A stretch of DNA of 64,000 nucleotides from the NCBI GenBank assembly GCA_963422735.1, contig OY730476.1, positions 288,001 to 352,000 on the forward strand, given 5' to 3'. This document shows positions 1 through 64,000 of the stretch, in pieces (positions within the stretch are counted from its first letter, which is position 1; each line of letters begins with the position of its first letter). Source of the stretch: Candidatus Latescibacterota bacterium. GTDB taxonomy: Bacteria > Latescibacterota > UBA2968 > UBA8231. The translations under genes and the position numbers were made by a program. Under the pieces are notes generated by a model that saw nothing but the letters and a program-made list of their open reading frames with translations, searched no databases and had not been told where the DNA came from.

Positions 1-498
1 AAAGTACGCCTGCGGATGGTCGGCAAAGAAGGGGAGGAAGTCGGCCGTAAAGTGGGTAATGCCTTCTAGCGCGAGGCTGTCGCAGTCGTAGCCGGAAAAG
101 AAATAGGGAGCATCGGGTGCGTCCGTGGCAATGTGCGAGGCGATGTCCTGTTGGAAGTCCTCGTAGTTGACAAAGAGGACTCGGTGCGCCGAACGGTACA
201 GGCCTTGGAGGAAGCAGTAGCGGCAGTCGTAGGGGCAGTTAAGCAGGTGCGAGAAATAGTAATTGCGCTCACCGCCGATGCCGTAGCCATCGGGTGCGGG
301 GAGGACGCGCCGCCCGGCCTTGTGGGCGAGGATGAGCGCGGGGCGGTGCTTTTGCAGACGGAAGTTTTGCGCCGTGCGGTTGAAGACCTCGCCGTAGCGA
401 GCGCAAGGGACTAGCTGTGCGCGGGGGAAGCGGCTGAGCAGGGCGCGGGTGCGCGGGTGGTCGAGGATGGACTCTTCGGCGTAGATGAAATCGAACAT
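1..498 (-). CDS. Spore photoproduct lyase-family radical SAM protein (runs off the window edge)
   Basis: Not in the ORF track. Manual translation from ATG at 498 gives MFDFIYAEESILDHPRTRALL...YFSHLLNCPYDCRYCFLQGLYRS...FFSGYDCDSLALE, with a CxxxCxxC motif in an SPL-like context. Confidence 0.85.
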   Translation of the reverse strand, partial: MFDFIYAEESILDHPRTRALLSRFPRAQLVPCARYGEVFNRTAQNFRLQKHRPALILAHKAGRRVLPAPDGYGIGGERNYYFSHLLNCPYDCRYCFLQGLYRSAHRVLFVNYEDFQQDIASHIATDAPDAPYFFSGYDCDSLALEGITHFTADFLPFFADHPQAYF

Positions 499-535
499 GA
501 GGCGGCGAGCAGATGGCGTCGTCTAGGTCAACTAT

Positions 536-1593
536 TCATATTTTTATGCTACCACATGGAGGCTTGAGGAAAAGGGATCGCCATAAATAATCCTTCGGAG
601 GTGGTACGCCGATCGTGAGGATGTCCATAAATCCACCACTCTTATCAGATCCTTTAGTTGAAGATACTGGTCCCGCATATAGCTCAGATTCGCATAGAGG
701 GAAGATCCCGGAGTCCTCTTCAGGCTCGGGATCGTTCCCGTATCCAAAGGACAATATGTTCACCTCATCTGGGATGCTACTGATAAATCGTTGGAGATCC
801 AGTCCAGTCGAAGAAGAAATATACTCCGCTAAAGCGTCCTGTACAATCCAAATAGTTTTCCCACCCCAAGCCACCCCAACCTGCGATTTTACAATAAGTT
901 GACTGACCATTCGCGCCCACACTTGTCTATAGCATCTTCAAAAGCCATTCCTATCTGCGTCCTATTATTTTTGTTTCCTCCAGAGGTAGATGAGGTCATA
1001 ACCTCGACTATTACTACTGGATCAGCAGGAAAATCGACCACCCAGTGCTCGCCAGCATGCCTTTCCAGCGTGAAGTTGTTTTGGATTGCAACCTTCTCAC
1101 ATTCCCGCTCGTTCTTTTGGACTAATTTTGATATTTCGCTAAGTGATTTTCTGCATCTTCCTGACAAGACATAGTCGAAGGTGTAGTTGAATGATTTTTC
1201 TTTTTCTTCTATTGAGAATTTTATCTTTACCTCAGACCATGCTCGGTATTCGATTGTTCTATCCAATTCGCTATATTGGATTAGGTCCTCTCGAACTCTT
1301 GCTTGAAGCCGAGAATGGTTGGAATCCCGCAGAGCGAATAAGCGCCTAGGGCAAACAATCCAAGGCTTCCCGCTCACCAAGAGTGAACAGACTCCTACCT
1401 GAACCGTCTCTTTTCCAAGGAACTGCTGAGCTAATTGCGGATGGTTCCGCAACTGCAAAACGGAGAGGTACCTATTGCCACCCCCATCACATTCACTTTC
1501 CATGAATGGACACCAAGCCCTCGTGCGACAATCAATCGCGTCAGAGTGACTTGAGGTTGGTGGATGGCCAAATACTTCAAAAATTTTACTCAT
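536..1593 (-). pseudogene. NotI-family type II restriction endonuclease, frameshifted
   Basis: ORFs 889..1593 and 536..922 overlap in different frames. The N-terminus has a CPF..C..GVCSL..VCPRR Cys cluster typical of NotI-like enzymes. The frame break is at ~930 (EDAI | YRQVWARM). The gene lies directly downstream of a C5 MTase. Confidence 0.7.
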
Positions 1594-2701
1594 TTAGGCA
1601 CTCGAAAATTTTACTTGCTAGAGCCTCTGCAAGAGGTTGCGGAACTGAATTTGCAACTTGCCTATGCTGGTCTAAGTTTTTCACGGTGCCCGTCCTACTG
1701 CGTATAGGTCCTTTTAGAAGATACGAATCGGGATAGCCGTGAATTCTCATATATTCCCGTGGAGTGAGATATCTATCTTCGATGGGATGATAGAAAATCT
1801 CTCCGCACCTCAACGTATTAGCGGGCCTATCCCTATTCAGTCTTAAATACTTTGTAGTATCTTTTGATTTAAGACCTCCGAGTAGTTTTTTATTTAAATG
1901 AGTCTGATCTGCTAGATATGACCCCTCGGGAACCTGTGCGATGCGTTCCCGGTCCCTATCTGGCGTTACATCGACGTGGCTATCCTCGCGGTCGTAGAAA
2001 GTAGTTCCTCTGGTTTTCGGTGAAGGTATTCCTAGATTTTCAATTGCGGAACCGATGCCGAGATGAGGTTTATACGAAAACAATCCATTACATTCTTCTA
2101 GCGGGGCATATATTCGTTCTGGAAAGGAAAAGTCGTTTTTCCCCAGTGTGGCGATTACGAATAATCGCTCTCGCAGTTGAGGTACGCCGTAATCTGCGGC
2201 TAAAACAACTCTCCATTTGGAAGAATAACCAGCGTTTTCTAAGGCTGTTAAAAATTTCTCAAAAATTTCGCCTCTTCGCTGCTCGGATCCTTTTGATGAT
2301 AGAAGCCCTTTTACTTGCTCGACTAAAATCACCTTTGGTTCTAACTCTTCGGAAAACCGAACAATCTCAAATAGTAACATACCTCTCTCGTCTTTTAAGC
2401 CAAGTTGCTTTCCTGCTAGGGAGAAAGATTGACACGGAGGGCCTCCAAAAAGAAGATCGAGTTCGCCTTTCTCTAGGTGTAGGTCTTTGCGAAGTTCGGC
2501 TGGATCAATCTCTCTAATATCTGACTCAACAATTTTAGTATCCCTTTTTTCGCGTTCTCTTGCCGCACGTAGTGTGTTGCAGCAGTGTTCGTCTATTTCT
2601 ATCTGAGCGACAATGTCGAATCCCGCATCTTGTACGCCTATATCCATTCCTCCGGCCCCAGAGAAAAGACTTAGTGCGTTATATTTTTGGGGACTATTCA
2701 T
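1586..2701 (-). CDS. DNA (cytosine-5)-methyltransferase
   Basis: Motifs LFSGAGG, GGPPCQSFS, EQVKG, PQLRER, LTPRE..RIHGYP and QVANSVP. AT-richer than the flanking genes. Confidence 0.95.
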   Translation of the reverse strand: MNSPQKYNALSLFSGAGGMDIGVQDAGFDIVAQIEIDEHCCNTLRAAREREKRDTKIVESDIREIDPAELRKDLHLEKGELDLLFGGPPCQSFSLAGKQLGLKDERGMLLFEIVRFSEELEPKVILVEQVKGLLSSKGSEQRRGEIFEKFLTALENAGYSSKWRVVLAADYGVPQLRERLFVIATLGKNDFSFPERIYAPLEECNGLFSYKPHLGIGSAIENLGIPSPKTRGTTFYDREDSHVDVTPDRDRERIAQVPEGSYLADQTHLNKKLLGGLKSKDTTKYLRLNRDRPANTLRCGEIFYHPIEDRYLTPREYMRIHGYPDSYLLKGPIRSRTGTVKNLDQHRQVANSVPQPLAEALASKIFECLNE

Positions 2702-2722
2702 CCTGAATTCACTCCTCTATCC

Positions 2723-3532
2723 TCAATAGGTCAAAATTAGTTCTACCTCGTCTAGTCGCCGCTGAAGATAACGTAGCACCTCATCGCGGCTTTGCAAGGC
2801 CAGTAAGTCGTCGTTGACAACGGAAGTCGCCGGTGCCAGCACCTGCCAGCGCACGAGCAAGCCGCGCAATTGGTGCTGTTGCGTGGCGGTAAATGGCCAG
2901 CGGGCGGTTAGCTCGGCGAACCCGGGCGGGTCGGCGTGCAGCGCGTGGAGCTGCTGGCTGAGCGATTGCAGGTGTTCGCCAACGTGGGCAACCATATCGA
3001 GCTGAGCTTCTATCAACACTTCCACTTTCTCCGCATTCAGTGCCTGATAGGAGGATTGCGGATTGTCAGAGACGACCTTGAGGCAGTGGACCCGCTCGCT
3101 GGTGGCAAAGTGCTGCGCGGTCTCGCAAAAGCCGCTGGCTTCCATGTCGTACGCAACGTGGCCAGTAGCTGGCTGGACGCGATCTACGGTATGTAGCAGC
3201 GTGGTGCGGCAGGGCGGCGGCGCGGTGAAGGTGGGGTAAAAGGGCTGGCCGCTGGCCGCATCCACGACTTTGTGCGCTAGTAGGGCCGTACCCACCGCTT
3301 GACTACCGTGTCCGGCGATGCCGATGTTGAGCCAAGCTGCCGGTACACCCCCGATTAGTGCGCGTAGATACGCCGTGGCGGCGGCCGCGGCCACTTTGCC
3401 GATGCCGGAGACAATCAGGTGCGTCTGCTCGCCCGCGCAGATGCGATAGGGATGGCCGTCTAAGGCTCGCAGCCGGTAGTGCGCTACCAGCGGACGGGCT
3501 TCGGCCGCGAGGGCTACGACTAAGCACAACAT
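2723..3532 (-). CDS. Nucleoside phosphorylase/MTA-SAH nucleosidase-like protein
   Basis: VSGIGKVAAA, NIGIAG, YDMEASGF and KVVSDN motifs of the PNP_UDP_1 fold. Confidence 0.7.
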   Translation of the reverse strand: MLCLVVALAAEARPLVAHYRLRALDGHPYRICAGEQTHLIVSGIGKVAAAAATAYLRALIGGVPAAWLNIGIAGHGSQAVGTALLAHKVVDAASGQPFYPTFTAPPPCRTTLLHTVDRVQPATGHVAYDMEASGFCETAQHFATSERVHCLKVVSDNPQSSYQALNAEKVEVLIEAQLDMVAHVGEHLQSLSQQLHALHADPPGFAELTARWPFTATQQHQLRGLLVRWQVLAPATSVVNDDLLALQSRDEVLRYLQRRLDEVELILTY

Positions 3533-3630
3533 GATGGCTAATATACCAGCTAGCCGCCCCTCGGCAACTCTGTTTGACCCTGCCTGAGTAGGGGCCTAAG
3601 TTCTGGAAGACAAACGAGAAAGGGCACATA

Positions 3631-4500
3631 ATGGACAACGAATTTTTCAAGGGACACGGCCTCGGCAATGACTACATTGCCGTTGATCCGGCCGCGCTCA
3701 GTTTCGAGTTGACGCCGGACAATATTCGCGCCATTTGCGATCGCCATTGGGGCGTGGGCAGCGACGGCATTCTCGCGCTCGCGTCGTCGCAAAAGGCCGA
3801 CTTTGGCCTGAAAATCTACAACCCCGATGGCAGCGAGGCGGAAAAATCGGGTAATGGCCTGCGGATATTTGCCCGCTATCTGTACGCCACCGGCCAAGTG
3901 CAAAAGCAGCGGTTCACCGTCGATACAGAGGGCGGTTTGGTAAGCGTCGAATTGCACGTTGACGAGCATGGCGACGCCAGCGCGGCCACGGTGGAGATGG
4001 GGCGAGCGACGTTTGTGCCAGCGGCTCTGCCCTGCACGCTAGAGGCCGAAGAGTTGGTCGCGCAGCCGATTTGCGCTGGTGGGCAGACCTTAAGCTTTAC
4101 CGGCGTCAGCGTCGGCAATCCCCACTGCATCGTCTTCCGCGAAAAGGGGGCGCAATGGACCGAGGACGAGCTGTGCTCTTTGGGTCCAGAGCTGGAAAAT
4201 CACCCGCTCTTCCCCCGGCGCACCAACGTGCAGCTCGCCGTGCCCGTAGGGCCGCATGAGATCTATATCCTGATATGGGAACGCGGCGCGGGTCACACGC
4301 AGGCATCGGGGTCGTCCGCGTGTGCAGCCGCGAGTGCGGCGGTGCGGCTGGGCTTGGTCAAAAGTCCGGTCGCGGTTAAGGCCCCAGGCGGGAGCTTGCA
4401 CATCGACGTGAGCTCAGACTACGACTTGACAATGAAGGGGCCGGTCGCCGAAGTGGCGCGCGGCGTACTCAGCCCGTCGTTTCTGCGCTCCTTGCGCTGA
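3631..4500 (+). CDS. dapF: Diaminopimelate epimerase
   Basis: KGHGLGNDY, DRHWGVGSDG, YNPDGSEAEKSGNG, SVGNPH and WERGAG..ASGS. Both catalytic Cys positions are Ser. Confidence 0.9.
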   Translation: MDNEFFKGHGLGNDYIAVDPAALSFELTPDNIRAICDRHWGVGSDGILALASSQKADFGLKIYNPDGSEAEKSGNGLRIFARYLYATGQVQKQRFTVDTEGGLVSVELHVDEHGDASAATVEMGRATFVPAALPCTLEAEELVAQPICAGGQTLSFTGVSVGNPHCIVFREKGAQWTEDELCSLGPELENHPLFPRRTNVQLAVPVGPHEIYILIWERGAGHTQASGSSACAAASAAVRLGLVKSPVAVKAPGGSLHIDVSSDYDLTMKGPVAEVARGVLSPSFLRSLR

Positions 4501-4507
4501 GCAGTAC

Positions 4508-7300
4508 GTGGTAGCGGGGATTGCAATGCGTGGTTGGGCTTGGGTCGCGCTCGCTTGGATGCTGGCGGCCTCGGCCGCTGCTGCCCAGGGCTTTGGCCGA
4601 AACAAGGTGCAGTACGCGGAGTTCGCGTGGCGAAAGATGGAGACCGCGCACTTTGACGTGTACTTCTTTGCCGAAGAGGCCGAGCTGGCCGCGTATGCCG
4701 CGCAGATGGCCGAGCGTCAGTTCGCCGACTTGGAAAAGAAATTCGCCCACACGGTGCAGCGGCGGGTGCCGCTAGTGGTCTATTCCTCGCACATCTACTT
4801 TGAACAGACGAATATCATCCCCAATCTCCTGCCCGAGGGGGTAGCGGGTTTCACCGAATACCTCAAGGGACGGGTCGCCCTGCCGCTGAGCGGCTCTCTA
4901 CCCGAGTTTGAGCGGGTGCTGCACCACGAGTTGGTCCACGTCTTCGCGTTTGACCGGATTGCGCGGGTGCTGGCGCGGCACGGGGTGTTGGACTTCCGCC
5001 CGGCGCCCCTGTGGTTTTCAGAAGGGCTGGCCGAGTACTGGTCGAGCGAGCGCACCAGCTTTGGCGACATGGTGGTGCGCGACGCGCTCTTTGCGCGGCG
5101 GCTGGTGCCCATCGCCGAGATGTACCGCATCTACGGCACCTATCAGATGTACAAGGAAGGCGAGTCGATCTGCCACTTTATGGCGGCGCGGCACGGGGCC
5201 GATGTGTTCGAACAGCTCTTTGCCAATTGGTGGCGCGGCGAGAGTTTTGCCGAAATTTTCGCAATCACCACCGGCGAGAGCTTGGAGAAGTTCGATCGGG
5301 CTTGGCAATACCATCTGCACAAGCGCCACCTGCCCGCGATTGCCGACCGCGATCCCCCGTCCGAATTGGCCACCGCCCGCACGCAGCGCGGCTTTAACCT
5401 AAAGCCCGAAATCGTTCCTGGAGACAGCAGTGCGTTCTACTACTTCCGCAACGATCAAGGCTATACGCAGATCGTCCGCGCGCACCGCGATGGCCGTGAG
5501 CCCGAGGTCGTGGTCGAAGGCGAGCGCCTACCGGTTTTTGAGTCCCTGCATCCGCTTTCGACGCGGCTGGCCGCCTCCCCGGACGGCAAGTGGCTGGCCT
5601 TTGCGGCCAAGAGCCGGGGTCGCGATCACCTGTACATCTGGGATGTGGAACAAAAGCGTGCGGTGGGGGATTTGTCGTTTGCTGAGATCGTCGCGATTGC
5701 GTCGCCGTCGTTTGCGCCTGATGGGCAGCGGCTGGCCTTTGCCGGCAGCGACGAAGGGGGCTGGACCGACATTTATCTGGTCGATGTAACAGGCGATAGC
5801 CTCCGCGCCTTGCGCCGCGACATTTATCACGACCGCGACCCCGACTGGTCGCCGGATGGTCGGTATATCGTCTTTAGTTCCGATCGCTGGCCTGGGGGGC
5901 GGCGCGGCCGCTACAATTTGTTCCTGTGCGATTTGGCGACCGAGCAGATCTCGGCCCTCAGCCGCGGCGAGCACAACGACGGGCAGCCGCGCTGGTCGCC
6001 GGACGGTGAGCGCATCGTCTTCAGCTCCGACCGCGCTGGCGCGTACAACATCTACGCTTTACAACTAGCGGACGAGCGCACTGCGACCCGGCGGTTGACC
6101 CGCGTGTTGACGGGTGCGTTTGATCCGGTGCTATTGGCCGACGGCCAGCACCTGCTCTTTTCCGGATACGAAAGCGGAGGCTTCCAGATATACGAGCTCG
6201 CCGTGGACTGGGCCGACAGCGCGGAGGTCAGCTATCAGCGCGTGGAGGAAGCACCGGCTGAGCCGTGGTCGCTAGCGGGCCTGCACGGTCAGAGCGAAGT
6301 CGCCAGCCGGCCCTATGAGCGCAAGATGAGCCTCGACATAGCCCAAGGCCAGATCTCGCAGGATCCGGAATTTGGCACTTCGGGCGGCATCCAAATGGCC
6401 CTGAGCGACGTGCTGGGCAACGACCAGTACCACTTCGTGCTTTCGCACGTTGCCGCCAGCCGATCCAGCTTCTTCGATGGCCTGAACGTGGCCTTGACGC
6501 GCTTCCACCTCGGCCAGCGACTCAACGTATATTGGGGTGCGTTCCGGCTCAACGACCGCTTTTCGAGCCGCTTTGGCCGGTTTGTACGCGAAAAGCGCCT
6601 CGGTGTCCACATTGGGTTGAGCTATCCCTTTTCCCAGCACAACCGCATCGACACCCGGCTCTCGCTGCGCCGCGCCGAAATCGACCGGCAATTCGAGGGG
6701 CGGAAGCTGTCGGGCTGGCTGGCCAACAACTACGTCAGCTATACCCACGACAGCAGCCTGTGGATTCCGACCGGACCGTTGGAGGGCCGGCGCTATAGCT
6801 TTGGGCTGGCGCAGACGATTGACTTTAAGACCTCGCGGCAGTTCAATATCGCGCTCTTTGGCGACTACCGGCACTACTTTCGCCTCTCGCAGCGCAGCGC
6901 GTTGGCCGTGCGCCTGATGGGCCGGCGCTCCACCGGCGCAGTGCCCGAGTTTTTCTCCTTGGGGGGCAGTTGGACACTGCGGGGCTATCGCTGGCGCTCG
7001 CTGTGGGGCAGCAAGATGGTGCTATACAACCAAGAGTTGCGCTTCCCCTTGGTCGATCGGTTCTTGCTCCGCTTTCCGTTTGGGGCCATGGAGTTCAGTG
7101 CCTTCCGGGGGGCGCTCTTTTTCGATGTGGGCAATGCGTGGAACGACGACTTCGACCAATGGCGTGCGGCGTTTGGCGCGGGGGTGCGCTTGGCCTTGGG
7201 CGGGGTTTTCGTCTTTCGCGTGGATGCGGCACGGCGCACGGACTTCAAGTCCATAGATGACGACACGCGCTGGGACTTCTTCTTTGGCTGGGATTATTGA
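4508..7300 (+). CDS. Omp85/BamA-family outer membrane protein with N-terminal HExxH peptidase-like domain and TolB-like PD40 repeats
   Basis: Signal peptide; HHELVH..WFSEGLAEY; repeated PxWSPDG; C-terminal barrel LGG..LRGY..ELRFP..FFDVGNAW..FFFGWDY. Confidence 0.85.
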   Translation: MVAGIAMRGWAWVALAWMLAASAAAAQGFGRNKVQYAEFAWRKMETAHFDVYFFAEEAELAAYAAQMAERQFADLEKKFAHTVQRRVPLVVYSSHIYFEQTNIIPNLLPEGVAGFTEYLKGRVALPLSGSLPEFERVLHHELVHVFAFDRIARVLARHGVLDFRPAPLWFSEGLAEYWSSERTSFGDMVVRDALFARRLVPIAEMYRIYGTYQMYKEGESICHFMAARHGADVFEQLFANWWRGESFAEIFAITTGESLEKFDRAWQYHLHKRHLPAIADRDPPSELATARTQRGFNLKPEIVPGDSSAFYYFRNDQGYTQIVRAHRDGREPEVVVEGERLPVFESLHPLSTRLAASPDGKWLAFAAKSRGRDHLYIWDVEQKRAVGDLSFAEIVAIASPSFAPDGQRLAFAGSDEGGWTDIYLVDVTGDSLRALRRDIYHDRDPDWSPDGRYIVFSSDRWPGGRRGRYNLFLCDLATEQISALSRGEHNDGQPRWSPDGERIVFSSDRAGAYNIYALQLADERTATRRLTRVLTGAFDPVLLADGQHLLFSGYESGGFQIYELAVDWADSAEVSYQRVEEAPAEPWSLAGLHGQSEVASRPYERKMSLDIAQGQISQDPEFGTSGGIQMALSDVLGNDQYHFVLSHVAASRSSFFDGLNVALTRFHLGQRLNVYWGAFRLNDRFSSRFGRFVREKRLGVHIGLSYPFSQHNRIDTRLSLRRAEIDRQFEGRKLSGWLANNYVSYTHDSSLWIPTGPLEGRRYSFGLAQTIDFKTSRQFNIALFGDYRHYFRLSQRSALAVRLMGRRSTGAVPEFFSLGGSWTLRGYRWRSLWGSKMVLYNQELRFPLVDRFLLRFPFGAMEFSAFRGALFFDVGNAWNDDFDQWRAAFGAGVRLALGGVFVFRVDAARRTDFKSIDDDTRWDFFFGWDY

Positions 7301-8361
7301 TGCGCTACGCCCTGATCGGATTCTGCCTTTTGACGGCTTGTGGCGAAAAGGTGCTCTACCTCGGCGAGCCGGGGCGTGGCGCGGTGGGAGTTGAGCCGCC
7401 GCTGCAACTTTTATGGACGCACAAAATGGACGGCTCGCCGCTGGGGGGTGCGCTCTTTGCCGGTGACCTGATCCTACAACTGACCACTGCGCCCACCCTC
7501 TATGCGTTGGACCGGCGCCACGGTGCTTTGTTGGGCAAGCATGGATACGACAAGATGGCGTGTGTCCCTGGGCGGTTGGCCGGGGCGCTGTACGCGCTGG
7601 GGGTGCTGGGCCGCAAACCTAGCGTACGGGTTTTGGATCGGCGGACTGCGGCCGAGCGTTGGCGGCATGAGGGGGTGTTTTGTCAGGTGCCGGCCGTGCG
7701 CGGCGATACCCTGATCGCGATTGATGATGAAGGCGTGGTACAGGCACTACGTCTCGCCGATGGGCATTTGCTGTGGCGCGCCGAATTAGGCGGGCTAGCG
7801 CGGACCGGGTTATCGCTGAGCGGCGATCTCGCGGTTGCCAGTACCGCGGCCGGGGACTTGGTGGCCCTGAGCGCGGCAACCGGCCGCGAGCACTGGCGCA
7901 CGAGCTTGGGGGAAGCCGTGCGCACGAGGCCCGTACCCGCTGGCGAGTACGTAGTTTCGGCGACGGCTTCCGGCCGGGTACTCGCCGTGCGCCGCGACTC
8001 CGGCCGGGTGGTGTGGGAGCGAGCCTTGGGCGCGCTGCCGACTGAGGATCTGGCGCTGGCCACTGGCGTGTTGGTGGTCGGTTGCGCCGACCGCCACTTC
8101 TATGGGTTAGACGCGGCCACCGGAGCAGTGCGGTGGACGTTTGCCACCGAAGGCGTGGTGCGGAGCAGCCCGGCCGCCACGGAGCACACCGCGTATGGTG
8201 CTTCTAGCGACGGCCATCTCTACGCCTTGGATCTCCAAGGCGGGCACCTGTTGTGGAAATACCGTTTGGACGGCCCCGTCTTGGCACCAGTGGCGTTGGG
8301 CGCGGAGGTTGTCTCCGTCGCCACCGAGAAGCGGATTCTCTACGTGTTTGGACGCCGCTGA
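7297..8361 (+). CDS. PQQ-like beta-propeller lipoprotein (BamB-like)
   Basis: Lipobox LTAC; repeated ALDxxTG..W motifs; coupled to the Omp85 gene. Confidence 0.8.
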   Translation: MMRYALIGFCLLTACGEKVLYLGEPGRGAVGVEPPLQLLWTHKMDGSPLGGALFAGDLILQLTTAPTLYALDRRHGALLGKHGYDKMACVPGRLAGALYALGVLGRKPSVRVLDRRTAAERWRHEGVFCQVPAVRGDTLIAIDDEGVVQALRLADGHLLWRAELGGLARTGLSLSGDLAVASTAAGDLVALSAATGREHWRTSLGEAVRTRPVPAGEYVVSATASGRVLAVRRDSGRVVWERALGALPTEDLALATGVLVVGCADRHFYGLDAATGAVRWTFATEGVVRSSPAATEHTAYGASSDGHLYALDLQGGHLLWKYRLDGPVLAPVALGAEVVSVATEKRILYVFGRR

Positions 8362-8375
8362 GAGAGGGAAACTGC

Positions 8376-8810
8376 ATGGATAAGACGATTGCTTGGTGCT
8401 TGGTATTGGCCACGAGTACGCCGGCGTGGACCGAGCCGTTGCCGTTGCCGCGGTGGCTGGTCCAATTGGAAGCGGTCTTAGCGGCACAATGGGCCCAGCG
8501 GCCGATGCTCGGCCAGCGGTTGATGCCAACCATGTCTTCGGCTCCGAAAAAGAAGAAACGCTCGCGCAAGAAGCTCTACTTGAGCGCGGCCTTGACTGTG
8601 GGGGCTGGTGCGGTGGCCTACTGGAGCAAGGCGCGGGCCGACGCTGCGTACGACCGCTATTTGCGTTCGGCCAGCGTGGTGCGCCAGCGGCGCGAATTAG
8701 ACGCGGCCAAGCATTTTGACCGCGTGGCTGGTGTGGCGTTTGTCAGCATGGAAGTAGGCCTAGTACTCAGTTCGTACCTACTCTTTTTTAGGGTTTTTAG
8801 AGAACAATAA
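8376..8810 (+). CDS. Hypothetical membrane protein
   Basis: ATG at 8376 after GAGGGA; signal-like N-terminus and two hydrophobic segments. Confidence 0.6.
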   Translation: MDKTIAWCLVLATSTPAWTEPLPLPRWLVQLEAVLAAQWAQRPMLGQRLMPTMSSAPKKKKRSRKKLYLSAALTVGAGAVAYWSKARADAAYDRYLRSASVVRQRRELDAAKHFDRVAGVAFVSMEVGLVLSSYLLFFRVFREQ

Positions 8811-9084
8811 AGAACAATGCACCGATGCTAATGCTGCCCCATCTTTCTTCCTGCACATAATCCTGGTTGACCCTGCCTACCTTCCCGACTACCGCAGGAG
8901 ATACGATTTCGACAACATGGATTTCTACTTTGACCCCTACGGATTTGCGGACGATGGGCGCTGTGTCGCGACGCGCCGGCTTCCCGACTACGACATCGCC
9001 CGCATCCGCACCGGCCAGTTCACCGCTGAGGGACAGCTATGGAAGGGCGAGCACCGCTTTGGCGGGAAGGATGCAACGCCATGA
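8809..9084 (+). pseudogene. 5'-truncated gene fragment encoding one 'FFLH..LPDY.I.RIRTGQF' domain
   Basis: Frame with no start codon reads KEQCTDANAAPSFFLHIILVD..FDNMDF..RCVATRRLPDYDIARIRTGQF..LW. It is a clear paralog of the domain at 11150-11423. Confidence 0.75.
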
Positions 9085-11423
9085 GGCGCTTCAGAATCGA
9101 CCGGTTCACCGTGCTTCTGGCGGCAATCGGCGCGCTGGCCGGCGGGCTCGTCCTGTTGCGCATGGCCAACTATGGCGTGGACGCCATCGAGACCGCGACA
9201 TTCGAGCTTGAACCGATCGCCGATGGCGCGGCATTCGCGAAGCGGACCGATCTGGCCCCGGGCGACACCCTCGAACTGGCCGTCCATGCAAAGAACGCCC
9301 GCCGCCTAACCTTCCAGATAGAGCGAATCGGGCGGAAATATGAGCACCAGCCCGCGGAACACTGTTATGACGGGATCGGCGGGGATGCCATAGCGGATTA
9401 TCCGGTTCAGATAGGTTGCCCTTCCAGCCATATACGGAGAGGCTGGTTCAACTGCCGTTCACGCAACGGCGTATGGCTTGCGTCCGTGAACAGCGACGCT
9501 GAATGCCGATGGTTCAGGCTGCGGCTACCGCAGCCGCCAAGTTACCAGCCCTACACGCCCCCCCCAAGTTACCAGCCCTACACGCCCCCCCCAAGTCCCT
9601 TACCCCCACTTTCCCTAATGGCAGGCCCACAGCCCGCGCCGGTGATTCAGGAATTCCGCGGCAACCGCTATGTGTCGTTTGCCACGTGGGAATACAACGT
9701 TAAGGTGCCCATTCCGGAAGACTGGCCAAATGGCTTCTACAGATTCGTTGTGTTCTCTCCCAATGGAGCCGTGCAAGAAAGGGTACCGTTCCATGTTGAG
9801 AACCTATCCAAGCCGGCGGCGGTATGCTTCGTGGCCTCGTACCTGACTGCGGCGGCGTACAATACCGCCTTTAGAGCGAGCCTTTACAAAGGGTTCGACG
9901 GGGATGCGTACCAGTCCAAGTTGCGAGCTTCCGCCGTCACCATGCAGCGGCCGCGAAGCGCCTATTATTCCCATATCTGGCCGGCTATGAAATTTCTCGA
10001 ACGTTTGGATGTACCAATCCGCTATACAACGACCCTGGCGGTTCACAAAGACCCGACCTTGCTCGATGGGTGCCGCGCTATCGTTCTAGCCTTTCATCCC
10101 GAGTACATATCGGCCCGGCTGCGTAATGCCATTGTGGAGGCCATCGAGCGGGGTGTGCATCTGTTGTCCTTCTCCGCCAATGCCTTCTACTGGCGGGTGG
10201 AGTTGGATCAAGACGCCTACGGCCACGACATCATGATCCTTGATAGGGCTGGCGGCGATCAGTGGAGAAACCAGGGCGCTTTATTCAGCGAACAAAACAT
10301 CTTCGGAGCCCAGTATATAAGTGGCGCTTGGGGCGGCGAACCTATGCCCTTTGTTGTGGAACCCCGTATGGGCGCCCATGAAACGCCGGACCCGGGACTT
10401 ATGTCACATTGGATATTCGAGGGCACGGGATTGCGTTTCGGAGACAGAATCGCCGACCTAATGAGCGGGGAGGTTGACTCGCTTGATCCGTCCTTCCCTG
10501 TTCCTGACGTGCAGGAGCGGATTGTGTTCCTCTCCCCTTACTACAATAAAGAAGGGAAAGAGTTCATGGCGCACACGTCGTACTTCATGCGCCCGAACGG
10601 CCAGATGACTTTTCATTCCGCATCGCTACGATTCCAGCACGCCCTGGCGTCCGCAAAGGAATCGGAAAGGAAAATCCAGCGGATGATCGAAAATATCCTG
10701 CAGCGGATGCTAAATCTGGACGATAGCAACGCCGTCAGCTATGACCGGTCTCGTCTGCACGATGGCTCTATCTGGACCAATCGCGGCAATATGCTCCGTT
10801 TCCTGACGGATAGGGGGAAAGAGGTCTACTCACTGCCGACCTCTCTGCCGCATCCGGACAACGTGCGCTACTAGATCGGCTGTGGTGCCACAAGATTTAA
10901 TGCGTATTTCGTCTGGCTCTACGACGCAGAAACGTGTTGCGAATACGGACCCAAGGAGCTTGCCGCATCGTTGCCCGGCATGCAGGTCGAGGCGACTCTG
11001 GAGGATGGAATCATATTCAAGATCAGCAAGGATTCATGCAACAATACGGAACATCTGGATAAAAAGACAATTCTGGAGACTATCGGCGAGGACGCCCAAC
11101 TGCTTGCCCGCTCTGACTTTAATGTGTATAAGGACAAGAACGAAAACAGGCTGATTTACGTCCGGGAGGAATGTGGCGGCGAAGATAGTCGCCCTGAATT
11201 TTTTCTGCACATCTTCCCCGTGAACAGAGCAGACCTCCCTGCAGAGCGCCGCCGCTTTACTTATGACAATTTGGATTTTTGCTTTGATTATCACGGGTTT
11301 CATGACGGCGTGCGCTGCGTGGCGGTGCGCCACCTTCCCGACTATCCCATTGCCCGCATCCGCACCGGCCAGTTCATACAGGGTCAAGGCAGACTGTGGA
11401 CGAGTGAATTCAGTCCCGATTGA
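9081..11423 (+). pseudogene. Membrane-anchored N,N-dimethylformamidase beta-subunit-like (DUF6605-type) protein with C-terminal LPDY/IRTGQ domain, interrupted by one in-frame TAG
   Basis: ATG at 9081 overlaps the upstream TGA. Motifs AAYN..SLY, HPEY and SANAFYWRVEL are present. ORFs 9039..10874 and 10971..11423 share a frame and are separated only by the TAG at 10872-10874. Confidence 0.65.
9537..9596 (+). repeat. 27-bp intragenic tandem repeat with two C8 tracts (PPSYQPYTP x2)
   Basis: ccaagttaccagccctacacgcccccc occurs twice, followed by ccaagt. Confidence 0.9.
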
Positions 11424-11511
11424 TGGACAGTCTCATCGTGACCGAAAACCACAAGCCGCAACGTGAAACGCCATGAAGCCCGCTGATTACTTCTTTTTTA
11501 GGTCTTAGGTC

Positions 11512-12783
11512 TTGAGAAACGGTCTCTGGATAGGGTACTGCCTCGGTGCGCTGGTGCTGGTCTTGGCTTGCAGCGACCGCCCGCGCCACAATCCCCTCGA
11601 CCCGCAAGCCGAGGACCCGCAGAGCGAGTCGTTTAGTGCTTTGACGGCCTTGGCGCTCGACAGCCAAGTCGAGTTGCGATGGAACTTTTCCCGCTTCTTC
11701 GACATAGAAGGCTACCGACTCTACCGCCGTCAGCCCGAGGGCGAGTGGGAGCCGCTCACCCCGGTGCTGGCCCCAACGGCGACCGCGTATGCGGACCCCG
11801 AGGTAGAAAACGGGATAAACTACGAGTACCAACTCAGCTTGCTCATCGCCGGGGAAGACGAGCGTCCTGGCGGCAGGCCCGTGCCTGCTACGCCCGGCCC
11901 GGAAGTCGCTTGGGTGGCCGACCGCCACTCCGGGCTGGTGTGGAAAATCAGTGCGGATGCGCGCAGTGTGCATTTTGCACAGGGGCGTTTTTTCGACTTG
12001 GCGACGATTGCGCTCGACGTGGCCGATGGTTCGTGTTGGGTCAGCGACCGGGGGTTTGCTGGGCTGTACAGGATTTCGGGCGACGGCGCGTTGGCGGCAC
12101 TGGCCGCGGCCGTGGAGACGCCCGGGGACTTGGCCATTGATGCCAAAGCGCGGATTGGCTGGCTGATCGACGCGGGGCGGCAGCGGGTCTTTTGGTTTTA
12201 CACGCCTGAAGGCGCGGTGAAGCCCTTGTCCGCGGGTGATTCGCTCGCCCTCTTTCCGGTCGATGCTACCTTTGCCCGGCCCGTGGCGTTGGCCGCGCAG
12301 GCTGGGGGCTGCTGGATCGCCGACCAAGCCCAAGGCCGCGTGCTGTTCTACCAGACCAACGGCACCCGCGCCGCTGAATTCCGTGCGCTCGCAGCCCCCG
12401 AGGCACTGGTGGCTGGCGTGGAGGGGGCCGCGTGGTTGTTGGGGGATGATGGGCACAGCTTGACGCGGTTGGACCGCACGGGTGTCGTTATCAACGTGGA
12501 GTTGCCTTTTGCCGCGGCCATGGGTCTGGCCGTGGATGGTGCGACCGGCGACTGCTGGGTGCTAGGGGAACGGGATCTGGCCGTGTTCTCGGCCGGCGGG
12601 GCCTTGGAGCAGCATTGGACCGACGTGCCCGGAGGCAGCGGCCTGTCCTTCGACGCGGTGCAGCGACGGGCTTGGATTGCGACCGGCAACGCGCTGTTGA
12701 AATTCTCGGCCGAGGGCCGGCCCCTTGCGCGGCTCGACGGCTTTTCGTCCATCGTCCGCATTGCCGTGGATCCAGGCCGCTGA
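11512..12783 (+). CDS. Lipoprotein with FN3-like domain and NHL-like beta-propeller
   Basis: Lipobox VLAC; VELRW..GYRLYRR..YEYQL; repeated WVAD/WIAD blades. Confidence 0.7.
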   Translation: MRNGLWIGYCLGALVLVLACSDRPRHNPLDPQAEDPQSESFSALTALALDSQVELRWNFSRFFDIEGYRLYRRQPEGEWEPLTPVLAPTATAYADPEVENGINYEYQLSLLIAGEDERPGGRPVPATPGPEVAWVADRHSGLVWKISADARSVHFAQGRFFDLATIALDVADGSCWVSDRGFAGLYRISGDGALAALAAAVETPGDLAIDAKARIGWLIDAGRQRVFWFYTPEGAVKPLSAGDSLALFPVDATFARPVALAAQAGGCWIADQAQGRVLFYQTNGTRAAEFRALAAPEALVAGVEGAAWLLGDDGHSLTRLDRTGVVINVELPFAAAMGLAVDGATGDCWVLGERDLAVFSAGGALEQHWTDVPGGSGLSFDAVQRRAWIATGNALLKFSAEGRPLARLDGFSSIVRIAVDPGR

Positions 12784-12830
12784 GGCCGCTAGTTCTCTCT
12801 TGCATGGGATTTGCTCCTTAGCGACCTTCC

Positions 12831-12990
12831 TTAGTGGTTAGTGATCAGTGATCAGTGATCAGTGATCAGTGGCCAGTCCCAGCCTCCCCGGACCGGTGGT
12901 GCGGGGACTAACCACAGACCACAGACCACAGACCACAGACCACAGACCACAGACCACAGACCACAGACCACAGACCACAGACCACTAACA
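12831..12990. repeat. Heptamer-armed palindromic element: (AGTGGTT/AGTGATC)n - core - (ACCACAG)10
   Basis: 4x AGTGATC at 12840-12867 and 10x ACCACAG at 12911-12980. The arms are imperfect inverted repeats. A related element lies at 44958-45035. Confidence 0.9.
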
Positions 12991-12992
12991 TT

Positions 12993-13961
12993 ATGACCCA
13001 GCAAGGCCCCATTCACAGCATGACCGGCTTTGGCCGCGCCGCGGCCAAACGGCAAGGTTTGCGGCTCGCCGTTGAGTTGCGATCGATTAACAGCCGCTAC
13101 CTCGATATACAGGTGCGCTGCCCGGCCGACCTCCAGTCCTTTGAGTCGGCCATCCGCGAGCGGATTCAGGCGCAGATCGGCCGCGGCAAGATAAGCGCGC
13201 ACATCGCTTGGGAGGAAGAAAGCCAGCCAGAGGCCCTGCCCCAGCTAGACGAGGAAGCCGCCAAGCACTATCTGGCTCAACTGCGGCGGCTAGCTGAATT
13301 GGCCCACATCGAAGCCGCGGAGGGCCGGGCAAGCCTGCCTCGGCGGAAGGCGTTTTTTGCTCGCTTTAAAGGGCTAGAGCAACTCGACATGGGGATCGAG
13401 CGGGTGCTGCTGGCAAAGCTGCCCAAGCTCTTTCGCGTCCAAGCCCCAGAGCTGGATAGCGCGGTTGTGCAAAAAGTACTGTGGGCGGGGTTGGACGAAG
13501 CGCTGGCCGAGTTGGTAGCCATGCGTGCGACCGAAGGAGACGCTCTCGCCGCGGACTTGCGCGGCCGCGGCGAGGCGGTGGGGACGCATCTGGAGCGCGT
13601 GGCCGAGCGAGCGCAGGCGACCCGTGGGCAAGTCGCCGAGCGGCTGCGGGAAAAGGTCTCCGCCCTGCTCGCGCCCGGGGCGGTTGCCGAAGACCGCGTC
13701 GCCACGGAAATCGCCCTGATCGCCGAGCGCAGCGACATCGTCGAGGAGGTCGTTCGCTTCCGCAGCCACAACGTCCAGTTCCTCGACACCTTGGCGCGGG
13801 GTGGCGAAGTGGGGAAGCGCTTGAACTTTCTCTTGCAGGAAATGAACCGCGAAGCCAACACCATCAGCGCCAAGTCCGCAGATGCCGACATCGCCCATTG
13901 GGTGGTCGAGATCAAAGAGGAAGTCGAGCGTTTGCGCGAGCAGGTGCAAAACTTGGCGTGA
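12993..13961 (+). CDS. yicC: YicC/YloC family endoribonuclease
   Basis: SMTGFGRA, ELRSINSRYLD, DIVEEVVRFRSH and GKRLNFLLQEMNREANTI. Confidence 0.92.
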   Translation: MTQQGPIHSMTGFGRAAAKRQGLRLAVELRSINSRYLDIQVRCPADLQSFESAIRERIQAQIGRGKISAHIAWEEESQPEALPQLDEEAAKHYLAQLRRLAELAHIEAAEGRASLPRRKAFFARFKGLEQLDMGIERVLLAKLPKLFRVQAPELDSAVVQKVLWAGLDEALAELVAMRATEGDALAADLRGRGEAVGTHLERVAERAQATRGQVAERLREKVSALLAPGAVAEDRVATEIALIAERSDIVEEVVRFRSHNVQFLDTLARGGEVGKRLNFLLQEMNREANTISAKSADADIAHWVVEIKEEVERLREQVQNLA

Positions 13962-13969
13962 AGGCATCC

Positions 13970-14509
13970 ATGGCATCTGTGCAAATCATCACCATCAGCG
14001 GCCTGCCCGGCAGCGGCACCAGCACCGTCAGCGGCTTGCTCTGTGCACGGCTGGGCTGGGCGTACATCAACGCAGGTGCGTTTTTTCGCCAACTAGCCCA
14101 AGAGGCAGGGCTGAGCTTGGCCGAGTTTGGCCAGCAGGCCGAAGCCAATGGCTGCATCGACCGCCAGCTCGACGCGCGCATGGTGGCGCAAGCGCGGGTG
14201 CGTGCGCCGGTCGTCGTCGAGGGGAGGCTCACCGGCTGGATGGCGCACCGCCACCGGCTGGCGGCCGGCAAAGTTTGGCTGGCGGCTGCGCCCGATGTGC
14301 GGGCCGGGCGGGTGGCACAACGGGAGGGGGAGACGGCGGCAGAGATGCTGGTGGGAATGCGCCAGCGCGAAGGGAGCGAAGCCCTGCGCTTCCGGGCACA
14401 TCACGGCATCGACATGGGCGACCTGTCGATTTACGATGTGCTCATTGCGACGGACGACATGGGGGCTGAGGCGGTCGTTGAGCGGGTCGTAGCCCACTAT
14501 GCAGCATAG
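13970..14509 (+). CDS. Cytidylate kinase (archaeal-type/cmk2 family)
   Basis: IITISGLPGSGTS, AG..FRQLA.E.GLSL.EF, VVEGRLTGW and YDVLIATD. Confidence 0.8.
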   Translation: MASVQIITISGLPGSGTSTVSGLLCARLGWAYINAGAFFRQLAQEAGLSLAEFGQQAEANGCIDRQLDARMVAQARVRAPVVVEGRLTGWMAHRHRLAAGKVWLAAAPDVRAGRVAQREGETAAEMLVGMRQREGSEALRFRAHHGIDMGDLSIYDVLIATDDMGAEAVVERVVAHYAA

Positions 14510-14553
14510 CGTTGCTTTTTGCGGCGGCCTGATTGACATTTGGCTTTACCCTT

Positions 14554-14800
14554 CGGACTTTCCTAGAATCTGGGCTGTTTAATCAGTGGTTAGTGGTTAG
14601 TGGTTAGTGGTTAGTGGTCCGTGGTTAGTGGTCCGTGGTTAGTGGTCCGTTCCATCCGCCCCCTTGGCGACGGGTACCCGGCGACCGGCCCCGGAACATC
14701 GACGCGGGGGACCGCGCTGGTCCGGACGAAGGCTACGGGCATGCCGAGTGATACCGCCTACATGAAACCTGAATCCCCAACCGTACACTAGGAAAGTCCG
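14554..14800. mobile_element. MITE-like element, copy 1
   Basis: 13-bp inverted ends cggactttcctag / ctaggaaagtccg and an internal (AGTGGTT)n tract. A diverged inverted copy lies at 25506-25710. Confidence 0.8.
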
Positions 14801-14843
14801 CTAAAGAATTCACAGGGGCCGGCGAGGACGGCCGCGCACTGCC

Positions 14844-16043
14844 ATGAGCGTACAACAGCGCCATATCTTGCTCGGGGTCACCGGCGGCATTGCCGCGTAC
14901 AAGACGCCGGAGATCGTGCGGCTGCTGACGGCTGGCGGGGCCGAGGTGCGGGTAGTGCTGACCCGCGCGGCTGGCGAGTTCGTCGCGCCCAAGACTTTGG
15001 AGGTACTTTCCCGCCATTTGGTGTACACCGACTTGTTCAGCAGCGACGCGGAATTTCCCGTTCTGCACGTGGGGTTAGCTGAGTGGGCCGACTTGATTTT
15101 GGTGGCCCCGGCTACGGCGCACTTCTTGGGGCGCGTAGCCGGCGGCTTGGCCGACGACTTGCTCACCTCGGTGTTGTTATGTGCGGACGTGCCCGTCCTG
15201 CTGGCGCCGTCGATGGAGGAGAATATGTTCGCCAATGCCGCGGTCGAGGCCAATGTGCAGACCTTGGCGAGTCGGGGATTCCACCTGCTTGACCCAGGGG
15301 TGGGGCCTTTGGCGTCGGGTGCAGTTGGCCGCGGGCGGATGCCCGAGCCGACAGGATTGGTCGCGGCGGTCGCGGCGCATTTTAGCGGCGACTTGGATGG
15401 GCTGAAGCTGCTGGTAACGGCCGGACCCACGGTCGAGGACCTCGATCCGGTGCGCTTTATTTCCAATCGCTCGTCGGGCAAGATGGGCTATGCGATAGCC
15501 GCGCGAGCTGCTGTGCGCGGGGCACGCGTGTGGCTGGTTTCCGGGCCGACCGCACTGCCAGTGCCCTCTGGCGTGGAACGGCAGTTGGTGCGCTCGACGC
15601 TCGACATGCAGCGCGCCGTCGAAGCCTTGTTTGAGCGAGTGGATGGGGCGATTTTGGCGGCGGCCCCGGCCGACTACCGCGCCAAGGAGGTGGCCGCGCA
15701 AAAAATCAAGCGCGGCGCAGCGACCCGCTCTATCGAGTTGGTAGAAAACCCGGATCTTGCCGCCGGGCTAGGCCAGCACAAGGGCCAGCGATTGCTGGTC
15801 GTCTTTGCAATGGAGACGGAAAAGGGGCCGGAGCGGGCGCGGGAGAAGCTGGCGCGCAAAGGGGGCGACTTAATCGTGCTCAACATGCTCAACGACGAGG
15901 GAGCTGGTTTCGCCGGCGACACCAACCGCGTTACTCTGTACGACGTTGCCGGCCGCGAGGAAGCCCTGCCCCTGTTGAGCAAATCCGCAGTCGCCGACCG
16001 CATCCTCGACTGGGTGCGGGCGCGCCGGGAAGCGGTTGTTTAA
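14844..16043 (+). CDS. coaBC: Phosphopantothenoylcysteine decarboxylase/phosphopantothenate-cysteine ligase
   Basis: GVTGGIAAYK, APATA, GRMPEP and TAGPTVEDLDPVRFISNRSSGKMG. Confidence 0.97.
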   Translation: MSVQQRHILLGVTGGIAAYKTPEIVRLLTAGGAEVRVVLTRAAGEFVAPKTLEVLSRHLVYTDLFSSDAEFPVLHVGLAEWADLILVAPATAHFLGRVAGGLADDLLTSVLLCADVPVLLAPSMEENMFANAAVEANVQTLASRGFHLLDPGVGPLASGAVGRGRMPEPTGLVAAVAAHFSGDLDGLKLLVTAGPTVEDLDPVRFISNRSSGKMGYAIAARAAVRGARVWLVSGPTALPVPSGVERQLVRSTLDMQRAVEALFERVDGAILAAAPADYRAKEVAAQKIKRGAATRSIELVENPDLAAGLGQHKGQRLLVVFAMETEKGPERAREKLARKGGDLIVLNMLNDEGAGFAGDTNRVTLYDVAGREEALPLLSKSAVADRILDWVRARREAVV

Positions 16044-16067
16044 CCCATACTTAGTGAAGGTGTCGCC

Positions 16068-16751
16068 ATGGAAGAGCAAAGCACAGACGCATTGGCCCAA
16101 GCTAGGCGCTATCTATCCGATTTAGTGGCTTTTGAAGGGACTCAATTTACAGCACCGGAGTTGGTTGCCGCACCTAGTCCGGAGGAACCAGCGGTCGGGG
16201 ATTTGGAGGCTTTTCGCCGCCAGATTTGCGATTGCACCCGCTGTCGGTTGGGTGCGACGCGGCAGCAGTTTGTGTTTGGCAGCGGCGATCCAGCGGCCGG
16301 GATTATGTTCATCGGCGAGGCCCCGGGGGCCGAGGAAGACCGCGCGGGCCAACCCTTTGTGGGGAAAGCCGGTCAACTACTGACCAAGATCATCGAGGCT
16401 ATGGGCCTATCCCGCGACGCGGTCTATATCTGCAACATACTCAAGTGCCGCCCGCCTAATAACCGCGACCCCCTGTCCGATGAAATCGAGCAGTGCGAGC
16501 CATATCTCAAGCACCAGATCGAGATCGTCCAGCCCCGCGTCATCTGCACCTTGGGCCGCTTTGCCGCGCAAACCCTGCTCCGCAGCCGCGAGCCCATGGG
16601 CCGCTTGCGCGGCCAGTCGCACCACTACGAGGGCATCCCCTTGGTCGCCACGTACCACCCGGCGGCCCTCTTGCGCAACCCCCAGTGGAAGCGCCCGACT
16701 TGGGAGGACGTCAAGCGGGTGCGGAAGCTCTACGACGGGGTTGATCTCTAA
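16068..16751 (+). CDS. udg: Uracil-DNA glycosylase family 4
   Basis: [32 protein letters not shown] and TYHPAALLR. Confidence 0.95.
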
Positions 16752-16769
16752 ACTTTTTGGAGCTAAACC

Positions 16770-18158
16770 ATGACCCAGAGTCCAGCGGAGGCGCAGGATC
16801 TCGGGCGAATGCCGCCACAGGCCGTAGAGGTCGAGCAGGCCGTGCTTGGGGCGATGATGCTAGAGCAGCGGGCCATTGGCCGCGCCATTGAAATCCTCGA
16901 CAAAAACGAAGGCTGTTTCTACCACGCCCCGCACGGTCGGATATTCGAGGCCATGAAAACCCTGTTTGAACAGGGTACGGCGGTCGATCAGCTAACCTTG
17001 ACCGAGGAACTCAAGCGCCGCGGCCAACTCGACGACATTGGCGGGGTCGTCTATCTGGCCAAGCTATCGTCTGAAGTGGCCACGGCGGCCAATATCGACT
17101 TCCACGCGCGGATCGTTTTGGAGAGGGCGCTGAGCCGCAAATTGATCGAGGCCGCCAGCGGGATCATCGAGTGGGCGTACGCGGCCGACGAGGACGTCCA
17201 GACCCTGATCGACCGGGCCGAGCAGCAGCTTTTCAGCCTGAGCGAAAACCAACTCGGCGCGGGCTTCGAGCCGCTGACTAAGGTAATGGGCGATGCGTTC
17301 GAGCACATTGAGCGCATTCACGCGAAGACGGGTACGGTTTTGGGGGTGGATACGGGCTTTGCCGCTCTCAACGAGCTGACGTCGGGCTTTCAGAAGGGCG
17401 ACTTGGTCATCCTCGCGGCGCGGCCCAGCGTTGGCAAGACGGCTCTCGCGCTGACGCTGGGCCGCAACGCGGCCGTGGAGGCTGGCGTCGGGGTGGCGAT
17501 TTTCAGCTTGGAAATGTCTAAGATGCAACTGGCCCAGCGCCTGCTCAGCGCGGAGACCAAGGTCGATCTGCACAAGCTCCGCACCGGCCGGCTGCGCGAA
17601 GAAGACTGGATCCACCTAACGCGCAATATCGACCGCTTGGCCCAAGCGCCGATCTACATAGACGACACCCCTAGCATCTCGGTGCTCGAAGCGCGGGCCA
17701 AGGCGCGGCGGCTGCAACGCGAGTACGGGATCGGCCTAGTCGTGATTGACTATCTTCAGCTCATGAGCGGTCATTCTAGAGCACAGAGCCGCGAGCAGGA
17801 GATTTCGCATATCTCGCGCGGCCTCAAGGCCATGGCCAAAGAGTTGGACGTGCCGGTTTTGGCCTTGTCGCAGTTGTCGCGCGCTGTAGAAAGCCGCACA
17901 GACCGGCGGCCGCAGCTATCGGACCTGCGGGAGTCGGGCAGCTTGGAGCAGGACGCCGATGTGGTGATGTTCATCTATCGCCCTGATATGTACGGGCTCA
18001 AGTCTCCAGACGGCGAAAGCCTTGAAGGCGTTGCCCAAATCATCATCGGTAAGCAGCGCAACGGCCCTGTTGACTCGGTGGATTTGATGTGGAACAAGGA
18101 AAGTGCCACGTATGAGGCGATGGCACCCGGATGGCGAGCGGAGCCGGAAGAATATTAG
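16770..18158 (+). CDS. dnaB: Replicative DNA helicase
   Basis: AARPSVGKT, FSLEM, IDYLQLM, LSQLSR and DLRESGSLEQDAD. No intein. Confidence 0.98.
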   Translation: MTQSPAEAQDLGRMPPQAVEVEQAVLGAMMLEQRAIGRAIEILDKNEGCFYHAPHGRIFEAMKTLFEQGTAVDQLTLTEELKRRGQLDDIGGVVYLAKLSSEVATAANIDFHARIVLERALSRKLIEAASGIIEWAYAADEDVQTLIDRAEQQLFSLSENQLGAGFEPLTKVMGDAFEHIERIHAKTGTVLGVDTGFAALNELTSGFQKGDLVILAARPSVGKTALALTLGRNAAVEAGVGVAIFSLEMSKMQLAQRLLSAETKVDLHKLRTGRLREEDWIHLTRNIDRLAQAPIYIDDTPSISVLEARAKARRLQREYGIGLVVIDYLQLMSGHSRAQSREQEISHISRGLKAMAKELDVPVLALSQLSRAVESRTDRRPQLSDLRESGSLEQDADVVMFIYRPDMYGLKSPDGESLEGVAQIIIGKQRNGPVDSVDLMWNKESATYEAMAPGWRAEPEEY

Positions 18159-18167
18159 TCGGATCCC

Positions 18168-19169
18168 ATGTTCATCGACGAAGTGACCATCACGGTGGAG
18201 TCGGGCCATGGCGGTAGTGGCTGCTGTTCGTTTCGGCGCGAGAAGTACGTGCCGCGAGGCGGGCCGGACGGGGGCGACGGGGGCGACGGGGGCGACGTAA
18301 TTTTCCGTGTCGATTCCCAACTCAACACGCTGCACGACTTTCGCTATCAACGCCACATCCGCGCCGGTCGCGGTGCCCACGGCGAGGGCAAGCACAGGAC
18401 GGGCCAGCGCGGCGAGCATGTGGTCATCTGCGTACCGCCGGGCACCATCTTGCGCGACGAAAGGGGTGTGCTGATCCGCGACATGGTCGAGGATGGGCAG
18501 GAGTTGGTGCTGCTGGCGGGTGGGCGCGGGGGCCGGGGCAATGCCCGTTTTGCCACGGCTCGCGTACAGGCCCCACGGCGCGCCGACCCCGGGAAGGAGG
18601 GCGCGCAAATGATGGTGCGGCTCGAGCTGAAGTTGCTGGCGGATGTAGGATTGGTGGGCTTCCCCAACGCGGGCAAATCCACGCTGCTGGCGCGGCTTTC
18701 CGCGGCCCGTCCCAAAATTGCCGACTATCCCTTTACGACTTTGGAGCCGAACTTGGGGATTGTGCAGTGGGCCGAGGGCGAGAGTTTTGTGTTGGCCGAC
18801 TTGCCTGGGCTGATCGAGGGGGCGCACGCGGGCAAGGGTTTGGGTACGCGGTTTTTGCGCCACATCGAGCGCACCCGCATCCTGCTGTTTGCCATTGATT
18901 GCACCAGCCCGGACCCGTGCGGCGAGCTGGAGGCCCTCCGCGGCGAGTTGGATGCCTTCGACGCTGGGATGCGGCACAAGCCCGCTGGCATTGCGCTGAC
19001 TAAGGCCGACTTGCTAGGGCCGGACACGGAGTTCAAAGACCCTTTTGCCGACCTGCGCGCCCCGCGTTTTTTGGTCTCGGCCGTCAGTGGTCGTGGAGTG
19101 CCCCAGATGCTGCGCGATGTGGGACAGGCGGTGAAGAAATTGCGCGCTGCGGGGCAAAACGACCCATGA
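18168..19169 (+). CDS. obgE: GTPase ObgE
   Basis: FRREKYVPRGGPDGGDGG, GFPNAGKST, YPFTT and DLPGLIEGA. Confidence 0.97.
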   Translation: MFIDEVTITVESGHGGSGCCSFRREKYVPRGGPDGGDGGDGGDVIFRVDSQLNTLHDFRYQRHIRAGRGAHGEGKHRTGQRGEHVVICVPPGTILRDERGVLIRDMVEDGQELVLLAGGRGGRGNARFATARVQAPRRADPGKEGAQMMVRLELKLLADVGLVGFPNAGKSTLLARLSAARPKIADYPFTTLEPNLGIVQWAEGESFVLADLPGLIEGAHAGKGLGTRFLRHIERTRILLFAIDCTSPDPCGELEALRGELDAFDAGMRHKPAGIALTKADLLGPDTEFKDPFADLRAPRFLVSAVSGRGVPQMLRDVGQAVKKLRAAGQNDP

Positions 19170-20359
19170 GGGACTTCGCGGAACCGCTGCCCCAAGCATC
19201 CCTGAACATCGAAGGGAAGAAGCGTTCCAATATTTTTGCGTGGCGAGGACAGTTTTCTCCGCAACTCGTCGAATCCCTGCTTGCGGGGTACTGTCCTCCA
19301 GATTCGGTCGTTGTCGATCCATTTGCCGGAAGCGGGACCGTTCTCCACGAAGCAGCTCGCAAATCTCTTCCAGCATTCGGATTTGAGATAAACCCGTCGG
19401 CGTGGTGTTTCAGCAAGCTCTACGAACTCTCCGCCGCGTCTCAAGAAACGCGGCGGGAAGCGACCTTGGAGCTCCAAGACCAGATAAATCGGGAATTTCC
19501 GCTCGTCCTCTTCACCGAGGATCGCGAATTGGGAGAAGAAGAGGTTAAAGAAAAGGTGATTCGCATGGGTGCATCGCTCAGCGCACGGGCCAAAATCATC
19601 TGCAATGCACTGGTCGTTTTGCTGGACATCTACAAAAACCGCGTCTCCAGCGATTTCGTGCAGAGTCGGTTCGGCTCTTTGATGTCGCTGATACGGAGGT
19701 TGCCGCTTGCAGATCGCCCGATCAAGGCAGAGCTACAGGACGCGAGGGCACTCTCCCTTCCCAATCGGTCGGTCGATTTCGCAATCACGTCGCCGCCTTA
19801 CATCAACGTCTTCAACTACCACCAAAACTACAGGCACTCGGTCGAGTTGCTCGGATGGGATCTGCTGCGCGTCGCACGGTCTGAAATCGGCTCTAATCGC
19901 GCCAATCGCTTTTGCACGGTGGTGCAGTACTGCATCGACATGGGCGGTGCGTTGCAGGAATTGGCCCGCATCCTCTGCCCCGGCGGCCGCGCCATACTGA
20001 TTCTCGGGCATCAATCCAAGGTGCTGGGGACTCCCTTTTTTAATGCGGACATCGTCGCACGGATCGCCTGCGAATCAGGGCTATTCGGCCTTGCCCTCTG
20101 CCAACAGCGCGTCTTCAAGAATCGCTATGGTGAGCCGATCCGAGAGGGTGTGCTGAGCCTACGGAAAGAGTCAGATGGGAACGCCGCCATGCCTCTCACT
20201 CTGGGAAGAAGCGTGGCTCGTGATTTCCTATGCTCGGCTTTGCAGCGAGTCCCGGAGAAGAACAAGGATCTGCTGGTTGATGCTATTGATCGCATCGACC
20301 CGCTCGAAGGAACGCCAATTTTTGACAGCTCGTCCTATGCCCAATACCAGACTAGATAA
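19166..20359 (+). CDS. Site-specific DNA methyltransferase (N4-cytosine type)
   Basis: DPFAGSGT SAM-binding motif and TSPPY catalytic motif. Confidence 0.85.
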   Translation: MRDFAEPLPQASLNIEGKKRSNIFAWRGQFSPQLVESLLAGYCPPDSVVVDPFAGSGTVLHEAARKSLPAFGFEINPSAWCFSKLYELSAASQETRREATLELQDQINREFPLVLFTEDRELGEEEVKEKVIRMGASLSARAKIICNALVVLLDIYKNRVSSDFVQSRFGSLMSLIRRLPLADRPIKAELQDARALSLPNRSVDFAITSPPYINVFNYHQNYRHSVELLGWDLLRVARSEIGSNRANRFCTVVQYCIDMGGALQELARILCPGGRAILILGHQSKVLGTPFFNADIVARIACESGLFGLALCQQRVFKNRYGEPIREGVLSLRKESDGNAAMPLTLGRSVARDFLCSALQRVPEKNKDLLVDAIDRIDPLEGTPIFDSSSYAQYQTR

Positions 20360-20391
20360 GGAAGGTAAGTAAGCGGATGAATAGTGAGACA

Positions 20392-21214
20392 ATGGCTTTA
20401 CCGACGCCGCATCGAAATAAGCTCAAAGCCCTCCTTAAGAACAAACGTCCAGGGCCAAGTAGAAGAAGCACTTCGGCGCTATCGCGACTGGATCGGCGAG
20501 ATTGTGGCGGTGGAGAGAGGGCAACAAGATGCGGTTCAACGACTCGTGGAAGCGACCAATCGGTACAGAAATTTTATCGACTTAGATCTAAGGGCAGTTA
20601 AAGCTCGACAATACGATCATTGAGGAGTTTCTGCCGCATTTGTTCTACCGGGGATTGAGCTTGAGGAATGACATTTTCGAGCTAGGCCCGCGCCAAACGT
20701 TTGCCGGTTTGGGCTTTGCGTCGTCGCTGGCGGATCCGGGAACTGGGGGTCGTCCCCGGCTCAGGACTAAGAATCTGTACATGACATGATGCTGTCTTTC
20801 GACGAAAATTTTCGCGATGCTGAGCGCGTAGAGTCGCATCTAGGACATGTTTGCGCGGAATGCAAGACCAATCTCGATAAAACGATGTTTCAAGAGGCCG
20901 TAGCTACGAGCAGGGACCTGAAGACTGCTGTCCCTTCTTCCCTCTATTTCCTCATATGCGAATTTCTGGACATGACGCCGGTTTCTCTTTCAACGACGCA
21001 TATCGACGATGTTCTAATCGTCAGAAAGGCGAAGCGGATGTCGGGAATACCGGACGGCAGACGAGAGACAAGCTCGCAGAGACGAGTACGTCCATTTCCT
21101 GAAATCATCGGAGTACCATGCGGACGTATTTCAGCGCATAATCGACAAAGTTCAGTGCGTCCTAGATGAGTCGGGACCGGAAACGCACTACGTGCTGAAT
21201 CGAGGGTATTTTTG
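20392..21214 (+). pseudogene. Bpu10I-family restriction endonuclease, multiply frameshifted
   Basis: Fragments in several frames: ALPTPH..KL.ALL, VEEAL.RY..WI, and AECKTNLDKTMFQEA.ATSRDLK..YFLICEFLDMTP. Confidence 0.75.
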
Positions 21215-21249
21215 ATTGCCTGGAAATAGATCGCGAACAGGCGCGTCCA

Positions 21250-22092
21250 TCATCGAAAGCCGAGAAAGCGCCGGGCGGTCTCGCCCATGATGAGCCGGTG
21301 CTGATGGCTGCTCAGGTCGGGCAAAAGGTGGTCGAGGACCTCGACGCACTCGCCGTAGCCGGGGTCGGCTACAATCCAAGGAAAATCCGAAGCCCACAGC
21401 AGGCGTTCGGAACCAAAGGCAGACAGCAAGCTGCGGTGCCAAGCGGCCAAGTCGAGATAGGGATAGGCCGCCTTACTCATGGCGTATTGGCCCGACAGGT
21501 GGACGCGGACATTGGGCGAATCGGGCGCGGGTCCGAGGAACCCGGTTGGCGGCGGCATTGCCACGTCGATCTGCGGGCGGCCCTTGGCATCCCAAGTAAA
21601 CCGGTCCTCGCGTGGGCAGACCATGAGGTGATTGATCACGACGCGCACTTGGGGAAAGGCGGTGAGGAACTGGGGCAGCAGCGGGGCGGAAGCGGCGCGC
21701 AGGTAGAGCCAGAGCACGTAGCCCTTGCGGGCGGCGTGTTCCCATATAGGACGGGAAAAGTCGCCGAGCGAGCGGAGCCGGAAGCCGATGACAGAGCCGT
21801 CTTCAGCGAGGCGATCCATGTGGTCGGCGGGCGCGGCCGCGTCGGGCGGTATCAAGCCAATGCCCAAGAAGCGGTCGGAATAAGTGCGCAGGCAGTGTTG
21901 TAAATAGGCGTGATGCGCGAGGCTGGTGCCGCCGGTTTGCACGAGCACGGCCTTGTCGATGGCGCAGGCGGCCATGTGCGCCAAGAGATCCTCGACGGGT
22001 GCTTCGCGCTCGGCGGGCATACTCGGGGTGATCTCACGCGGGAACTCGGCGCTGGGGCGGGCGAAGACGTGCAGATGGGAGTCAATACGCAT
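21250..22092 (-). CDS. Amidohydrolase family protein (Amidohydro_2)
   Basis: IDSHLHVF, VINH and RLLWASDFPW. Confidence 0.88.
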   Translation of the reverse strand: MRIDSHLHVFARPSAEFPREITPSMPAEREAPVEDLLAHMAACAIDKAVLVQTGGTSLAHHAYLQHCLRTYSDRFLGIGLIPPDAAAPADHMDRLAEDGSVIGFRLRSLGDFSRPIWEHAARKGYVLWLYLRAASAPLLPQFLTAFPQVRVVINHLMVCPREDRFTWDAKGRPQIDVAMPPPTGFLGPAPDSPNVRVHLSGQYAMSKAAYPYLDLAAWHRSLLSAFGSERLLWASDFPWIVADPGYGECVEVLDHLLPDLSSHQHRLIMGETARRFLGFR

Positions 22093-22126
22093 AGTTTTAT
22101 TGGGTTGGGATGAGGTTTAAGTAAAA

Positions 22127-22413
22127 ATGGATAAGACAGCCTCCATGGACAAGGCGGCTGCGCCGTGCGTGAAACAGGTGAGAGGGAAGGGTAGCCGCGC
22201 TGCAACGGGGCGATTACCACCTGCTGCGGACCGGGATGCAAGATCGGTTACACCAGCCCTATCGAACGGCCTTGTCCCGGGGATGGAGCCCAGCGGCGGG
22301 GCGCAGAGGTGGCTGGTGCCATGCAGCAGGCGTGGACTGAAGAGGGAATTGCCGTGCGAACCTTGGTTCTCGGCCTCGCCGCCGAGGGCGTGCAATGCGT
22401 GAAAGAGAGGTGA
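22127..22413 (+). pseudogene. thrB: Homoserine kinase remnant
   Basis: Out-of-frame segments VAALQRGDYHLLRTGMQDRLHQPYR, LVPGME and AEVAGAMQQAWTEEGIAVRTLVL..EGVQ match the ThrB C-terminal half. Most of the gene is deleted. Confidence 0.75.
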
Positions 22414-22414
22414 T

Positions 22415-23416
22415 ATGGTCAGCGAAGCCGCGCTCATAGACGACATGACGACCCCGACACCCGAAGTCGTGGCGGCCGTGCGCCAGTTGGATGGCCCCAT
22501 CCTGCTGCTGGGGGTCAGCGGCAAGATGGGGCCGACCTTGGCCGAGCTATTGGTGCGGGCTGGAGCGCAGCAGGTGGTGGGGGTAGCGCGCTTTGCGGAT
22601 GCGGAAAAGCAGCGCTACTTGGAGAGCGTCGGCGTACAAACCATTGCTTGCGACCTGCTTGCCGACGAGGTGCTGAAGGGGCTGCCCGATGCGCCCAACG
22701 TCATCTTGCTCGCCGGATTTAAGTTTGGAGCCACTGGCAATGAAGATGCGACTTGGGCGGTGAATGCCGCGTTGTCCGGTGCGGTGATGGTGCGCTACGC
22801 ACAGTCGCGGATCGTCTATGTGAGTTCCGGCAATGTGTATGCATATACCAAGGCCCCGGGGGCCGGGGCGGACGAAGACGGGGCTTTAGGGCCGGTGGGC
22901 GAATACGCCCAATCGCGCTTGGGCGGCGAGCGAATCGCCCAGTACGCGTCGCGGGTACGGGGGACGCCCTTGGTCATTGCACGGCTGTTTTACGCCACCG
23001 AGCCGCGCTACGGCATCATCCGCGATCTGGCCGATAAGGTGTGGCAGCAAGAGCCGATTGACCTGACTATGGGGTACGTCAACCAAATTTGGCAGGGCGA
23101 TGCCAACGCCTATCTGTGCCGCTTTTTCCCCTTGTGCCACAGCCCGGCCGACGTCATCAACCTGACCGGCCCGGAGACCTTAGCCGTGCGCGAGTTAGCC
23201 GAACAGCTAGGGCAGATCATGGGCAAAAAGCCCCGCTTCACGGGCACGGAGGCCCCGGACGCCCTCTTGGGGAATAGCCGGCGCTTGTGCGCGGAATTTG
23301 GCCGGCCGTGCGTCGGCCCGGAGCAGATGCTGCACACTGTGGCCGAGTGGGTCATGGCCGGCGGCCCGAGCTTGGGTAAGCCGACCCGATACGAATCTCG
23401 CAGCGGGACGTTCTAG
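22415..23416 (+). CDS. NAD-dependent epimerase/dehydratase family protein
   Basis: LGVSGKMG, SSGNVY and EYAQS. Confidence 0.85.
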   Translation: MVSEAALIDDMTTPTPEVVAAVRQLDGPILLLGVSGKMGPTLAELLVRAGAQQVVGVARFADAEKQRYLESVGVQTIACDLLADEVLKGLPDAPNVILLAGFKFGATGNEDATWAVNAALSGAVMVRYAQSRIVYVSSGNVYAYTKAPGAGADEDGALGPVGEYAQSRLGGERIAQYASRVRGTPLVIARLFYATEPRYGIIRDLADKVWQQEPIDLTMGYVNQIWQGDANAYLCRFFPLCHSPADVINLTGPETLAVRELAEQLGQIMGKKPRFTGTEAPDALLGNSRRLCAEFGRPCVGPEQMLHTVAEWVMAGGPSLGKPTRYESRSGTF

Positions 23417-23418
23417 CA

Positions 23419-24321
23419 ATGGCTGAGCGGATCGCCGAGGCTGCCGTCAAAGCTGTCGAGGCGTTGTTGGTGGGCGGCACGGGTGCAAGTGCGCTCCGGG
23501 ACGGCCAGTTATTATGGTCCTTAGCCCATTTGTGGGATCAGCCGCGCTACCGGATGCTAGCTGAGCAGGTAGCCGAGGGCCGTGAGCGCACTGAGGAAGA
23601 CCAGGCTGCGGTCCGCGATGCCCTCGCGTTGGCCGAAGGGTTGGCGGCCTGTGGATATTGGGAACGGGCGCGGACGCTTGTGCTGCAAAGCCTAGCGCGT
23701 TGCGACGCAGCGGATTGCGTCGGCGAGTCCTTGCCCAAGGGGGCGCGCTGCCTCGATGACTGGGCGCAGGTGCTAAGCGTCTGTACGCGCCTTTTGCGCA
23801 CCCGCGCCGACCGCAAGCTACAAATAGCTGCTGCCCGCGCCGTAGCCTCCATCTTGAACTACCACTACCACCCGGACTTGGGGTTGTTGCTCTTTGTCGT
23901 CCGCCATGACTTCTTCCGCTTTGACGATCGCTGGGGAATCTGCGTCCACAGCGAGGCGGCCCTCGCCGCGCTGACTGCCGTATTGGACGAAGCCGGTCGC
24001 CGCGGCGAGACTCCCCTCATCGCCTTGGCAGGTCGCTGCTTGCGCCAACACGTAGAGGCCGCTTGGGACCCGGCCGAAGGCGGCGTACGCAGCACGTGCA
24101 GTGCTGGCGTGTGGAGCGCGGAAAAGCCCGGAGCGATCCAAACCGCAGCCATAGGTGCCTTAGCGACGCTGCACCGCTACGAGGGCGGCGACTGGGAGGC
24201 CGCGTGGCTGGATCGGGTGCGAGCTTACCAAAGGAACTGCCCCACCGATCCGCTCACTGCGCTGCGCTGCTTAGTGCGTTGCTCACGAGAACCGGATGAA
24301 AAACTTGACATTGTGAAGTGA
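23419..24321 (+). CDS. Hypothetical alpha-helical protein, weakly AGE (N-acylglucosamine 2-epimerase)-like
   Basis: GQLLWSLAHL, AWDPAEGG and AEK.. segments resemble an alpha/alpha barrel; catalytic residues appear degenerate. Confidence 0.45.
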   Translation: MAERIAEAAVKAVEALLVGGTGASALRDGQLLWSLAHLWDQPRYRMLAEQVAEGRERTEEDQAAVRDALALAEGLAACGYWERARTLVLQSLARCDAADCVGESLPKGARCLDDWAQVLSVCTRLLRTRADRKLQIAAARAVASILNYHYHPDLGLLLFVVRHDFFRFDDRWGICVHSEAALAALTAVLDEAGRRGETPLIALAGRCLRQHVEAAWDPAEGGVRSTCSAGVWSAEKPGAIQTAAIGALATLHRYEGGDWEAAWLDRVRAYQRNCPTDPLTALRCLVRCSREPDEKLDIVK

Positions 24322-24377
24322 GAAAGCGATTCTGGCCGCATGCGTCCGAGTAGGGCGCGATTGCGAGGAGGTCCATT

Positions 24378-25454
24378 ATGATTGTCTATCACGGCACGAC
24401 GCGCCGCGTCGCGCGTCAGATCGCCCGCGACGGCTTCCAGCCGCGGTCGCCTTCGCGGCGGGTGTGGCTTTCGCGGAGCGAGAGTTACGCCAAGCAGCGG
24501 GCACACGCCAAATCGAGGCACGTGCGGGATCGCCCCATCGTGCTAGCCGTAGATGTGGATTTGAAAACCTTGCGCCAGCGCTACGGCAGTAAGCAGGTGC
24601 GCGAAAGCGGCGGGGTCATCTCGATCAACGGGGCCATTCCCGCGTCCTCGTTGCGCAGACACTATGGGCTAGGGATCCCGGAAAGTGCCGAGGAGATCGC
24701 TCGCTGGATCAACGCCGTCTTGGGCGTCAAGGCGCACAAAGGCGTCAGCGCTCGCCACGAGGGTGTCTTGCGCTTGGCTCGCTGGATCGATAATAGGCTG
24801 GCGACTCGTCCCACTGCGCGGATCGGCGAGAAGGAGCTGCTCGCCCGCGCCGCGCAGTGGATCCCAGACCGCTTTGCCGGAGTGGAGATCGACTTTGAGC
24901 ACTTGCGGGTCTGGCCCAAGGTGGCGCGGGAGGCCGAGGCGCAGCAGGCAGCAATCGAAAGTGCGATGCCCGTCGATCTCCGCGAGGAAGAGGCCATCGC
25001 TTGCTTGGAGTCGGACAAACCGCAGCGGCAGGTGCGCGGCCTACAGCTCTTGGCCGACCTAGACGACCCAGACCTGTTTGAGTGGTGCGTATTGCTGCTC
25101 GGCGAGGGGCATCCGCAAAGCGCGGTCGGCGTCCTCAAGGTGATGCGGCGTTGCGAGGACATTCAGCCGGAGGTGCTGGCTCCGTACGCGGAGAGCGCAC
25201 ACAAGGCGGTGCGCGGCGCGGCCATTGAGGTGCTCATCCTGCGCAGTGGGGAAGATGCCCCGAAGTGGTTTTGGCGCGGCCTGACCGATCCGGTGCCACA
25301 TGTGCGGCTGAGCGCGGCCAAGTTCCTCGACCGCCTCGACCCGCGCACGCATCGCGACAGCTTTGAGGCCGCGCTCTACGACCCGCACCCGCAGGTGGCG
25401 CAAGCCGCGCGCAAGCTGACGCAGCGCATGGGATTCGAACCGTTGGCTTGGTAG
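24378..25454 (+). CDS. ART/Tpt1-like N-terminal domain fused to HEAT repeats
   Basis: YHGT..I..DGFQP..RRVWLS..A..PIVLAVD; C-terminal DP.P.VR..AA repeats; good RBS (GAGGAGG). Confidence 0.65.
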   Translation: MIVYHGTTRRVARQIARDGFQPRSPSRRVWLSRSESYAKQRAHAKSRHVRDRPIVLAVDVDLKTLRQRYGSKQVRESGGVISINGAIPASSLRRHYGLGIPESAEEIARWINAVLGVKAHKGVSARHEGVLRLARWIDNRLATRPTARIGEKELLARAAQWIPDRFAGVEIDFEHLRVWPKVAREAEAQQAAIESAMPVDLREEEAIACLESDKPQRQVRGLQLLADLDDPDLFEWCVLLLGEGHPQSAVGVLKVMRRCEDIQPEVLAPYAESAHKAVRGAAIEVLILRSGEDAPKWFWRGLTDPVPHVRLSAAKFLDRLDPRTHRDSFEAALYDPHPQVAQAARKLTQRMGFEPLAW

Positions 25455-25474
25455 GCAGCGGGACGATTCCTTAT

Positions 25475-25504
25475 GGGCAGCTTTTTTAGCTGCCCTCTTT
25501 TTTT
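25475..25504 (+). terminator. Rho-independent terminator
   Basis: gggcagct-tttt(t)-agctgccc hairpin followed by a T run. Confidence 0.7.
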
Positions 25505-25505
25505 A

Positions 25506-25710
25506 CGGAATTTCCTAGTGTACGGTTGGGGATTCCGGTTTCATGTAGGTGGTTTCACTCGGTATGCCCGTAGCCCTCGTCCGGGCCAGCGCAGTCCTCC
25601 GCGTCAACGTTCCGGGGCCCGTCGCCGGGTACCCATCGCCAAGGGGGCGGATGGGACTAACCACTAACCACTAACCACTGATTAAACAGTCCTTATTCTA
25701 GGAAAGTCTG
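25506..25710. mobile_element. MITE-like element, copy 2 (inverted relative to copy 1)
   Basis: Reverse complement of 14554-14800 with fewer heptamers. Ends are cggaatttcctag / ctaggaaagtctg. Confidence 0.8.
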
Positions 25711-25745
25711 TTTTTTTAAGAAGCTATCGGAGGGAGCGATTGTGC

Positions 25746-25809
25746 ATGGTTGCTAAACAGCGCGTGGTGCTGGGCGCGATTTTTGCGGAGTGCAATCAAT
25801 TCGGCGGCG
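25746..25809 (+). repeat. Diverged duplicate of the first 21 codons of the M81 peptidase gene
   Basis: MVAKQRVVLGAIFAECNQFGG versus MTDKHCVALGAIFTECNQFGG at 26008-26071. Confidence 0.8.
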
Positions 25810-26007
25810 GGCTGCTCCTCACCGTGCCGCCGGATATGGCTGCGAAGGCTGCCGGTATATCCGCTCCTTTCGCAAACCAGTACCGAGGGGCGTCTGTAAG
25901 CGGCTGCAGCCACGTTCAGCAAGGGAGAGTCCTCGGATGAAAAAGCCCCAGTTGTTCAGTCTCATCCTCTTGTTCGTTTCTGCTCTGTGCGCGATCAACT
26001 AATCACA

Positions 26008-27519
26008 ATGACCGATAAACATTGCGTAGCCCTAGGGGCCATTTTTACCGAGTGCAATCAATTCGGCGGCGAGCCAATTGATTTGTCGTGGTTTGAGCGC
26101 TATGAGCTGCGGCGCGGGCGCGATGTGCTCGCAGCCAAAGACGGAGTGGCCGGCGGTATGCTCAGTGTGCTGGCGGCGCACGGCGTGGAAGTCGCGCCCC
26201 TGTTGTTTGCCAGCACTTGCCCCGGCGGGCCGCTGACGCGGGCTTGTTACGACCCGCTCAAGGAAGAGCTTTTGGCACGGCTCAACGAGGCTCTGCCGGT
26301 AGATGGAGTCCTCATGCCACTGCACGGAGCGGCGGCTGTGGAAGGCGGTGTCGATTTGGAAGGGGACCTGCTGGCGGCCGTGCGGGTCGTGGTCGGGGAT
26401 GCCGTGCCGATCGTCGCCACGCTCGACCTCCACGCCCATATTTCCGCGCAGATGATGCGCGCTGCCGACGGCTTGGTGGCTTGGGAAACCTATCCGCATC
26501 GCGATGCCTTTTCCACCGGTGAGCGCGGGGCGCGCCTGCTGTGCGACGCGCTTGCCGGCGCGTGCAAACCCGCGATGGCGATGGCTAAGGTGCCGGTGCT
26601 CACCGGGGCCATTCACGGCTCGACCGAGGACGACGACCCCTTCGCGCAAGTGATGGCCTTGGCCAAGGCCGGTGAGCGGCGCGACGGCATCCTCTCGACG
26701 AGTGCGATCTTGGTGCATCCCTATCTCGATTTTGCCGGCATGGGCAGCGGCGGACTGGTGATTGCCGACGGCGACTTTGCCAAGGCCGAAGCACTTGCCC
26801 GCGAGTTGGCTACGGCGTACTGGGAGCGGCGCTTTGCCTTAGAGCCACAGATGTACGCGCCCGCAGATGCCGTGCGCGCTGGTTTGGCCGTTCAGGGCAG
26901 CCCGGTGGTGCTGGTGGAAGCCGCCGACTGCTGCGGCGGGGGAGCGGCTGGCGATAGCGCGGCTGCGCTGACGGCTCTGTTGCAAGCGGAATTGGACGGC
27001 CCGGCGCTGGTGCCCTTGGTTGATGCCCACGCGGCTGCGGCCTGCCATCAGGCCGGCGTCGGAGCCGAGGTGGAGTTGGCACTGGGGCACGGGCACGACC
27101 CGCGTTGGGGGCAGCCTATCACTGTGCGCGGCCGGGTGCTGCGGTTGAGCGATGGCCGTTTCCGCTATCGGGGTGGTATTTGGGAAGGGGTCGAAGGGCA
27201 GATGGGGCCGGCGGCCGTGCTCGCGCTGGGACAGATACAGGTGTTGTTGGCGTCGCATCCGACCTATGAGTGGGATGGCGAGCAGTTTGCGGCTCTGGGA
27301 ATGGACGCGGCGCAGGTGCGCTTTATCGTCGCCAAGAACCCCATGAACTACCGCCTCGCCTTTGGACCAATGGCGCAGGCCGTTTTTGTGCTCGACACAC
27401 CGGGACCGACGCCGGCGACGGTGCGGCACCTGCCCTTTGTCCAGCGGACGCGGCCCTTTTTTCCGCTGGACCCGGATATGGAGTTGGATATGGAGATTCT
27501 GCGCTCGGAGGCGCGATAG
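26008..27519 (+). CDS. M81 family metallopeptidase (MlrC-like)
   Basis: LHGA, EGDLL..VR, LDLHAH, YPHRD and DCCGGGAAGD. Confidence 0.9.
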   Translation: MTDKHCVALGAIFTECNQFGGEPIDLSWFERYELRRGRDVLAAKDGVAGGMLSVLAAHGVEVAPLLFASTCPGGPLTRACYDPLKEELLARLNEALPVDGVLMPLHGAAAVEGGVDLEGDLLAAVRVVVGDAVPIVATLDLHAHISAQMMRAADGLVAWETYPHRDAFSTGERGARLLCDALAGACKPAMAMAKVPVLTGAIHGSTEDDDPFAQVMALAKAGERRDGILSTSAILVHPYLDFAGMGSGGLVIADGDFAKAEALARELATAYWERRFALEPQMYAPADAVRAGLAVQGSPVVLVEAADCCGGGAAGDSAAALTALLQAELDGPALVPLVDAHAAAACHQAGVGAEVELALGHGHDPRWGQPITVRGRVLRLSDGRFRYRGGIWEGVEGQMGPAAVLALGQIQVLLASHPTYEWDGEQFAALGMDAAQVRFIVAKNPMNYRLAFGPMAQAVFVLDTPGPTPATVRHLPFVQRTRPFFPLDPDMELDMEILRSEAR

Positions 27520-27539
27520 GAGGAGGCTTAGGCACAGTG

Positions 27540-28053
27540 ATGAAGAAAGCAATATCCCCCCAACCCGCCGCGCCGTCTCCGCAAAATACAGCACTTCCTC
27601 CGGCGTCAGCGCCCGCGGTAGGACAGCCATTTTTTGAGGACCTGATAGCCGCCGAGTTTGTAGTCCCAAATCGCCGCCGGGACGTTGCTCCAGAAGGCGC
27701 GGTCGTTCAGATATACATCCAGCGTCTTTTCGCCCAGCACGGCGCGTTCCTCCGTCGTGTATTCGCGCTCGACGATGCGGCCTTGGCCCGGCATTACGGC
27801 GTCGCCTGTTCCGTAGTGGCCCCATCCAGCGGTGAGTGCGAAATCGTCGCCGGTCATGTTGCGGCCGTCGGTGGTGGCGAGCACGGCGATGGCGGCGCTC
27901 TCCGGGCGCATCTACGCCCAAGCCGAGACGGTCGGGATAGCGTTGCACGGCCCCGGATAAATTGGGGCGGCATTGTAGTCCGTTGCCGTCGGTTCCGAGG
28001 CTGTAGTCGCGTCGGCGAGATAGGTTTCAACCGCTGTCGTTAGTCGCGTCGTC
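27540..28053 (-). pseudogene. Type ISP restriction-modification enzyme remnant (N-terminal stub joined to C-terminal specificity domain)
   Basis: TTRLTTAVETYLAD stub, then GWGHYGTGDAVMPGQG..DVYLN..W.YKLGGYQVLKKWLSYR | RALTPEEV..FAETARR. Confidence 0.75.
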
Positions 28054-28060
28054 TTATGCA

Positions 28061-28624
28061 TCACGGCTTTCCGGTGGCTCTGAGTTTCTCAAGTCGCTCA
28101 ACCCACGCCTTAAAGCGAGGACATTTGGAGCGGATGTTCTCCAAGCCAATCCGTTCGGCCATCTGTGGTCCTACTGTTGTTTTCGAATATTCGGGAAATT
28201 CGGTGATGATCCGCTTCGATGGAGCCGTATGGTGTCCGTCGTCAATCCGTTCTGGGGACTGGACATCATCGACAATTCTCTGCAAAGCGGAGATTGGGGA
28301 ATCTGCATTGTCAAAGAAGACAGCGAACCGGGATACATCAGCAAACAAATAAGCTTCAAATTCATGCAACTGAATGAACGGGATAAAGCGATGATCGTCA
28401 GTTGCATCGAACCACGATCTTTCGAGAGCCTCCACCCGCTTATACGGGTCGTGGCGCAATTTCTCAGCTTCTTCAAGGCCGGGAAGTTGTGCAGGCAAGG
28501 CATAAAGGTCAATCATCGTGCTAAAAAACACGTCATTCCCTGATTCCTGTTTGCGACGACGATCGATGTCATTCTGCATCGCCCTGAAGTTTCTACCCCC
28601 TCCTCGATGGACTATTCTCTCCAA
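28061..28624 (-). pseudogene. DUF4276 family (TOPRIM-like) protein, N-terminally truncated
   Basis: TMIDLYALP, FIPFIQLHEFEAYLF, PE.IDDG..TAPSKRI and CPRF..W. The usual N-terminal EG.TE motif is missing. Confidence 0.75.
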
Positions 28625-29426
28625 TTTCCGGTTCGTCCACTACTATGAGTATTGGGAGGCCTTCTTTGGGTTGCAACAACAGCGAAATCAGACAGATGAC
28701 CCGCAGTGTACCGTCTGAGAGTTGGTGGGGACCGAACACGAGATCGGACTTGCAATGCCGCCAGTTGAGAATGATGTCTTTAGGATCGGTCGGATCCAGA
28801 ACAATCCGGCGATAAGCCGTTTCTTTGGAGGACTTGAGTGCATACAGTATAGCCGCCAGATTCGCTGCATCGAGCATAAGCCAGCGGTTGTCGCTAGCGT
28901 AACAATACTGCCGGACTCTCGAAGTCGGCGATGTATCGTGGAAGTGATAGACGCGGCAGCGATTCAGCAAATACCTGAGTGCTTTTGCCGCCGGTTCGTC
29001 CTTTTCTGCCTCGTCTCCAATCCGCGTTTCCTGATGGCTCATCCCCAGCGGTACGACCTTTGGTTTCGGATAGCCTGTTCGATGGAATGACAGCGTCTCT
29101 TCGGCAAAAATCATCGAATCACCGGCAGCGTGGAACAGCCGCATCCTACAAGTGTTCGTTCCATGCTCTACCTCGAGCGCCATCTCCGCTTCCAGTTGAG
29201 GAGTTATCCTCGGCCCAAAATGCAAATTGGCCGTAGCCCGCCCGGTCGCCCCAATATGTTGCTGAAGCCGTCCGCCCATTAATTCATTTACTAGCTTGAA
29301 GAAGGCAATGAGATTGCTCTTACCAGCCCCATTGGCACCGATCAAAACATTGAGCGGCCGGAGTTCCAGCATCATTTCCTTGATGGACCGAAAGCCTTTG
29401 ATCTTGGTATTCTTCAATTTTGGCAT
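28593..29426 (-). pseudogene. AAA_21/ABC-type ATPase with internal and C-terminal deletions
   Basis: GFRSI, GANGAGKSN, LSDGTLR and VVDEPE, followed by abrupt divergence. Confidence 0.8.
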
Positions 29427-29622
29427 ATTACTTCCTCACTGTTCTGAAGTCGTCAGTCGCGTCGTCGTTTTGGTCATCATGGCGATGTAGTCGCGTACTC
29501 AGGGTGCTCAAACGGCGAATTGGTTACTATATATTATGGCTTAAAGAGGGGCCCCCTACCGGCGATGCAAGCGAGGCGTCCCGGCTAAACGAGGGCACGC
29601 GAGAGAGGATGGATCAACGCAA

Positions 29623-30801
29623 ATGGAAAAATTAATCGCGGCTATTGACCGAGAATGGGTGGCCGAGCGGACCCGGGAATTGGTCGATATTTACAGCGTA
29701 ACCATGGCCGAAGCCGAAGTATGCCGCGCCTATGAGACCATGATGCGCGAGATCGGCTTGGCGGTTGATGTGCGGGAAGTGACTCCGGGGCGCAACAACC
29801 TCTACGCGCGCATCGCGGGTAGGGGAAATGGCCCCGCGCTGATGCTCAATGGCCATCTCGACACCATCCCCGTGGGGGCCTGCCCGCCTGCTCGCCGCGA
29901 GGGCAATCGCGTGTACGGCCGGGGGGCGACCGACATGAAGGGGGGTATGGCCGCGGCGTTGGCCGCGGTCAAGGCGCTTTGGGAAAGCGGGGTCGAATTG
30001 CAGGGCGATTTGTGGCTGACGGCGATTGTGGGGCACGAGGAAATCGAGGCGCAAAAGGACGGACCGCTGGCCCTGATCGCCGATCGCAACAGCGGCCGGA
30101 TTGGTGGCGACCGGATCTTAATTGTCGAGGGCCGCGACGCGCTGTGGGTGATGAGCATGGGGTCGATGGTCTTTACCATCGCGCTCGAATCGGTCGCTGG
30201 CGGCAAGCACACCCAGTACGTGCCCTTTGCGGAAAATCCGCTCCGCTTTGTGGGTGCGCTCATTGAGCGAATCCATCAGTATCAACTCGAACTTGACGCC
30301 GGGCCAACACACGCCTTGGCCGGTGCCGAGCGAATCGACTTAGGGATTGTCGCCGGGGGCGACTATTTCAATCGCACGCCGCTCTGCTGCACGCTGACGG
30401 GGACCCGGCGCTGGCTGCCGGGGCGCGCCGCGCCGCAGGTATTGGCGGAGTTGGAAGCCCTAGCACAGCCATTGGCCGAGGCTGGGGGGTTGAGCCTACG
30501 GGTCGAAATGGAGCATGAGCGCGAGCCGTTTGAGACGCCCGCCGACGATGCGGCCGTGCAAGCGGTGGGGCGGGCGCACGAGCAGGTGACCGGCCAAGAG
30601 GCAGACTTGGTGGGGATGCGGATTGTGGGGGACGCCAATTTATACGTGCATGGGATGGGGGTGCCGACCTTTTACTACGGCCCCTCAAACGAGACGGCGC
30701 ACGCAGATGTGGAGTGGGTGGAGGTGGATCGGCTGAAGAAGGCGGCGCAAGTGTACGCGCTGGCCGCAACCGACTATTGCGGCGTTGCATCCCCGGATTG
30801 A
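29623..30801 (+). CDS. M20 family metallo-hydrolase (ArgE/DapE-like)
   Basis: NGHLDT, GRGATDMKGG, HEE and AHADVE. Confidence 0.9.
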   Translation: MEKLIAAIDREWVAERTRELVDIYSVTMAEAEVCRAYETMMREIGLAVDVREVTPGRNNLYARIAGRGNGPALMLNGHLDTIPVGACPPARREGNRVYGRGATDMKGGMAAALAAVKALWESGVELQGDLWLTAIVGHEEIEAQKDGPLALIADRNSGRIGGDRILIVEGRDALWVMSMGSMVFTIALESVAGGKHTQYVPFAENPLRFVGALIERIHQYQLELDAGPTHALAGAERIDLGIVAGGDYFNRTPLCCTLTGTRRWLPGRAAPQVLAELEALAQPLAEAGGLSLRVEMEHEREPFETPADDAAVQAVGRAHEQVTGQEADLVGMRIVGDANLYVHGMGVPTFYYGPSNETAHADVEWVEVDRLKKAAQVYALAATDYCGVASPD

Positions 30802-30806
30802 ATGCC

Positions 30807-31976
30807 ATGGATGTCCAAGCAATTCGCCGCGATTTTCCCGCCCTAAAGCAGTACACTTGGTTCCAGAATGGGGGAGTAAGTATTACGCCGGTGCCGGTGG
30901 CCGCCGAGTACGCACGGTGGACGGAAGAGATAGTGCGGCGAGGGCCTTTGCACATCGTCTATCCAGAGGAAGAGTATCCGCGGCGTAAAGCAGCAATGGA
31001 TCGGCTGGCGCAGTTTTTCGGCGTGGCGGCTGGGGAGCTGGCATTGATGCGGGGGGTCAGCGAGGGGTTCCAGACGGTGGTGCGGGGGATGGAATGGGCG
31101 GCCGGCGACGAGATTGTGCTCAGTGCGGACGAGGAGGCAGCGCTGCTTTTGCCAGCCCTGCACTTGCGCGATGTGCATGGGGTCAAGGTGGTAAAGGTGC
31201 CGTTGATCGATGACGCCGATGGGCAGGTGCAGGCCGTAGAGGAGCGGCTGGGGGAGCAGACCAAGCTAGTGGCCCTGAGCCATGTGACGACGGATGTGGG
31301 ATTCCGTCTGCCGGTGGAGCGGATTTGCGCGGCAGCGCGGGCGCGGGGGGTGCGTAGCTTTTTGGATCTGGCGCATTCGGCCGGGCTGTACCCTTTGAAC
31401 TTGCACGCGCTGGGGTGCGATTTTGCCGGTTTGCTCTCCTATAAGTGGATGTACGCGCCGTATGCCGCCGGGTTGCTCTACGTGCGGAAGGAGGCCCTCG
31501 ACGCGGTACAGGTGCGCTACGCCGGCGGGCGGGCCGAACAGTGGTTGGACCCGGTGGCAGATATCTTCGCGCTGCACGAGACGGCCGAGCGCTTTCAGTA
31601 CGGCCCTTGGTGCTGGCCGCTGGTGCTGGCTTGGGCCTTTGCCGTCGAGTATTTGTCGGCCATCGGGCTGGAGGCGATCTGGGCGCGGACGGTGGCGTTG
31701 GCTGGGCGGCTGAAGGAGGGGTTGGCGCAGATTCCAGGCGCGGTGCTCTACACCCCGCGCTCCTCTGAGCGGTCTGCGGCGCTGGTTAGCTTTGGGCTAG
31801 CGGGATGGAAGGGGGAGGAATTGAGCCAAGCCCTCCGAGCGGAGTGGAACATGGTGATCAAGCCGCTGCCACACGGGCGCGAGGGCTTGCGCGCTAGCAT
31901 CGCCTTTTTCCTACTCAAAGCTGAAATTGACGAGTTGCTCGCGGCACTGGGCCGCTTGGCAAAACAAAGGAGCTAG
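30807..31976 (+). CDS. Class V PLP-dependent aminotransferase (cysteine desulfurase/lyase-like)
   Basis: IRRDFPAL, SHV, DLAHSAG and SYKWMYAP. Confidence 0.88.
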   Translation: MDVQAIRRDFPALKQYTWFQNGGVSITPVPVAAEYARWTEEIVRRGPLHIVYPEEEYPRRKAAMDRLAQFFGVAAGELALMRGVSEGFQTVVRGMEWAAGDEIVLSADEEAALLLPALHLRDVHGVKVVKVPLIDDADGQVQAVEERLGEQTKLVALSHVTTDVGFRLPVERICAAARARGVRSFLDLAHSAGLYPLNLHALGCDFAGLLSYKWMYAPYAAGLLYVRKEALDAVQVRYAGGRAEQWLDPVADIFALHETAERFQYGPWCWPLVLAWAFAVEYLSAIGLEAIWARTVALAGRLKEGLAQIPGAVLYTPRSSERSAALVSFGLAGWKGEELSQALRAEWNMVIKPLPHGREGLRASIAFFLLKAEIDELLAALGRLAKQRS

Positions 31977-32117
31977 GCATGAAGGTCGCGCTCATTCCGC
32001 ATCGCCAAAAATCGCGCGCCGCAGCGCGTCGTTCAAGTGCGACAACGGTACGCCACTTCTCCACGGCGTTTGGTGTGCAAAGGGGCGTTTCCTGTCTCAA
32101 AGGCCTAGGCGATCCGC

Positions 32118-32229
32118 CTGCCACACGGGCGCGAGGGCCTGCGCGCCAGCATCGCCTTTTTCCTACTCAAAGCTGAAATTGACCAACCACTCGCGGTGCT
32201 GGGCCGCTTACAAAGGAGCTAGGCGTGAA
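32118..32229 (+). repeat. Direct repeat of 31866-31983 (3' end of class V gene plus RBS and start codon)
   Basis: ctgccacacgggcgcgagggc..catcgcctttttcctactcaaagctgaaattgac..acaaaggagctaggc(a/g)tgaa occurs twice. Confidence 0.9.
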
Positions 32230-33301
32230 AATCACCAAAGTAAAAACCATTCAGATAGAGACCCCGCGCTACTATGGCCACATCTCCGGGCACGTGCTGG
32301 TCAAGGTCTTTGTCGATGACGGCCCGGTGGGCTGGGGCGAGGCGTCCGACAGCCGCGCCGAGGATTTGTCGACCATTGCCCGGCAGTACAATGAGCTGCT
32401 AGTGGGGCGGGACGCCGGGGCCATTACCGAGATCAACGAGCTGTTGCGCGGCCACACCTTCCACAGCTCAGTGACCGACCTCCACCTCGCCTCGGCGATT
32501 GATCTGGCGCTCTACGATCTCAATGGCAAGGCCCAAGGGGTTCCGGCCTACCGGCTTTTGGGCGGCAAGATGCGGGAGAGGCTCTATTGCTGCTATCCAA
32601 TTTTTGGCTGGCAGGTAAAAGAGGACTTCGAGCGTACGCTGGGCTATCTCCAGCGGCTGCTCGACTTGGGCCATCACCTGTTTCGCTACTACGTGTCGGG
32701 CGATAGCGCACTCGACGACCGCTTCCTCGGCGAGGCCAAACGCCGCTTCGACGATCGGCTCAAGCTCAAGTCCATCGACTTTTCTGGCCGCTTCACCGAT
32801 TGGGAGACGGCCGTCCGCTACGCCGATGTCCTTCGCCACCACGCGCCCTATCACTTTGAGCAGCCCACACGCAGTCTGCGGATCTCGGCCGAATTTGTGC
32901 GGCGGGTTGACTTGCCGGTGAGCTGGCACATCAACAGCTTGGAGTTGGGAATGGAAGCCATCGAAAGAAGGGCCTGCACGGCTTTTAACCTGGCCTGTGT
33001 CTGCGGCGGCCCGACCCATATCCGCCGACTTTTCGCCTTGGCGGAGGCGGCCGGGTTCCGCTGCCTGATTGGCACCGATCAAGAATCGACGCTGGGGGTT
33101 TCGGCGCAGGTCAGCGTTGGCATCGCCATGCCCAACACCAACTTGCCCTGCGACCCAATGGGGCCGGTGCTATACACGGCTTCGCCGGCCGTGGAAAGGG
33201 TGCGGGCCGAGGGCAGCTACTTGTATCCGCTTGAAGGGCCGGGCCTCGGCGTGGAGATCGACGCGGACAAGCTAAGCGCAATAACCGCAGAGGAAGCCTG
33301 A
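32225..33301 (+). CDS. Mandelate racemase/muconate lactonizing enzyme family protein
   Basis: GWGE, AIDLALYDLNGK..GVP.Y.LLGG, FEQP and PGLGVEID. Confidence 0.88.
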   Translation: MKITKVKTIQIETPRYYGHISGHVLVKVFVDDGPVGWGEASDSRAEDLSTIARQYNELLVGRDAGAITEINELLRGHTFHSSVTDLHLASAIDLALYDLNGKAQGVPAYRLLGGKMRERLYCCYPIFGWQVKEDFERTLGYLQRLLDLGHHLFRYYVSGDSALDDRFLGEAKRRFDDRLKLKSIDFSGRFTDWETAVRYADVLRHHAPYHFEQPTRSLRISAEFVRRVDLPVSWHINSLELGMEAIERRACTAFNLACVCGGPTHIRRLFALAEAAGFRCLIGTDQESTLGVSAQVSVGIAMPNTNLPCDPMGPVLYTASPAVERVRAEGSYLYPLEGPGLGVEIDADKLSAITAEEA

Positions 33302-33413
33302 TTAGTGGTTAGTAGATAGGGACCACTGCTTTGCCGTTGACCCTTCGCCGGTTGTGCCGCAGTATATATCCTTTCGACAATACTTGAGTTACATACATAA
33401 ACAGGAGCGGAAA

Positions 33414-34406
33414 ATGAGCGAGGAAAACCGAGCGACTTGGGCCGACAATTGGCTCGGGTATCGGGAGGAAATCAAGGTCGTCGATGTCACGATACGCGAT
33501 GGCGGCCTGATGAACGACCATTGGTTCGACGACGAGGTGGTCACAGGCGTGTACGAGGCCTGCGTCGAGGCCGGAATCGACTACATGGAAATCGGCTACA
33601 TCAACTCGCGGGAGCAGTTTCCGTCCAGCGAGTTTGGGCCGTGGAAGCACTGCCGCGAGGAGGACATCCGCCGCATCGTCGGCGACAACAACACCTCGCT
33701 GAAGTTAGCGGCCATGGCCGACGCCGAAAAAAGCGATTACAAAACGGACATACTGCCGGCATCTGAAAGCGTGTTGGACATGATCCGCGTGGCCACCTAT
33801 ATCCACCAAATGTCGCTGGCGTTGGACATGATTAAGGACGCCCGCGACAAGGGCTATGAAACGACCCTAAACTTAATGGCCGTTTCCACCGTGCCGGAGT
33901 CCGAGGTCAAGAGTGCGCTGGAGATGCTGGTGCGCTCAGACGTGGGAGCTATTTACGTGGTCGATAGCTTTGGCTCGCTCTACAGCGAGCAGGTCCGCGC
34001 ACTTTGCAACATGTTTTTCGAATACTGCGAGGGGACCCCAATCGAGGTCGGGATCCACGCGCATAACAATCGGCAACTGGCCTTTGCCAATACCATCGAA
34101 GCTGTAGTGTTGGGAGCCAATTGCGCGGACGCGAGTTTCGCCGGCTTGGGCCGCGGCGCGGGCAACTGCCAGATGGAGCTTTTGTTGGGCTTTTTGCACA
34201 ACCCGAAATTTCGCTTGCGCCCAGTGCTCAAGTGCATTGAGGAGCACATAGAGTCGCTGCGCTCCAAGCTGCTGTGGGGCTACGACTATCCCTACATGAT
34301 CACCGGCCTGCTCAACCAGCACCCGCGGGCCGGCATGGCGTTCAACGCCTCTGAGGACCGAGGCAAAATCATCCAATTCTACGACCAGATGGAAGAGCAG
34401 GAGTGA
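33414..34406 (+). CDS. HMGL-like (DRE-TIM) aldolase catalytic domain protein
   Basis: DVTIRDGG, VDSFGS, GIHAHNN and GLGRGAGNC. Confidence 0.88.
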   Translation: MSEENRATWADNWLGYREEIKVVDVTIRDGGLMNDHWFDDEVVTGVYEACVEAGIDYMEIGYINSREQFPSSEFGPWKHCREEDIRRIVGDNNTSLKLAAMADAEKSDYKTDILPASESVLDMIRVATYIHQMSLALDMIKDARDKGYETTLNLMAVSTVPESEVKSALEMLVRSDVGAIYVVDSFGSLYSEQVRALCNMFFEYCEGTPIEVGIHAHNNRQLAFANTIEAVVLGANCADASFAGLGRGAGNCQMELLLGFLHNPKFRLRPVLKCIEEHIESLRSKLLWGYDYPYMITGLLNQHPRAGMAFNASEDRGKIIQFYDQMEEQE

Positions 34407-34569
34407 TCTCGACAGCCTAGTGCAAGCGGCGGCAAGACGTCCCGGTGGATAGAGGTACTCCAGCGGGACATCTTGGTTATAAAACATTGCAAAATTGCTA
34501 CCGGTTTAAAAAATTGAGAACAGAGAAACTCAATCGGCCGTAGAGCCGACGCGAAAGGAGGAATCACTT

Positions 34570-35000
34570 GTGGCAGTAACAGTCAGTCTAATATGAAGGG
34601 CGGGGTCGGCAAGACGACGATTGCGTCACAGTTGGCGCATGCTGCCGTCTCGGATAGCCTAAAGGTCCTAGCTGTAGATATGGACCCACAGTCGAATTTG
34701 AGCCAAGCCATGATAGGGGTTCGTAAGTATGTAGATCATTTACGAGACAATCGTCCCACTATCGTACAGATATTTGAAGATTATATCCCCGCCGGAGGGG
34801 CTAGCGGATCTCCCCGTCCTATTGATCTTGACGAGGTAATTGTACGGGGTATTGGGTATAAGGGTAACAAGCCGGATCTCATTCCTTCTCGCCTTGAACT
34901 GAGCCGAACGCTCAAAAACCCGACCGGGAAAGCTGTTCGATTGACTAACTGCGAAAACTCGACGAAGAGACGCGAGGCAGCAGAAGCGACCTTGGGATAA
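34570..35000 (+). pseudogene. ParA family ATPase, frameshifted near the start and truncated
   Basis: GTG at 34570 after an RBS gives MAVTVSL, out of frame with MKGGVGKTT..VDMDPQSNLS. Similarity ends after LKNPTGK. Confidence 0.75.
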
Positions 35001-35115
35001 TTACCGACCAGATACTCGGCCATAGCAATAACGCAGGCGGACGCACCTGATCGACTATCTCCTCGGCAACCCTGCGCTGAAAAGGCTCAGCGGGGACGCC
35101 TTCGCCGCCCGCTCT

Positions 35116-35718
35116 TCAGTACCAGAGATAGCTGGCGTTGAAGGCGATGGCTAGGCCGGTGATGTCGGCTCTGACTACCTGGTCGTCGATTGTGGCCTCG
35201 GCACTTGGCGTGCCCCATCCGACGGTGCCTTGGACCATCCAGTGCTTGCGCATTTCGTAGCCTATGCTGCCGGCCAGCCCGACGCCATCGAGGACATTGT
35301 TGCCCCCGTCGTTCCAGCGCGCGGTGCCGATGATGACGTCGACGAAGGGCGACGGAGCGCTTTTTTTGAAGAAATAGGTCGCGCTAAAGCCATCGACATC
35401 AAAGCGCGTGTTGCCCCTTTTGACCGCTGTGCCGAGGAGCTTGGTGTCGGCGTCGTCCGCGTCGCTACCCAAGTCCATGACCCAGCCCAAGACGAGATGG
35501 TCGGTGAGGCCGTATCCAAACCGGAGGGCGGTCTCAAACGTCGAGTCGCTGTCCTCGCGTCGGGTGGACTCACCAGCGATGAGCCACTCCTGCTCAATGA
35601 ACTGGTAGCCCGGCCCGAGGCTAAGACCGAACAGAAATCCCTCGCGCCTTGCATCAAAGGCGTGGGCGGAAAGCGGCAGCGCGAGCAAGAGGGCGAGCAA
35701 AGGCAAGGCGCGTTGCAT
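35116..35718 (-). CDS. Outer membrane beta-barrel protein
   Basis: Signal peptide, alternating beta-strands and an aromatic C-terminus (ASYLWY). Confidence 0.7.
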   Translation of the reverse strand: MQRALPLLALLLALPLSAHAFDARREGFLFGLSLGPGYQFIEQEWLIAGESTRREDSDSTFETALRFGYGLTDHLVLGWVMDLGSDADDADTKLLGTAVKRGNTRFDVDGFSATYFFKKSAPSPFVDVIIGTARWNDGGNNVLDGVGLAGSIGYEMRKHWMVQGTVGWGTPSAEATIDDQVVRADITGLAIAFNASYLWY

Positions 35719-35819
35719 GATGAAGCTCCATGTAGGGTATGGGGTTGAATGGGAAAAAAGAGGGTCTTAAACGGGCTGTCAAATTATCTAACACCGCTAC
35801 CAGTGAAAAGTGCCAGCGC

Positions 35820-36257
35820 GCAGCGGCGGGTGCCCTACTGGTCGCAGCAGACTAAGGTGCGCGCCGGGGCGTACCTAACGCTGGCTAGGTGCTGGCAGCC
35901 CGGCGATACCATTGACCTCGAGATGGACCTGTCAATGCACTACTGGCAGGGCGAAGAGGAGGGCCGCGATAGGTCTCGATTTTTAGGGGGCCGGTGCTCT
36001 TGACCTACGACCGCCGGCTCAACACCGTGGACCCGGACGAGGTGCCGGCATTCGACTCGGTGGGTCTGCGGGGGAATTTGGTGGAGTCCGAGGCTATGGT
36101 GGCGATGGATTTTATTGCTGTGGATGGCAGCACACTGCGCTTGTGCGACTTTGCCAGTACCGGGGAGGGCGGTTCGCCGCATTGCTCCTGGCTGCGCGTT
36201 GTCAACGCGCCCCAAACGCCTTTTTCACGCGAGAATCCGCTCCGCAGCGGGCGGTAG
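35820..36257 (+). pseudogene. C-terminal remnant of a GH127 (beta-L-arabinofuranosidase-like) glycoside hydrolase
   Basis: RVPYWS..YLTLAR.WQPGDTIDLEMD, then frameshifted GPVLLTYD..L.DFAS.G..SWL. Confidence 0.6.
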
Positions 36258-36271
36258 AAGGAGCCTGTGTC

Positions 36272-37603
36272 ATGCGCGATCATTCGGTGCGCCGCTCATT
36301 GCAAATCTACGAGCGCGCCAAAGCGCTCATCCCCGGTACCACCCAGCTCATCAGCCGCCGCCCGACTCGGGCCGCGTTCGGCGTCAGCCCCATCTACGCC
36401 GAGCGCGCCAAAGGCTGCCGCATCTGGGATGTGGATGGCAACGAATACATCGATTGGACCAGCGCCGTGGGGCCGGTGATCTTGGGCTATGCCGACGAGG
36501 TCGTTGATGCCGCGGTCCGCGCCCAGATCGACCGAGGGACGATCTACAGCATTGTCCAAGAATCGGCCGTAGAACTAGCCGAAGAGTTGGTGCGGATTGT
36601 GCCCTCGGCAGAAATGGTGCGCTACTGCAAGGGCGGGGGCGAGGCCTGTACCATTGCGGTGCGGATCGCACGCGGGGTCACCGGCCGCGACAAGGTGCTG
36701 TTTTGCGGGTACCATGGCTGGCACGACTGGTACCAGGCCGCCAACATCGGGGCCGAGCGGCTGGCCGCTCATCTTTTCAATGGTATTGAGCCGATTGGCG
36801 TGCCTCGCTGTCTGGAGGGCACAGCCCTGCCTTTTACCTATGGCGATATCGATGAACTCACCGCCCTGATCGAAGCGCACGCCGGCGAGTTGGCCTGTAT
36901 CATCATGGAGCCGATGCGCTCCGACGAGCCGCCGCCGGGCTATCTCGACAAGGTGCGGGAGTTGGCGTCGCACTACGGGGTGGTGCTGATCTTCGACGAG
37001 GTCTCCTCTGGGTTTCGCCTAGCCTTGGGCAGTGCCCAGGAATACACGGGCGTGACGCCGGATATATCCGTTTTTGCCAAGGCCATCTCCAACGGCTATC
37101 CAATGGGCGCAGTGGTCGGCAAGCGGGAGGTTATGGCTCCAGCCGAGCAGATGTTTATCTCTAGTGCCTATTGGGACGACAACATCGGCGTGGCGGCCTC
37201 GCTGGCGACCTTGCGCGAGTTGGAGCGCCGCGACGCGGTGGGCCACTTCCAGCGCATCGGCACCTTCTTTAAGGAGCAGATCGACGCGGCCGCGGCTGCC
37301 GTCGGGCTCGACGCTAGCTGCGAGGGAGTGGCCGCGCATCCCCGCATCCGCTTGGGCGCGGAGGATGCCGCGACGGCCGTCAAAGTCAACACGCTGTTCA
37401 TCCAAGAAAACGCCCGCCGCGGCGTGATCTTGGCGACTGGGTTCATGTTCAATTGCGCCCACGGCGAGGCCGAGGTCGAACAGACCGCGGCCGTGGTGCG
37501 GGAGAGTTTTGCCGTTATTACCGAGGGCTTGGATCGCGGGGCCTTGGACGAACTGCTCGAAGTACCGCCTCAGGAAGATCTTTTTCGGCGGCTAGTGCGC
37601 TAA
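36272..37603 (+). CDS. Class III aminotransferase (glutamate-1-semialdehyde aminomutase-like)
   Basis: WDVDGNEYID, GYHGWHDW, LIFDEVSSGFR and FAKAISNGYP. Confidence 0.9.
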   Translation: MRDHSVRRSLQIYERAKALIPGTTQLISRRPTRAAFGVSPIYAERAKGCRIWDVDGNEYIDWTSAVGPVILGYADEVVDAAVRAQIDRGTIYSIVQESAVELAEELVRIVPSAEMVRYCKGGGEACTIAVRIARGVTGRDKVLFCGYHGWHDWYQAANIGAERLAAHLFNGIEPIGVPRCLEGTALPFTYGDIDELTALIEAHAGELACIIMEPMRSDEPPPGYLDKVRELASHYGVVLIFDEVSSGFRLALGSAQEYTGVTPDISVFAKAISNGYPMGAVVGKREVMAPAEQMFISSAYWDDNIGVAASLATLRELERRDAVGHFQRIGTFFKEQIDAAAAAVGLDASCEGVAAHPRIRLGAEDAATAVKVNTLFIQENARRGVILATGFMFNCAHGEAEVEQTAAVVRESFAVITEGLDRGALDELLEVPPQEDLFRRLVR

Positions 37604-37606
37604 AGC

Positions 37607-38716
37607 TTAGGGAGTAATCTCGGCAAAGACGGTGATTAAGCGAGGGAAGAAGGTGGCGAAGGTCGGGTAGCGGTCGCGCTGGGATTCGTATTCTTCGAGG
37701 CGGTGTGCTATGGCGTGGATGTAGCGGAAGCCGCGCCCGGATTCTTCATGCAGCGCCCGGCGACCCGCTTCTGCACCGAGGTGATGGTGGGCAAGACGAG
37801 CGGTGACGGCGCGGATGAGGTGTTCATTGGCGCAGTCGAGCCAGTTCGTGTAGCCGATGCTGGCCATCTGTTCGGCCAGCGGGGCGAATAGGTCGGCATG
37901 GGGTCTCAGCATTGGATAGTACTCCCCGCTGAGGGGGTTGACGAAGGCGTGACTGAACTCGTGCCATATAATCTGCAACAGTTGATCGCGAGGGCCGTAT
38001 TCGGGTAGGCCGTGCGTGGCGTCCGTGGGGCCGAGCAGCGTATAGACATCGTACGGCCCTTTAGAGCGTCCGATGTGCGGGCCAAACCCTCCGTGGTGCA
38101 AGAGCGGGCTGAGGACGAGGTGATAGCTGATTTGGCGGGTGCCGAAATAGGCCTCGACTTCGCTGGTGGGATCGGCGCCAGCCAGTTCCTCAAGGAGGCG
38201 GGCCCTGATGAGGCGGTAGAGCTTTTGGCTGCGGGTGAAGAAGTGGTTGAATTGGGTCTGGCGAGCAAAATTGCGCAAGGCGTGGACGAAGCGCGTAAAG
38301 TTTTCCTCGCCGCGGAAGGCGCGATAGATATGGGGGGGAATGGGTTGGATTAGTTCTAATACGGGTGGATCGGACAGGTAGAGCATGGCGGTTGGATAGG
38401 CATCGGACCACCCTGTGTCCAAGCTCAGGCTGCGAAAAAGAGCGACGGCCTGCTGAGGGGGATAGCGCGAGAAGTAGGTGATGAGGTCGCTCGCGTAGTC
38501 CACCCGATAGGGCGTCAGATAGCGATACTGGCTGAGGAGCTGGACCGCGGTGAGCAGTTCGAGGCGCGGGTCAGCACCAATGTACAGGCGTTGCTCGGCG
38601 TGGCCGCCGGAAGCTAAAAGCAGCGCAAGGCCAACGCATATACGATAAAAGCCGACTCGCAACGAGCCGGCTTTTAATTTTTCGGGACGAACTTCCAACG
38701 ATATCAGGAGGACCAA
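37607..38716 (-). CDS. DUF4932-like HExxH protein (start uncertain)
   Basis: DPRLELL, HEFSHAFVNP and NEHLIRA. Confidence 0.7.
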   Translation of the reverse strand: MVLLISLEVRPEKLKAGSLRVGFYRICVGLALLLASGGHAEQRLYIGADPRLELLTAVQLLSQYRYLTPYRVDYASDLITYFSRYPPQQAVALFRSLSLDTGWSDAYPTAMLYLSDPPVLELIQPIPPHIYRAFRGEENFTRFVHALRNFARQTQFNHFFTRSQKLYRLIRARLLEELAGADPTSEVEAYFGTRQISYHLVLSPLLHHGGFGPHIGRSKGPYDVYTLLGPTDATHGLPEYGPRDQLLQIIWHEFSHAFVNPLSGEYYPMLRPHADLFAPLAEQMASIGYTNWLDCANEHLIRAVTARLAHHHLGAEAGRRALHEESGRGFRYIHAIAHRLEEYESQRDRYPTFATFFPRLITVFAEITP

Positions 38717-39042
38717 GAGCCGCCGGGGTTTGGTGCGGCTTGGTCGGCGGAGCGGGTGTCGTGCAGGGCTTCTTTGAGCTGTTTACCCGGCTTGAAGTGG
38801 GTCTTGCGGCGGGCGGGCACGTACACTACTTCACCGGTGCGCGGGTTGCGTGCAGCGGGCTTGGGCTTGGTGTCTTTGACTTCGAGGACGCCGAAACCCC
38901 TGATTTCGATGCGGTTCCCTTCGATAAGTGTTTCGCGCATGGCCTCGAAAAGGCTATCGACCATTTGCAAAGTCAGGTTGTTTTTGCAGCCGAGCGTATC
39001 GGCAACCGACCGCGCTAGGTCCTTCTTGGTTATCGTGGCCAC
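38704..39042 (-). CDS. HU/IHF family DNA-binding protein
   Basis: TKKDL, IEIRGFG, ARNPRTGE and FKPGK. Confidence 0.92.
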   Translation of the reverse strand: MATITKKDLARSVADTLGCKNNLTLQMVDSLFEAMRETLIEGNRIEIRGFGVLEVKDTKPKPAARNPRTGEVVYVPARRKTHFKPGKQLKEALHDTRSADQAAPNPGGSWSS

Positions 39043-39099
39043 TAAAACCTCTATAGATGAGGAGTTAAACCGGCTCTGATTTTGTGCATAAGTGCTTGT

Positions 39100-39127
39100 A
39101 TTATACGAAATTCTGAGACTTAATCAA
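39100..39127 (-). promoter_or_regulatory. sigma70-type promoter of the HU/IHF gene
   Basis: TTGATT-16 bp-TATAAT on the minus strand. Confidence 0.55.
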
Positions 39128-39166
39128 GAGAAAAGTAACTAATAAAGAAACAAAGACATAAGCGCG

Positions 39167-40174
39167 TCACGGGACTTGTAAATGAGGGTCGGAAAGGGTT
39201 TTCAAAAAAGCTACTAGGGCGCGTTTGTCGGCCGGATTGAGGTCGAGGTTGGGCCGGACGAGCAACAGCGGGTCGGCGAGGATAGTGCGGTGAAAGCCGG
39301 AGTCGTAGTGCTCGACGACCTCCTCTAGGGTCTGAAAGCGGCCATCGTGCATATAGGGCGCGGTGTATTCTACGTTGCGCAGGGTTGGCGTCTTGAATTT
39401 GCCGCGGTCGAGGCGTTTCCCGGTGAGTGCGGCCAACCCCTCATCCGGGGGATCTAGGTCGAGACCATTGTTGTGAAACTCGTTGTCGGTGAAAAGCGGC
39501 GCGACGTGGCAGTGGAAGCAGTCGCCCGCCTCAGTGTGAAAGAGGAGGAAGCCCCGTTCTTCTTCTGGGGTAAACGCCGCTTGGCCAGCTAGCCGGCGGT
39601 CGTATTTGCTGTCCGCCGCAATGAGGGTGCGCTCAAATTGGGCGATGGCTTGGACGACGCGTTGCTGGTCAATAGGCACGTCGCCAAAGGCACGGGCGAA
39701 GAGCGCGGGATATTCGGCGTGGCGCTCTAGTTTGGCCACCACGCGGTCCCAATCCTCGCCCATTTCCACGGACCTCTGCACGGGTTCGAGGGCTTGGTCT
39801 TCGAGGCTGGCCGCCCGTCCGTCCCAGAAAAAGGACGAGCTCCAGAGCAGGTTAAAAAGCGGCATGGAGTTGCGGCTGGTGACGCCGCCGACGCCTTGGC
39901 TAAAGGGCCGCGGATCGGAGAAAGCGTGGGCGGGCAGGTGGCACGAGGTGCAGGAGATGGTGCTATCGACGGAGAGGATGGGGTCGGCAAAGAGCCGCTT
40001 TCCAAGGGCGATGCCCTCGACGGTCAGGGGATTATCCGGCGGGATTGTCGGCGCGGGAAATCCCGTCGGCACGGCCAGTTCATAGGGCGTTGGGGCAGGC
40101 GGAGGGGTAGGGGATACGCCCGCGTCTTTGCCACAGGCGACTAGCCCTAGCAGGATCAGTGCTCCAAGCCCCAT
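39167..40174 (-). CDS. Di-heme cytochrome c peroxidase, MauG/MbnH-like lipoprotein
   Basis: CTSCH and CFHCH heme motifs, FWDGRA and FKTPTLRNV..TAPYMHDG. Confidence 0.9.
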   Translation of the reverse strand: MGLGALILLGLVACGKDAGVSPTPPPAPTPYELAVPTGFPAPTIPPDNPLTVEGIALGKRLFADPILSVDSTISCTSCHLPAHAFSDPRPFSQGVGGVTSRNSMPLFNLLWSSSFFWDGRAASLEDQALEPVQRSVEMGEDWDRVVAKLERHAEYPALFARAFGDVPIDQQRVVQAIAQFERTLIAADSKYDRRLAGQAAFTPEEERGFLLFHTEAGDCFHCHVAPLFTDNEFHNNGLDLDPPDEGLAALTGKRLDRGKFKTPTLRNVEYTAPYMHDGRFQTLEEVVEHYDSGFHRTILADPLLLVRPNLDLNPADKRALVAFLKTLSDPHLQVP

Positions 40175-40177
40175 GGG

Positions 40178-40963
40178 TTATCCCCCTAAGTGTTCGTGGT
40201 GGTCTTGTGCGACTTCCTCTTCCCCGGGGTTTTGGCCGACGGGGTCGAGGTGCCCGATGTGCCCTAGGGAAAAGACCGTAGCGCCGTTGCCCTGCAAGGT
40301 AAACTGCGCGTCGGCGTTGCCCATAATCCCGCCGCGGCCGTTAAAGTCGTACAGCGATGGCGCGTCGTACCACTCGTTGAGGTCCATCACCACGGCGATT
40401 GCCCACTCGTCTCCGCTGACTGTTAGGGAAAGCGGTAGAGAGACGGCAAATGAAAAGTCTTCTCCGCCCGCTGGCCCGGTGTGCGTGAGAAAGGCTCCCT
40501 CGCCGTCCTCGGTGCGGAAGAGGCCCTCCATGCGCATGTAGTGGTAGCCGCCGCCCATAGGCACCGGCCAAGCCATGTTGTTGAAGTGATCGACGCTCGG
40601 CAGCGCGCCGGCCTCATTTTTAGCACCGTCGATGCCAAAGGTAAAGTGCAGAGCAGTGTATTCGCCACCGGGTACCTTGGATGAAACGCTGCGGGTCGCA
40701 CCCACAAAGGCGTTGCAGTAGTGGAATTCTGCCAGGGCGACGCGCTTGCCTCCGGCCGTCTCTAAGGCGATATCCGAGACGATGTACTCTAGGCGGGTGA
40801 CGCCGTATTTACTGTCGGCGGCATTGGTGTAGAGGATATCCTCGTGCTTGAGACCGACTCCGGCGACGATGTGGTTGAAGTGGACGGTCACCTCGCCTTG
40901 GTCTTCATCGGGGTCGCCGCAGGCTATCAAAAAGCAACAAGCGGCCAATATGAGGTGTTTCAT
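40178..40963 (-). CDS. MbnP family protein (lipoprotein)
   Basis: Lipobox LIAC, L.YIVSDI, G.Y..L.F.FG and MAW..GGGYHYM.MEG; directly upstream of the MbnH-like gene. Confidence 0.75.
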   Translation of the reverse strand: MKHLILAACCFLIACGDPDEDQGEVTVHFNHIVAGVGLKHEDILYTNAADSKYGVTRLEYIVSDIALETAGGKRVALAEFHYCNAFVGATRSVSSKVPGGEYTALHFTFGIDGAKNEAGALPSVDHFNNMAWPVPMGGGYHYMRMEGLFRTEDGEGAFLTHTGPAGGEDFSFAVSLPLSLTVSGDEWAIAVVMDLNEWYDAPSLYDFNGRGGIMGNADAQFTLQGNGATVFSLGHIGHLDPVGQNPGEEEVAQDHHEHLGG

Positions 40964-41136
40964 AGGGTATGCCTTTTTCAGAAGATGTTGAGTTGGTAGT
41001 TCAGGCCCAATAGCACGAGGTGAGCGGCTGTGAGCTGAATCTTCCTTTTTGTATTTTGGGTGCGATCAGCGAGAACTGCGATTCCGCTTGTTAGTCTGTT
41101 TTTAACACGGTACATTACCAAATAGGATGCGATAGG

Positions 41137-42627
41137 ATGCGCCAATTTGTCGAGTCTGTCCAAAGGACCAAGGGTAAGTCTGCTTCCGGTGAGCGTCCGC
41201 GGACGCGAATTGGCCACAAGCTGGTCCTGAGTTTCGTGCTGCTGGTCATGGTCGTGGTGGGGCTATCGGGCTGGGTGCTATTCGAGTTGACAGACCGCAG
41301 CTTGGAGCGGCAGATGCGCGGCCATCTCGTATCGGTTGCCACGCTAGTGAGCACGAACCTGTCCGGCAATGTGCTGCGCTTTTTGCACCCAGGCCGCGAG
41401 CACTCCAATCTCTACCGGACCCTAGTGGGTAAATTGCAGCGCGCCGAACAAGGGGTCGGTGCCCGGCACATCTTCGTTTTCGACCGCCAGTACCGCTCGC
41501 TGCTCGACACCGATGGCCTGATGCCCATTGGCCGCGAGTACCCCAAGCTGCTCTTCCACCGTCGGGAACTGGAGAGAGTTTGGAAGGGCTATACCGCGCA
41601 TTCGGTGCTTTTTTACGATGGCGATGTTCCATACATGACGGGCTACGCCCCGATCTTTTACGATGGCGAGGTCGTCGCGGCCGTCGGGGTCGAAATCGGG
41701 GCCGGGTTTGTGGACTCCATCCGCGTCTTCGGGCGGTCGGTATTGATCTTTGCCGGGTTGGGTGCGTTGCTCACCGTCGGGGTGGCATGGGGGTTGGCGC
41801 GGACCCTGACGCGGCCCATCCAAAAGCTGGTCGAGGCCGCGCGCGAAATTGGCCGGGGCAATATGGACCAAAAGGTGGTCACCGCGTCCGACGACGAAAT
41901 CGGCTATTTGGGCGAGACTATGGAGGAAATGCGGCGCAAGCTGGTCGCCCGCGACGCCCAACTGCGTCTCATGCTAGGCGGCGTGGCCCACGAGATCCGC
42001 AATCCGCTGGGCAGCATTGAGCTGTACGCCGGCCTGATCGCCGGCGACTTGCCGGCCAGCGACGAGCGCAAGCAACACATCGAGAAGGTCATCGAGGAAG
42101 TGCGCCGGCTCAATCGCGTAATTTCCGAGTTTCTCGCATTTGCCCGGCCGGTGCCGGCGCAGCCGCAGCCGATGGCGTTGGCTCCGCTGGTGTCCGACGC
42201 GGCCTTTTTGCTGGCCCCGGAAATGCAGGCGGCGGGCATTAGCTACGAGGAACATGTCGCGCCCGATCTGGTGTGCTGCATCGACGCTGAGCAAATGGAG
42301 CGGGTGCTGGTCAACTTGATGAAGAACGCCATCCAGGCTATGCGCGATGGCGGGCACTTGGCGGTGCGGGCCACGGCTGAAGGCGAGGAAGTCGTCGTCG
42401 AGGTAGCCGACGATGGCCCGGGCATGTCGGAGGCGGTGCAGGCGCGCCTCTTTGAGCCTTTCTTTACGACTAAAGAGCAGGGATCGGGTTTGGGGCTGGC
42501 GGTGGTGGCGCGGTCGGTTGAGGAAAATCGCGGCCGGATCGAAATAGACAGTCGTCAAGGCGAAGGTACGGTGTGCCGCCTGCGCCTGCCGCAGTCCAAG
42601 GATGGGGTGCCATGGGTAGGATTCTGA
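41137..42627 (+). CDS. Sensor histidine kinase with HAMP domain
   Basis: Two TM segments, HAMP domain, AHEIRNPL, NLMKNA, DDGPG and FFTTK.GSGLGL. Confidence 0.93.
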   Translation: MRQFVESVQRTKGKSASGERPRTRIGHKLVLSFVLLVMVVVGLSGWVLFELTDRSLERQMRGHLVSVATLVSTNLSGNVLRFLHPGREHSNLYRTLVGKLQRAEQGVGARHIFVFDRQYRSLLDTDGLMPIGREYPKLLFHRRELERVWKGYTAHSVLFYDGDVPYMTGYAPIFYDGEVVAAVGVEIGAGFVDSIRVFGRSVLIFAGLGALLTVGVAWGLARTLTRPIQKLVEAAREIGRGNMDQKVVTASDDEIGYLGETMEEMRRKLVARDAQLRLMLGGVAHEIRNPLGSIELYAGLIAGDLPASDERKQHIEKVIEEVRRLNRVISEFLAFARPVPAQPQPMALAPLVSDAAFLLAPEMQAAGISYEEHVAPDLVCCIDAEQMERVLVNLMKNAIQAMRDGGHLAVRATAEGEEVVVEVADDGPGMSEAVQARLFEPFFTTKEQGSGLGLAVVARSVEENRGRIEIDSRQGEGTVCRLRLPQSKDGVPWVGF

Positions 42628-44066
42628 TTATCGACGACAACCAAAGCCTCGGCGACGGGCTGGTGCTGAGCCTGAACAAGATGGGGCATCAAGCGGTCGC
42701 CGCAGAGAGCGGTCGCGAAGGTTTGGAGCGGATAAAGGACGCGCCCTTTGACTTGGTCATTACTGATTACCGCATGGAGGAGATGGACGGCTTGGCGGTG
42801 ATGGAGGTGGTACAGCGCCAAGCTCCGGAGACCGACGTGATGATGATGACGGCTTACGACACCCGGGAACTGGCCGTAGAGGCCATGGAGCGGGGGGCGA
42901 TCGACTTTATCGTCAAACCCTTCCGGCCCGACGAACTGTGGCTGAAGGTCAATAAGCGGCTTGACTATCGAGCCAAACTGCAGGAAGCCCAAGCCAAGCT
43001 GCAGGAAGCCCAAACCCTCCGCCGGGAAGCCGAGTCCAAGCTCCAGGACTGGGAGCACTTATTCGAGCAAAACCGCTACCTGCGCGAAGAGATCGACAGC
43101 CGCTACAACTTCGGCGAGATCGTCGGCCAGTCCCCGCAGATCAAGGCCGTGCGTGAGCGAGTGCATAAGGTGGCGTCGTCGTCGTCGTCGGTACTCATCT
43201 ACGGGGAAAGCGGCACCGGCAAGGAGTTGGTCGCCCGCGCCATCCACTATCAGAGTAGCCGCAGCAAAGGTTCGTTCGTCAGAGTCAACTGCGGTGCCCT
43301 ACCGACCGGGTTGGTCGAAAGCGAGTTATTTGGGCACGAGCGGGGGGCCTTTACCAGCGCGGTGCGGAGCAAGAAGGGCAAGTTCGAACTGGCTGAGGGG
43401 GGGACGATTTTTTTAGACGAGATCGGCGATGTATCTTTGGAGACCCAAGTCCGGCTGTTGAGGGTGTTGCAGGAAAAGCAGTTCGACCGCGTGGGAGGCG
43501 AGCAGCCGATTGACGTAGATGTGCGGGTGGTGGCGGCGACCAACCGGCCACTTAAACGCATGCTCGAAGAGGGCACCTTCCGCGAGGATCTTTTCTATCG
43601 GCTGGAGGTCATTCCCATCACCTTGCCGCCACTGCGGGACCGGCGAGAGGACATCGAGCTATTGGTGAAACACTTTAGACAAAAAAAATGTAGGGAAATG
43701 AACCTCCCGCCCAAGCGTCTAACCGAAGAGGCCCTGACCGGCTTGCAAAGCTACCCGTGGCCGGGCAATGTACGCGAGCTGGAAAACGTCATCGAGCGCA
43801 CGATGGTGTTGGTTGACGGCGAGGAAATCGGCTACCACGATCTGCCGCTGACCTTTGACGAGGGGCCTACTAAGGAAGAGATTGCTGAAGCGGGGACCAC
43901 CGACGAAGGGAGGTTGCTGCTCAACGAGCGCCTCGACGAGGTGGAGCGCGCCCTAATCGCTCGGGCGATGGAGGAAGCCCATCACGTCAAGACCAAGGCG
44001 GCTTCGCTCTTGGGGATCAAGACTAGTGCCCTGTACTATAAGCTCGACAAATACGGTCTAGATTAG
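42612..44066 (+). CDS. sigma54-dependent response regulator (NtrC/AtoC family)
   Basis: Receiver domain, GESGTGKE, ESELFGHERGAFTSA, WPGNVRELEN and a Fis-type HTH. Confidence 0.95.
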   Translation: MGRILIIDDNQSLGDGLVLSLNKMGHQAVAAESGREGLERIKDAPFDLVITDYRMEEMDGLAVMEVVQRQAPETDVMMMTAYDTRELAVEAMERGAIDFIVKPFRPDELWLKVNKRLDYRAKLQEAQAKLQEAQTLRREAESKLQDWEHLFEQNRYLREEIDSRYNFGEIVGQSPQIKAVRERVHKVASSSSSVLIYGESGTGKELVARAIHYQSSRSKGSFVRVNCGALPTGLVESELFGHERGAFTSAVRSKKGKFELAEGGTIFLDEIGDVSLETQVRLLRVLQEKQFDRVGGEQPIDVDVRVVAATNRPLKRMLEEGTFREDLFYRLEVIPITLPPLRDRREDIELLVKHFRQKKCREMNLPPKRLTEEALTGLQSYPWPGNVRELENVIERTMVLVDGEEIGYHDLPLTFDEGPTKEEIAEAGTTDEGRLLLNERLDEVERALIARAMEEAHHVKTKAASLLGIKTSALYYKLDKYGLD

Positions 44067-44068
44067 CG

Positions 44069-44959
44069 ATGAGAAATCCATTCATTTTTTTATTGGTCTT
44101 GGGGTTGACGATGCCCGGGTCCGTGCGTGGGGACGCGGCCGGTCTGGGGGACCTAAAGGCCCAATATCGCGTCTTGGAGAGCCAGCGCGATTCCCTCGTG
44201 GGCCAGCACTTGCGGGTTGCGGCCGAAGCCGAAGTGCTATCGGCCCGCATCGACAGTCTGAAGCTGAGTGCAGCGAACTCTGCGGTGCTGCGGGAAGCTC
44301 TGCGCTCCTCGCTCGGGTTGGTGCAGCGCATGGTCGAGATCGACTGGAAGTTGGTGGCTTTAGAGGCGCGGCAGGATAGTTTGGCCGAGCGCTTGTGCCT
44401 CGCCTACGAGTGGGAAATCGGCGTACTCATCCAGAAGTTGGCCGAGCAGCCCGACCGGGTCCTGTCGGCCCAACTCACGCTCTATCAGGAGGCGCGGGAA
44501 CAGCTCGGAGTCGGAGTCCAAAGCGCGAACCTGCACTACAGCGAGCAGATGAAAATTGAGGTGGACGACGGGCCGGACGAGATTCAGCAGAAGCAAGAAC
44601 TCTTGGAGGATATCGCCGACCGCCTCAAGGCCGAATGGAGCGACAACGCCGACCTGATGAGCCGCTTGGAGGCCGAATACCGGCTGTGCATCCGAGCAGA
44701 GCAGGCGCGGGCCAAAGCGCGGCGACCCGATGAGCGGCTTTTGGTGAGCGGGGAACAGCCGCGCGAGCAAGTGCGGTTTCTCGGGCGAGACGAGTCCTTG
44801 GCCGAATTCGACCTCGAATCGTCGATCGCCGAAGTCGCATTGAAAATTCACAAGCTGAAGGCGCACCAGCAGGAAATCCTCCAGCTACAGGCCGTGGTCG
44901 AAGACCGCGCCGAGGCGTTTCGGCTCTACTTGCGCAGCATGTTAGAAGGCGAGGAATAG
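44069..44959 (+). CDS. Hypothetical exported coiled-coil protein
   Basis: Signal peptide and heptad-rich sequence; in an operon with the two-component system. Confidence 0.65.
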   Translation: MRNPFIFLLVLGLTMPGSVRGDAAGLGDLKAQYRVLESQRDSLVGQHLRVAAEAEVLSARIDSLKLSAANSAVLREALRSSLGLVQRMVEIDWKLVALEARQDSLAERLCLAYEWEIGVLIQKLAEQPDRVLSAQLTLYQEAREQLGVGVQSANLHYSEQMKIEVDDGPDEIQQKQELLEDIADRLKAEWSDNADLMSRLEAEYRLCIRAEQARAKARRPDERLLVSGEQPREQVRFLGRDESLAEFDLESSIAEVALKIHKLKAHQQEILQLQAVVEDRAEAFRLYLRSMLEGEE

Positions 44960-45035
44960 TGGTTAGTGATCAGTGATCACTGATCAGTCCCAACCCATCC
45001 CCCTCGGAGTGGCGGGGAACTAACCGCTAACCACT
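44958..45035. repeat. Heptamer-armed palindromic element between convergent genes
   Basis: agtggttagtgatcagtgatc..cagtccc..gggaactaaccgctaaccact; same design as 12831-12990. Confidence 0.75.
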
Positions 45036-45388
45036 GGAATGGTGTGCAACCCTCGGCTTACTTCCACTACATTGTCTCGCGTCGCGCTGAAGGCGCACTT
45101 GAGCCGTTGATAGGCTGCCCACGGGTCTGTCTGGTGACCACAGGTAAAGAGGTCGAGGGCGGCATAACCGCGCTCGGGCCACGTGTGGACGGCCAAGTGG
45201 CTCTCTTCGACGATGAGCACACCGGTGACCCCTCCCGGACTGAAGCGGTGAAACGTAGTGCCTAAGACGCGAGTGCCGGCCGCTGTGGCGGCGGCCTGCA
45301 ACTCGGCTGCGATATAGTCTGGGTCGTCGAGCCGCTTGTGGTCGCAGCCATAGAGATCGACGAGTAGATGGCGGCCTATGGCCTGCAT
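45020..45388 (-). CDS. speD: S-adenosylmethionine decarboxylase proenzyme
   Basis: GRHLLVDLYGC, FSPGGVTG, EESH cleavage site, HTWPE and DLFTCG. Confidence 0.9.
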   Translation of the reverse strand: MQAIGRHLLVDLYGCDHKRLDDPDYIAAELQAAATAAGTRVLGTTFHRFSPGGVTGVLIVEESHLAVHTWPERGYAALDLFTCGHQTDPWAAYQRLKCAFSATRDNVVEVSRGLHTIPVVSG

Positions 45389-45439
45389 TGAAGCGTGCCC
45401 GAGCAGTGGAGCAGAAATGTACGAGCTGCAACGAGGCCC

Positions 45440-45628
45440 TCAGACATATTCGACGATGTCGGTGGGCAGGCACTTGAGGTCCCGGCATATATTGGACAGG
45501 ATGTACGGGTCCATGGCCTCCGTGCCTTGGTCAATGGCTTTTTTGATGTGCTGGTAAGTGGTCAGGTTGATTTCGGGTTTGCGCTCTTCGAGCATTTGTT
45601 CGATCGCTTCTTTCTTAAAGCGGATCAT
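45440..45628 (-). CDS. Small Cro/C1-like HTH protein
   Basis: RBS GAGGAGG; C-terminal L..IC..L.C.P.DIVEYV typical of small Xre/YozG-like proteins. Confidence 0.6.
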   Translation of the reverse strand: MIRFKKEAIEQMLEERKPEINLTTYQHIKKAIDQGTEAMDPYILSNICRDLKCLPTDIVEYV

Positions 45629-45680
45629 GCAGCCTCCTCGCTTGCGGGTGGGATGAGTACCTGATGTTACGCAGCCTTTA

Positions 45681-45871
45681 TCCCCCGCCTACGCGGGGGC
45701 AGGCTCTGCGGCTTCCTGCCGTCCCCCCTTGTCATTCCCGCCAAAGCGGGAATCCAACCCAGCGCATGATGCGGACCCCGTCTGCACGGGGGCAGGCTTC
45801 GACGTACGCTGTCGAGTCGAGCAGCCGAACCGCCGAGGGTTGATCTGGATGCCTGCTTTCGCAGGCATGAC
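45681..45871. repeat. Cluster of REP-like palindromes
   Basis: gtcattcccgccaaagcgggaatcca (45731-45756) and its inverted partner tggatgcctgctttcgcaggcatgac (45846-45871), plus two ccccg..cgggggcagg hairpins. Confidence 0.8.
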
Positions 45872-45953
45872 CGCCCAGACATAGACCAAGCAATCGCAAG
45901 ACTGCGTACGGTCAATGAGTAAGTAAGGCCACGCGGCGATCTCCGTCAAAAGG

Positions 45954-47201
45954 CTATTCATAACGCAAGGCGTCTATAGGATTGAGGAGGGCGGCTTGGC
46001 GGGCCGGGTAGATGCCGAAGCCAATGCCGACCGCGGCCGAGACCCCAAAGGCGAGGGCAATGGTCCAGGGCTGGACGATGGTGCGCCAGCCCGCGTACAG
46101 GGTGATCCCTTCCGGAATGGCGTAGCCCAGCACCACCCCCATCAGGCCGCCGATCAGGCTGACCAACAGCGATTCGACCAAAAACTGCGCGAGGATGTCG
46201 TGCCGCCGTGCGCCCAAGGCGCGGCGGATGCCGATTTCGCGCGTGCGCTCGAGCACCGAGGCCAGCATGATATTCATGATGCCGATGCCGCCGACTAACA
46301 GGGAGATGCCGGCGATGCAGCCCATGACTATGTTGAAGATCTGCTGAGTTTTCTGGCTCTGGCGCAACAGCTCTTCGGGAATGGCGATCTTGAAGTCCTC
46401 GACGCCGCGATGGCGCCGGTTGAGGATGGTGCGGACGATGGCGGCGGCCTCTGGTAGCTGGTCGGAGTTGGGGACCTTGACGGTGATTTGGGTCAACTCG
46501 GGCTCGCCCGGATCCCAGTGAAAGCGGTTGAGCAGGGCCGTCAGCGGGACGTAGATGTCCTCGTCGGTGTTGCGCACTTCGAGCACCCCGCCGATTTTGC
46601 CGCCGGCTGCGCCCTTGTCTTCGAGTACGCCGATGACCGTAAACCACTGGTTGCGGATTTTGACCCGGCCGCCGAGGGGATCGTCGAAAAAGAACAGGGC
46701 GCGCTTGACATCCGCACCCAACACGCAAACGCGCTTGGCGTCGCGCAAGTCTTCGGCCGAGAAGAACGCGCCGCTGCCCATGCGGGCGTCGAGCACGGTC
46801 AGGTAGTCGGGCGTCGTGCCTACTGCCATGGTGTGAAAGGTGTTGCCTTGGGCTTGGGCCTTGACCTTGACCTCGCGCTGCGGGGTTGCGTAGTCGGCCA
46901 AAAGGCATATCGCAGCGATTGAGCGGGCGTCGTCCCACGTCAGGCCGGCGGAGAGGTTGTAGTCGGCGTCGGTGGCTGCGTCCGCTTCGCCTTCGTCTTT
47001 TTTCCAGTGCTGGACGATGATGTTGCTAATGCCCATCTGGCGAATCTGTTCGAGGGATTCCTGTTTGGCGCCCTCGCCGATGGACAGCATGGCAATGACA
47101 GCGGCCACCCCAAAGACAATGCCGAGCATGGTCAGCAGGGTCTGCAGCTTGTGCGAGAGGAGCCCGACCCAGCTCAAGGCGGCGGTTTCGCGCAGTTCCA
47201 T
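45954..47201 (-). CDS. MacB-like ABC transporter permease
   Basis: LTMLGIVFGV, ISLLVGGIGIMNIML.SV.ERTREIGIR.ALGA and PIDALRYE. Confidence 0.93.
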   Translation of the reverse strand: MELRETAALSWVGLLSHKLQTLLTMLGIVFGVAAVIAMLSIGEGAKQESLEQIRQMGISNIIVQHWKKDEGEADAATDADYNLSAGLTWDDARSIAAICLLADYATPQREVKVKAQAQGNTFHTMAVGTTPDYLTVLDARMGSGAFFSAEDLRDAKRVCVLGADVKRALFFFDDPLGGRVKIRNQWFTVIGVLEDKGAAGGKIGGVLEVRNTDEDIYVPLTALLNRFHWDPGEPELTQITVKVPNSDQLPEAAAIVRTILNRRHRGVEDFKIAIPEELLRQSQKTQQIFNIVMGCIAGISLLVGGIGIMNIMLASVLERTREIGIRRALGARRHDILAQFLVESLLVSLIGGLMGVVLGYAIPEGITLYAGWRTIVQPWTIALAFGVSAAVGIGFGIYPARQAALLNPIDALRYE

Positions 47202-47204
47202 GGA

Positions 47205-48572
47205 TTACCGCACTGAGGGTGCATCAGCCTCTGGGGCCGCGTCCATGCCGCCGATGGGATCGGCCGCTTGGGTCGGGTCGCGCAGGGCAACGCGGTCGTC
47301 GGGTGCCAGCCCGTGCTCGACGACGACGAAGTCCTCGTTTTTCTTGCCCAGCGTCACGGCCCGCTCCTCGGGCTGGCCGCCGATGACGCGATAGACGAGT
47401 GCGCGCCCGTCCCTTTCAAAAATCGCGTCTAAGGGAATGTAGAGGGGCAGCGGTGCGGCCGCGGCGACCTCGGTGGTGGCCTCGGGTTGCACCGAGTCCG
47501 GCTTGGCCGCCGACCTCGGCGGGATGGTCTCGACGATGATTTCCGCGGTCGCGGTCATGCCGGGCTTGAGCCGGTCGTCTTCTTCCTCTATTGCGAGCAC
47601 CACGTCGAAGACCTTGACGTTTTTCTCGCCCTCCTTATCGCGGCCGAGCGAGGCAATGCTCTTGATGCGGCCGTGGAAGATGGGTTCGGGTAGGGCGTCG
47701 AGTTTGATGAGGGCGACTTGGCCGGTGTCTAGCTTATCGACCTCGACCTCGTTGACATAGGTCTTGACCTGCATCTGCGAGAGGTCGGGCAGGGAGATGA
47801 CGTTGACCCCGCCCCAGATCTCGTCGCCGACGCGCACTTTTTCTGGCCTCTCGCCCTTCCACACCTTGCCATACACCACCAAGCCGGGCTTTTCAGCCTT
47901 GATGGTCGTGCTTGCCAATTCCTTGCGGGCCTTGTCTAGCTCGCGCTCGTTGCGCTCGATTTCGAGCTGGCGCTTTCTAATATCGGCGTTGTTGACTACC
48001 TGTTGCGACTTGAGTTTCTCGACGGCTTGCTGATAGCTCAGATTGGCTTTGTGAGCTTCGATTTGGGCCTCTTCTTTTTGTACGGTGGCTTCAAAGGCCA
48101 TGCGCTCGACCTTGAGTTCGGCGAGGCGCAAGTTGGCCTCTTGGTTTTTGATGTCGGCTTCGAGTTTGACGATTTCGGCCTTCTGGGTGGCCTGCGTTTT
48201 CTCTAGGTCGGCCTGTGCGGACTCGACTTGCTGCTCGGCGTCCATGACCCGCTTCTGAAAGTCCGTCTGCTCAAACTGGACGAGCAGATCCCCAACGGCG
48301 ACTTGCTCACCCTCGGGGAAAAGCTCGACGATTTTGAGCTGACCTCGGACGCGGGGCGCAACGATATTTTCCGCCTCCACGGCTTCGAGTTCGCCGCCTT
48401 TGAGCTTCAAGGAGATGACGAACTCGCCCTGCTGGACTGGGTAGGTGGGGATGGAAGACGCAGCTTCGTCGGGCATCTGCTGTAAGGCGATAAACGCCGC
48501 CAAAACCGCGACCGCGCAGAGCCCGGCAATCCACCACTTGCGGCGACCGTTGGCACTTGGAATGTGGGTCAA
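47205..48572 (-). CDS. Efflux periplasmic adaptor subunit (MacA/HlyD-like)
   Basis: N-terminal TM segment, lipoyl halves, coiled coil and LKPGMTA. Confidence 0.88.
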   Translation of the reverse strand: MTHIPSANGRRKWWIAGLCAVAVLAAFIALQQMPDEAASSIPTYPVQQGEFVISLKLKGGELEAVEAENIVAPRVRGQLKIVELFPEGEQVAVGDLLVQFEQTDFQKRVMDAEQQVESAQADLEKTQATQKAEIVKLEADIKNQEANLRLAELKVERMAFEATVQKEEAQIEAHKANLSYQQAVEKLKSQQVVNNADIRKRQLEIERNERELDKARKELASTTIKAEKPGLVVYGKVWKGERPEKVRVGDEIWGGVNVISLPDLSQMQVKTYVNEVEVDKLDTGQVALIKLDALPEPIFHGRIKSIASLGRDKEGEKNVKVFDVVLAIEEEDDRLKPGMTATAEIIVETIPPRSAAKPDSVQPEATTEVAAAAPLPLYIPLDAIFERDGRALVYRVIGGQPEERAVTLGKKNEDFVVVEHGLAPDDRVALRDPTQAADPIGGMDAAPEADAPSVR

Positions 48573-48579
48573 GACAACC

Positions 48580-49764
48580 TCATCGGGGGACAGTGGGGTC
48601 TTTGAGAGCGACGATGTCGCCTTCGGCTAGGCCGGAGACAATCGCGGCCGCGGTGGCGTTTTTCGCGGACAATTCTACCTCAACTTCTGCGAAATCGCCG
48701 CCTTCGAGCCGATAGGCAACCCAGCGGTCGGCGCGGGCGAAGACGGCGTTCAGTGGCACGGATAGGACATTGGGGATGGCGCGGAGGACGATTTCGACTT
48801 GGGCGGACATGCCCGGCTTGAGCCGCTCGTCCTGCTCGTCGATGTCGATGACGAGCTCGAAGACGTGGATGTCCGGTGCGCCAGGCTGGGGGGAGGCCAT
48901 GGGCGCGATGTTGGCTACGGTGCCGTTGAAGACCGGCCCGGGGAAGGCTTCGAGGCGGATGAAGACCCGCTGGCCGACGCGTATGCGCTCGATGTCCATT
49001 TCGCCGATCAGGCACAGTACCTGCATTTCGCTCATGTCCGGGATGTCGAGCAGGCCGCGACCTCCCCAGACTTGGTCTCCGACCGCGACTTTGCCCTCCT
49101 CGTCGGTGCCTGGTTTCCAGATTTTGCGATAGACCACGATACCCGGTTTGGCCGCATAGATGCTGGTGCGTTCGTAGTCGCGCCGCGCCCTTTCGTAGCG
49201 CTCCTGCTTGCGGGCGATGTTCAGCTCGTGCTTGCGAAAATCCACCCGGTTGACCACTTCTTGAGCCACGGACTCCTGCCGCGCTTCCGCCGTGGCGCGC
49301 CGGGCCTTCGCCAAATTGATGAGCCCTTGCTCTTGGTCAATGGTGGCGGCGAATTTCTGGCGTTCTTGGTTGACCGCAGCGAGTTGGAGCTCGGCCTGCT
49401 GCTGCTGGATCTTGCGCTTGATGTCGGCGAGGTGTTGCTCGTGCTCGGCCTTGGCCTTGGCGAATTCCGACTGGGCCTGTTCGAGCTGGCCCTCGCGGTC
49501 GAGCATCTCCCGTTCAAACTCGGCCGGGTCGAACTGGAGGATCAAGTCGCCGACATCGACTTTTTCCCCTTCGGGCCAGAGGTGAACGATCTTGAGCCGG
49601 CCGCCGATCCGCGGCGACATCACGACTTCGCCGCTGACCGCGCGCACCTCGCCACCTTCAAAGTGCGTCACCGCAAAATCGCCGCGCACGACCTCGGCCG
49701 TGGGCAGGTCGGGCGGCACGCCCTGACAAGCGCACAGCGCTAGGGCGCAAAAGACCCTTCTCAC
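48580..49764 (-). CDS. Second efflux periplasmic adaptor subunit (probable lipoprotein)
   Basis: [16 protein letters not shown] and LKPGMSA; paralog of the downstream adaptor. Confidence 0.85.
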
Positions 49765-50459
49765 CGGGTGGCCTCCTCGGTCGGGCAATCGCTTTCGATG
49801 CGACCATCGCGGAAGCGGACGATGCGCCGGCTGCGGCGGGCGAGGTGCTCTTCGTGTGTCACGAGGAGGATGGTGTTGCCCGCGGCGTGTACTTGGTCGA
49901 AAAGGTCCATGATTTCGTCGCCGGTGCGGGAGTCGAGGGCACCGGTCGGCTCGTCGGCGAGGATGATGGAGGGCTCGTTGACGAGGGCACGAGCAATGGC
50001 CACGCGCTGCTTCTGGCCGCCGGACAGCGCGTTGGGCCGGTGCTCAACGCGCTCGGCCAAGCCCACAGACTCGAGGGCGAGGGCGGCTCGCTCCCGGCGT
50101 TGTCGCGCCGGCAGGCCGCTGTAAATCAGCGGCAGCTCGACATTGCCCAAGGCATTGGCACGGGGCAGGAGGTTAAAGGTTTGAAAGACGAAGCCGATTT
50201 CCCGATTGCGGATCCTCGCTAAGTCGTCGTCGTCCATCTCGCTGACGAGGACATTGCCGAGAGCGTAGCTGCCCGAGGTGGGCACATCGAGGCAGCCGAG
50301 GATGTTGAGCAGGGTGCTCTTGCCCGATCCCGACGGCCCCATGATGGCCACGTATTCGCCCGCAGCCACGCAGAGGTCCACCCCGCTTAGGGCGTGGATT
50401 GCAGTCGCCCCCATGTCGTAGGTCTTGGTCAGGTTGCGTATTTCAATAATCTCGTCCAT
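49761..50459 (-). CDS. ABC transporter ATP-binding protein (MacB/LolD type)
   Basis: [23 protein letters not shown] and ADEPTG. Confidence 0.95.
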
Positions 50460-51108
50460 CGGCCTTCTCAACCGCTCGCACTTGCCCCTGCTCCAGCCAC
50501 CCAGCCGCAGCCGCTGGCGGCTGGCGCACGCGGACATAGCCCGCTCGCTCTTCTTCGGCGAGCAGGATCGCGCCCGCCTCAACGCGGGCCAGCACTGGAG
50601 CACTGGGAGCGGGGGTCGCGCGCAGTGCGCCGCCGGTGGGTGCGTACACCATGCGTTCGATAAAGCCGTCGATCGTGGCTCTAAATACGGCCATAGCGTC
50701 GCGGGCCAAGTCGTCGTGGGGTGCGACCCGCACGGCCGCTAGCTTACTATAACGATAGGTGATCCCGGCAGCCGCCTCGCTCTGGGCGCGAAGATGGGCC
50801 AACTCGGGCACTGGAGCAGATGCCTTGGGGCCGGCTGCGGTAAAGACCGCGGTTACTAAGGTCTCGGTCTCGGGGTTGTAGGGGCTGGGTTGGGCCTGCC
50901 AGCGGAGGAGTTGGCCATCTTCGTACACTTGCAGGATATAGGCGCGGGTGAGTTCGTCGAAGCGGGCGGCAATGCCCCGGTATTCGCACTCGGCGCGTTG
51001 CAAGGCGTCGATGTCGCGGGCCATATCGCGCACAACGCCCGGGTTTGGGGAAGGGAGTAAGACGAGGGCAGGCGCGAGCAGTGTCTTGAAGATGCGGGCA
51101 GCTAACAT
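50443..51108 (-). CDS. Hypothetical exported protein with C-terminal SH3-like domain
   Basis: [23 protein letters not shown]. Confidence 0.6.
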
Positions 51109-51126
51109 GGGATTGGGTACGTAAAG

Positions 51127-51155
51127 ATGCTAGCTTAGCGGTGTATCCTTGTCAA
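51127..51155 (-). promoter_or_regulatory. sigma70-type promoter for the exporter operon
   Basis: TTGACA-17 bp-TAGCAT just upstream of the ATG at 51108. Confidence 0.55.
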
Positions 51156-51269
51156 GAAGACAACCGATTAGGTTTAGGGTAGCGGCGGTCGTATCTTAGG
51201 CTGATATCTACCCGCTAGTCTGATAAGAAAGGGGGCCGGGGGGATCGGTTTTCTCAAGGAGATACGACG

Positions 51270-51350
51270 ATGCGTTTTTTTAACACGGCTGGCCCGATCC
51301 AGCCCCAACACCACTACCACATCCCGCAGCTACTGCGGGGAGGGGCCTAA
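51270..51350 (+). pseudogene. N-terminal stub of an AAA-like ATPase
   Basis: RBS AAGGAG followed by MRFFNTAGPIQPQHHYHIPQL, a recognisable family N-terminus, then a stop. Confidence 0.55.
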
Positions 51351-51377
51351 AATCTTCCAAGCACCGAAAGGACGAGT

Positions 51378-52175
51378 ATGAGCGCCATATCCTTTGAGCA
51401 TATGTTGAGCCGCCAGTACACGGTCTTCGATGGGCTGGGTGGGATGCACGTGGAAGACATCTACCAAGACCGCCAAGGCTTTCTCTGGATCGCCACGGCC
51501 GACGGCGGCGTCAGCCGGTTCGACAGTGTGCGCTTCGATACCTTTAACACCAAAGATGGCCTGCCCAATCTGACGGTGATGGCCATTGCCGAGGAAGCCG
51601 ACGGGCGGCTGCTGTTGGGCACGTTTGGCGGGGGGATCGCCGCCTACGACGGGCGCGGCTTTCAGGTGTACACCACCGAGCACGGCCTGCCTTCCAATGA
51701 GATCGTGAGCCTGCAACCGCAGCCGGATGGCTCGATGCTGGTGCTGACCAACGAGGGGGTAGCGTGGTTTGCCGAGGGGGGCTGTACAAGGAGCATAACC
51801 GATGTTGGCGGCCAACCGTTGGGGCGGGTGTACGATATGGCCACTGACGCGGGCGGCACCACTTGGCTGGCCACGTGGGAGCGAGGCGTTCTCAGCTTGG
51901 ATGGGCGGTGCATGGATACCGGCGACCGGGCGGTGCGATGGCCTTGGAAATTCGCCGAAGGTCCCTCTGGCCACCTGTGGATTGCCTTCCTGTACATGAA
52001 CCCCGAAACCTTTATCGGCCGCTACGATGCGCGAGACGAGCAGTTCGCATTCATCCATGTGGATTGCGAAGCCGAGAGGGCTGCGCAGAATGGGGTGCGG
52101 CATGTGCGGGTTGACGATAGGGGCTGGCTCTGGCTGGCGCGCCGAGGGGTGCTCTGCTACGACGGGCAGGCGTGA
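51378..52175 (+). pseudogene. Two-component regulator propeller (Reg_prop) sensor, truncated
   Basis: DGL..V..I.QD..GFLWIAT..GVSRFD and GLP.N repeats. It ends abruptly where a VCBS gene fragment begins. Confidence 0.75.
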
Positions 52176-52187
52176 CATCATTTTTCC

Positions 52188-53041
52188 GAGGAGATGGCGG
52201 CTTCCCAAGACTATACGCCCCGTCATATTGGCGACTTTACCGGTGATGACGCCGATCTCCGGGAGCGTCCGTGGGGTGAACAGGTGGTTTGTGGGGCCCT
52301 TGGGCGCGGCGTTTCAGAGAGGCGAGATATTTGAATTCGATGAGAGGAAGAAGCCGTTAGGGGTGGGCGATTTTGATGGCGATGGGCAGGTGGATTTCCT
52401 CACCGAATTCGCATCCGCTCAATTAGAAGGTGCTATATGATGATCGGCTATTTCTGCGCTCGTCAGTGCGGGTGCGCGACCTCAACGCCGATGGAGTCGA
52501 GGACTGGGTGTTTATCGGCGGGGATCGCGCCTCGGGCTTTGGGGTGTTTGTCGAATGGGGCGGGAGTGTCAACCCTACTCAAGTAGGGGAGCGGCACCCT
52601 CTGGAGGGCAGTGGGATACACGTGCTGTGTGGGGATATGGATAACGACGGCGATCTCGACTTGGTGGTGTTAGATCCGATATGGGGTGGAGTGCATCTGC
52701 TCAAGAGTTCACTGGCCGAGCAGCCAACGGCGGTGCTGACGCCGGCGGTAGCGCGGCCGGTGCAGCATCGGCTGGGTGAAAGCTATCCCAATCCGTTCAA
52801 TCCGGCGGTGGTGCTGCCCCTTGAGTTGGCAACGGACGCGGCGGGAGTGTCGCTGACGGTGTATGACGTGCTGGGTCGTCGGGTGCGGCGGGTGTGGGAC
52901 GGGTCGCTGGGGGCGGGAACGCATCGGTTTACGTGGGATGGCCGCGACGCGGCGGGCAAGGCGGTGGCTGCGGGTGTGTATATCTATCAGGTCGAAGTGG
53001 ATGGGCAGGTGGAAGCGAAGAAGACGACGAAGCGGCCTTGA
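52188..53041 (+). pseudogene. 3' remnant of FG-GAP/VCBS + FlgD-Ig protein (cassette copy 1)
   Basis: Near-identical to the 3' parts of 54063-56213 and 57201-59360, with several deletions. Confidence 0.85.
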
Positions 53042-53302
53042 GGGGATGCGTCTATGCGACCGTACGCACTCGTATTGGCCTTTGCTCAACCCCACTTTCA
53101 GCACCGCAGCGGCTTGGCTCTGATGCGGCCGGGGCTGAGGGGGCCGGGTTCTCAGTGCTTCGCGGGGCTTGCGGTCCTGCTCGGCGCACGGGGAGCCGCA
53201 CGCCGACCGGGAGGGCGCGATCCCTAGGAGTAGCTATAGCCTCGCTCCGATGGTATGTAGGCGGCATCGAAGGGGCTATGAAAATGGGTGGGGCCTCGGT
53301 GC

Positions 53303-53370
53303 ATACGGAAAACCGTATCCATCATACGGAAAATCGTATAAAACCGTATCCATCATACGGGAAACCGTAT
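53303..53370. promoter_or_regulatory. Palindromic upstream activator sites ATACGG-N4-CCGTAT (3 full + 1 half)
   Basis: Sites at 53303-18, 53324-39 and 53355-70, located 120-190 bp upstream of a sigma54 promoter. Confidence 0.65.
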
Positions 53371-53491
53371 GCTCCCTAGCACCGACGGCTCCGGCACCGA
53401 CGAGTAGAAAGCTTTCTCATACGTTATAAGTATCATGTTTTTCAATCTGTTAGATGCGTCCTGAAGGGTTTTTTGTTCGGATTCTGATCGT

Positions 53492-53506
53492 TGGCATGCC
53501 ACTTGC
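53492..53506 (+). promoter_or_regulatory. sigma54 -24/-12 promoter
   Basis: TGGCATGCCACTTGC (GG-N10-GC), with an IHF-like TTTCAATCTGTTA at 53440-53452. Confidence 0.75.
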
Positions 53507-53627
53507 ATAGCATAACTGTTGAAGGCGCTGCCGATGCCGACGAGGTATCGGTCGTTGCTCAACGCTGACTTCCAGTATGGTATCGGCCCCAGGCTGCGGA
53601 CGTACTGGGCAACGAAGGAGATGGACC

Positions 53628-53906
53628 ATGGACAGTCTTCGGGAATTCTTCACGTCGTCGAGCGGGTTGGCCCCGGCTCGGCAGGGGTTGGGACTCGGGT
53701 GGGTCATCAGCGCTCTTACGGGGGTCGCTATCCTGCTCGGGGCCAAGGAAGCCGAAGCCGGTAGTTGCCCGGGCGAACGGACAGATTGTTCTTGGCATGC
53801 CGGGTGCGCGGAAGTTTATCCGAATGAGCCGTTCCGGTGCTGCACCAAGAAGTTGGACGCCTACTGCGATGTGATTGAAGTAGTAAGTTGCTCCTGTGTG
53901 GCCTAA
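53628..53906 (+). CDS. Cysteine-rich peptide precursor 1 (44-aa leader + 48-aa core with 8 Cys)
   Basis: AAGGAG 7 nt before the ATG. The leader is identical to copy 2 over residues 1-40. The core is GSCPGERTDCSWHAGCAEVYPNEPFRCCTKKLDAYCDVIEVVSCSCVA. Confidence 0.8.
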   Translation: MDSLREFFTSSSGLAPARQGLGLGWVISALTGVAILLGAKEAEAGSCPGERTDCSWHAGCAEVYPNEPFRCCTKKLDAYCDVIEVVSCSCVA

Positions 53907-54062
53907 GACTACCACATCCGATATAAAGAAGATAGATGGGTGGCCGTTACTCAGGCTAAGGTGCTAAAGGTCCGGATCAATCGTAGCGTTTGAGCCGAGC
54001 TCCTCCTTTTTTCCGACTGCTTAGAGACGCTATCTGCCGGAATTGTTGGAAAGGTATGTGCT

Positions 54063-56213
54063 ATGATGTTGCTATGGGCCGTTGTTACAGGTGTTGTGCT
54101 GTGGGGTGGCTCCGCCGAGGCGGTTAGGTGGGATTTCGACGATGGGACAACGCAGGGGTGGTCTGCCAAAGAAGCGCTTATATGGGGTGGGACGCGTGAA
54201 TTGCACCTGTTTCCGGGGGGGGTCGAAGACGGCGTGTGGCGGATCAATGTCGATCCCTCGGTCACCAAGGGTCATTATCTCGCGCCGAGTGTCGAATTGA
54301 TTTCTTCGACCATCGGGTACGATTCAGGTCTATTCGACCAAGTGCGCATCCGGTTCCGCACCGTCCATCACCACCCTACGGTCGGTAATGTTTCAATCGA
54401 GTGGACCAACGAGCACAACGCCCTGTCTTCAGGTTGGGATCCAAAAGATCCGCCGTCTGGAAGCCGGTTTCAAAGCCCCGTACAACCAATCGTTTATACC
54501 ACCGAGTGGCAGGAAGTGGTGCTCTTCTTGGCAGGTCAAGACGAGAAGATATGGCAGGGGCTGTTAAAAGATATTCAGCTAGGTTTTAGACTGGATGAGA
54601 ACAAAACAGGGGCAACTCGGTCGTCTACCGAGGTGGTCGGGTGGTTTGAGATCGACTGGATCGAGTTGACCGGCGTGGAAGAGATGATACAGGGAGAACT
54701 ACCGCCGCCGCACGTAGAGTACTTTCGCTTTGCTGAGGCCAAACTTTTTGCGCCGCCGGTGTTCTATCCGATTGCGCCGGGCATAGGGGAAGACGCTCTA
54801 GGTCTAGATAAGATCGGCGTCTTGGCGGACTTGGATGGCGATGGCGACTTAGACTTTTTCGCCCCCTATAATTACCGTCAACAGGGGCGATGGTGGTCTA
54901 AAACAGGGTGGCTGATGGCCCTCAATGACGGGCAAGGCGTCTTGGAACTAGGGCGTATAGAGGAAGTATCTGCTACAGAGCAGCCTAGTACCGATGCGGC
55001 AACTGGAACGACGACCGTCTCCGGGGTGATCATAGAGGTGATTGGTGCTGATTTGACCGGCGATGGTAAAGACGAAATCGCGATATCTGCAAGCAACAGT
55101 GGGCAAGTGACAGAAGTTTGGTCTGTGGGGCCGGAACTCCAAGTCGAGGTGCTCGTGCAGATAGAGGATCGATGGATCCGAGATGTGGCGGATTGGGATG
55201 GCGACGGCCGGGTCGAACTATTTGTAGGGGATATTACGTTTGAAGGAAGCACGTTAGAGGTCTGGGATGTCGAGCAGGGGGTGTGGGCCGCCGATGAGAT
55301 TGCGACTGCCAAAAACCATGCGCCCGCTCAGATTGGCGACTTTATCGGCGATGGGGCATTAGACGTGTTGTGGCTACCGATCGCTGGGCGAGTGAATACG
55401 TGGATTGTGCAGGCCTTGAGCGAGGAGTTTCAGAGAGGCGAGATATTTGAATTCGATGAGAGGAAAGGGCTGTTAGGGATGGGCGATTTTGATGGCGATG
55501 GACAGGTGGATTTCCTCACCGAATTCGCACTTGATCGAATCGAAGGTAGGAAGGGACTGGTTTTGCAGAGGAAGCGCGCCGGAGATCGCTTAGCAGCCGA
55601 GGTGCTCTACGATGATCGGCTGTTTCTGCGCTCGTCAGTGCGGGTGCGCGACCTCAACGCCGATGGAGTCGAGGACTGGGTATTTATCGGCGGGGATCGC
55701 GCCTCGGGCTTTGGGGTGTTTGTCGAATGGGGCGGGAGCGTCAACCCTACTCAAGCAGGGGAGCGGCATCGTCTGGAGGGCAGTGGGCGATACGTGCTGT
55801 GTGGGGATATGGATAACGACGGCGATCTCGACTTGGTGGTGTTAGATCCGATATGGGGTGGAGTGCATCTGCTCAAGAGTTCACTGGCCGAGCAGCCAAC
55901 GGCGGTGCTGACGCCGGCGGTAGCGCGACCGGTGCAGCATCGGCTGGGCGACAGCTATCCCAATCCGTTCAATCCGGCGGTGGTGCTGCCCCTTGAGTTG
56001 GCAACGGACGCGGCGGGAGTGTCGCTGACGGTGTATGACGTGTTGGGTCGTCGGGTGCGGCGGGTGTGGGACGGGTCGCTGGGGTCGGGAACGCATCGGT
56101 TTACGTGGGATGGCCGCGACGCGGCGGGCAAGGCGGTGGCCGCCGGGGTGTATATCTATCAGGTCGAAATCGACGGGCAGGTGGAAGCGAAGAAGACGAC
56201 GAAGCGGCCTTGA
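54063..56213 (+). CDS. Secreted FG-GAP/VCBS repeat protein with N-terminal beta-sandwich and C-terminal FlgD-Ig (T9SS-CTD-like) domain
   Basis: Signal peptide ending AEA; WDFDDGTTQGW..EIDWIEL; multiple DxDGDGxxD; YPNPFNP..VYDVLGR.VR..WDGRD..G..VAAGVY.Y. Confidence 0.88.
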   Translation: MMLLWAVVTGVVLWGGSAEAVRWDFDDGTTQGWSAKEALIWGGTRELHLFPGGVEDGVWRINVDPSVTKGHYLAPSVELISSTIGYDSGLFDQVRIRFRTVHHHPTVGNVSIEWTNEHNALSSGWDPKDPPSGSRFQSPVQPIVYTTEWQEVVLFLAGQDEKIWQGLLKDIQLGFRLDENKTGATRSSTEVVGWFEIDWIELTGVEEMIQGELPPPHVEYFRFAEAKLFAPPVFYPIAPGIGEDALGLDKIGVLADLDGDGDLDFFAPYNYRQQGRWWSKTGWLMALNDGQGVLELGRIEEVSATEQPSTDAATGTTTVSGVIIEVIGADLTGDGKDEIAISASNSGQVTEVWSVGPELQVEVLVQIEDRWIRDVADWDGDGRVELFVGDITFEGSTLEVWDVEQGVWAADEIATAKNHAPAQIGDFIGDGALDVLWLPIAGRVNTWIVQALSEEFQRGEIFEFDERKGLLGMGDFDGDGQVDFLTEFALDRIEGRKGLVLQRKRAGDRLAAEVLYDDRLFLRSSVRVRDLNADGVEDWVFIGGDRASGFGVFVEWGGSVNPTQAGERHRLEGSGRYVLCGDMDNDGDLDLVVLDPIWGGVHLLKSSLAEQPTAVLTPAVARPVQHRLGDSYPNPFNPAVVLPLELATDAAGVSLTVYDVLGRRVRRVWDGSLGSGTHRFTWDGRDAAGKAVAAGVYIYQVEIDGQVEAKKTTKRP

Positions 56214-56463
56214 GGGGATGCGTCTATGCGACCGTACGCACTCGTATTGGCCTTTGCTCAAGCACCGCAGCGGCTTGGCTCTGATGCGGCCGGGGCTGAG
56301 GGGGCCGGGTTCTCAGTGCTTCGCGGGGCTTGCGGTCCTGCTCGGCGCGCGGGGAGCCGCACGCCGACCGGGAGGGCGCGATCCCTAGGAGTAGCTATAG
56401 CCTCGCTCCGATGGTATGTAGGCGGCATCGAAGGGGCTATGAAAATGGGCGGGGCCTCGGTGC

Positions 56464-56500
56464 ATACGGAAAACCGTATCCATCATACGGAAAATCGTAT
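56464..56500. promoter_or_regulatory. Two palindromic upstream activator sites
   Basis: ATACGGAAAACCGTAT and ATACGGAAAATCGTAT, 21 bp apart. Confidence 0.65.
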
Positions 56501-56621
56501 GCTCCCTAGCACCGACGGCTCCGGCACCGACAAGTAGAAAGCTTTCTCATACATTATAAGTATCATGTTTTTCAATCTGTTAGATGCGTCCTGAAGGATT
56601 TTTTGTTCGGATTCTGCTCGT

Positions 56622-56636
56622 TGGCACGCCATTTGC
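56622..56636 (+). promoter_or_regulatory. sigma54 -24/-12 promoter
   Basis: TGGCACGCCATTTGC, a full match to TGGCACG-N4-TTGC. Confidence 0.8.
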
Positions 56637-56762
56637 ATAGCATAACTGTTGAAGGCGCTGCCGATGCCGACGAAAGAAGGTATCGGTCGTTGCTCAACGC
56701 TGACTTCCAGTATGGTATCGGCCTCAGGCTGCGGACGTACTGGGCAACGAAGGAGATGGACC

Positions 56763-57044
56763 ATGGACAGTCTTCGGGAATTCTTCACGTCGTCGAGCGG
56801 GTTGGCCCCGGCTCGGCAGGGGTTGGGACTCGGGTGGGTCATCAGTGCTCTTACGGGGGTCGCTATCCTGCTCGGGGCGAAAGGAGCTGCAGCCGATTGC
56901 GACAAAAGAAAGTGGACAAGGGACTTCGGGTACAGCGCAGGTTGCGACGAGGCCACGAAAGGGGCAGCGGCGAAGATGTGTCAGGACTGTTGGCTGGACT
57001 CGAAATGCAAAACAAGGTGCGGGGGGAACTACTGCTGCGCTTGA
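56763..57044 (+). CDS. Cysteine-rich peptide precursor 2 (44-aa leader + 49-aa core with 8 Cys)
   Basis: Same RBS and leader as precursor 1. The core is DCDKRKWTRDFGYSAGCDEATKGAAAKMCQDCWLDSKCKTRCGGNYCCA. Confidence 0.8.
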   Translation: MDSLREFFTSSSGLAPARQGLGLGWVISALTGVAILLGAKGAAADCDKRKWTRDFGYSAGCDEATKGAAAKMCQDCWLDSKCKTRCGGNYCCA

Positions 57045-57100
57045 AGGGTATCTGAGACGACCTTAGCTGCTGTAGGGCCGTTTCTCTTGCTAAGGTGTGA

Positions 57101-57141
57101 GGGGCCGGCTTAATCGCTGCGATTGAGCCGGCCCCCTTTTC
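57101..57141 (+). terminator. Rho-independent terminator between the peptide and VCBS genes
   Basis: ggggccggcttaatcgc-t-gcgattgagccggcccc hairpin followed by ctttt. Confidence 0.7.
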
Positions 57142-57200
57142 CCTTCGTACTTACGGACAGTGCCCAGTCTTCTGGAAATGTCTCTTATGGAGGTAGTGTC

Positions 57201-59360
57201 ATGCTGAAATTTGTCGCTGTTGCATGGGTTGTGCTGGGCAGTAGCCTCGCCGAGGCGGTTAGGTGGGATTTCGACGATGGGACGACGCAAGGGTGGACCG
57301 CCAAAGAAGCGCTTATATGGGGTGGTACGCGTGAATTTAACCAGTTTCTGGGGGGGGTCGAAGACGGCGTGTGGCGGATCCGGATTGATCCGGCCGCTAC
57401 CAAGAGTTTGCACACCTCCAGGTCGGGTGTCGAAGTGATTTCTTCGGCGATCGGGTATGATTCGGACCTGTTCGATCAAGTCCGCATCCGGTTCCGCACC
57501 GTCCATGACCGTCCTACGGAAGGTACTTTTTCTATCGCGTGGGAAAACGCTTCCGATTTTAATCTGGATGCTGAATATGAAGCGTTAACGTCTTTTATAC
57601 ATCTCGCCCAGCAAATAGTCTATACCACCGAGTGGCAGGAATTGGTGGTATCCTTGGCGGGTCAAGCCGGATGGCAGGGCCTGTTAGAAAATATTCAGCT
57701 AAGTTTCATATCTTTTGAAGTGGTCGAGTCGTTTGAGATTGACTGGATCGAGTTGACCGGCGTGGAAGAGATGATACAGGGAGAACGGCCGCCGCCGCCC
57801 GTAGAGTACTACTTTCGCTTTGCGGGGGCCGGCCTTTTTGCGCCGCCGGTGTTCTATCCGATTGCGCCGGGCATAGGGGAAGCACCTATTGGAGGAAGGT
57901 ATCTAGGGGATAAGGTATGGGGCAACGTGTTGACGGACTTGGATGGCGATGGCGACTTAGACCTGTTCGGCCTCTGGAAAACGCGAACGGAAATACCACA
58001 TGGGTATGAGGATAAAGCGGGCTGGCTGATGGCTGTCAATGACGGGCGAGGGGCCTTGGAACGTGGGCCTGTTATAGAAGAAGTAATGGCTGCAGGTTGG
58101 GTGGTCTTAAAGATGCTGAGTGCTGATTTGACCGGCGATGGTAAGGACGAAATCGCGATATCACGAAGCAACCGGGAACCCTCGACCGAAGTGTGGTCTA
58201 TCGGGCCGGAACTCCAAATCGAGGTGCTCGTGCAGTTCGATAGCGGGCTCCATAATGTGGCGGATTGGGATGGCGACGGCCGGGTTGAGTTATTTACGGG
58301 GGGGGCTATGTTTGAAGGCTCTTTAGAGGAAGTGATCGCGGGTACGGCGAAGTTTTCAAGCAGGTTAGCGGTCTGGGAGGTCGAACAGGGCGTGTGGACT
58401 TCCGAGGAAGTGGCGGCTTCCCAAGACTATACGCCCTCTCATATCGGCGACTTTACTGGCGATGGGACCCTCGATGTGTTTTGGGTGCCGATCGCCGGGG
58501 AAGCCCGTGGGATGAACAGGTGGATTGTGGGAGCCTTGGGCGAGGAGCATCAGAAAGGAGAGATATTTGAATTCGATGAACGGAAGGGGCCGTTAGGGGT
58601 GGGCGATTTTGATGGTGATGGGCAGGTGGATTTCCTCACCGAGTTCACATCCCCTCAATTCAAAGATGGCATAGAAAGAATTAGCATAGAAGGTAGTAAG
58701 GGGATCGTCTTGCAGAGAAAGGGAGCCGGGGATCGCCTCGAAGCGGAGGTGCTGTATGATGATCGGCTGTTTCGGCGCTCGCCGGTGATGGTGCGCGACC
58801 TCAACGCCGATGGAGTCGAGGACTGGGTGTTTATCGGCGGGGATCGCGCCTCGGGCTTTGGGGTGTTTGTCGAATGGGGCGGGAGCGTCAACCCTACTCA
58901 AGCAGGGGAGCGGCATCGTCTGGAGGGCAGTGGGCGATACGTGCTGTGTGGGGATATGGATAACGACGGCGATCTCGACTTGGTGGTGTTAGATCCGATA
59001 TGGGGTGGGGTGCATCTGCTTGAGAGTTCACTGGCCGAGCAGCCAACGGCGGTGCTGACGCCGGCGGTAGCGCGACCGGTGCAACATCGGCTGGGCGACA
59101 GCTATCCCAATCCGTTCAATCCGGCGGTGGTGCTGCCCCTTGAGTTGGCAACGGACGCGGCGGGAGTGTCGCTGACGGTGTATGACGTGTTGGGTCGTCG
59201 GGTGCGGCGGGTGTGGGACGGGCCGCTGGGGTCGGGAACGCATCGGTTTACGTGGGATGGCCGCGACGCGGCGGGCAAGGCGGTGGCTGCCGGGGTGTAT
59301 ATCTATCAGGTCGAAATCGACGGACAGATAGAAGCCAAGAAGACGACCAAGCTACCGTAA
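57201..59360 (+). CDS. Secreted FG-GAP/VCBS repeat protein with FlgD-Ig C-terminus (cassette copy 3)
   Basis: RBS GGAGG and ATG at 57201. Paralog of 54063-56213 with a near-identical C-terminal third. Confidence 0.88.
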   Translation: MLKFVAVAWVVLGSSLAEAVRWDFDDGTTQGWTAKEALIWGGTREFNQFLGGVEDGVWRIRIDPAATKSLHTSRSGVEVISSAIGYDSDLFDQVRIRFRTVHDRPTEGTFSIAWENASDFNLDAEYEALTSFIHLAQQIVYTTEWQELVVSLAGQAGWQGLLENIQLSFISFEVVESFEIDWIELTGVEEMIQGERPPPPVEYYFRFAGAGLFAPPVFYPIAPGIGEAPIGGRYLGDKVWGNVLTDLDGDGDLDLFGLWKTRTEIPHGYEDKAGWLMAVNDGRGALERGPVIEEVMAAGWVVLKMLSADLTGDGKDEIAISRSNREPSTEVWSIGPELQIEVLVQFDSGLHNVADWDGDGRVELFTGGAMFEGSLEEVIAGTAKFSSRLAVWEVEQGVWTSEEVAASQDYTPSHIGDFTGDGTLDVFWVPIAGEARGMNRWIVGALGEEHQKGEIFEFDERKGPLGVGDFDGDGQVDFLTEFTSPQFKDGIERISIEGSKGIVLQRKGAGDRLEAEVLYDDRLFRRSPVMVRDLNADGVEDWVFIGGDRASGFGVFVEWGGSVNPTQAGERHRLEGSGRYVLCGDMDNDGDLDLVVLDPIWGGVHLLESSLAEQPTAVLTPAVARPVQHRLGDSYPNPFNPAVVLPLELATDAAGVSLTVYDVLGRRVRRVWDGPLGSGTHRFTWDGRDAAGKAVAAGVYIYQVEIDGQIEAKKTTKLP

Positions 59361-59365
59361 ACGGC

Positions 59366-59956
59366 ATGGGACAGCCTAAGCATCCATTATACTGGATGTA
59401 CTCCGGTTTAATCCTGCTCTTAATCCCTGCGATTATTGTGCTTGTGGACCGCTATGAAAAGAGCCTCAGCCCCCAAGCGCCCCTACCGCCTGCTCCGCCT
59501 AAAGAAGTTGTGTTGCGCGGTCTCGCCGCGTTTGATTCCACCGCGAGTGCTCTCCACCTAAAAGAAGTGTATCAGGCCGTGCCCGCGCTGCGTTCCGGGG
59601 TGTTGTCAGCCTATCGCGTGCTTACAGACGACGAGGCATTGGCCTACAAGCTAGTCGTCGTTCGCCACGATATTGCCTGTGCTACCTGCCGCGATCTACT
59701 GGTTGGCATCCTCATAGAGCCGAAGGAAGACCGCGTTGCGGCTGTTTGGTCCTTGGCGTCTTGGGAGCTGGCCGACGGCCGCTTCGATCCGACCGCCTTC
59801 TTTGCCCAACTGAGCGGGCGGGCACTCGCTGAGCCTTTGGTTGTAGGCCGGGATATCGATGGAATCACCGGGGCGACCCTGTCCGTAAATGCCTTGGTGA
59901 CCCAATGGAGCCAAGCGGGCACTTGGCTGGCGGAGTCCACGGGAATCACCTTTTGA
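59366..59956 (+). CDS. Membrane-anchored FMN-binding domain protein with CxxC
   Basis: N-terminal TM segment; HDIACATC; DGITGATLS covalent-flavinylation motif (RnfG/NosR-like). Confidence 0.75.
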   Translation: MGQPKHPLYWMYSGLILLLIPAIIVLVDRYEKSLSPQAPLPPAPPKEVVLRGLAAFDSTASALHLKEVYQAVPALRSGVLSAYRVLTDDEALAYKLVVVRHDIACATCRDLLVGILIEPKEDRVAAVWSLASWELADGRFDPTAFFAQLSGRALAEPLVVGRDIDGITGATLSVNALVTQWSQAGTWLAESTGITF

Positions 59957-59969
59957 GGAGTATTGGGCT

Positions 59970-61127
59970 ATGGATATGTTGCTGAATGAGATTGATCTCG
60001 TCTTCTTGCTAGAGTGGGGCCTGCTGTGCTCGATCATGGCTGTTGCCGCCTACACAACTTATACGGACGTCAGCCATAGAGAGATTCCCAATTCGGCTAT
60101 TGGGACTTTGCTCGGTCTGGGGCTGATAGGGCAGATGGGATTGTGGATATTGGGTGAGGTTGCACTCGTATCGATCGGGCTATCATTGCTGCTGGGATTT
60201 GCCGTAGGCTACCTGTTGTTTATGTATGGCTTCTGGGGGGCGGGGGATGCCAAGTTGTATTGGGCCATGGTCGCGGCGATGCCTAGTACGTTGTTTGGTC
60301 AGAAGTGGCCGACTCTCTCCTTGGCCTTTTTTTCGCTAGATACCCCTATTTGGTCCTTGTTGGTCAATACCATTTTGACCAATACCGTTTTTCTTGTAGT
60401 CCTTCTGGTCCTCCATAAACCCGCAAGACCCATCGCAATCTCTGCAAGCGAGCATAGAAAGGGCATGAATTGGGGCTGGCTGCGCTCGGGGTTTGAAGCG
60501 GCAGGATTGAGCGGGTTGGTGTTAGGTGGGACGACGTTGGTCGGCGTGACCTTGACCCTCGCCGAGGCTATCGTAGTGGGGGCTGTGCTCTATTTGATCC
60601 ATGAAGAGCGGACCAAGGCGCCCAATAGAATTATTTGGGTCGTTCCCGGGCTTGTAATCGGTGTCTTTAGCACCATCAGCACCGGGAACTACCTGATCTG
60701 TCTCTTGCTTTGGGCCGTGCTGTGGGGCATACAGACCGTCTATGTGTATATCCACGCTCTCGAGTACCAGAAGTTTGTGCAGCCGGTTTCTATCGATGCC
60801 TTACAGCCGGGCATGGTGCTACATCAGTCGATTTATGAAGCCCCTGCGGAAGGGCGAGTCGAAGTAGTTTCGTTCGGCGAGCAGAGTAGAGATACGCGGG
60901 AGCGAATAGGTCGAATGGGCAAGCCGTTGACCGGGCGAAAAGTGCGCCAGCTAAAAGACCTACAAAAAAAGGGATTGTTCCGCGAATGGGACGATCAGGT
61001 AGAAGTTGAACTGTCGCTGCCCTTTGCGCCGGTCTTGATGGTTGGCGTCGGCCTAACTCTGATATGGCCCGGAAGTATGGTAAGGCCAGTCAATCGGTGG
61101 ATTCAGCCGTTGTTCGATGCGTTTTAG
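59970..61127 (+). CDS. A24 family (prepilin/preflagellin-type) GxGD aspartic peptidase
   Basis: YTD..REIPN and GAGDAKL catalytic aspartates; many TM helices; C-terminal L.PGMVL..PFAP domain as in FlaK/EppA-like enzymes. Confidence 0.82.
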   Translation: MDMLLNEIDLVFLLEWGLLCSIMAVAAYTTYTDVSHREIPNSAIGTLLGLGLIGQMGLWILGEVALVSIGLSLLLGFAVGYLLFMYGFWGAGDAKLYWAMVAAMPSTLFGQKWPTLSLAFFSLDTPIWSLLVNTILTNTVFLVVLLVLHKPARPIAISASEHRKGMNWGWLRSGFEAAGLSGLVLGGTTLVGVTLTLAEAIVVGAVLYLIHEERTKAPNRIIWVVPGLVIGVFSTISTGNYLICLLLWAVLWGIQTVYVYIHALEYQKFVQPVSIDALQPGMVLHQSIYEAPAEGRVEVVSFGEQSRDTRERIGRMGKPLTGRKVRQLKDLQKKGLFREWDDQVEVELSLPFAPVLMVGVGLTLIWPGSMVRPVNRWIQPLFDAF

Positions 61128-61145
61128 GGAAAGGAAAGATACACG

Positions 61146-61700
61146 ATGAAAGCTATGCGCTCGAAACCGCAAGCGACGATGCTGTTGCTGTCAACGGTGC
61201 TGGGCATCCTCTTGGGGACCAGTATATTGTTGGCCACAAAAATCAACAATCCTCCAATCGCCCCAATGGCGACGAGCTTGGAAAACCTGTTGGGTGAACG
61301 CGTCCCGGAGTACAAACTCGAACAACTGAACGGTGCTCCAATCTCGACCCATCTGTACAAGGGCGAATCCCACCTGCTGGCCTTTACGCTGCCGAGTTGT
61401 GATGCCTGTGACACCATGTACCCCATTTTAAGGGAAGCGGCTACAGATATTCCCATTTTGATGATTGCCAATACACGAGAAGGACTGATGGAAAAGGTCG
61501 CCGAACACGCCTTGGCCTTTCCCATTGCTGTAGATACACTGCTGCTGACGATGGAAGAGCTCAACATCACGAATTTCCCGACCGCGCTCTTGGTGGATGG
61601 GGAACAAAGGATCGTCGAGGCCGTCAGGGGCGGCGGCTTCCCGATTGAGAACATTGTACAGTCCGCGCAGAAAGTACTTGAAAAAGAGAGGACACAATGA
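61146..61700 (+). CDS. TlpA/redoxin-like thioredoxin-fold protein
   Basis: TM anchor, P.Y.LEQLNG, CDAC and cis-Pro FPT..LVD. Confidence 0.82.
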   Translation: MKAMRSKPQATMLLLSTVLGILLGTSILLATKINNPPIAPMATSLENLLGERVPEYKLEQLNGAPISTHLYKGESHLLAFTLPSCDACDTMYPILREAATDIPILMIANTREGLMEKVAEHALAFPIAVDTLLLTMEELNITNFPTALLVDGEQRIVEAVRGGGFPIENIVQSAQKVLEKERTQ

Positions 61701-62227
61701 GGGCCGATCAAAAGCATTGGAAGATCGCCGGGCTTGTGAGCGTGGTCTTGTTGCTGGTGCTGATTTTCAAGGAGAAGTCTGAGGAACCAGCGGGGATCGT
61801 CTGGAGCGAGGAGGATACGAAGCGTTCTGAGTATCTATCTGAAGGAACAGACGCCCCTGACTTTGAATTGCCCTCTATGCAAGGGGGCCACGTCCGTCTC
61901 AGCCGTTTTAAGGGGCAGCGGGTAGGGCTGATTTTTGTAACCCCTACCTGCCCGTATTGCAACGACTTGGAACGTTACTTGGTAGAGTACGACCTTCCCC
62001 AAGAGAGCCATTTGCTACTGGTCAGCCAAGGTACGAAAGACCAAGTGCAGCAAATCGTCGAAAACCACGACTTGGCGATACCCGTTTTGGTCGACTCAGC
62101 GGGTGCGGTTGCCCAAGCCTACCGGATCGGGGGTGTGCCGCAGTTTTACGTGGTGAGCAAGGAGGGAAGCATTGCTTCTTTTGCGCGAGGGATGCCGCCG
62201 GTATGGGAAGCCGTGCAAAAGCTATAA
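61697..62227 (+). CDS. TlpA/redoxin-like thioredoxin-fold protein
   Basis: TM anchor, APDFELPSMQG, CPYC and GVPQFYVV. Confidence 0.85.
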   Translation: MRADQKHWKIAGLVSVVLLLVLIFKEKSEEPAGIVWSEEDTKRSEYLSEGTDAPDFELPSMQGGHVRLSRFKGQRVGLIFVTPTCPYCNDLERYLVEYDLPQESHLLLVSQGTKDQVQQIVENHDLAIPVLVDSAGAVAQAYRIGGVPQFYVVSKEGSIASFARGMPPVWEAVQKL

Positions 62228-62248
62228 ACAAGGAGGACACTACGAGGT

Positions 62249-63454
62249 ATGGAAATCATTCCGTTAATTGCCGAACGCGACGTAGCGATGCAACGGGCGT
62301 GGGTCGCACAAAATCGAGATGTACGCACCCAAGCGAAGGCTTGCCTCCTTTTGGGACGCTATTACAAGGAACAAGGTGAACTCGACAAGGCTGAAGCCCT
62401 GTACCGAAGAGCCCTTGCGAAAGCACGGCCGTTGCAGGCACATGAGATGGAAGCCGATGCGTGCAGCGGCTTGGGGCTTATGTACCAAGTCAAGGGACGG
62501 ATGGACGAGGCGGTTGACTATCTCAATAAAGCCTTTGAGATCAATAGGGAATGCCGCGATGAGCAGCGTCTGGCCGTCAACTATAGCAATAGAGGCTTTG
62601 TCGCCCATCTCCAAGGAAAAATTGGAGAAGCACAAGACCTGCACATACGCGCTCAGAAACTTCACGAGGTGTCGGGCAATAGAGCCTATTGGGCGGAAGA
62701 ATGCGGCAACTTGGGTCAGTTGGCACTCCAGCAGAACAAACTGGAGGAGGCCGAGGGCTACTTTCAGCAGGGGCTGAACATTTGTGAAGAATTCGGCGAT
62801 CTGCAAGGTATTTCCGGCCACTATCAAGGCTTGGGACTGGTCTATCTCGGACAGCAGCGTTTGGCCGAAGCCGAAGGCATCCTTAAAAAAGGCCTTGCGA
62901 TCGAGGAGCGGCTCCAGCGCGACGAGGGATTGGCTCATCATTACAGCGTCTTGGGGGGCGTATATAGCCGAGCAGGTCGGTTTAATGAGGCGGAAACCAT
63001 GTACCGTCGGACGCTGGCCATCCAACGCAAATTAGGCCATAAACAGTTTGAAGCCCGCACCATAAGCGGTCTGGGGCAGATGCTATGGGAGAAAGGCGAC
63101 CTGCGAGAAGCTACGGCGTCGTTTCAGCAGGCTAGGGCACTGTTTGACGCGATCGGAGACAACAAAGGCGGGGCGGTACAAGCGGCTCTTTTGGGCGATA
63201 CCTATATGGACGTTGAAAACTTTCATGCGGCAGAGGGGGCGTATCGGCAGGCGGTGCAGCTATTTGAGAAAGTATCGGACTTGGAGGCCGTAGCCGACGT
63301 TAGAGTTCGTTTGGGGAGGGTCTATGCTTCGAATCAGGCTCCTTATGATGCCTTGCTTCAGTGGCGGCAAGCACTGGAATTATACCGCGAACTCCAGCTA
63401 GACGACCGGGTTGAGTTCGTAGAAGAGCTTCTGAGGACGAGCGGCAGAACGTAA
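62249..63454 (+). CDS. Tetratricopeptide repeat protein
   Basis: About nine TPR units (LG.Y..G...EA...Y..AL.I). Confidence 0.88.
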   Translation: MEIIPLIAERDVAMQRAWVAQNRDVRTQAKACLLLGRYYKEQGELDKAEALYRRALAKARPLQAHEMEADACSGLGLMYQVKGRMDEAVDYLNKAFEINRECRDEQRLAVNYSNRGFVAHLQGKIGEAQDLHIRAQKLHEVSGNRAYWAEECGNLGQLALQQNKLEEAEGYFQQGLNICEEFGDLQGISGHYQGLGLVYLGQQRLAEAEGILKKGLAIEERLQRDEGLAHHYSVLGGVYSRAGRFNEAETMYRRTLAIQRKLGHKQFEARTISGLGQMLWEKGDLREATASFQQARALFDAIGDNKGGAVQAALLGDTYMDVENFHAAEGAYRQAVQLFEKVSDLEAVADVRVRLGRVYASNQAPYDALLQWRQALELYRELQLDDRVEFVEELLRTSGRT

Positions 63455-63462
63455 AGGACAAA

Positions 63463-64000
63463 ATGATGTTCAAAGCGATGCGGCAGCGGACAGTAGCCGG
63501 ACTCTTCAAGGTCATCAGCCGTCTTGAGGAAACGGAACGCTTGCGTCGTCTAGAGCGAGACCGAGTTTCAATACTGATCTTTTTTCACGGTTTTGATCGC
63601 GTTTCCGCGCATCGTGCTTTGGTAGTGGGTACGACGCTCCGCCGCCGAGGATACCGAGTCGAGTTTGCGGGCACGGGTTCGTTTGCCGACCAGTTCCGGC
63701 AAGCGGGCTTCCCACTGCACGACCTCGACACGCCGATACAAGACTTGGGAGCAGTACTGGATTTTGGCGCGAATGAAGCAGACTACCATACATTCATCAA
63801 TCAAAGCGTGGAAGCCGAGCGAGCGCTGATTGGTCGCTTGAAGCCCGACCTCGCAATAGTGGACTCCCGTCCCACGCTGCGCTTGGCGGCGACATTGGAA
63901 GGGGTTGATGTGGTTTGGATAAAGTCGGCCTATACTATGCCCGAATACTCCTACCCTATTCACTCACCTGATTTCATGCGTACTTGGGATGATATAATTA
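63463..64000 (+). CDS. GT-B fold glycosyltransferase-like protein (runs off the window edge)
   Basis: Not in the ORF track. Manual translation gives ..ILIFFHGF..HRALVVG..LRRRGYRVEFAG..AGF..VEAERALI.RLKPDLAIVDSRP.L.LAA..GV, a GT1/GT28-like N-terminal domain. Confidence 0.6.
   Translation, partial: MMFKAMRQRTVAGLFKVISRLEETERLRRLERDRVSILIFFHGFDRVSAHRALVVGTTLRRRGYRVEFAGTGSFADQFRQAGFPLHDLDTPIQDLGAVLDFGANEADYHTFINQSVEAERALIGRLKPDLAIVDSRPTLRLAATLEGVDVVWIKSAYTMPEYSYPIHSPDFMRTWDDII

Follow-up and report, generated by a model that had tools for sequence, protein, structure and literature searches.

A candidate Latescibacterota system for maturing and sorting small disulfide-rich secreted proteins without a pilus

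The 64,000-nt stretch of Latescibacterota DNA analysed here (the window) contains, from position 51378 on, a real and conserved gene system that is described nowhere in the libraries and literature searched. We read it, with about even confidence, as a Latescibacterota-specific, sigma54-switched and pilus-independent system for the maturation and sorting of small disulfide-rich secreted proteins, which would ride on cargo of the type IX secretion system (T9SS); neither a pilus nor a classical RiPP pathway would be involved. A sequence-only reading had reported an undescribed array of peptide genes followed by a maturation operon, and this observation is confirmed overall, with corrections to details.

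All genes from 51378 to the end of the window lie on the + strand, as had been noted, and co-directional genes (GT2, DUF4159, a sigma54 activator, and a third unit) extend for another ~15 kb downstream. The ~3.15-kb unit, composed of an enhancer, a sigma54 promoter, a gene for a 92-aa 8-Cys precursor, and a gene for an FG-GAP/T9SS-tail protein, is indeed present twice in the window, with start-to-start spacings of 3172 and 3147 nt. Downstream of the two units come genes encoding a CxxC flavoprotein that resembles NqrC, an A24 peptidase, a pair of redoxins, a TPR protein, and a GT-B enzyme. A second, diverged copy of the locus is found at 1.71 Mb of the same genome. The genes and sites are, in order:

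51328..52175, + strand: duplicated sigma54 activator 5' end with a Reg_prop fragment (Pfam), ORF 51378-52175
52184..53041, + strand: propeller gene 3' remnant, ORF 52430-53041 (repeat families D1-D4, D11; Pfam FlgD_ig, FG-GAP_3)
53304..53369, + strand: unit 1 upstream activator sites, three palindromes TACGG-N4-[CT]CGTA (genome-wide count, alignment of units)
53492..53507, + strand: unit 1 sigma54-type -24/-12 promoter, TGGCAT-N5-TTGCA (motif)
53628..53906, + strand: pep1 precursor, 92 aa, 8 Cys, core type A (ORF, alignment, AF2 core model)
53969..54002, + strand: decayed hairpin after pep1, then a T-run; homologue of the strong unit 2 and unit 3 hairpins
54063..56213, + strand: VCBS1, 716 aa, with Sec signal, N-terminal domain, FG-GAP beta-propeller, and FlgD_ig/T9SS type A sorting tail (domain search)
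56465..56499, + strand: unit 2 upstream activator sites, two palindromes (motif, alignment of units)
56622..56637, + strand: unit 2 sigma54-type promoter, TGGCAC-N5-TTGCA (motif)
56763..57044, + strand: pep2 precursor, 93 aa, 8-Cys core type B (ORF, alignment)
57099..57138, + strand: strong hairpin after pep2, terminator- or attenuator-like
57201..59360, + strand: VCBS2, ~719 aa from the ATG at 57201, architecture like VCBS1 (ORF, domain search)
59366..59956, + strand: FMNb, 196 aa, membrane-anchored, NqrC-like FMN-binding, with CxxC (CATC) and a TGAT flavinylation motif (motifs, model)
59970..61127, + strand: A24 aspartyl peptidase, 385 aa, archaeal type, both catalytic Asp motifs (Pfam, alignment)
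61146..61700, + strand: TrxA, membrane-anchored thioredoxin-fold protein, CDAC (domain search, alignment)
61697..62227, + strand: TrxB, membrane-anchored TlpA/ResA-like redoxin, CPYC (domain search, alignment)
62249..63454, + strand: cytoplasmic TPR protein, 401 aa, genus-level accessory (TPR domain match)
63463..64000, + strand: 5' part of the gene for a cytoplasmic 826-aa protein, running off the window, genus-level accessory (domain search)

Between units 1 and 2, the intergenic region and leader codons are 96-99% identical (repeat families D5, D8, D6) and the 3' part of the propeller gene 93-96%; identity falls to only ~79-82% in the core and the propeller gene's 5' part. What had been taken for a decayed third copy does contain the 3' third of a propeller gene, which matches the 3' end of VCBS1 at 96.7% identity, but it is really a chimera with 824 bp of activator 5' end. 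These 824 bp are 99.6% identical to genome positions 357242-358065, the start of the intact sigma54 activator gene; judged by its sequence, the duplicate is a recombination scar.

The predicted enhancers and sigma54 promoters are borne out. Only eight TACGG-N4-[CT]CGTA palindromes occur on the + strand of the whole 4.95-Mb genome, and seven of them precede a peptide gene (3, 2, and 2 copies for the three genes), at sites that align across the three units. All three genes are preceded by TGGCA[CT]-N5-TTGCA or GGGCAC-N5-GTGCA, the genome encodes rpoN, and the locus includes a sigma54 activator gene beyond the window. On sequence evidence, this cytoplasmic Reg_prop/Y_Y_Y activator binds the locus-specific palindromes and switches on each peptide gene. 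The hairpin ascribed to the unit is strong after pep2 (z -3.55; 0/200 shuffles fold as well) and pep3 (z -4.68) but decayed after pep1 (z +1.47); it would probably make read-through to the downstream propeller gene less frequent.

The small ORFs are genes, with 363 database matches to the precursor family at E<=0.01 and a conserved reading frame, although no Pfam or NCBIfam family covers them. At E<=0.001 the family is matched by 148 representative clusters (50% identity), at least one of which (P0353) is a repeat-protein false positive. In pep1, residues 1-13 form a Flp-like n-region ending in an invariant Gly13, residues 21-39 a hydrophobic helix, and residues 45-92 the 8-Cys core, preceded by A42-x-A44. 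Only F7, G13, W25, A42, A44, and C47 are invariant columns among 24 diverse members; Gly20 is not. Gly13 is probably the A24 cleavage site and the AxA before the first Cys probably a signal peptidase I site, both positions being assigned from conservation alone. The genome encodes signal peptidase I, and a small-x-small motif lies within 8 residues before the first Cys in 67/67 leader ORFs, which is a loose test in an Ala-rich stretch. Two cleavages within one signal would be unusual. The products of the peptide genes are most likely exported with four disulfides.

Because it contains a membrane helix and an invariant AxA, the 44-aa "leader" looks like a secretory signal, and on sequence grounds it is one, consisting of Flp-like n-region, helix, and AxA site, rather than the RiPP-type recognition leader originally proposed. 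Likewise, the constant leader does precede diverse Cys-rich cores, but these sort into discrete types kept across genomes and are not freely variable. The supposed GT-B enzyme has a GT-B-like N-terminal part (weak MGT match) but is an 826-aa protein with an added transglutaminase-like core that extends past the window. This gene and those for TPR, GT2, and DUF4159 are outside the core conserved in distant relatives.

These features bear on a RiPP- or glycocin-like product, in which the leader would guide the cytoplasmic GT-B/transglutaminase, GT2, and TPR proteins to modify the core, for instance by glycosylation, the A24 enzyme would act as leader peptidase, and a modified disulfide-bonded peptide would be exported. 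Such a pathway would fit the constant N-terminal part, the diverse cores, the small genes set apart by hairpins, and the fact that both of the genus's paralogous systems retain genes for the GT-B/transglutaminase, GT2, and TPR proteins; an unrelated GT4 gene also abuts the flavoprotein gene in 2/8 distant loci, a TPR gene follows the peptide in 1/8, and glycocin clusters come with thiol-disulfide oxidoreductases. However, the GT and TPR genes of distant loci are not orthologues of those here, the cores are folded mini-proteins (pLDDT 85-89) of conserved type, the signal has its secretory look, and it also heads 209-330-aa multi-domain T9SS proteins. The glycocin analogy drawn earlier fails on two defining features: the locus has neither a double-Gly leader motif nor a C39 peptidase/ABC exporter. 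An RRE and radical SAM, YcaO, and lanthionine enzymes are missing from it as well. We identified no enzyme that chemically modifies the core, apart from disulfide formation, and a term search for "prepilin", "A24", and "aspartyl" found no mention in a RiPP leader protease review. We therefore consider this alternative unlikely.

A dedicated A24 peptidase beside its substrates, and a short n-region with an invariant terminal Gly followed by a hydrophobic helix, could also indicate true pilin-like subunits, which would keep the helix after the A24 cut and form a filament of Flp/archaeal type, or a pseudopilus, with the Cys-rich part as its head. We take the n-region motif to resemble Flp and archaellin leaders, a likeness for which Pfam gives no support. 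A lack of pilus machinery argues against this possibility: in the organism's genome, 1 contig at 95% completeness, the T2SSE ATPase search gave 0 matches, with the control positive in 13/14 genomes, and T2SSE exceeds the cut-off in only 1/5 other carrier genomes. Flp_Fap exceeds it in 0/21 genomes, position +5 of the precursor is mostly Arg, Lys, or His, not Glu, and an invariant AxA and helix breaker directly precede the core. Moreover, the fusion proteins bear a T9SS tail, and export by that route requires an intermediate that is soluble in the periplasm. Pilin-like subunits are thus very improbable.

The flavoprotein, GxGD peptidase, and two anchored redoxins were correctly recognized. FMNb has no Pfam match itself, but its DG[ILV][ST]GAT and CxxC motifs (CxxC and DGxxGAT kept in 19/22 homologues, the other 3 being truncated) are joined by a model whose top 11 Foldseek matches are all NqrC (E 4e-3 to 0.12). 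An ApbE gene is present in the genome, and in locus L043 it is directly upstream of FMNb. The peptidase matches Peptidase_A24 at 30 bits (cut-off 26.5), both Asp motifs occur in 19/21 homologues, the remaining 2 sequences being truncated at locus ends, and beyond its own family it is closest to archaeal prepilin peptidase/FlaK proteins with Arc_PepC. Both redoxins match AhpC-TSA/Redoxin, TrxA below the Pfam cut-off; TrxB has CxxS in distant loci. Searches of the genome with the Pfam models for DsbB, VKOR, and DSBA, the one DsbA-like family covered, gave no match.

The peptide family is found in 29/168 Latescibacterota genomes: 25 have both peptide and A24, 4 the peptide only, 6 A24 only, and 133 neither, and in two of the six A24-only genomes the profile missed a leader-bearing peptide beside the A24 gene. 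Arrays are multi-copy (up to 20 matches in one genome) and patchy, occurring in 20/30 genomes of the genus. Related loci are ordered activator-(pep-propeller)n-FMNb-A24-TrxA-TrxB-TPR-GT; A24 lies within the ±10 kb flank in 11 of 32, each with this order preserved. The same gene set recurs in a second, paralogous system at 35-40% identity. In distant relatives the conserved core comprises the FMN protein, two redoxins, A24, and peptide: among 8 distant loci, whose A24 is 26-36% identical, 6 have A24 clustered with FMNb, TrxA, and TrxB, one lacks FMNb, one has FMNb and TrxA 5 kb from TrxB-A24, and a leader peptide is adjacent in 8/8. The co-occurrence anticipated for the leader thus holds for A24, redoxins, and flavoprotein, down to 26-30% identity, but not for four peptide-only genomes or, in the distant core, for TPR and GT.

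Those four genomes, with no A24 at E<=1e-10 (G120, 75% complete; G134, G137, and G141, 94-95% complete), and locus L011, which has a truncated flavoprotein gene with no A24 behind it, suggest that the peptidase is at times dispensable or that these loci are decaying; in the genome's second locus A24 is a C-terminal fragment only. The four genomes also lend something to a chance neighbourhood, in which the operon for A24, redoxins, and flavoprotein would have a different role, such as general envelope redox or the handling of another substrate, and would lie by coincidence beside an expanding secreted family; flavoprotein-thioredoxin pairing is described for unrelated extracytosolic systems in PMC8238504. 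Yet the A24, redoxin, flavoprotein, and peptide genes stay adjacent across several genera and families while their surroundings change, the gene set is present twice in one genome, and there is no other obvious reader for the invariant Gly motif, so coincidence is highly improbable.

The propeller proteins contain FG-GAP_3 and FlgD_ig domains and match TIGR04183 at 31.5 bits (cut-off 23), while the N-terminal domain of VCBS1 matched no known family. The genome has a SprA homologue and 49 TIGR04183-type tails. A complex model of the pep1 core with the VCBS1 propeller scored 0.73, against 0.00 for the best of 3 controls. This score is the model's own confidence; its mark is reached by 58/80 solved complexes and 2/110 mismatched pairs, counts that hold only roughly here because our own alignments were used. 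Three runs share at least 72% of contacts, with partner pLDDT of at least 74. Column entropy averages 2.46 bits at the 61 predicted propeller contact residues, versus 1.07 for the remaining 419 residues within 21-500 (Mann-Whitney p 1.6e-20); the contacts are loops, which are more variable anyway. Core identity tracks contact-residue identity with the rest of the protein controlled (partial r 0.36, reached by 0/5000 permutations). Since the sequences are kin, the p-values overstate the significance. In nearest-neighbour comparisons propellers are ~60-97% alike versus 27-82% for cores; within one genome propellers are homogenised. In addition, 5/5 fusion proteins examined, from both paralogous systems, combine leader, Cys-rich module(s), and a T9SS tail as on propellers. 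Together, the model with its controls, the variable contact residues, and the fusions support a physical pairing of peptide and propeller. One propeller per peptide, as first described, applies to the units here but not to relatives with propeller-propeller and peptide-peptide tandems, where stoichiometry varies. Docking is not universal, since the 8 distant loci lack propeller genes and have secreted ~300-aa proteins or FtsX permeases instead.

In the maturation and sorting system that we favour, the ~92-aa precursor would enter the inner membrane, keeping its N-terminus on the cytoplasmic side. The archaeal-type A24 peptidase dedicated to it would cut after Gly13 and signal peptidase I after residues 42-44, freeing a ~48-aa core in the periplasm. 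Its 8 Cys would form four disulfides, oxidised or shuffled by the two anchored thioredoxin-fold proteins, with electrons passing to or from the ApbE-flavinylated flavoprotein as a stand-in for the absent DsbB/VKOR. From the model, co-variation, and fusions, the folded core is predicted to dock between the N-terminal domain and the top face of the co-encoded propeller, whose C-terminal tail would carry the pair via the T9SS to the cell surface or medium.

The same maturation steps could serve a polymorphic toxin or bacteriocin, which differs only in purpose and export route: the cores would be antimicrobial or signalling molecules exported by a MacB-type pump or the T9SS, and the propeller a carrier, immunity protein, or receptor. 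A divergent operon flanks the array:

45954-47201, - strand: MacB-type permease, MacB_PCD+FtsX (Pfam)
47205-48572 and 48580-49788, - strand: two HlyD-family adaptors, HlyD_D23 (Pfam)
49761-50603, - strand: ABC ATPase, ABC_tran (Pfam)

This operon (45954..50603) is possibly an accessory export pump, of uncertain membership. It flanks the system in 4/32 related loci (L012, L018, L024, L035), a double FtsX/MacB_PCD permease directly follows the peptides in 3/8 distant loci, and MacAB-TolC of E. coli exports a small disulfide-bonded enterotoxin. The patchy multi-copy arrays and fast-diverging cores with a co-varying partner surface would also suit a toxin. However, most related loci lack the pump, a 700-aa secreted protein would be an odd immunity factor, and the cores show no similarity to a known toxin or bacteriocin (no Foldseek match at E<=0.001; best VIA-align Z 3.7, with the laterosporulin row at Z 3.4 and rmsd 5.0 within noise). 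We regard this as a lesser but real prospect. For the T9SS-linked maturation and sorting system, the polymorphic peptide-propeller pairs have recognition, adhesion, and antagonism as candidate roles.

The gene series reads on the + strand throughout, from 51378 to the window end, in keeping with the co-directionality described in the sequence-only reading. The ~3.15-kb unit reported there as present twice in the window is likewise borne out, with spacings of 3172 and 3147 nt. Each unit contains, in order, two or three TACGG-N4-[CT]CGTA palindromes, AT-rich DNA, a -24/-12 element (TGGCA[CT]-N5-TTGCA), an RBS, a small ORF for an 8-Cys peptide precursor (pep1, pep2), and a gene for a ~716-aa FG-GAP propeller protein (VCBS1, VCBS2). 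The precursor genes and the features upstream of the locus are as follows.

41137-42627, + strand: histidine kinase (HAMP/HisKA/HATPase), a few kb upstream of the locus
42573-44066, + strand: response-regulator-type sigma54 activator, a second sigma54 regulator near the locus
45954-51108, - strand: MacB-type permease, two HlyD adaptors, an ABC ATPase and a 221-aa protein (weak SH3_4), divergent from the locus
53628-53906, + strand: pep1, 92 aa
56763-57044, + strand: pep2, 93 aa

The MacB/HlyD/ABC operon also flanks the system in four related loci (L012, L018, L024 and L035).

Following the units are genes for FMNb, a membrane-anchored flavoprotein of 196 aa that bears a CxxC and a TGAT motif; an A24 peptidase of 385 aa in which both Asp motifs are present; two membrane-anchored redoxins, TrxA (CDAC) and TrxB (CPYC); and a cytoplasmic TPR protein. 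The next gene extends past the window end and encodes a cytoplasmic protein of 826 aa that combines a weak match to GT-B (MGT) with a transglutaminase-like core; the ESM Atlas gave no usable match for it. Further downstream are a GT2 gene, a DUF4159 protein, a 157-aa ORF of no known family, a cytoplasmic 1048-aa sigma54 activator of the Reg_prop/Y_Y_Y type, a third intact unit (pep3 and its propeller, VCBS3), and another DUF4159 gene. The 157-aa ORF (6791-7264 of the fetched locus L002) lies between the DUF4159 and activator genes and has weak matches in the related loci L013, L028 and L031. A second, diverged locus at 1.71 Mb contains an activator, an A24 fragment, a flavoprotein, two redoxins, a 6-Cys peptide, a propeller and a DUF4159 gene; the fragment is a 136-aa ORF (8594-9004 of L003) corresponding to the C-terminal third of A24, matching residues 246-380.

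The features of a sigma54 regulon are all found in the sequence, consisting of a -24 GG/-12 GC promoter, a single rpoN in the genome, an activator with a Sigma54_activat domain, and upstream sites, and the units are predicted to form such a regulon. The palindrome is nearly private to the system, seven of its eight occurrences on the + strand of the 4.95-Mb genome lying upstream of the three peptide genes. Hairpins are strong 3' of pep2 (z -3.55) and pep3 (z -4.68), and the one 3' of pep1 is decayed (z +1.47). Identity between units 1 and 2 is 96–99% for the intergenic region and leader codons and 93–96% for the 3' part of the large gene, whose 5' part has diverged, as have the core codons. 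The decayed third copy proposed earlier is a recombination scar, in which the last third of a propeller gene is fused to 824 bp that match the start of the activator gene (its 5' end) at 99.6% identity. In contigs of two other public runs (X2 and X3), window position 58660 is joined to 55600, i.e., back 3061, which connects the 3' part of VCBS2 to that of VCBS1 and hints that the repeat unit varies in natural populations, either in copy number or through recombination.

A profile of four peptide copies recovered 363 proteins at E ≤ 0.01, almost all of 85–100 aa, none with a Pfam domain and all named, if at all, "hypothetical protein"; the small ORFs are therefore genes of a protein family. A full HMMER scan of 1.84 billion representatives gave 148 clusters at E ≤ 0.001. 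Sampled members share a plan in which F-x-x-[SDN]-[ES]-[ST]-G is followed by some seven polar residues and then by [LF]-x-x-x-W with a hydrophobic helix; a helix-breaking Pro or Gly and a small-x-small motif come next, ahead of 6–10 Cys within 45–60 residues. One sampled match, P0353, is a repeat protein and counts as a false positive. The family has no entry in Pfam (E ≤ 10) or NCBIfam (E ≤ 0.01), where only chance-level rows (DUF2574, nec1) were returned, and a 35-member profile had no match among PDB sequences at E ≤ 10. The idea of a constant leader with a variable core stands for the leader, whose 44 N-terminal residues hardly vary; the cores are discrete types conserved between genomes. 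AlphaFold2 predicts a confident beta-alpha-beta-beta fold for the 48-aa core (pLDDT 85–89). Against the PDB, this model had no Foldseek match at E ≤ 0.001 among the 91 listed, and among 48,161 chains compared by VIA-align the highest Z was 3.7, with none at Z ≥ 5. The rows for monellin/cystatin, propeller-blade and laterosporulin lie within noise, so that the core was assigned to no fold. In the ESM Atlas, the best scores for pep2 (0.82 and 0.77) belong to unnamed clusters labelled Poribacteria, which we treat as leads only.

Only F7, G13, W25, A42, A44 and C47 are invariant in an alignment of 24 diverse members, and a hydrophobic segment follows Gly13. The motif ending in Gly13 resembles that of Flp prepilin leaders, and archaellin leaders are similar. 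Because of this Flp-like motif, and because the nearest outside relatives of the enzyme are archaeal prepilin peptidases/FlaK, we place the putative A24 cut after Gly13. Gly20 (R-Q-G, with the cut before L) was rejected as the A24 site since the position varies among Gly, Ala, Ser and Val in the wider family. The second conserved element, A42-x-A44, is preceded by a helix breaker and followed within 0–4 residues by the first Cys, and a loose test detects a small-x-small motif ahead of the core in all 67 leader ORFs. Small residues at -3/-1 are the classical signal peptidase I pattern, and the genome encodes one signal peptidase I, which would cut after A42-x-A44. The existence of leader-bearing fusions with a type IX secretion system (T9SS) tail implies a soluble periplasmic intermediate, as a T9SS tail needs one. 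Two cuts within one signal are unusual and constitute the weakest part of the mechanism.

The sequence-only reading took the leader for one of RiPP type and drew an analogy to glycocins, whose clusters, such as that for sublancin (sunA, sunT, bdbA, sunS, bdbB), likewise place a small precursor gene beside oxidoreductases and glycosyltransferases and yield a disulfide-bonded product. Both views are unlikely. The leader looks instead like a membrane-inserting signal with a hydrophobic helix and AxA, with no GG motif ahead of the core; the locus contains neither a double-Gly leader nor a C39/ABC exporter domain, and Pfam and NCBIfam detect no known RiPP enzyme families in it. Unlike glycocin clusters, it encodes a membrane-inserting leader, an A24 peptidase, a flavoprotein, a propeller partner and a peptide with a predicted four disulfides, and its glycosyltransferase genes fall outside the conserved core.

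The A24 protein scores 30 bits against Pfam Peptidase_A24 (cut-off 26.5; 32 bits in a six-frame search). Both catalytic Asp motifs, the first Asp before ..R.[IV]PN and the second in the GxGD-like [AGPM]GD, are retained in 19 of 21 homologues, the remaining two being cut at locus ends. Outside its own family, the nearest group is archaeal prepilin peptidases/FlaK with Arc_PepC, yet the protein is below the Arc_PepC cut-off (18.7 vs 23.4 bits) and is not a FlaK equivalog by NCBIfam FlaK_Arch (21.2 vs 330 bits); no PDB sequence matches it at E ≤ 1. Only one other A24-like frame exists in the genome, a 111-aa ORF at G000:C1:3325199-3325507 that is 39% identical to residues 10–112 of the locus enzyme and is probably a fragment.

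The locus resembles Tad/Flp (TadV/CpaA) and archaeal (PibD/FlaK) class III signal systems in encoding a dedicated A24 peptidase beside its presumed substrates, and those substrates resemble Flp and archaeal pilins in their short polar n-region leading to an invariant Gly and a hydrophobic helix. A filament system is, however, not apparent. T2SSE-family ATPases (TadA/CpaF/PilB/FlaI) have no match in the genome, in a search whose positive control scored in 13 of 14 genomes, and only one of five other carrier genomes exceeds the cut-off. In this genome, G143, the ATPase (G143:C1:751363-752439) lies ~30 kb from the system copy at 781–788 kb. Flp_Fap (PF04964) matches none of eight family members at E ≤ 10, and none of 21 genomes has a protein over its cut-off. 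Unlike Flp and archaeal pilins, the family does not conform to the pilin-type Glu at +5: the residue is Arg in the window's peptides and elsewhere mostly Arg, Lys or His, with Glu in a few. The AxA following the helix and the 45–60-aa passenger domain with 6–10 Cys also set these proteins apart from pilins, and redox proteins occur where a pilus operon would encode assembly proteins. The system would work like a class III signal/A24 pair, without the defining filament machinery.

The window's FMNb has no Pfam FMN_bind match, and its paralogue reaches 19 bits against a cut-off of 22; in Foldseek, NqrC occupies the top 11 rows for the FMNb model, with E-values of 4e-3 to 0.12. CxxC and DG[ILV][ST]GAT are retained in 19 of 22 homologues, the other three being truncated, the flavinylation motif being defined as [S/T]GA[S/T] in PMC8238504. 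In the passages searched of that paper, on ApbE-flavinylated extracytosolic proteins (Meheust et al. 2021), the FMNb family does not occur. The genome encodes one ApbE, and in the distant locus L043 an ApbE gene is directly upstream of FMNb. Each redoxin has an N-terminal hydrophobic segment. TrxB matches AhpC-TSA at 65.5 bits (cut-off 26), and TrxA falls below it at 23 bits. The TrxA CxxC is kept in 16 of 17 homologues, the exception being a C-x-x-Y paralogue in L031; TrxB has CPYC within the genus and CxxS in the distant loci. In L036, a Mutator-family transposase gene (7114-8433) lies between TrxB-matching pieces at 6960-7094 and 8454-8753; an insertion sequence appears to have split TrxB in that genome.

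Pfam DSBA, DsbB and VKOR have no match in the genome. FMNb, TrxA and TrxB may form or shuffle the core disulfides, with the flavoprotein as the redox link, whichever way the electrons flow. Flavin-linked disulfide relays include Ero1/PDI and QSOX; like these and NqrC, the module combines a CxxC by a flavin domain with thioredoxin-fold partners, and FMNb is predicted to be membrane-anchored and outward-facing. FMNb is not homologous to Ero1/Erv, and its locus contains no quinone or NADH module.

We fetched 32 loci from species-representative genomes, all Latescibacterota MAGs, one of which carries a Gemmatimonadota label. Where the flank suffices, the order activator-(pep-propeller)n-FMNb-A24-TrxA-TrxB-TPR-GT-GT2-DUF4159 is kept at 65–88% identity; the A24 gene is reached in 11 of the 32, each time in this order, and in one related locus the flavoprotein gene is truncated with no A24 after it. 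A second paralogous system has the same gene set at 35–40% identity. Leader homologues co-occur with A24 among 168 genomes of the phylum, of which 25 have both, 4 the peptide only, 6 A24 only and 133 neither (the peptide profile matching 29 genomes and the A24 protein 31 at E ≤ 1e-10), these genomes being kin rather than an independent sample. The four peptide-only genomes, which have no detectable A24, count against the proposal, as do the locus with the truncated flavoprotein gene and the lack of propellers in distant loci.

In a distant set of eight loci whose A24 is 26–36% identical, a leader-bearing Cys-rich ORF adjoins A24 in every one, including in two genomes scored as "A24 only". FMNb, TrxA, TrxB and A24 occur together in six of the eight; FMNb was not found in one, and in another FMNb and TrxA lie 5 kb away from TrxB-A24. 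The window's propeller, TPR and GT genes have no orthologues in these eight loci, which contain instead a double FtsX/MacB_PCD permease (three loci) and ~300-aa secreted families without Pfam match (four), as well as GT4 genes abutting FMNb (two) and a 928-aa TPR protein (one). The conservation in distant loci indicates that the invariant core of the system is the peptide, A24, two redoxins and the flavoprotein. In L038-L041, from two genera of the same family, paralogous secreted proteins of ~300–340 aa follow the peptides in the place of the propeller genes and may be alternative partners; homology to the propeller N-terminal domain was rejected for the 300-aa proteins (BLASTP E 0.57 or worse).

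The large proteins of the units consist of a Sec signal, an N-terminal domain of no known family, FG-GAP repeats and a FlgD_ig tail. The VCBS1 tail scores 31.5 bits against TIGR04183 (cut-off 23), and 49 tails of this type occur in the genome, including those of VCBS1, 2 and 3. SprA_N scores 84.3 bits in a 2140-aa frame, SprA being the sole T9SS translocon component searched. Like T9SS type A cargo, the propellers and Cys-rich fusions end in a FlgD_ig/TIGR04183 tail, and by their tails the propellers are predicted to be ordinary T9SS cargo. Fusions of the leader to one to three Cys-rich modules and the same T9SS tail were present in five of five cases examined, in both paralogous systems, and link the Cys-rich module to the T9SS route. 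Unlike in T9SS cargo, the passenger's signal carries an extra A24 motif, and to our knowledge a separate small protein riding T9SS cargo in trans is not a described feature of this system.

A complex model of the pep1 core with VCBS1 scored 0.73 (three runs of 0.78, 0.73 and 0.72), against 0.00 for the best of three controls. Of 80 solved complexes 58 attained the mark, as did 2 of 110 mismatched pairs, figures that apply only roughly here since the alignments were our own. The runs share at least 72% of contacts, with a partner pLDDT of at least 74, and place the modelled core between the VCBS1 N-terminal domain and one propeller face, with predicted strand pairing between core residues 48-55 and propeller residues 316-323. 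No part of the propeller varies more than the 61 residues predicted to make contact (entropy 2.46 vs 1.07 bits; mean pairwise identity 25% vs 61%), with the caveat that these are loops. Core similarity follows contact-residue similarity with the rest of the protein controlled for (partial r 0.36, 0 of 5000 permutations, among related sequences); the plain Mantel correlation of about 0.5–0.57 is expected too if units duplicate as units. Contact variability and co-variation are two independent sequence tests, both in agreement with the docking model. The earlier proposal of one VCBS protein per peptide does not hold as a strict one-to-one rule, as the stoichiometry varies.

PEP-CTERM/exosortase systems combine a short sorting signal on many paralogues with a membrane peptidase, nearby glycosyltransferases and TPR proteins, and sigma54 control. 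The locus follows the same overall logic; it differs in having an N-terminal signal, an A24-family peptidase, a redox module and propellers, and the components are without homology. We found no description of the system in the literature listings and abstracts searched, or in Pfam and NCBIfam scans of the locus proteins. What we regard as new is that secretory proteins would be processed by A24 independently of any filament and in association with a flavin/thiol module and T9SS cargo, and there is a fair chance that the locus merits the name of a new sorting and maturation system.

Taken jointly, a prepilin-type peptidase may read a Flp-like tag on Sec signals; a covalently flavinylated FMNb and two redoxins may make disulfides in a host without DsbA/DsbB/VKOR matches; and four-disulfide mini-proteins may plug into the hypervariable face of co-evolving beta-propellers and be exported in trans. 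That filament-free A24 processing, flavin-redoxin disulfide making and core-propeller pairs carried by T9SS all combine in a new sorting and maturation system is a tentative proposal that we consider rather unlikely to hold in full. A bolder possibility is that the 13 residues set free in the cytoplasm by A24 signal export back to the activator, through its cytoplasmic propeller sensor.

If this joint reading is correct, these bacteria would display polymorphic two-chain surface modules for recognition or antagonism. A24 "prepilin" peptidases would have bacterial substrates and roles beyond type IV filaments, and a flavin-based periplasmic disulfide route would exist where DsbB and VKOR are missing, which bears on anaerobic and candidate-phylum bacteria. 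The T9SS may also carry small partners in trans on its cargo. A compact four-disulfide fold family with no match among solved structures, each member with a natural co-varying partner, would be attractive for studying the evolution of specificity and as a source of scaffolds.

Follow-up and report, generated by a model that had tools for sequence, protein, structure and literature searches.

The small secreted SCR/SP11 peptides of plants keep eight cysteines while being otherwise hypervariable, and their gene adjoins that of SRK, which SCR binds and with which it co-diversifies. Sec signal peptides having a long conserved extension of the n-region, and serving one class of cargo, occur as the ESPR of autotransporters and as YSIRK signals. 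Families of cysteine-rich peptides in animals and plants, such as conotoxins and the mussel MgCRP-I (PMC4558851), consist of many paralogs with a conserved signal, a hypervariable mature part and invariant cysteines arranged in few frameworks, all of which are also features of the family reported here. [quoted passage not shown]

The window analysed here, a stretch of 64,000 nucleotides from a Candidatus Latescibacterota bacterium, carries two short genes, peptide A and peptide B, that are surrounded by the following features (positions counted from the first nucleotide of the window):

51378-52172, + strand: N-terminal fragment of a sigma-54 activator with Reg_prop repeats (Pfam Reg_prop, E = 1.6e-18)
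52234-53041, + strand: frameshifted 3' remnant of a big FG-GAP/T9SS gene, which opens the homogenised repeat (direct repeats D1-D4)
53303-53370, no strand: three copies of the palindrome ATACGG-N4-YCGTAT, candidate enhancer (UAS) for the activator
53492-53507, + strand: sigma-54 type promoter TGGCAT-N5-TTGCA, 136 nt ahead of the peptide A ATG
53628-53759, + strand: leader of peptide A, 44 codons (conserved n-region, hydrophobic segment, A-x-A)
53760-53906, + strand: core of peptide A and stop codon (48 aa, 8 Cys, class I framework; AF2 pLDDT 85-90)
54063-56213, + strand: big protein A (signal peptide, N-terminal domain, FG-GAP propeller, type A T9SS C-terminal domain or CTD)
56464-56500, no strand: two copies of the palindrome ATACGG-N4-YCGTAT, upstream of peptide B
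56622-56637, + strand: sigma-54 type promoter TGGCAC-N5-TTGCA, 141 nt ahead of the peptide B ATG
56763-56894, + strand: leader of peptide B, 44 codons
56895-57044, + strand: core of peptide B and stop codon (49 aa, 8 Cys, class II framework; AF2 pLDDT 88-92)
57101-57135, + strand: strong terminator-like hairpin with a T-rich tail between peptide B and big B (16-bp stem, dG -32.5)
57201-59360, + strand: big protein B, paralog of big A (start set by alignment with homologs)
59366-59956, + strand: membrane-anchored protein whose C-terminus weakly resembles FMN_bind (Pfam E = 0.014, short of the cut-off)
59970-61127, + strand: A24-family (prepilin/preflagellin peptidase-like) membrane aspartyl protease (ca. 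8 TM segments, GAGDAK motif)
61146-61700, + strand: membrane-anchored thioredoxin-fold CxxC protein, ResA/MauD-like
61697-62227, + strand: second thioredoxin-fold CxxC protein, ResA/MauD-like (AhpC-TSA E = 5.5e-18; ResA 1.8e-14)
62249-63454, + strand: TPR protein, end of the conserved locus (same place in the related locus L056)

Peptide genes, leader and cores

Peptides A and B are real genes, with ORFs of 92 aa (53628-53906) and 93 aa (56763-57044), respectively. Both ORFs were confirmed as originally proposed, together with the identity of leader residues 1-40 in A and B, the EAEA (peptide A) or GAAA (peptide B) that follows residue 40 and the position of the ATG 7 nt 3' of AAGGAG; as had also been pointed out, the mechanical ORF list places both starts too far upstream (109 and 131 aa). 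The first 30 nt of the leader occur exactly twice in the window, with 0 occurrences expected. An alternative frame, beginning with MDHGQ, was rejected: among 39 leaders, variation by codon position amounts to 6.2, 4.1 and 14.3, and the MDSL frame has 8404 synonymous pairwise differences vs 1859 and 1334 for the shifted frames.

The family comprises 159 database proteins (E <= 0.01) of ca. 90 aa each that have neither a Pfam domain nor a name. All 39 fetched loci come from Latescibacterota MAGs, and the leader was detected in 21 of the 31 genomes of the genus and in 13 of 21 same-genus genomes vs 0 of 129 other genomes in the phylum sample. The family is undescribed and, among the genomes sampled, confined to one genus-level group of Candidatus Latescibacterota.

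Across 121 sequences, the residue at -1 of the leader is Ala in 120 and that at -3 is A, V, T or G in 120, while -2 varies freely with nine different residues; this signal peptidase I pattern bears out the original prediction of an export signal ending in A-x-A. The n-region is basic, with R5 and R18 invariant or nearly so, and an invariant Gly20-Leu21 immediately precedes the hydrophobic segment (residues 23-37). With such an n-region, hydrophobic segment and small residues at -3 and -1, the leader has the makings of a Sec signal peptide that would be cleaved after the A-x-A. As a protein, the leader is under purifying selection (dN/dS ca. 0.17, range 0.16-0.18) whereas the cores evolve fast around their invariant, even-numbered cysteines (0.64-0.75), so that the contrast between conserved leader and hypervariable core, first noticed on two peptides, holds family-wide. 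The same leader also fronts proteins in which 2-3 tandem cores are fused to a T9SS CTD.

At the DNA level, the A and B repeats share 96-99% identity over a tract that starts at the 3' end of the preceding big gene, crosses ca. 590 bp of intergenic sequence and reaches about codon 40, past which identity collapses; identity thus extends beyond the leader. Comparing leaders of different classes from one genome gives a higher similarity (0.873, n = 41) than comparing leaders of one class from different genomes (0.821, n = 186), and gene conversion adds to leader uniformity within a genome. The two leaders of the window are identical because selection and gene conversion preserve the likeness of CTD, intergenic region and leader; gene conversion, which spans all three, is a partial cause that had been overlooked at first.

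Cores A (48 aa) and B (49 aa) contain eight cysteines apiece in the frameworks initially read, C-C-C-CC-C-CxC and C-C-CxxC-C-C-CC, respectively. The number of cysteines is even in 115 of 121 cores (8 in 90, 6 in 15 and 10 in 7), none of the eight varies inside either class, and cysteines beyond these have been acquired two at a time. The even, conserved count put forward for the two peptides is therefore the rule and arbitrary or odd counts are not; four disulfides are probably formed in the core.

Two other aspects of the original prediction had to be revised. The cores had been regarded as unrelated, but a core-only profile-profile comparison matched them with 75% probability (E = 2.4e-5, 31 columns) when 10 column-shuffled control runs reached 7.4% at most. 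A beta-alpha-beta-beta layout is predicted for both, and the AF2 models represent small folded core domains with confidence. Cores A and B are distant homologs with the same predicted fold. The likeness to defensins, knottins or conotoxins was not borne out as to fold, a Foldseek search of the PDB finding no match to either core at E <= 0.001 with query models whose low-confidence leader lowered the sensitivity; the top match of core A, the bacteriocin laterosporulin, was not significant (E = 3). In the peptide models, a long N-terminal helix precedes the small beta-sheet domain.

Downstream propeller genes, promoters and accessory genes

Peptides A and B are each followed by a gene for a big FG-GAP protein. 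Big protein A matches Pfam FG-GAP_3 and FlgD_ig and is the predicted partner of core A. TIGR04183 scores 31.5 and 29.7 bits in big proteins A and B (cut-off 23), the T9SS machinery is represented by PorU (632 bits, cut-off 420) and ca. 50 further matches to CTD-like C-termini occur in the genome; both proteins thus qualify, on sequence grounds, as type A cargo of T9SS. The remnant at 52234-53041 matches residues 423-507 and 513-719 of P0004 (tblastn) in two different frames. A full-length big homolog lies downstream of the peptide in 37 of 39 related loci. This context, a two-gene module of peptide and type IX propeller inside a larger and putatively sigma-54-controlled locus, had escaped the first reading.

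The core class tracks the big-protein tree, with class II cores falling in one clade in 14 out of 14 cases (support 100) and class labels requiring 8 changes, where shuffled labels need 19.3 on average and never so few (0 of 200), a congruence that, since kin share labels, fits mere linkage too. Big paralogs nevertheless outnumber leader matches (33 vs 10, and 20 vs 1), big genes without any leader match occur in five genomes and in L058 the activator is directly followed by a big gene with no peptide ORF, indicating that the propeller does not need a peptide in every case. Conversely, the direct fusion of cores to a CTD indicates that they are able to be cargo alone.

When modelled as a complex, the core was placed in the hypervariable pocket of the propeller with a score of 0.81 (0.82, 0.81 and 0.79 in three runs agreeing in at least 84% of contacts, with a partner pLDDT of at least 78). 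The best control scored 0.00, the controls being unrelated proteins and not a non-cognate paralog, and the model stems from one structure-prediction job with its own unpaired alignments; because these alignments were our own, the benchmark, in which 58 of 80 solved complexes and 2 of 110 mismatched pairs attain that mark, applies only roughly. The predictor may favour placing any small protein in a propeller pocket.

The 58 predicted contact residues are the most variable part of the big protein, with a between-clade identity of 0.23 vs 0.63 elsewhere (0 of 5000 permutations as low). Their dN/dS is 1.02, with 330 of 541 pairs above 1; for the rest of the protein it is 0.35 and none of 557 pairs exceeds 1, values based on non-independent pairs and close to saturation at the interface (dN ca. 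0.9), where the alignment is least certain. Variable propeller loops are also where ligands of any kind would bind.

Only 9 matches to the sigma-54 type promoter motif exist genome-wide, and 27 of 39 related loci have a looser -24/-12 pattern 149-177 nt upstream, vs 0.04 expected per 450 nt. The exact palindrome ATACGG-N4-CCGTAT occurs 3 times in the 4.95-Mb genome, always upstream of peptides A and B, and related arrays accompany copy C and 7 of the 39 related loci. The genome has rpoN. In 19 of 39 loci, an activator gene was matched 5' of the peptide, and both locus types contain one; in the window, the fragment at 51378-52172 is the broken remnant of this array's own regulator, and an intact 1048-aa activator paralog adjoins copy C ca. 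16 kb downstream. Judging from the -24 GG/-12 GC spacing, rpoN and the activator with its candidate upstream sites, the peptide genes are most likely sigma-54-dependent. A hairpin with dG <= -18 is located 3' of the peptide gene in 37 of 41 loci and allows separate expression of peptide and big genes.

Pfam/NCBIfam scans of the locus genes returned only regulators, thioredoxins, the peptidase, TPR, DUF4159 and T9SS cargo. The FMN_bind-like protein has one TM segment and a conserved position in related loci. The A24 peptidase (Pfam Peptidase_A24, 30 bits; cut-off 26.5) is found in 17 of 21 leader-positive genomes vs 0 of 10 leader-negative ones, 5 of which have big genes, and a second subtype (ca. 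40% identity) is encoded 2-3 kb from a diverged leader subtype in 8 genomes. Both thioredoxin-fold CxxC genes are conserved in both locus types; with 35-54 bits vs family cut-offs of 170-189 (NCBIfam), their products are relatives of MauD/ResA and not members. Searches with PF01323 and PF07884 detected neither classical DsbA nor VKOR in this genome (95% complete). A MacB-type exporter adjoins the array in the window and in two related loci.

Proposed function and alternative explanations

From the genes, family, synteny, promoter motifs and selection pattern observed, we consider it rather probable that peptides A and B are exported disulfide-rich mini-proteins, each co-diversifying with the cognate propeller into which it docks. 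Each peptide gene would be transcribed from its own sigma-54 promoter under a dedicated activator whose cytoplasmic beta-propeller would act as sensor and which would bind the upstream palindromes, the strong hairpin separating it from the gene that follows. The 44-residue leader would take the precursor through the Sec pathway and be cut after A-x-A, with the A24-type peptidase as a dedicated factor acting on, or with, the leader. In the periplasm, the core of ca. 48 residues would fold into a beta-alpha-beta-beta unit with four disulfides, probably assisted by the two ResA/MauD-like thioredoxins and perhaps by the FMN_bind-like protein. It would then dock into the hypervariable pocket of the cognate FG-GAP propeller with type A CTD encoded downstream, and both would probably exit the cell, or reach its surface, together. 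Peptide and propeller would duplicate as a single unit while their contact surfaces diversify. Our best guess for the role is specificity in surface recognition or adhesion.

The peptides might instead be stand-alone secreted effectors (bacteriocin, toxin or signal), analogs of conotoxins or defensins that diversify against external targets beside a propeller with an unrelated job. The conserved signal ahead of cores that are hypervariable around conserved cysteines would fit, as would a promoter for each peptide gene with a strong hairpin after it, the neighbouring MacB-type exporter, the genomes with big genes but without peptides and the laterosporulin match, non-significant as it is. We regard this as unlikely, given the synteny with big genes and the fit of core class to their tree, a complex score well above the controls, the concentration of big-protein hypervariability at predicted contacts, the lack of a significant fold match to defensins or knottins and a conserved locus that yielded no recognisable immunity-like gene. 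More doubtful still is a pilin-like nature of the peptides, with a class III (prepilin-type) signal cut after Gly20 by the A24 peptidase and the hydrophobic segment retained as anchor or assembly helix. A dedicated peptidase with an intact GxGD-type motif, found together with the leader and diverging in parallel with the leader subtype, the invariant Gly20-Leu21 just ahead of the hydrophobic segment and the modelled long helix before a small beta-sheet domain all point that way. Glu is however typical at +5 of pilins and Trp is found here after Gly20, and Pfam and NCBIfam, whose libraries include a prepilin N-terminal model, report no family for P0001 or P0002 at E <= 1. A retained anchor would also leave unexplained the A-x-A conserved past the hydrophobic segment in a signal peptidase I pattern, no pilus ATPase, platform or secretin gene was seen in the window flanks or in related loci (L056, L057), and cores fused to a T9SS CTD suggest soluble periplasmic cargo.

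The two remaining explanations are both very improbable. A conserved leader followed by a variable Cys-rich core, together with the existence of multi-core precursors, recalls RiPPs, in which the leader would be the recognition sequence for modifying enzymes and the core would be cross-linked enzymatically; yet the families matched by genes of the conserved locus include none of radical SAM, YcaO and lanthionine synthetase, which are typical of RiPP modification, a signal-type hydrophobic segment and an A-x-A are present in the leader, and the cores are confidently predicted as small folded domains and found fused to T9SS sorting domains. The cysteines might likewise bind a metal or Fe-S cluster instead of forming disulfides, as the density of CC, CxC and CxxC motifs and the failure to find DsbA and VKOR in the genome could suggest. 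Against this, the proteins would be extracytoplasmic (export signal, relatives with T9SS fusions), cysteines are even in number with extra ones in pairs, frameworks differ by class while the predicted fold is constant and thiol-disulfide oxidoreductases are encoded in the locus.

A broader reading, which we rate as quite unlikely, would combine a self-contained locus of ligand-receptor pairs with piggyback export by T9SS and a leader serving as secretion-feedback signal. If true, the linked co-diversifying pairs would give bacteria an equivalent of the plant SCR-SRK self-recognition locus, and each peptide would leave inside its cognate propeller via the type IX system. After export, the GxGD (A24-type) membrane protease would free the conserved cytoplasmic part of the leader into the cytoplasm, to be read there by the TM-less beta-propeller of the activator, which would couple transcription to successful secretion. 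A literature search, including the available part of PMC9251779, found no description of piggyback export by T9SS.

Comparison with known systems

The family differs from conotoxins and MgCRP-I in being bacterial, in having neither a pro-region nor a detectable fold match and in that a cognate large gene goes with each peptide gene, which is apparently sigma-54-driven and accompanied by dedicated maturation genes. Its leader resembles ESPR and YSIRK signals in an unusually long, conserved n-region, with no sequence relation to them, but unlike them co-occurs with a dedicated A24-type membrane protease. As in the case of MauD/ResA-type thioredoxins, which serve the maturation of periplasmic proteins rich in disulfides, membrane-anchored CxxC proteins of thioredoxin fold are encoded beside a Cys-rich exported substrate. 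The link to type A cargo of T9SS is provided by TIGR04183, above its cut-off in big proteins and multi-core fusions, and by PorU in the genome; unlike such cargo, peptides A and B have no CTD and would need a partner for passage through the outer membrane. The Tat hitchhiker offers a parallel for such transport through another pathway and another membrane, piggybacking being hypothetical for the peptide module. Finally, the plant system differs in that here both partners would be exported by the same cell, several pairs occur per genome and an FG-GAP propeller bearing a T9SS tail takes the place of the receptor kinase SRK, recognition being a putative function. With these differences, and with no homology involved, the SCR/SP11-SRK pair is what the peptide-propeller module most works like.

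Two precursor genes within a tandem repeat

The region encoding peptides A and B, two small precursors each composed of a leader and a Cys-rich core, is made up of a tandem repeat with a unit of ca. 3.1 kb. The features of this array and of the surrounding window are as follows.

41137-44066 (+), histidine kinase (HAMP, HisKA, HATPase_c), then a further sigma-54 activator that belongs to the response-regulator type
45957-50603 (-), MacB-type ABC exporter operon, immediately upstream of the peptide array (MacB_PCD/FtsX permease, two HlyD-family adaptors, ABC ATPase)
51378-52172, Reg_prop fragment of a sigma-54 activator
52234-53041, 3' remnant of a big gene
53628-53906, peptide A (92 aa)
53743-53760, leader/core junction of peptide A
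56763-57044, peptide B (93 aa)
57101-57135, strong hairpin after peptide B
59366-63454, gene tail following big B, the large propeller protein encoded 3' of peptide B

Both small ORFs occur as originally predicted, with residues 1-40 the same in A and B and followed by EAEA or GAAA, respectively, and with cores of 48 and 49 aa that carry eight cysteines apiece in two different frameworks (C-C-C-CC-C-CxC and C-C-CxxC-C-C-CC). The ATG located 7 nt past AAGGAG was likewise retained as the start, the mechanical ORF list having assigned wrong upstream starts to both genes. When the two repeat units are aligned, DNA identity is 96-99% from the 3' end of the large gene located before the peptide to ca. 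codon 40 of the leader, including ca. 590 bp of intergenic DNA, and beyond that codon the units are not alignable through the core. The alternative MDHGQ reading frame, which the original prediction had left as a competitor, was ruled out over 39 leaders: variation by codon position is 6.2, 4.1 and 14.3, with most changes at third positions, and synonymous differences amount to 8404 in the MDSL frame vs 1859 and 1334 in the shifted frames. The synonymous excess found only in the MDSL frame, together with the third-position variation, indicates that the leader is conserved as a protein and that the MDHGQ frame is not coding.

Among 121 sequences, the residue preceding the core is Ala in 120 and position -3 is A, V, T or G in 120, while nine different residues are found at -2; by sequence, this pattern is that of the signal peptidase I rule. 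The predicted contrast between a conserved leader and a hypervariable core was borne out by dN/dS values (NG86) of 0.18 (class I, the A-type Cys framework) and 0.16 (class II, the B-type framework) for the leader vs 0.75 and 0.64 for the core. Leader similarity is higher between classes within one genome (0.873, n=41 pairs) than within one class across genomes (0.821, n=186 pairs). This greater within-genome likeness and, in the window, a near-identity that also covers non-coding DNA and the sorting domain encoded before it point to concerted evolution by gene conversion, one boundary of which is the leader/core junction. The identical leaders of the window thus have two causes, strong purifying selection across the family and gene conversion.

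In several runs, public assembly contigs break off or fork precisely at this junction (53743-53760), and one contig extends from there into the core of peptide B. Such breaks are expected where identical leaders join different cores, since this forms a repeat boundary, and short-read assemblies may therefore mis-join or drop the peptide genes.

A family of variable Cys-rich cores

A search with peptide A retrieved 159 proteins at E <= 0.01, all of ca. 90 aa and devoid of a Pfam domain or name, and neither peptide matched Pfam or NCBIfam at E <= 1, so that genes of this unnamed family are easily missed or wrongly started. A leader-only search of 1.84 billion representatives gave just 28 matches, which undercounts the family because clustering at 50% identity merges members with a common leader. 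All 39 loci, from species-representative genomes, come from Candidatus Latescibacterota MAGs, often with several per genome. In a phylum-wide scan (single query, E <= 1e-5) the leader was found in 13 of 21 further genomes belonging to the window's genus and in 0/129 of other genera; within the genus as a whole it occurs in 21/31 genomes, with up to 18 matches per genome. The window's own genome has four copies, namely A, B, copy C of class I located ca. 16 kb downstream of the A/B array, and copy D with a diverged leader and 6 Cys. Outside the window, near position 408831 (-) of G000:C1 in the same genome, a motif scan detected by chance a small ORF that combines an ordinary signal peptide with a Cys-rich C-terminal part and is unrelated to the family.

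The cysteine number is even in 115/121 cores, as had been anticipated, with 8 in 90 sequences, 6 in 15 and 10 in 7; the six cores with odd counts include truncated or frameshifted entries. The frameworks number at least six, among them class I (50 members), class II (26) and a third 8-Cys class (14). All cysteines are invariant inside a class while most remaining core positions vary, and in the 10-Cys variants of class II the two extra cysteines have been gained together. AlphaFold2 models built from class alignments (pLDDT 85-90 for core A and 88-92 for core B) have the same predicted layout of strand, short helix, strand, strand. The cores had been considered unrelated; this view did not hold, as comparison of profiles restricted to core columns gave 75% probability (E = 2.4e-5, 31 columns) vs a maximum of 7.4% in ten column-shuffled control runs. 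Taken with the shared layout, this match indicates that the cores represent one small fold that has diverged, its cysteines being partly rewired. The proposed likeness to defensins or knottins was not recovered by Foldseek against the PDB, in which neither core model had a match at E <= 0.001, and a query of the ESM Atlas with core A returned no usable match. Searches of the genome that carries the window (95% complete) detected neither DsbA (PF01323) nor VKOR (PF07884).

Predicted sigma-54 control and a probable accessory gene set

A sigma-54 type promoter, TGGCAY-N5-TTGCA, is located 136 nt before the ATG of peptide A and 141 nt before that of peptide B, and the genome, in which rpoN is present, contains no more than 9 sites of this kind. 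Copy C has the form GGCAC-N5-GTGCA, and a more relaxed -24/-12 pattern lies 149-177 nt upstream in 27/39 related loci (0.04 expected per 450 nt). Farther upstream than the promoter are two or three ATACGG-N4-YCGTAT palindromes, the exact form of which occurs 3 times in the genome, always in the peptide A/B region; arrays of 3-5 related sites spaced by 19-21 nt are found in 7/39 loci. Directly upstream of copy C lies a gene for a sigma-54 activator of 1048 aa, which combines Reg_prop repeats with a Y_Y_Y domain and an AAA+ domain; the protein has no transmembrane segment, so that its propeller sensor is cytoplasmic. This activator has a tblastn match upstream of the peptide in 19/39 loci, of which the 12 listed are full-length with 70-79% identity. 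In the window, the activator fragment abuts the big-gene remnant, so that the array has lost its own regulator by rearrangement. The second activator encoded at 41137-44066 has a sensor part unrelated to that of the Reg_prop activator. Finally, a hairpin with dG <= -18 is found ca. 45-60 nt past the peptide stop in 37/41 loci, and one with dG <= -14 followed by a T-rich tail in 26/41; in the window it is strong after peptide B and weak after A.

The full gene order is seen in a related genome (L056), in which the activator is followed by two peptide genes, a big gene, two leader-core-CTD fusion proteins, an FMN_bind-like membrane protein, an A24-family peptidase, two thioredoxin-fold CxxC proteins and a TPR protein. 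The same tail, from the FMN_bind-like to the TPR protein, is found in the window after big B. The fusion proteins comprise the family leader, two or three tandem cores and a T9SS sorting domain; more generally, proteins with this leader and one to three Cys-rich cores fused directly to a type A sorting domain are encoded at L056:5807-6799 and 4894-5850 (-) and by P0129, and in several genomes of the genus leader matches again stand at the start of open frames of 256-356 aa. Locus L057, which carries a diverged D-type leader, has a second, paralogous version of the complete set, with the activator (59% identity), the peptidase (37%), the FMN-like protein (37.5%) and two thioredoxins, after which come three or four units of a peptide gene plus a big gene. 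In the window's genome, two redoxin-type CxxC proteins precede copy D.

The A24-type peptidase, with ca. 8 TM segments and a GAGDAK motif, is found in 17/21 leader-positive and 0/10 leader-negative genomes of the genus, and a subtype of 40% identity is located 2-3 kb from diverged-leader matches in 8 genomes. Five of the 10 leader-negative genomes still have big genes, and in one of them (locus L058) the big gene comes immediately after the activator, and no peptide ORF lies in between. This co-occurrence pattern and L058 suggest that peptides, peptidase, FMN-like protein and thioredoxins form one accessory set added to an older activator-propeller pair. The MacB-type exporter was rejected as a conserved member of the system, since, apart from the window, it accompanies the array in loci L042 and L044 alone (90%-identical MacB). 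Paralogs of DUF4159 flank copy C (L006:3243-4583 and 11590-12933) and one follows copy D (L007:10182-10898), with DUF4159 matches in 11/39 related loci.

Propeller partners and their predicted docking

All four peptide genes of the window's genome are followed by a paralog of one large protein, composed of an ordinary signal peptide, an N-terminal domain, FG-GAP repeats and a type A T9SS sorting domain (TIGR04183, 31.5 bits vs a cut-off of 23). The genome also encodes PorU (632 bits) and ca. 50 further matches to CTD-like C-termini. A full-length homolog is found downstream of the peptide gene in 37/39 related loci, often in tandem arrays. The family is greatly expanded in the genus, with up to 33 N-terminal-domain matches per genome, and its matches far exceed those of the leader in some genomes (33 vs 10, 20 vs 1). 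A 157-aa ORF resembling the N-terminal domain, probably a fragment, lies at L006:4791-5264 just upstream of the intact activator. In a tree of 40 big proteins with the last 110 residues trimmed, from which L024, L037 and L045 were excluded as having no usable big ORF, class II peptides adjoin one clade in 14/14 cases (support 100), and core-class labels require 8 changes vs a shuffled mean of 19.3, with 0/200 shuffles as low. This shows that peptide gene and big gene are inherited as a pair; the tree alone does not show an interaction, because relatives share labels.

A complex model of big A (residues 21-612) with core A (45-92), with an alignment for each, scored 0.81 (runs 0.82, 0.81 and 0.79) vs 0.00 for the best control; the corresponding mark was reached by 58/80 solved complexes and 2/110 mismatched pairs, a calibration that holds only roughly here, since the model was built with custom alignments. 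The runs share at least 84% of contacts, with a partner pLDDT of at least 78. Nearly the entire core makes contact, and the predicted contacts on big A recur along the propeller (near 246, 275, 318, 346, 370, 391, 421, 440, 468 and 492) and take in the N-terminal domain, with predicted pocket contacts at residues near 38-45, 246-249, 272-279, 314-325, 390-393 and 438-442. In the model, the core looks like a ligand in the central face of the propeller, beneath the N-terminal domain.

Clades paired with class I and class II peptides have an identity of 0.23 at the 58 predicted contact residues vs 0.63 elsewhere (0/5000 permutations as low), and big A equals big B at 22/50 contact positions vs 376/511 others. 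The dN/dS, from pairs that are not independent, is 1.02 at contact residues (330/541 pairs >1), where dN is near saturation and loop alignment is weakest, vs 0.35 outside contacts (0/557 pairs >1) and 0.22 in the sorting domain. Both measures suggest that the variable part of the big protein is the predicted seat of the variable peptide.

On balance, we favour with some confidence a system in which transcription of the mini-proteins would be driven by sigma-54 and the disulfide-rich peptides, exported by Sec, would dock into cognate T9SS propellers, both partners diversifying at their mutual interface and the peptide probably leaving the cell together with its partner. Against this stand the sole test of binding, which is model-based and has no non-cognate control pair, the occurrence of propellers without peptides, the cores fused straight to a sorting domain, and the hairpin between peptide and big genes. 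It is doubtful that the peptides are stand-alone effectors, a reading opposed by the class-to-clade pairing and the docking model. It is less probable still that they are pilin-like proteins processed by the A24 peptidase; in favour, this enzyme accompanies the leader in most leader-positive genomes, and against, the leader ends in a signal peptidase I pattern. That the leader-core layout reflects RiPP precursors seems very improbable. Equally improbable is metal binding by the core cysteines, against which stand the even cysteine counts and the cysteines gained together.

Disulfide-rich peptides that join a conserved signal to a hypervariable mature part characterise animal venoms, as well as systems of immunity and mating in plants and animals. 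A literature search mostly outside subscription journals yielded neither a description of the peptide family or of the whole system nor a bacterial counterpart of those animal and plant families. The single parts are of known kinds, and the assembled system could not be matched to a described one. Alongside the family are found a cognate partner protein, a regulator and a maturation set (membrane protease, two thioredoxins, possible flavoprotein), the latter two dedicated to it, and the whole is conserved in two paralogous versions. If docking is true, these loci would constitute a natural library of matched mini-protein/propeller binding pairs, useful for studying the evolution of binding specificity and as orthogonal binder scaffolds, as well as a first instance of piggyback export by type IX secretion, and would give access to the cell-surface biology of a phylum that is uncultured. 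Among recognition systems, the closest likeness, by analogy only, would be the plant SCR-SRK pair, in which a ligand and its binder are linked and co-diversifying.
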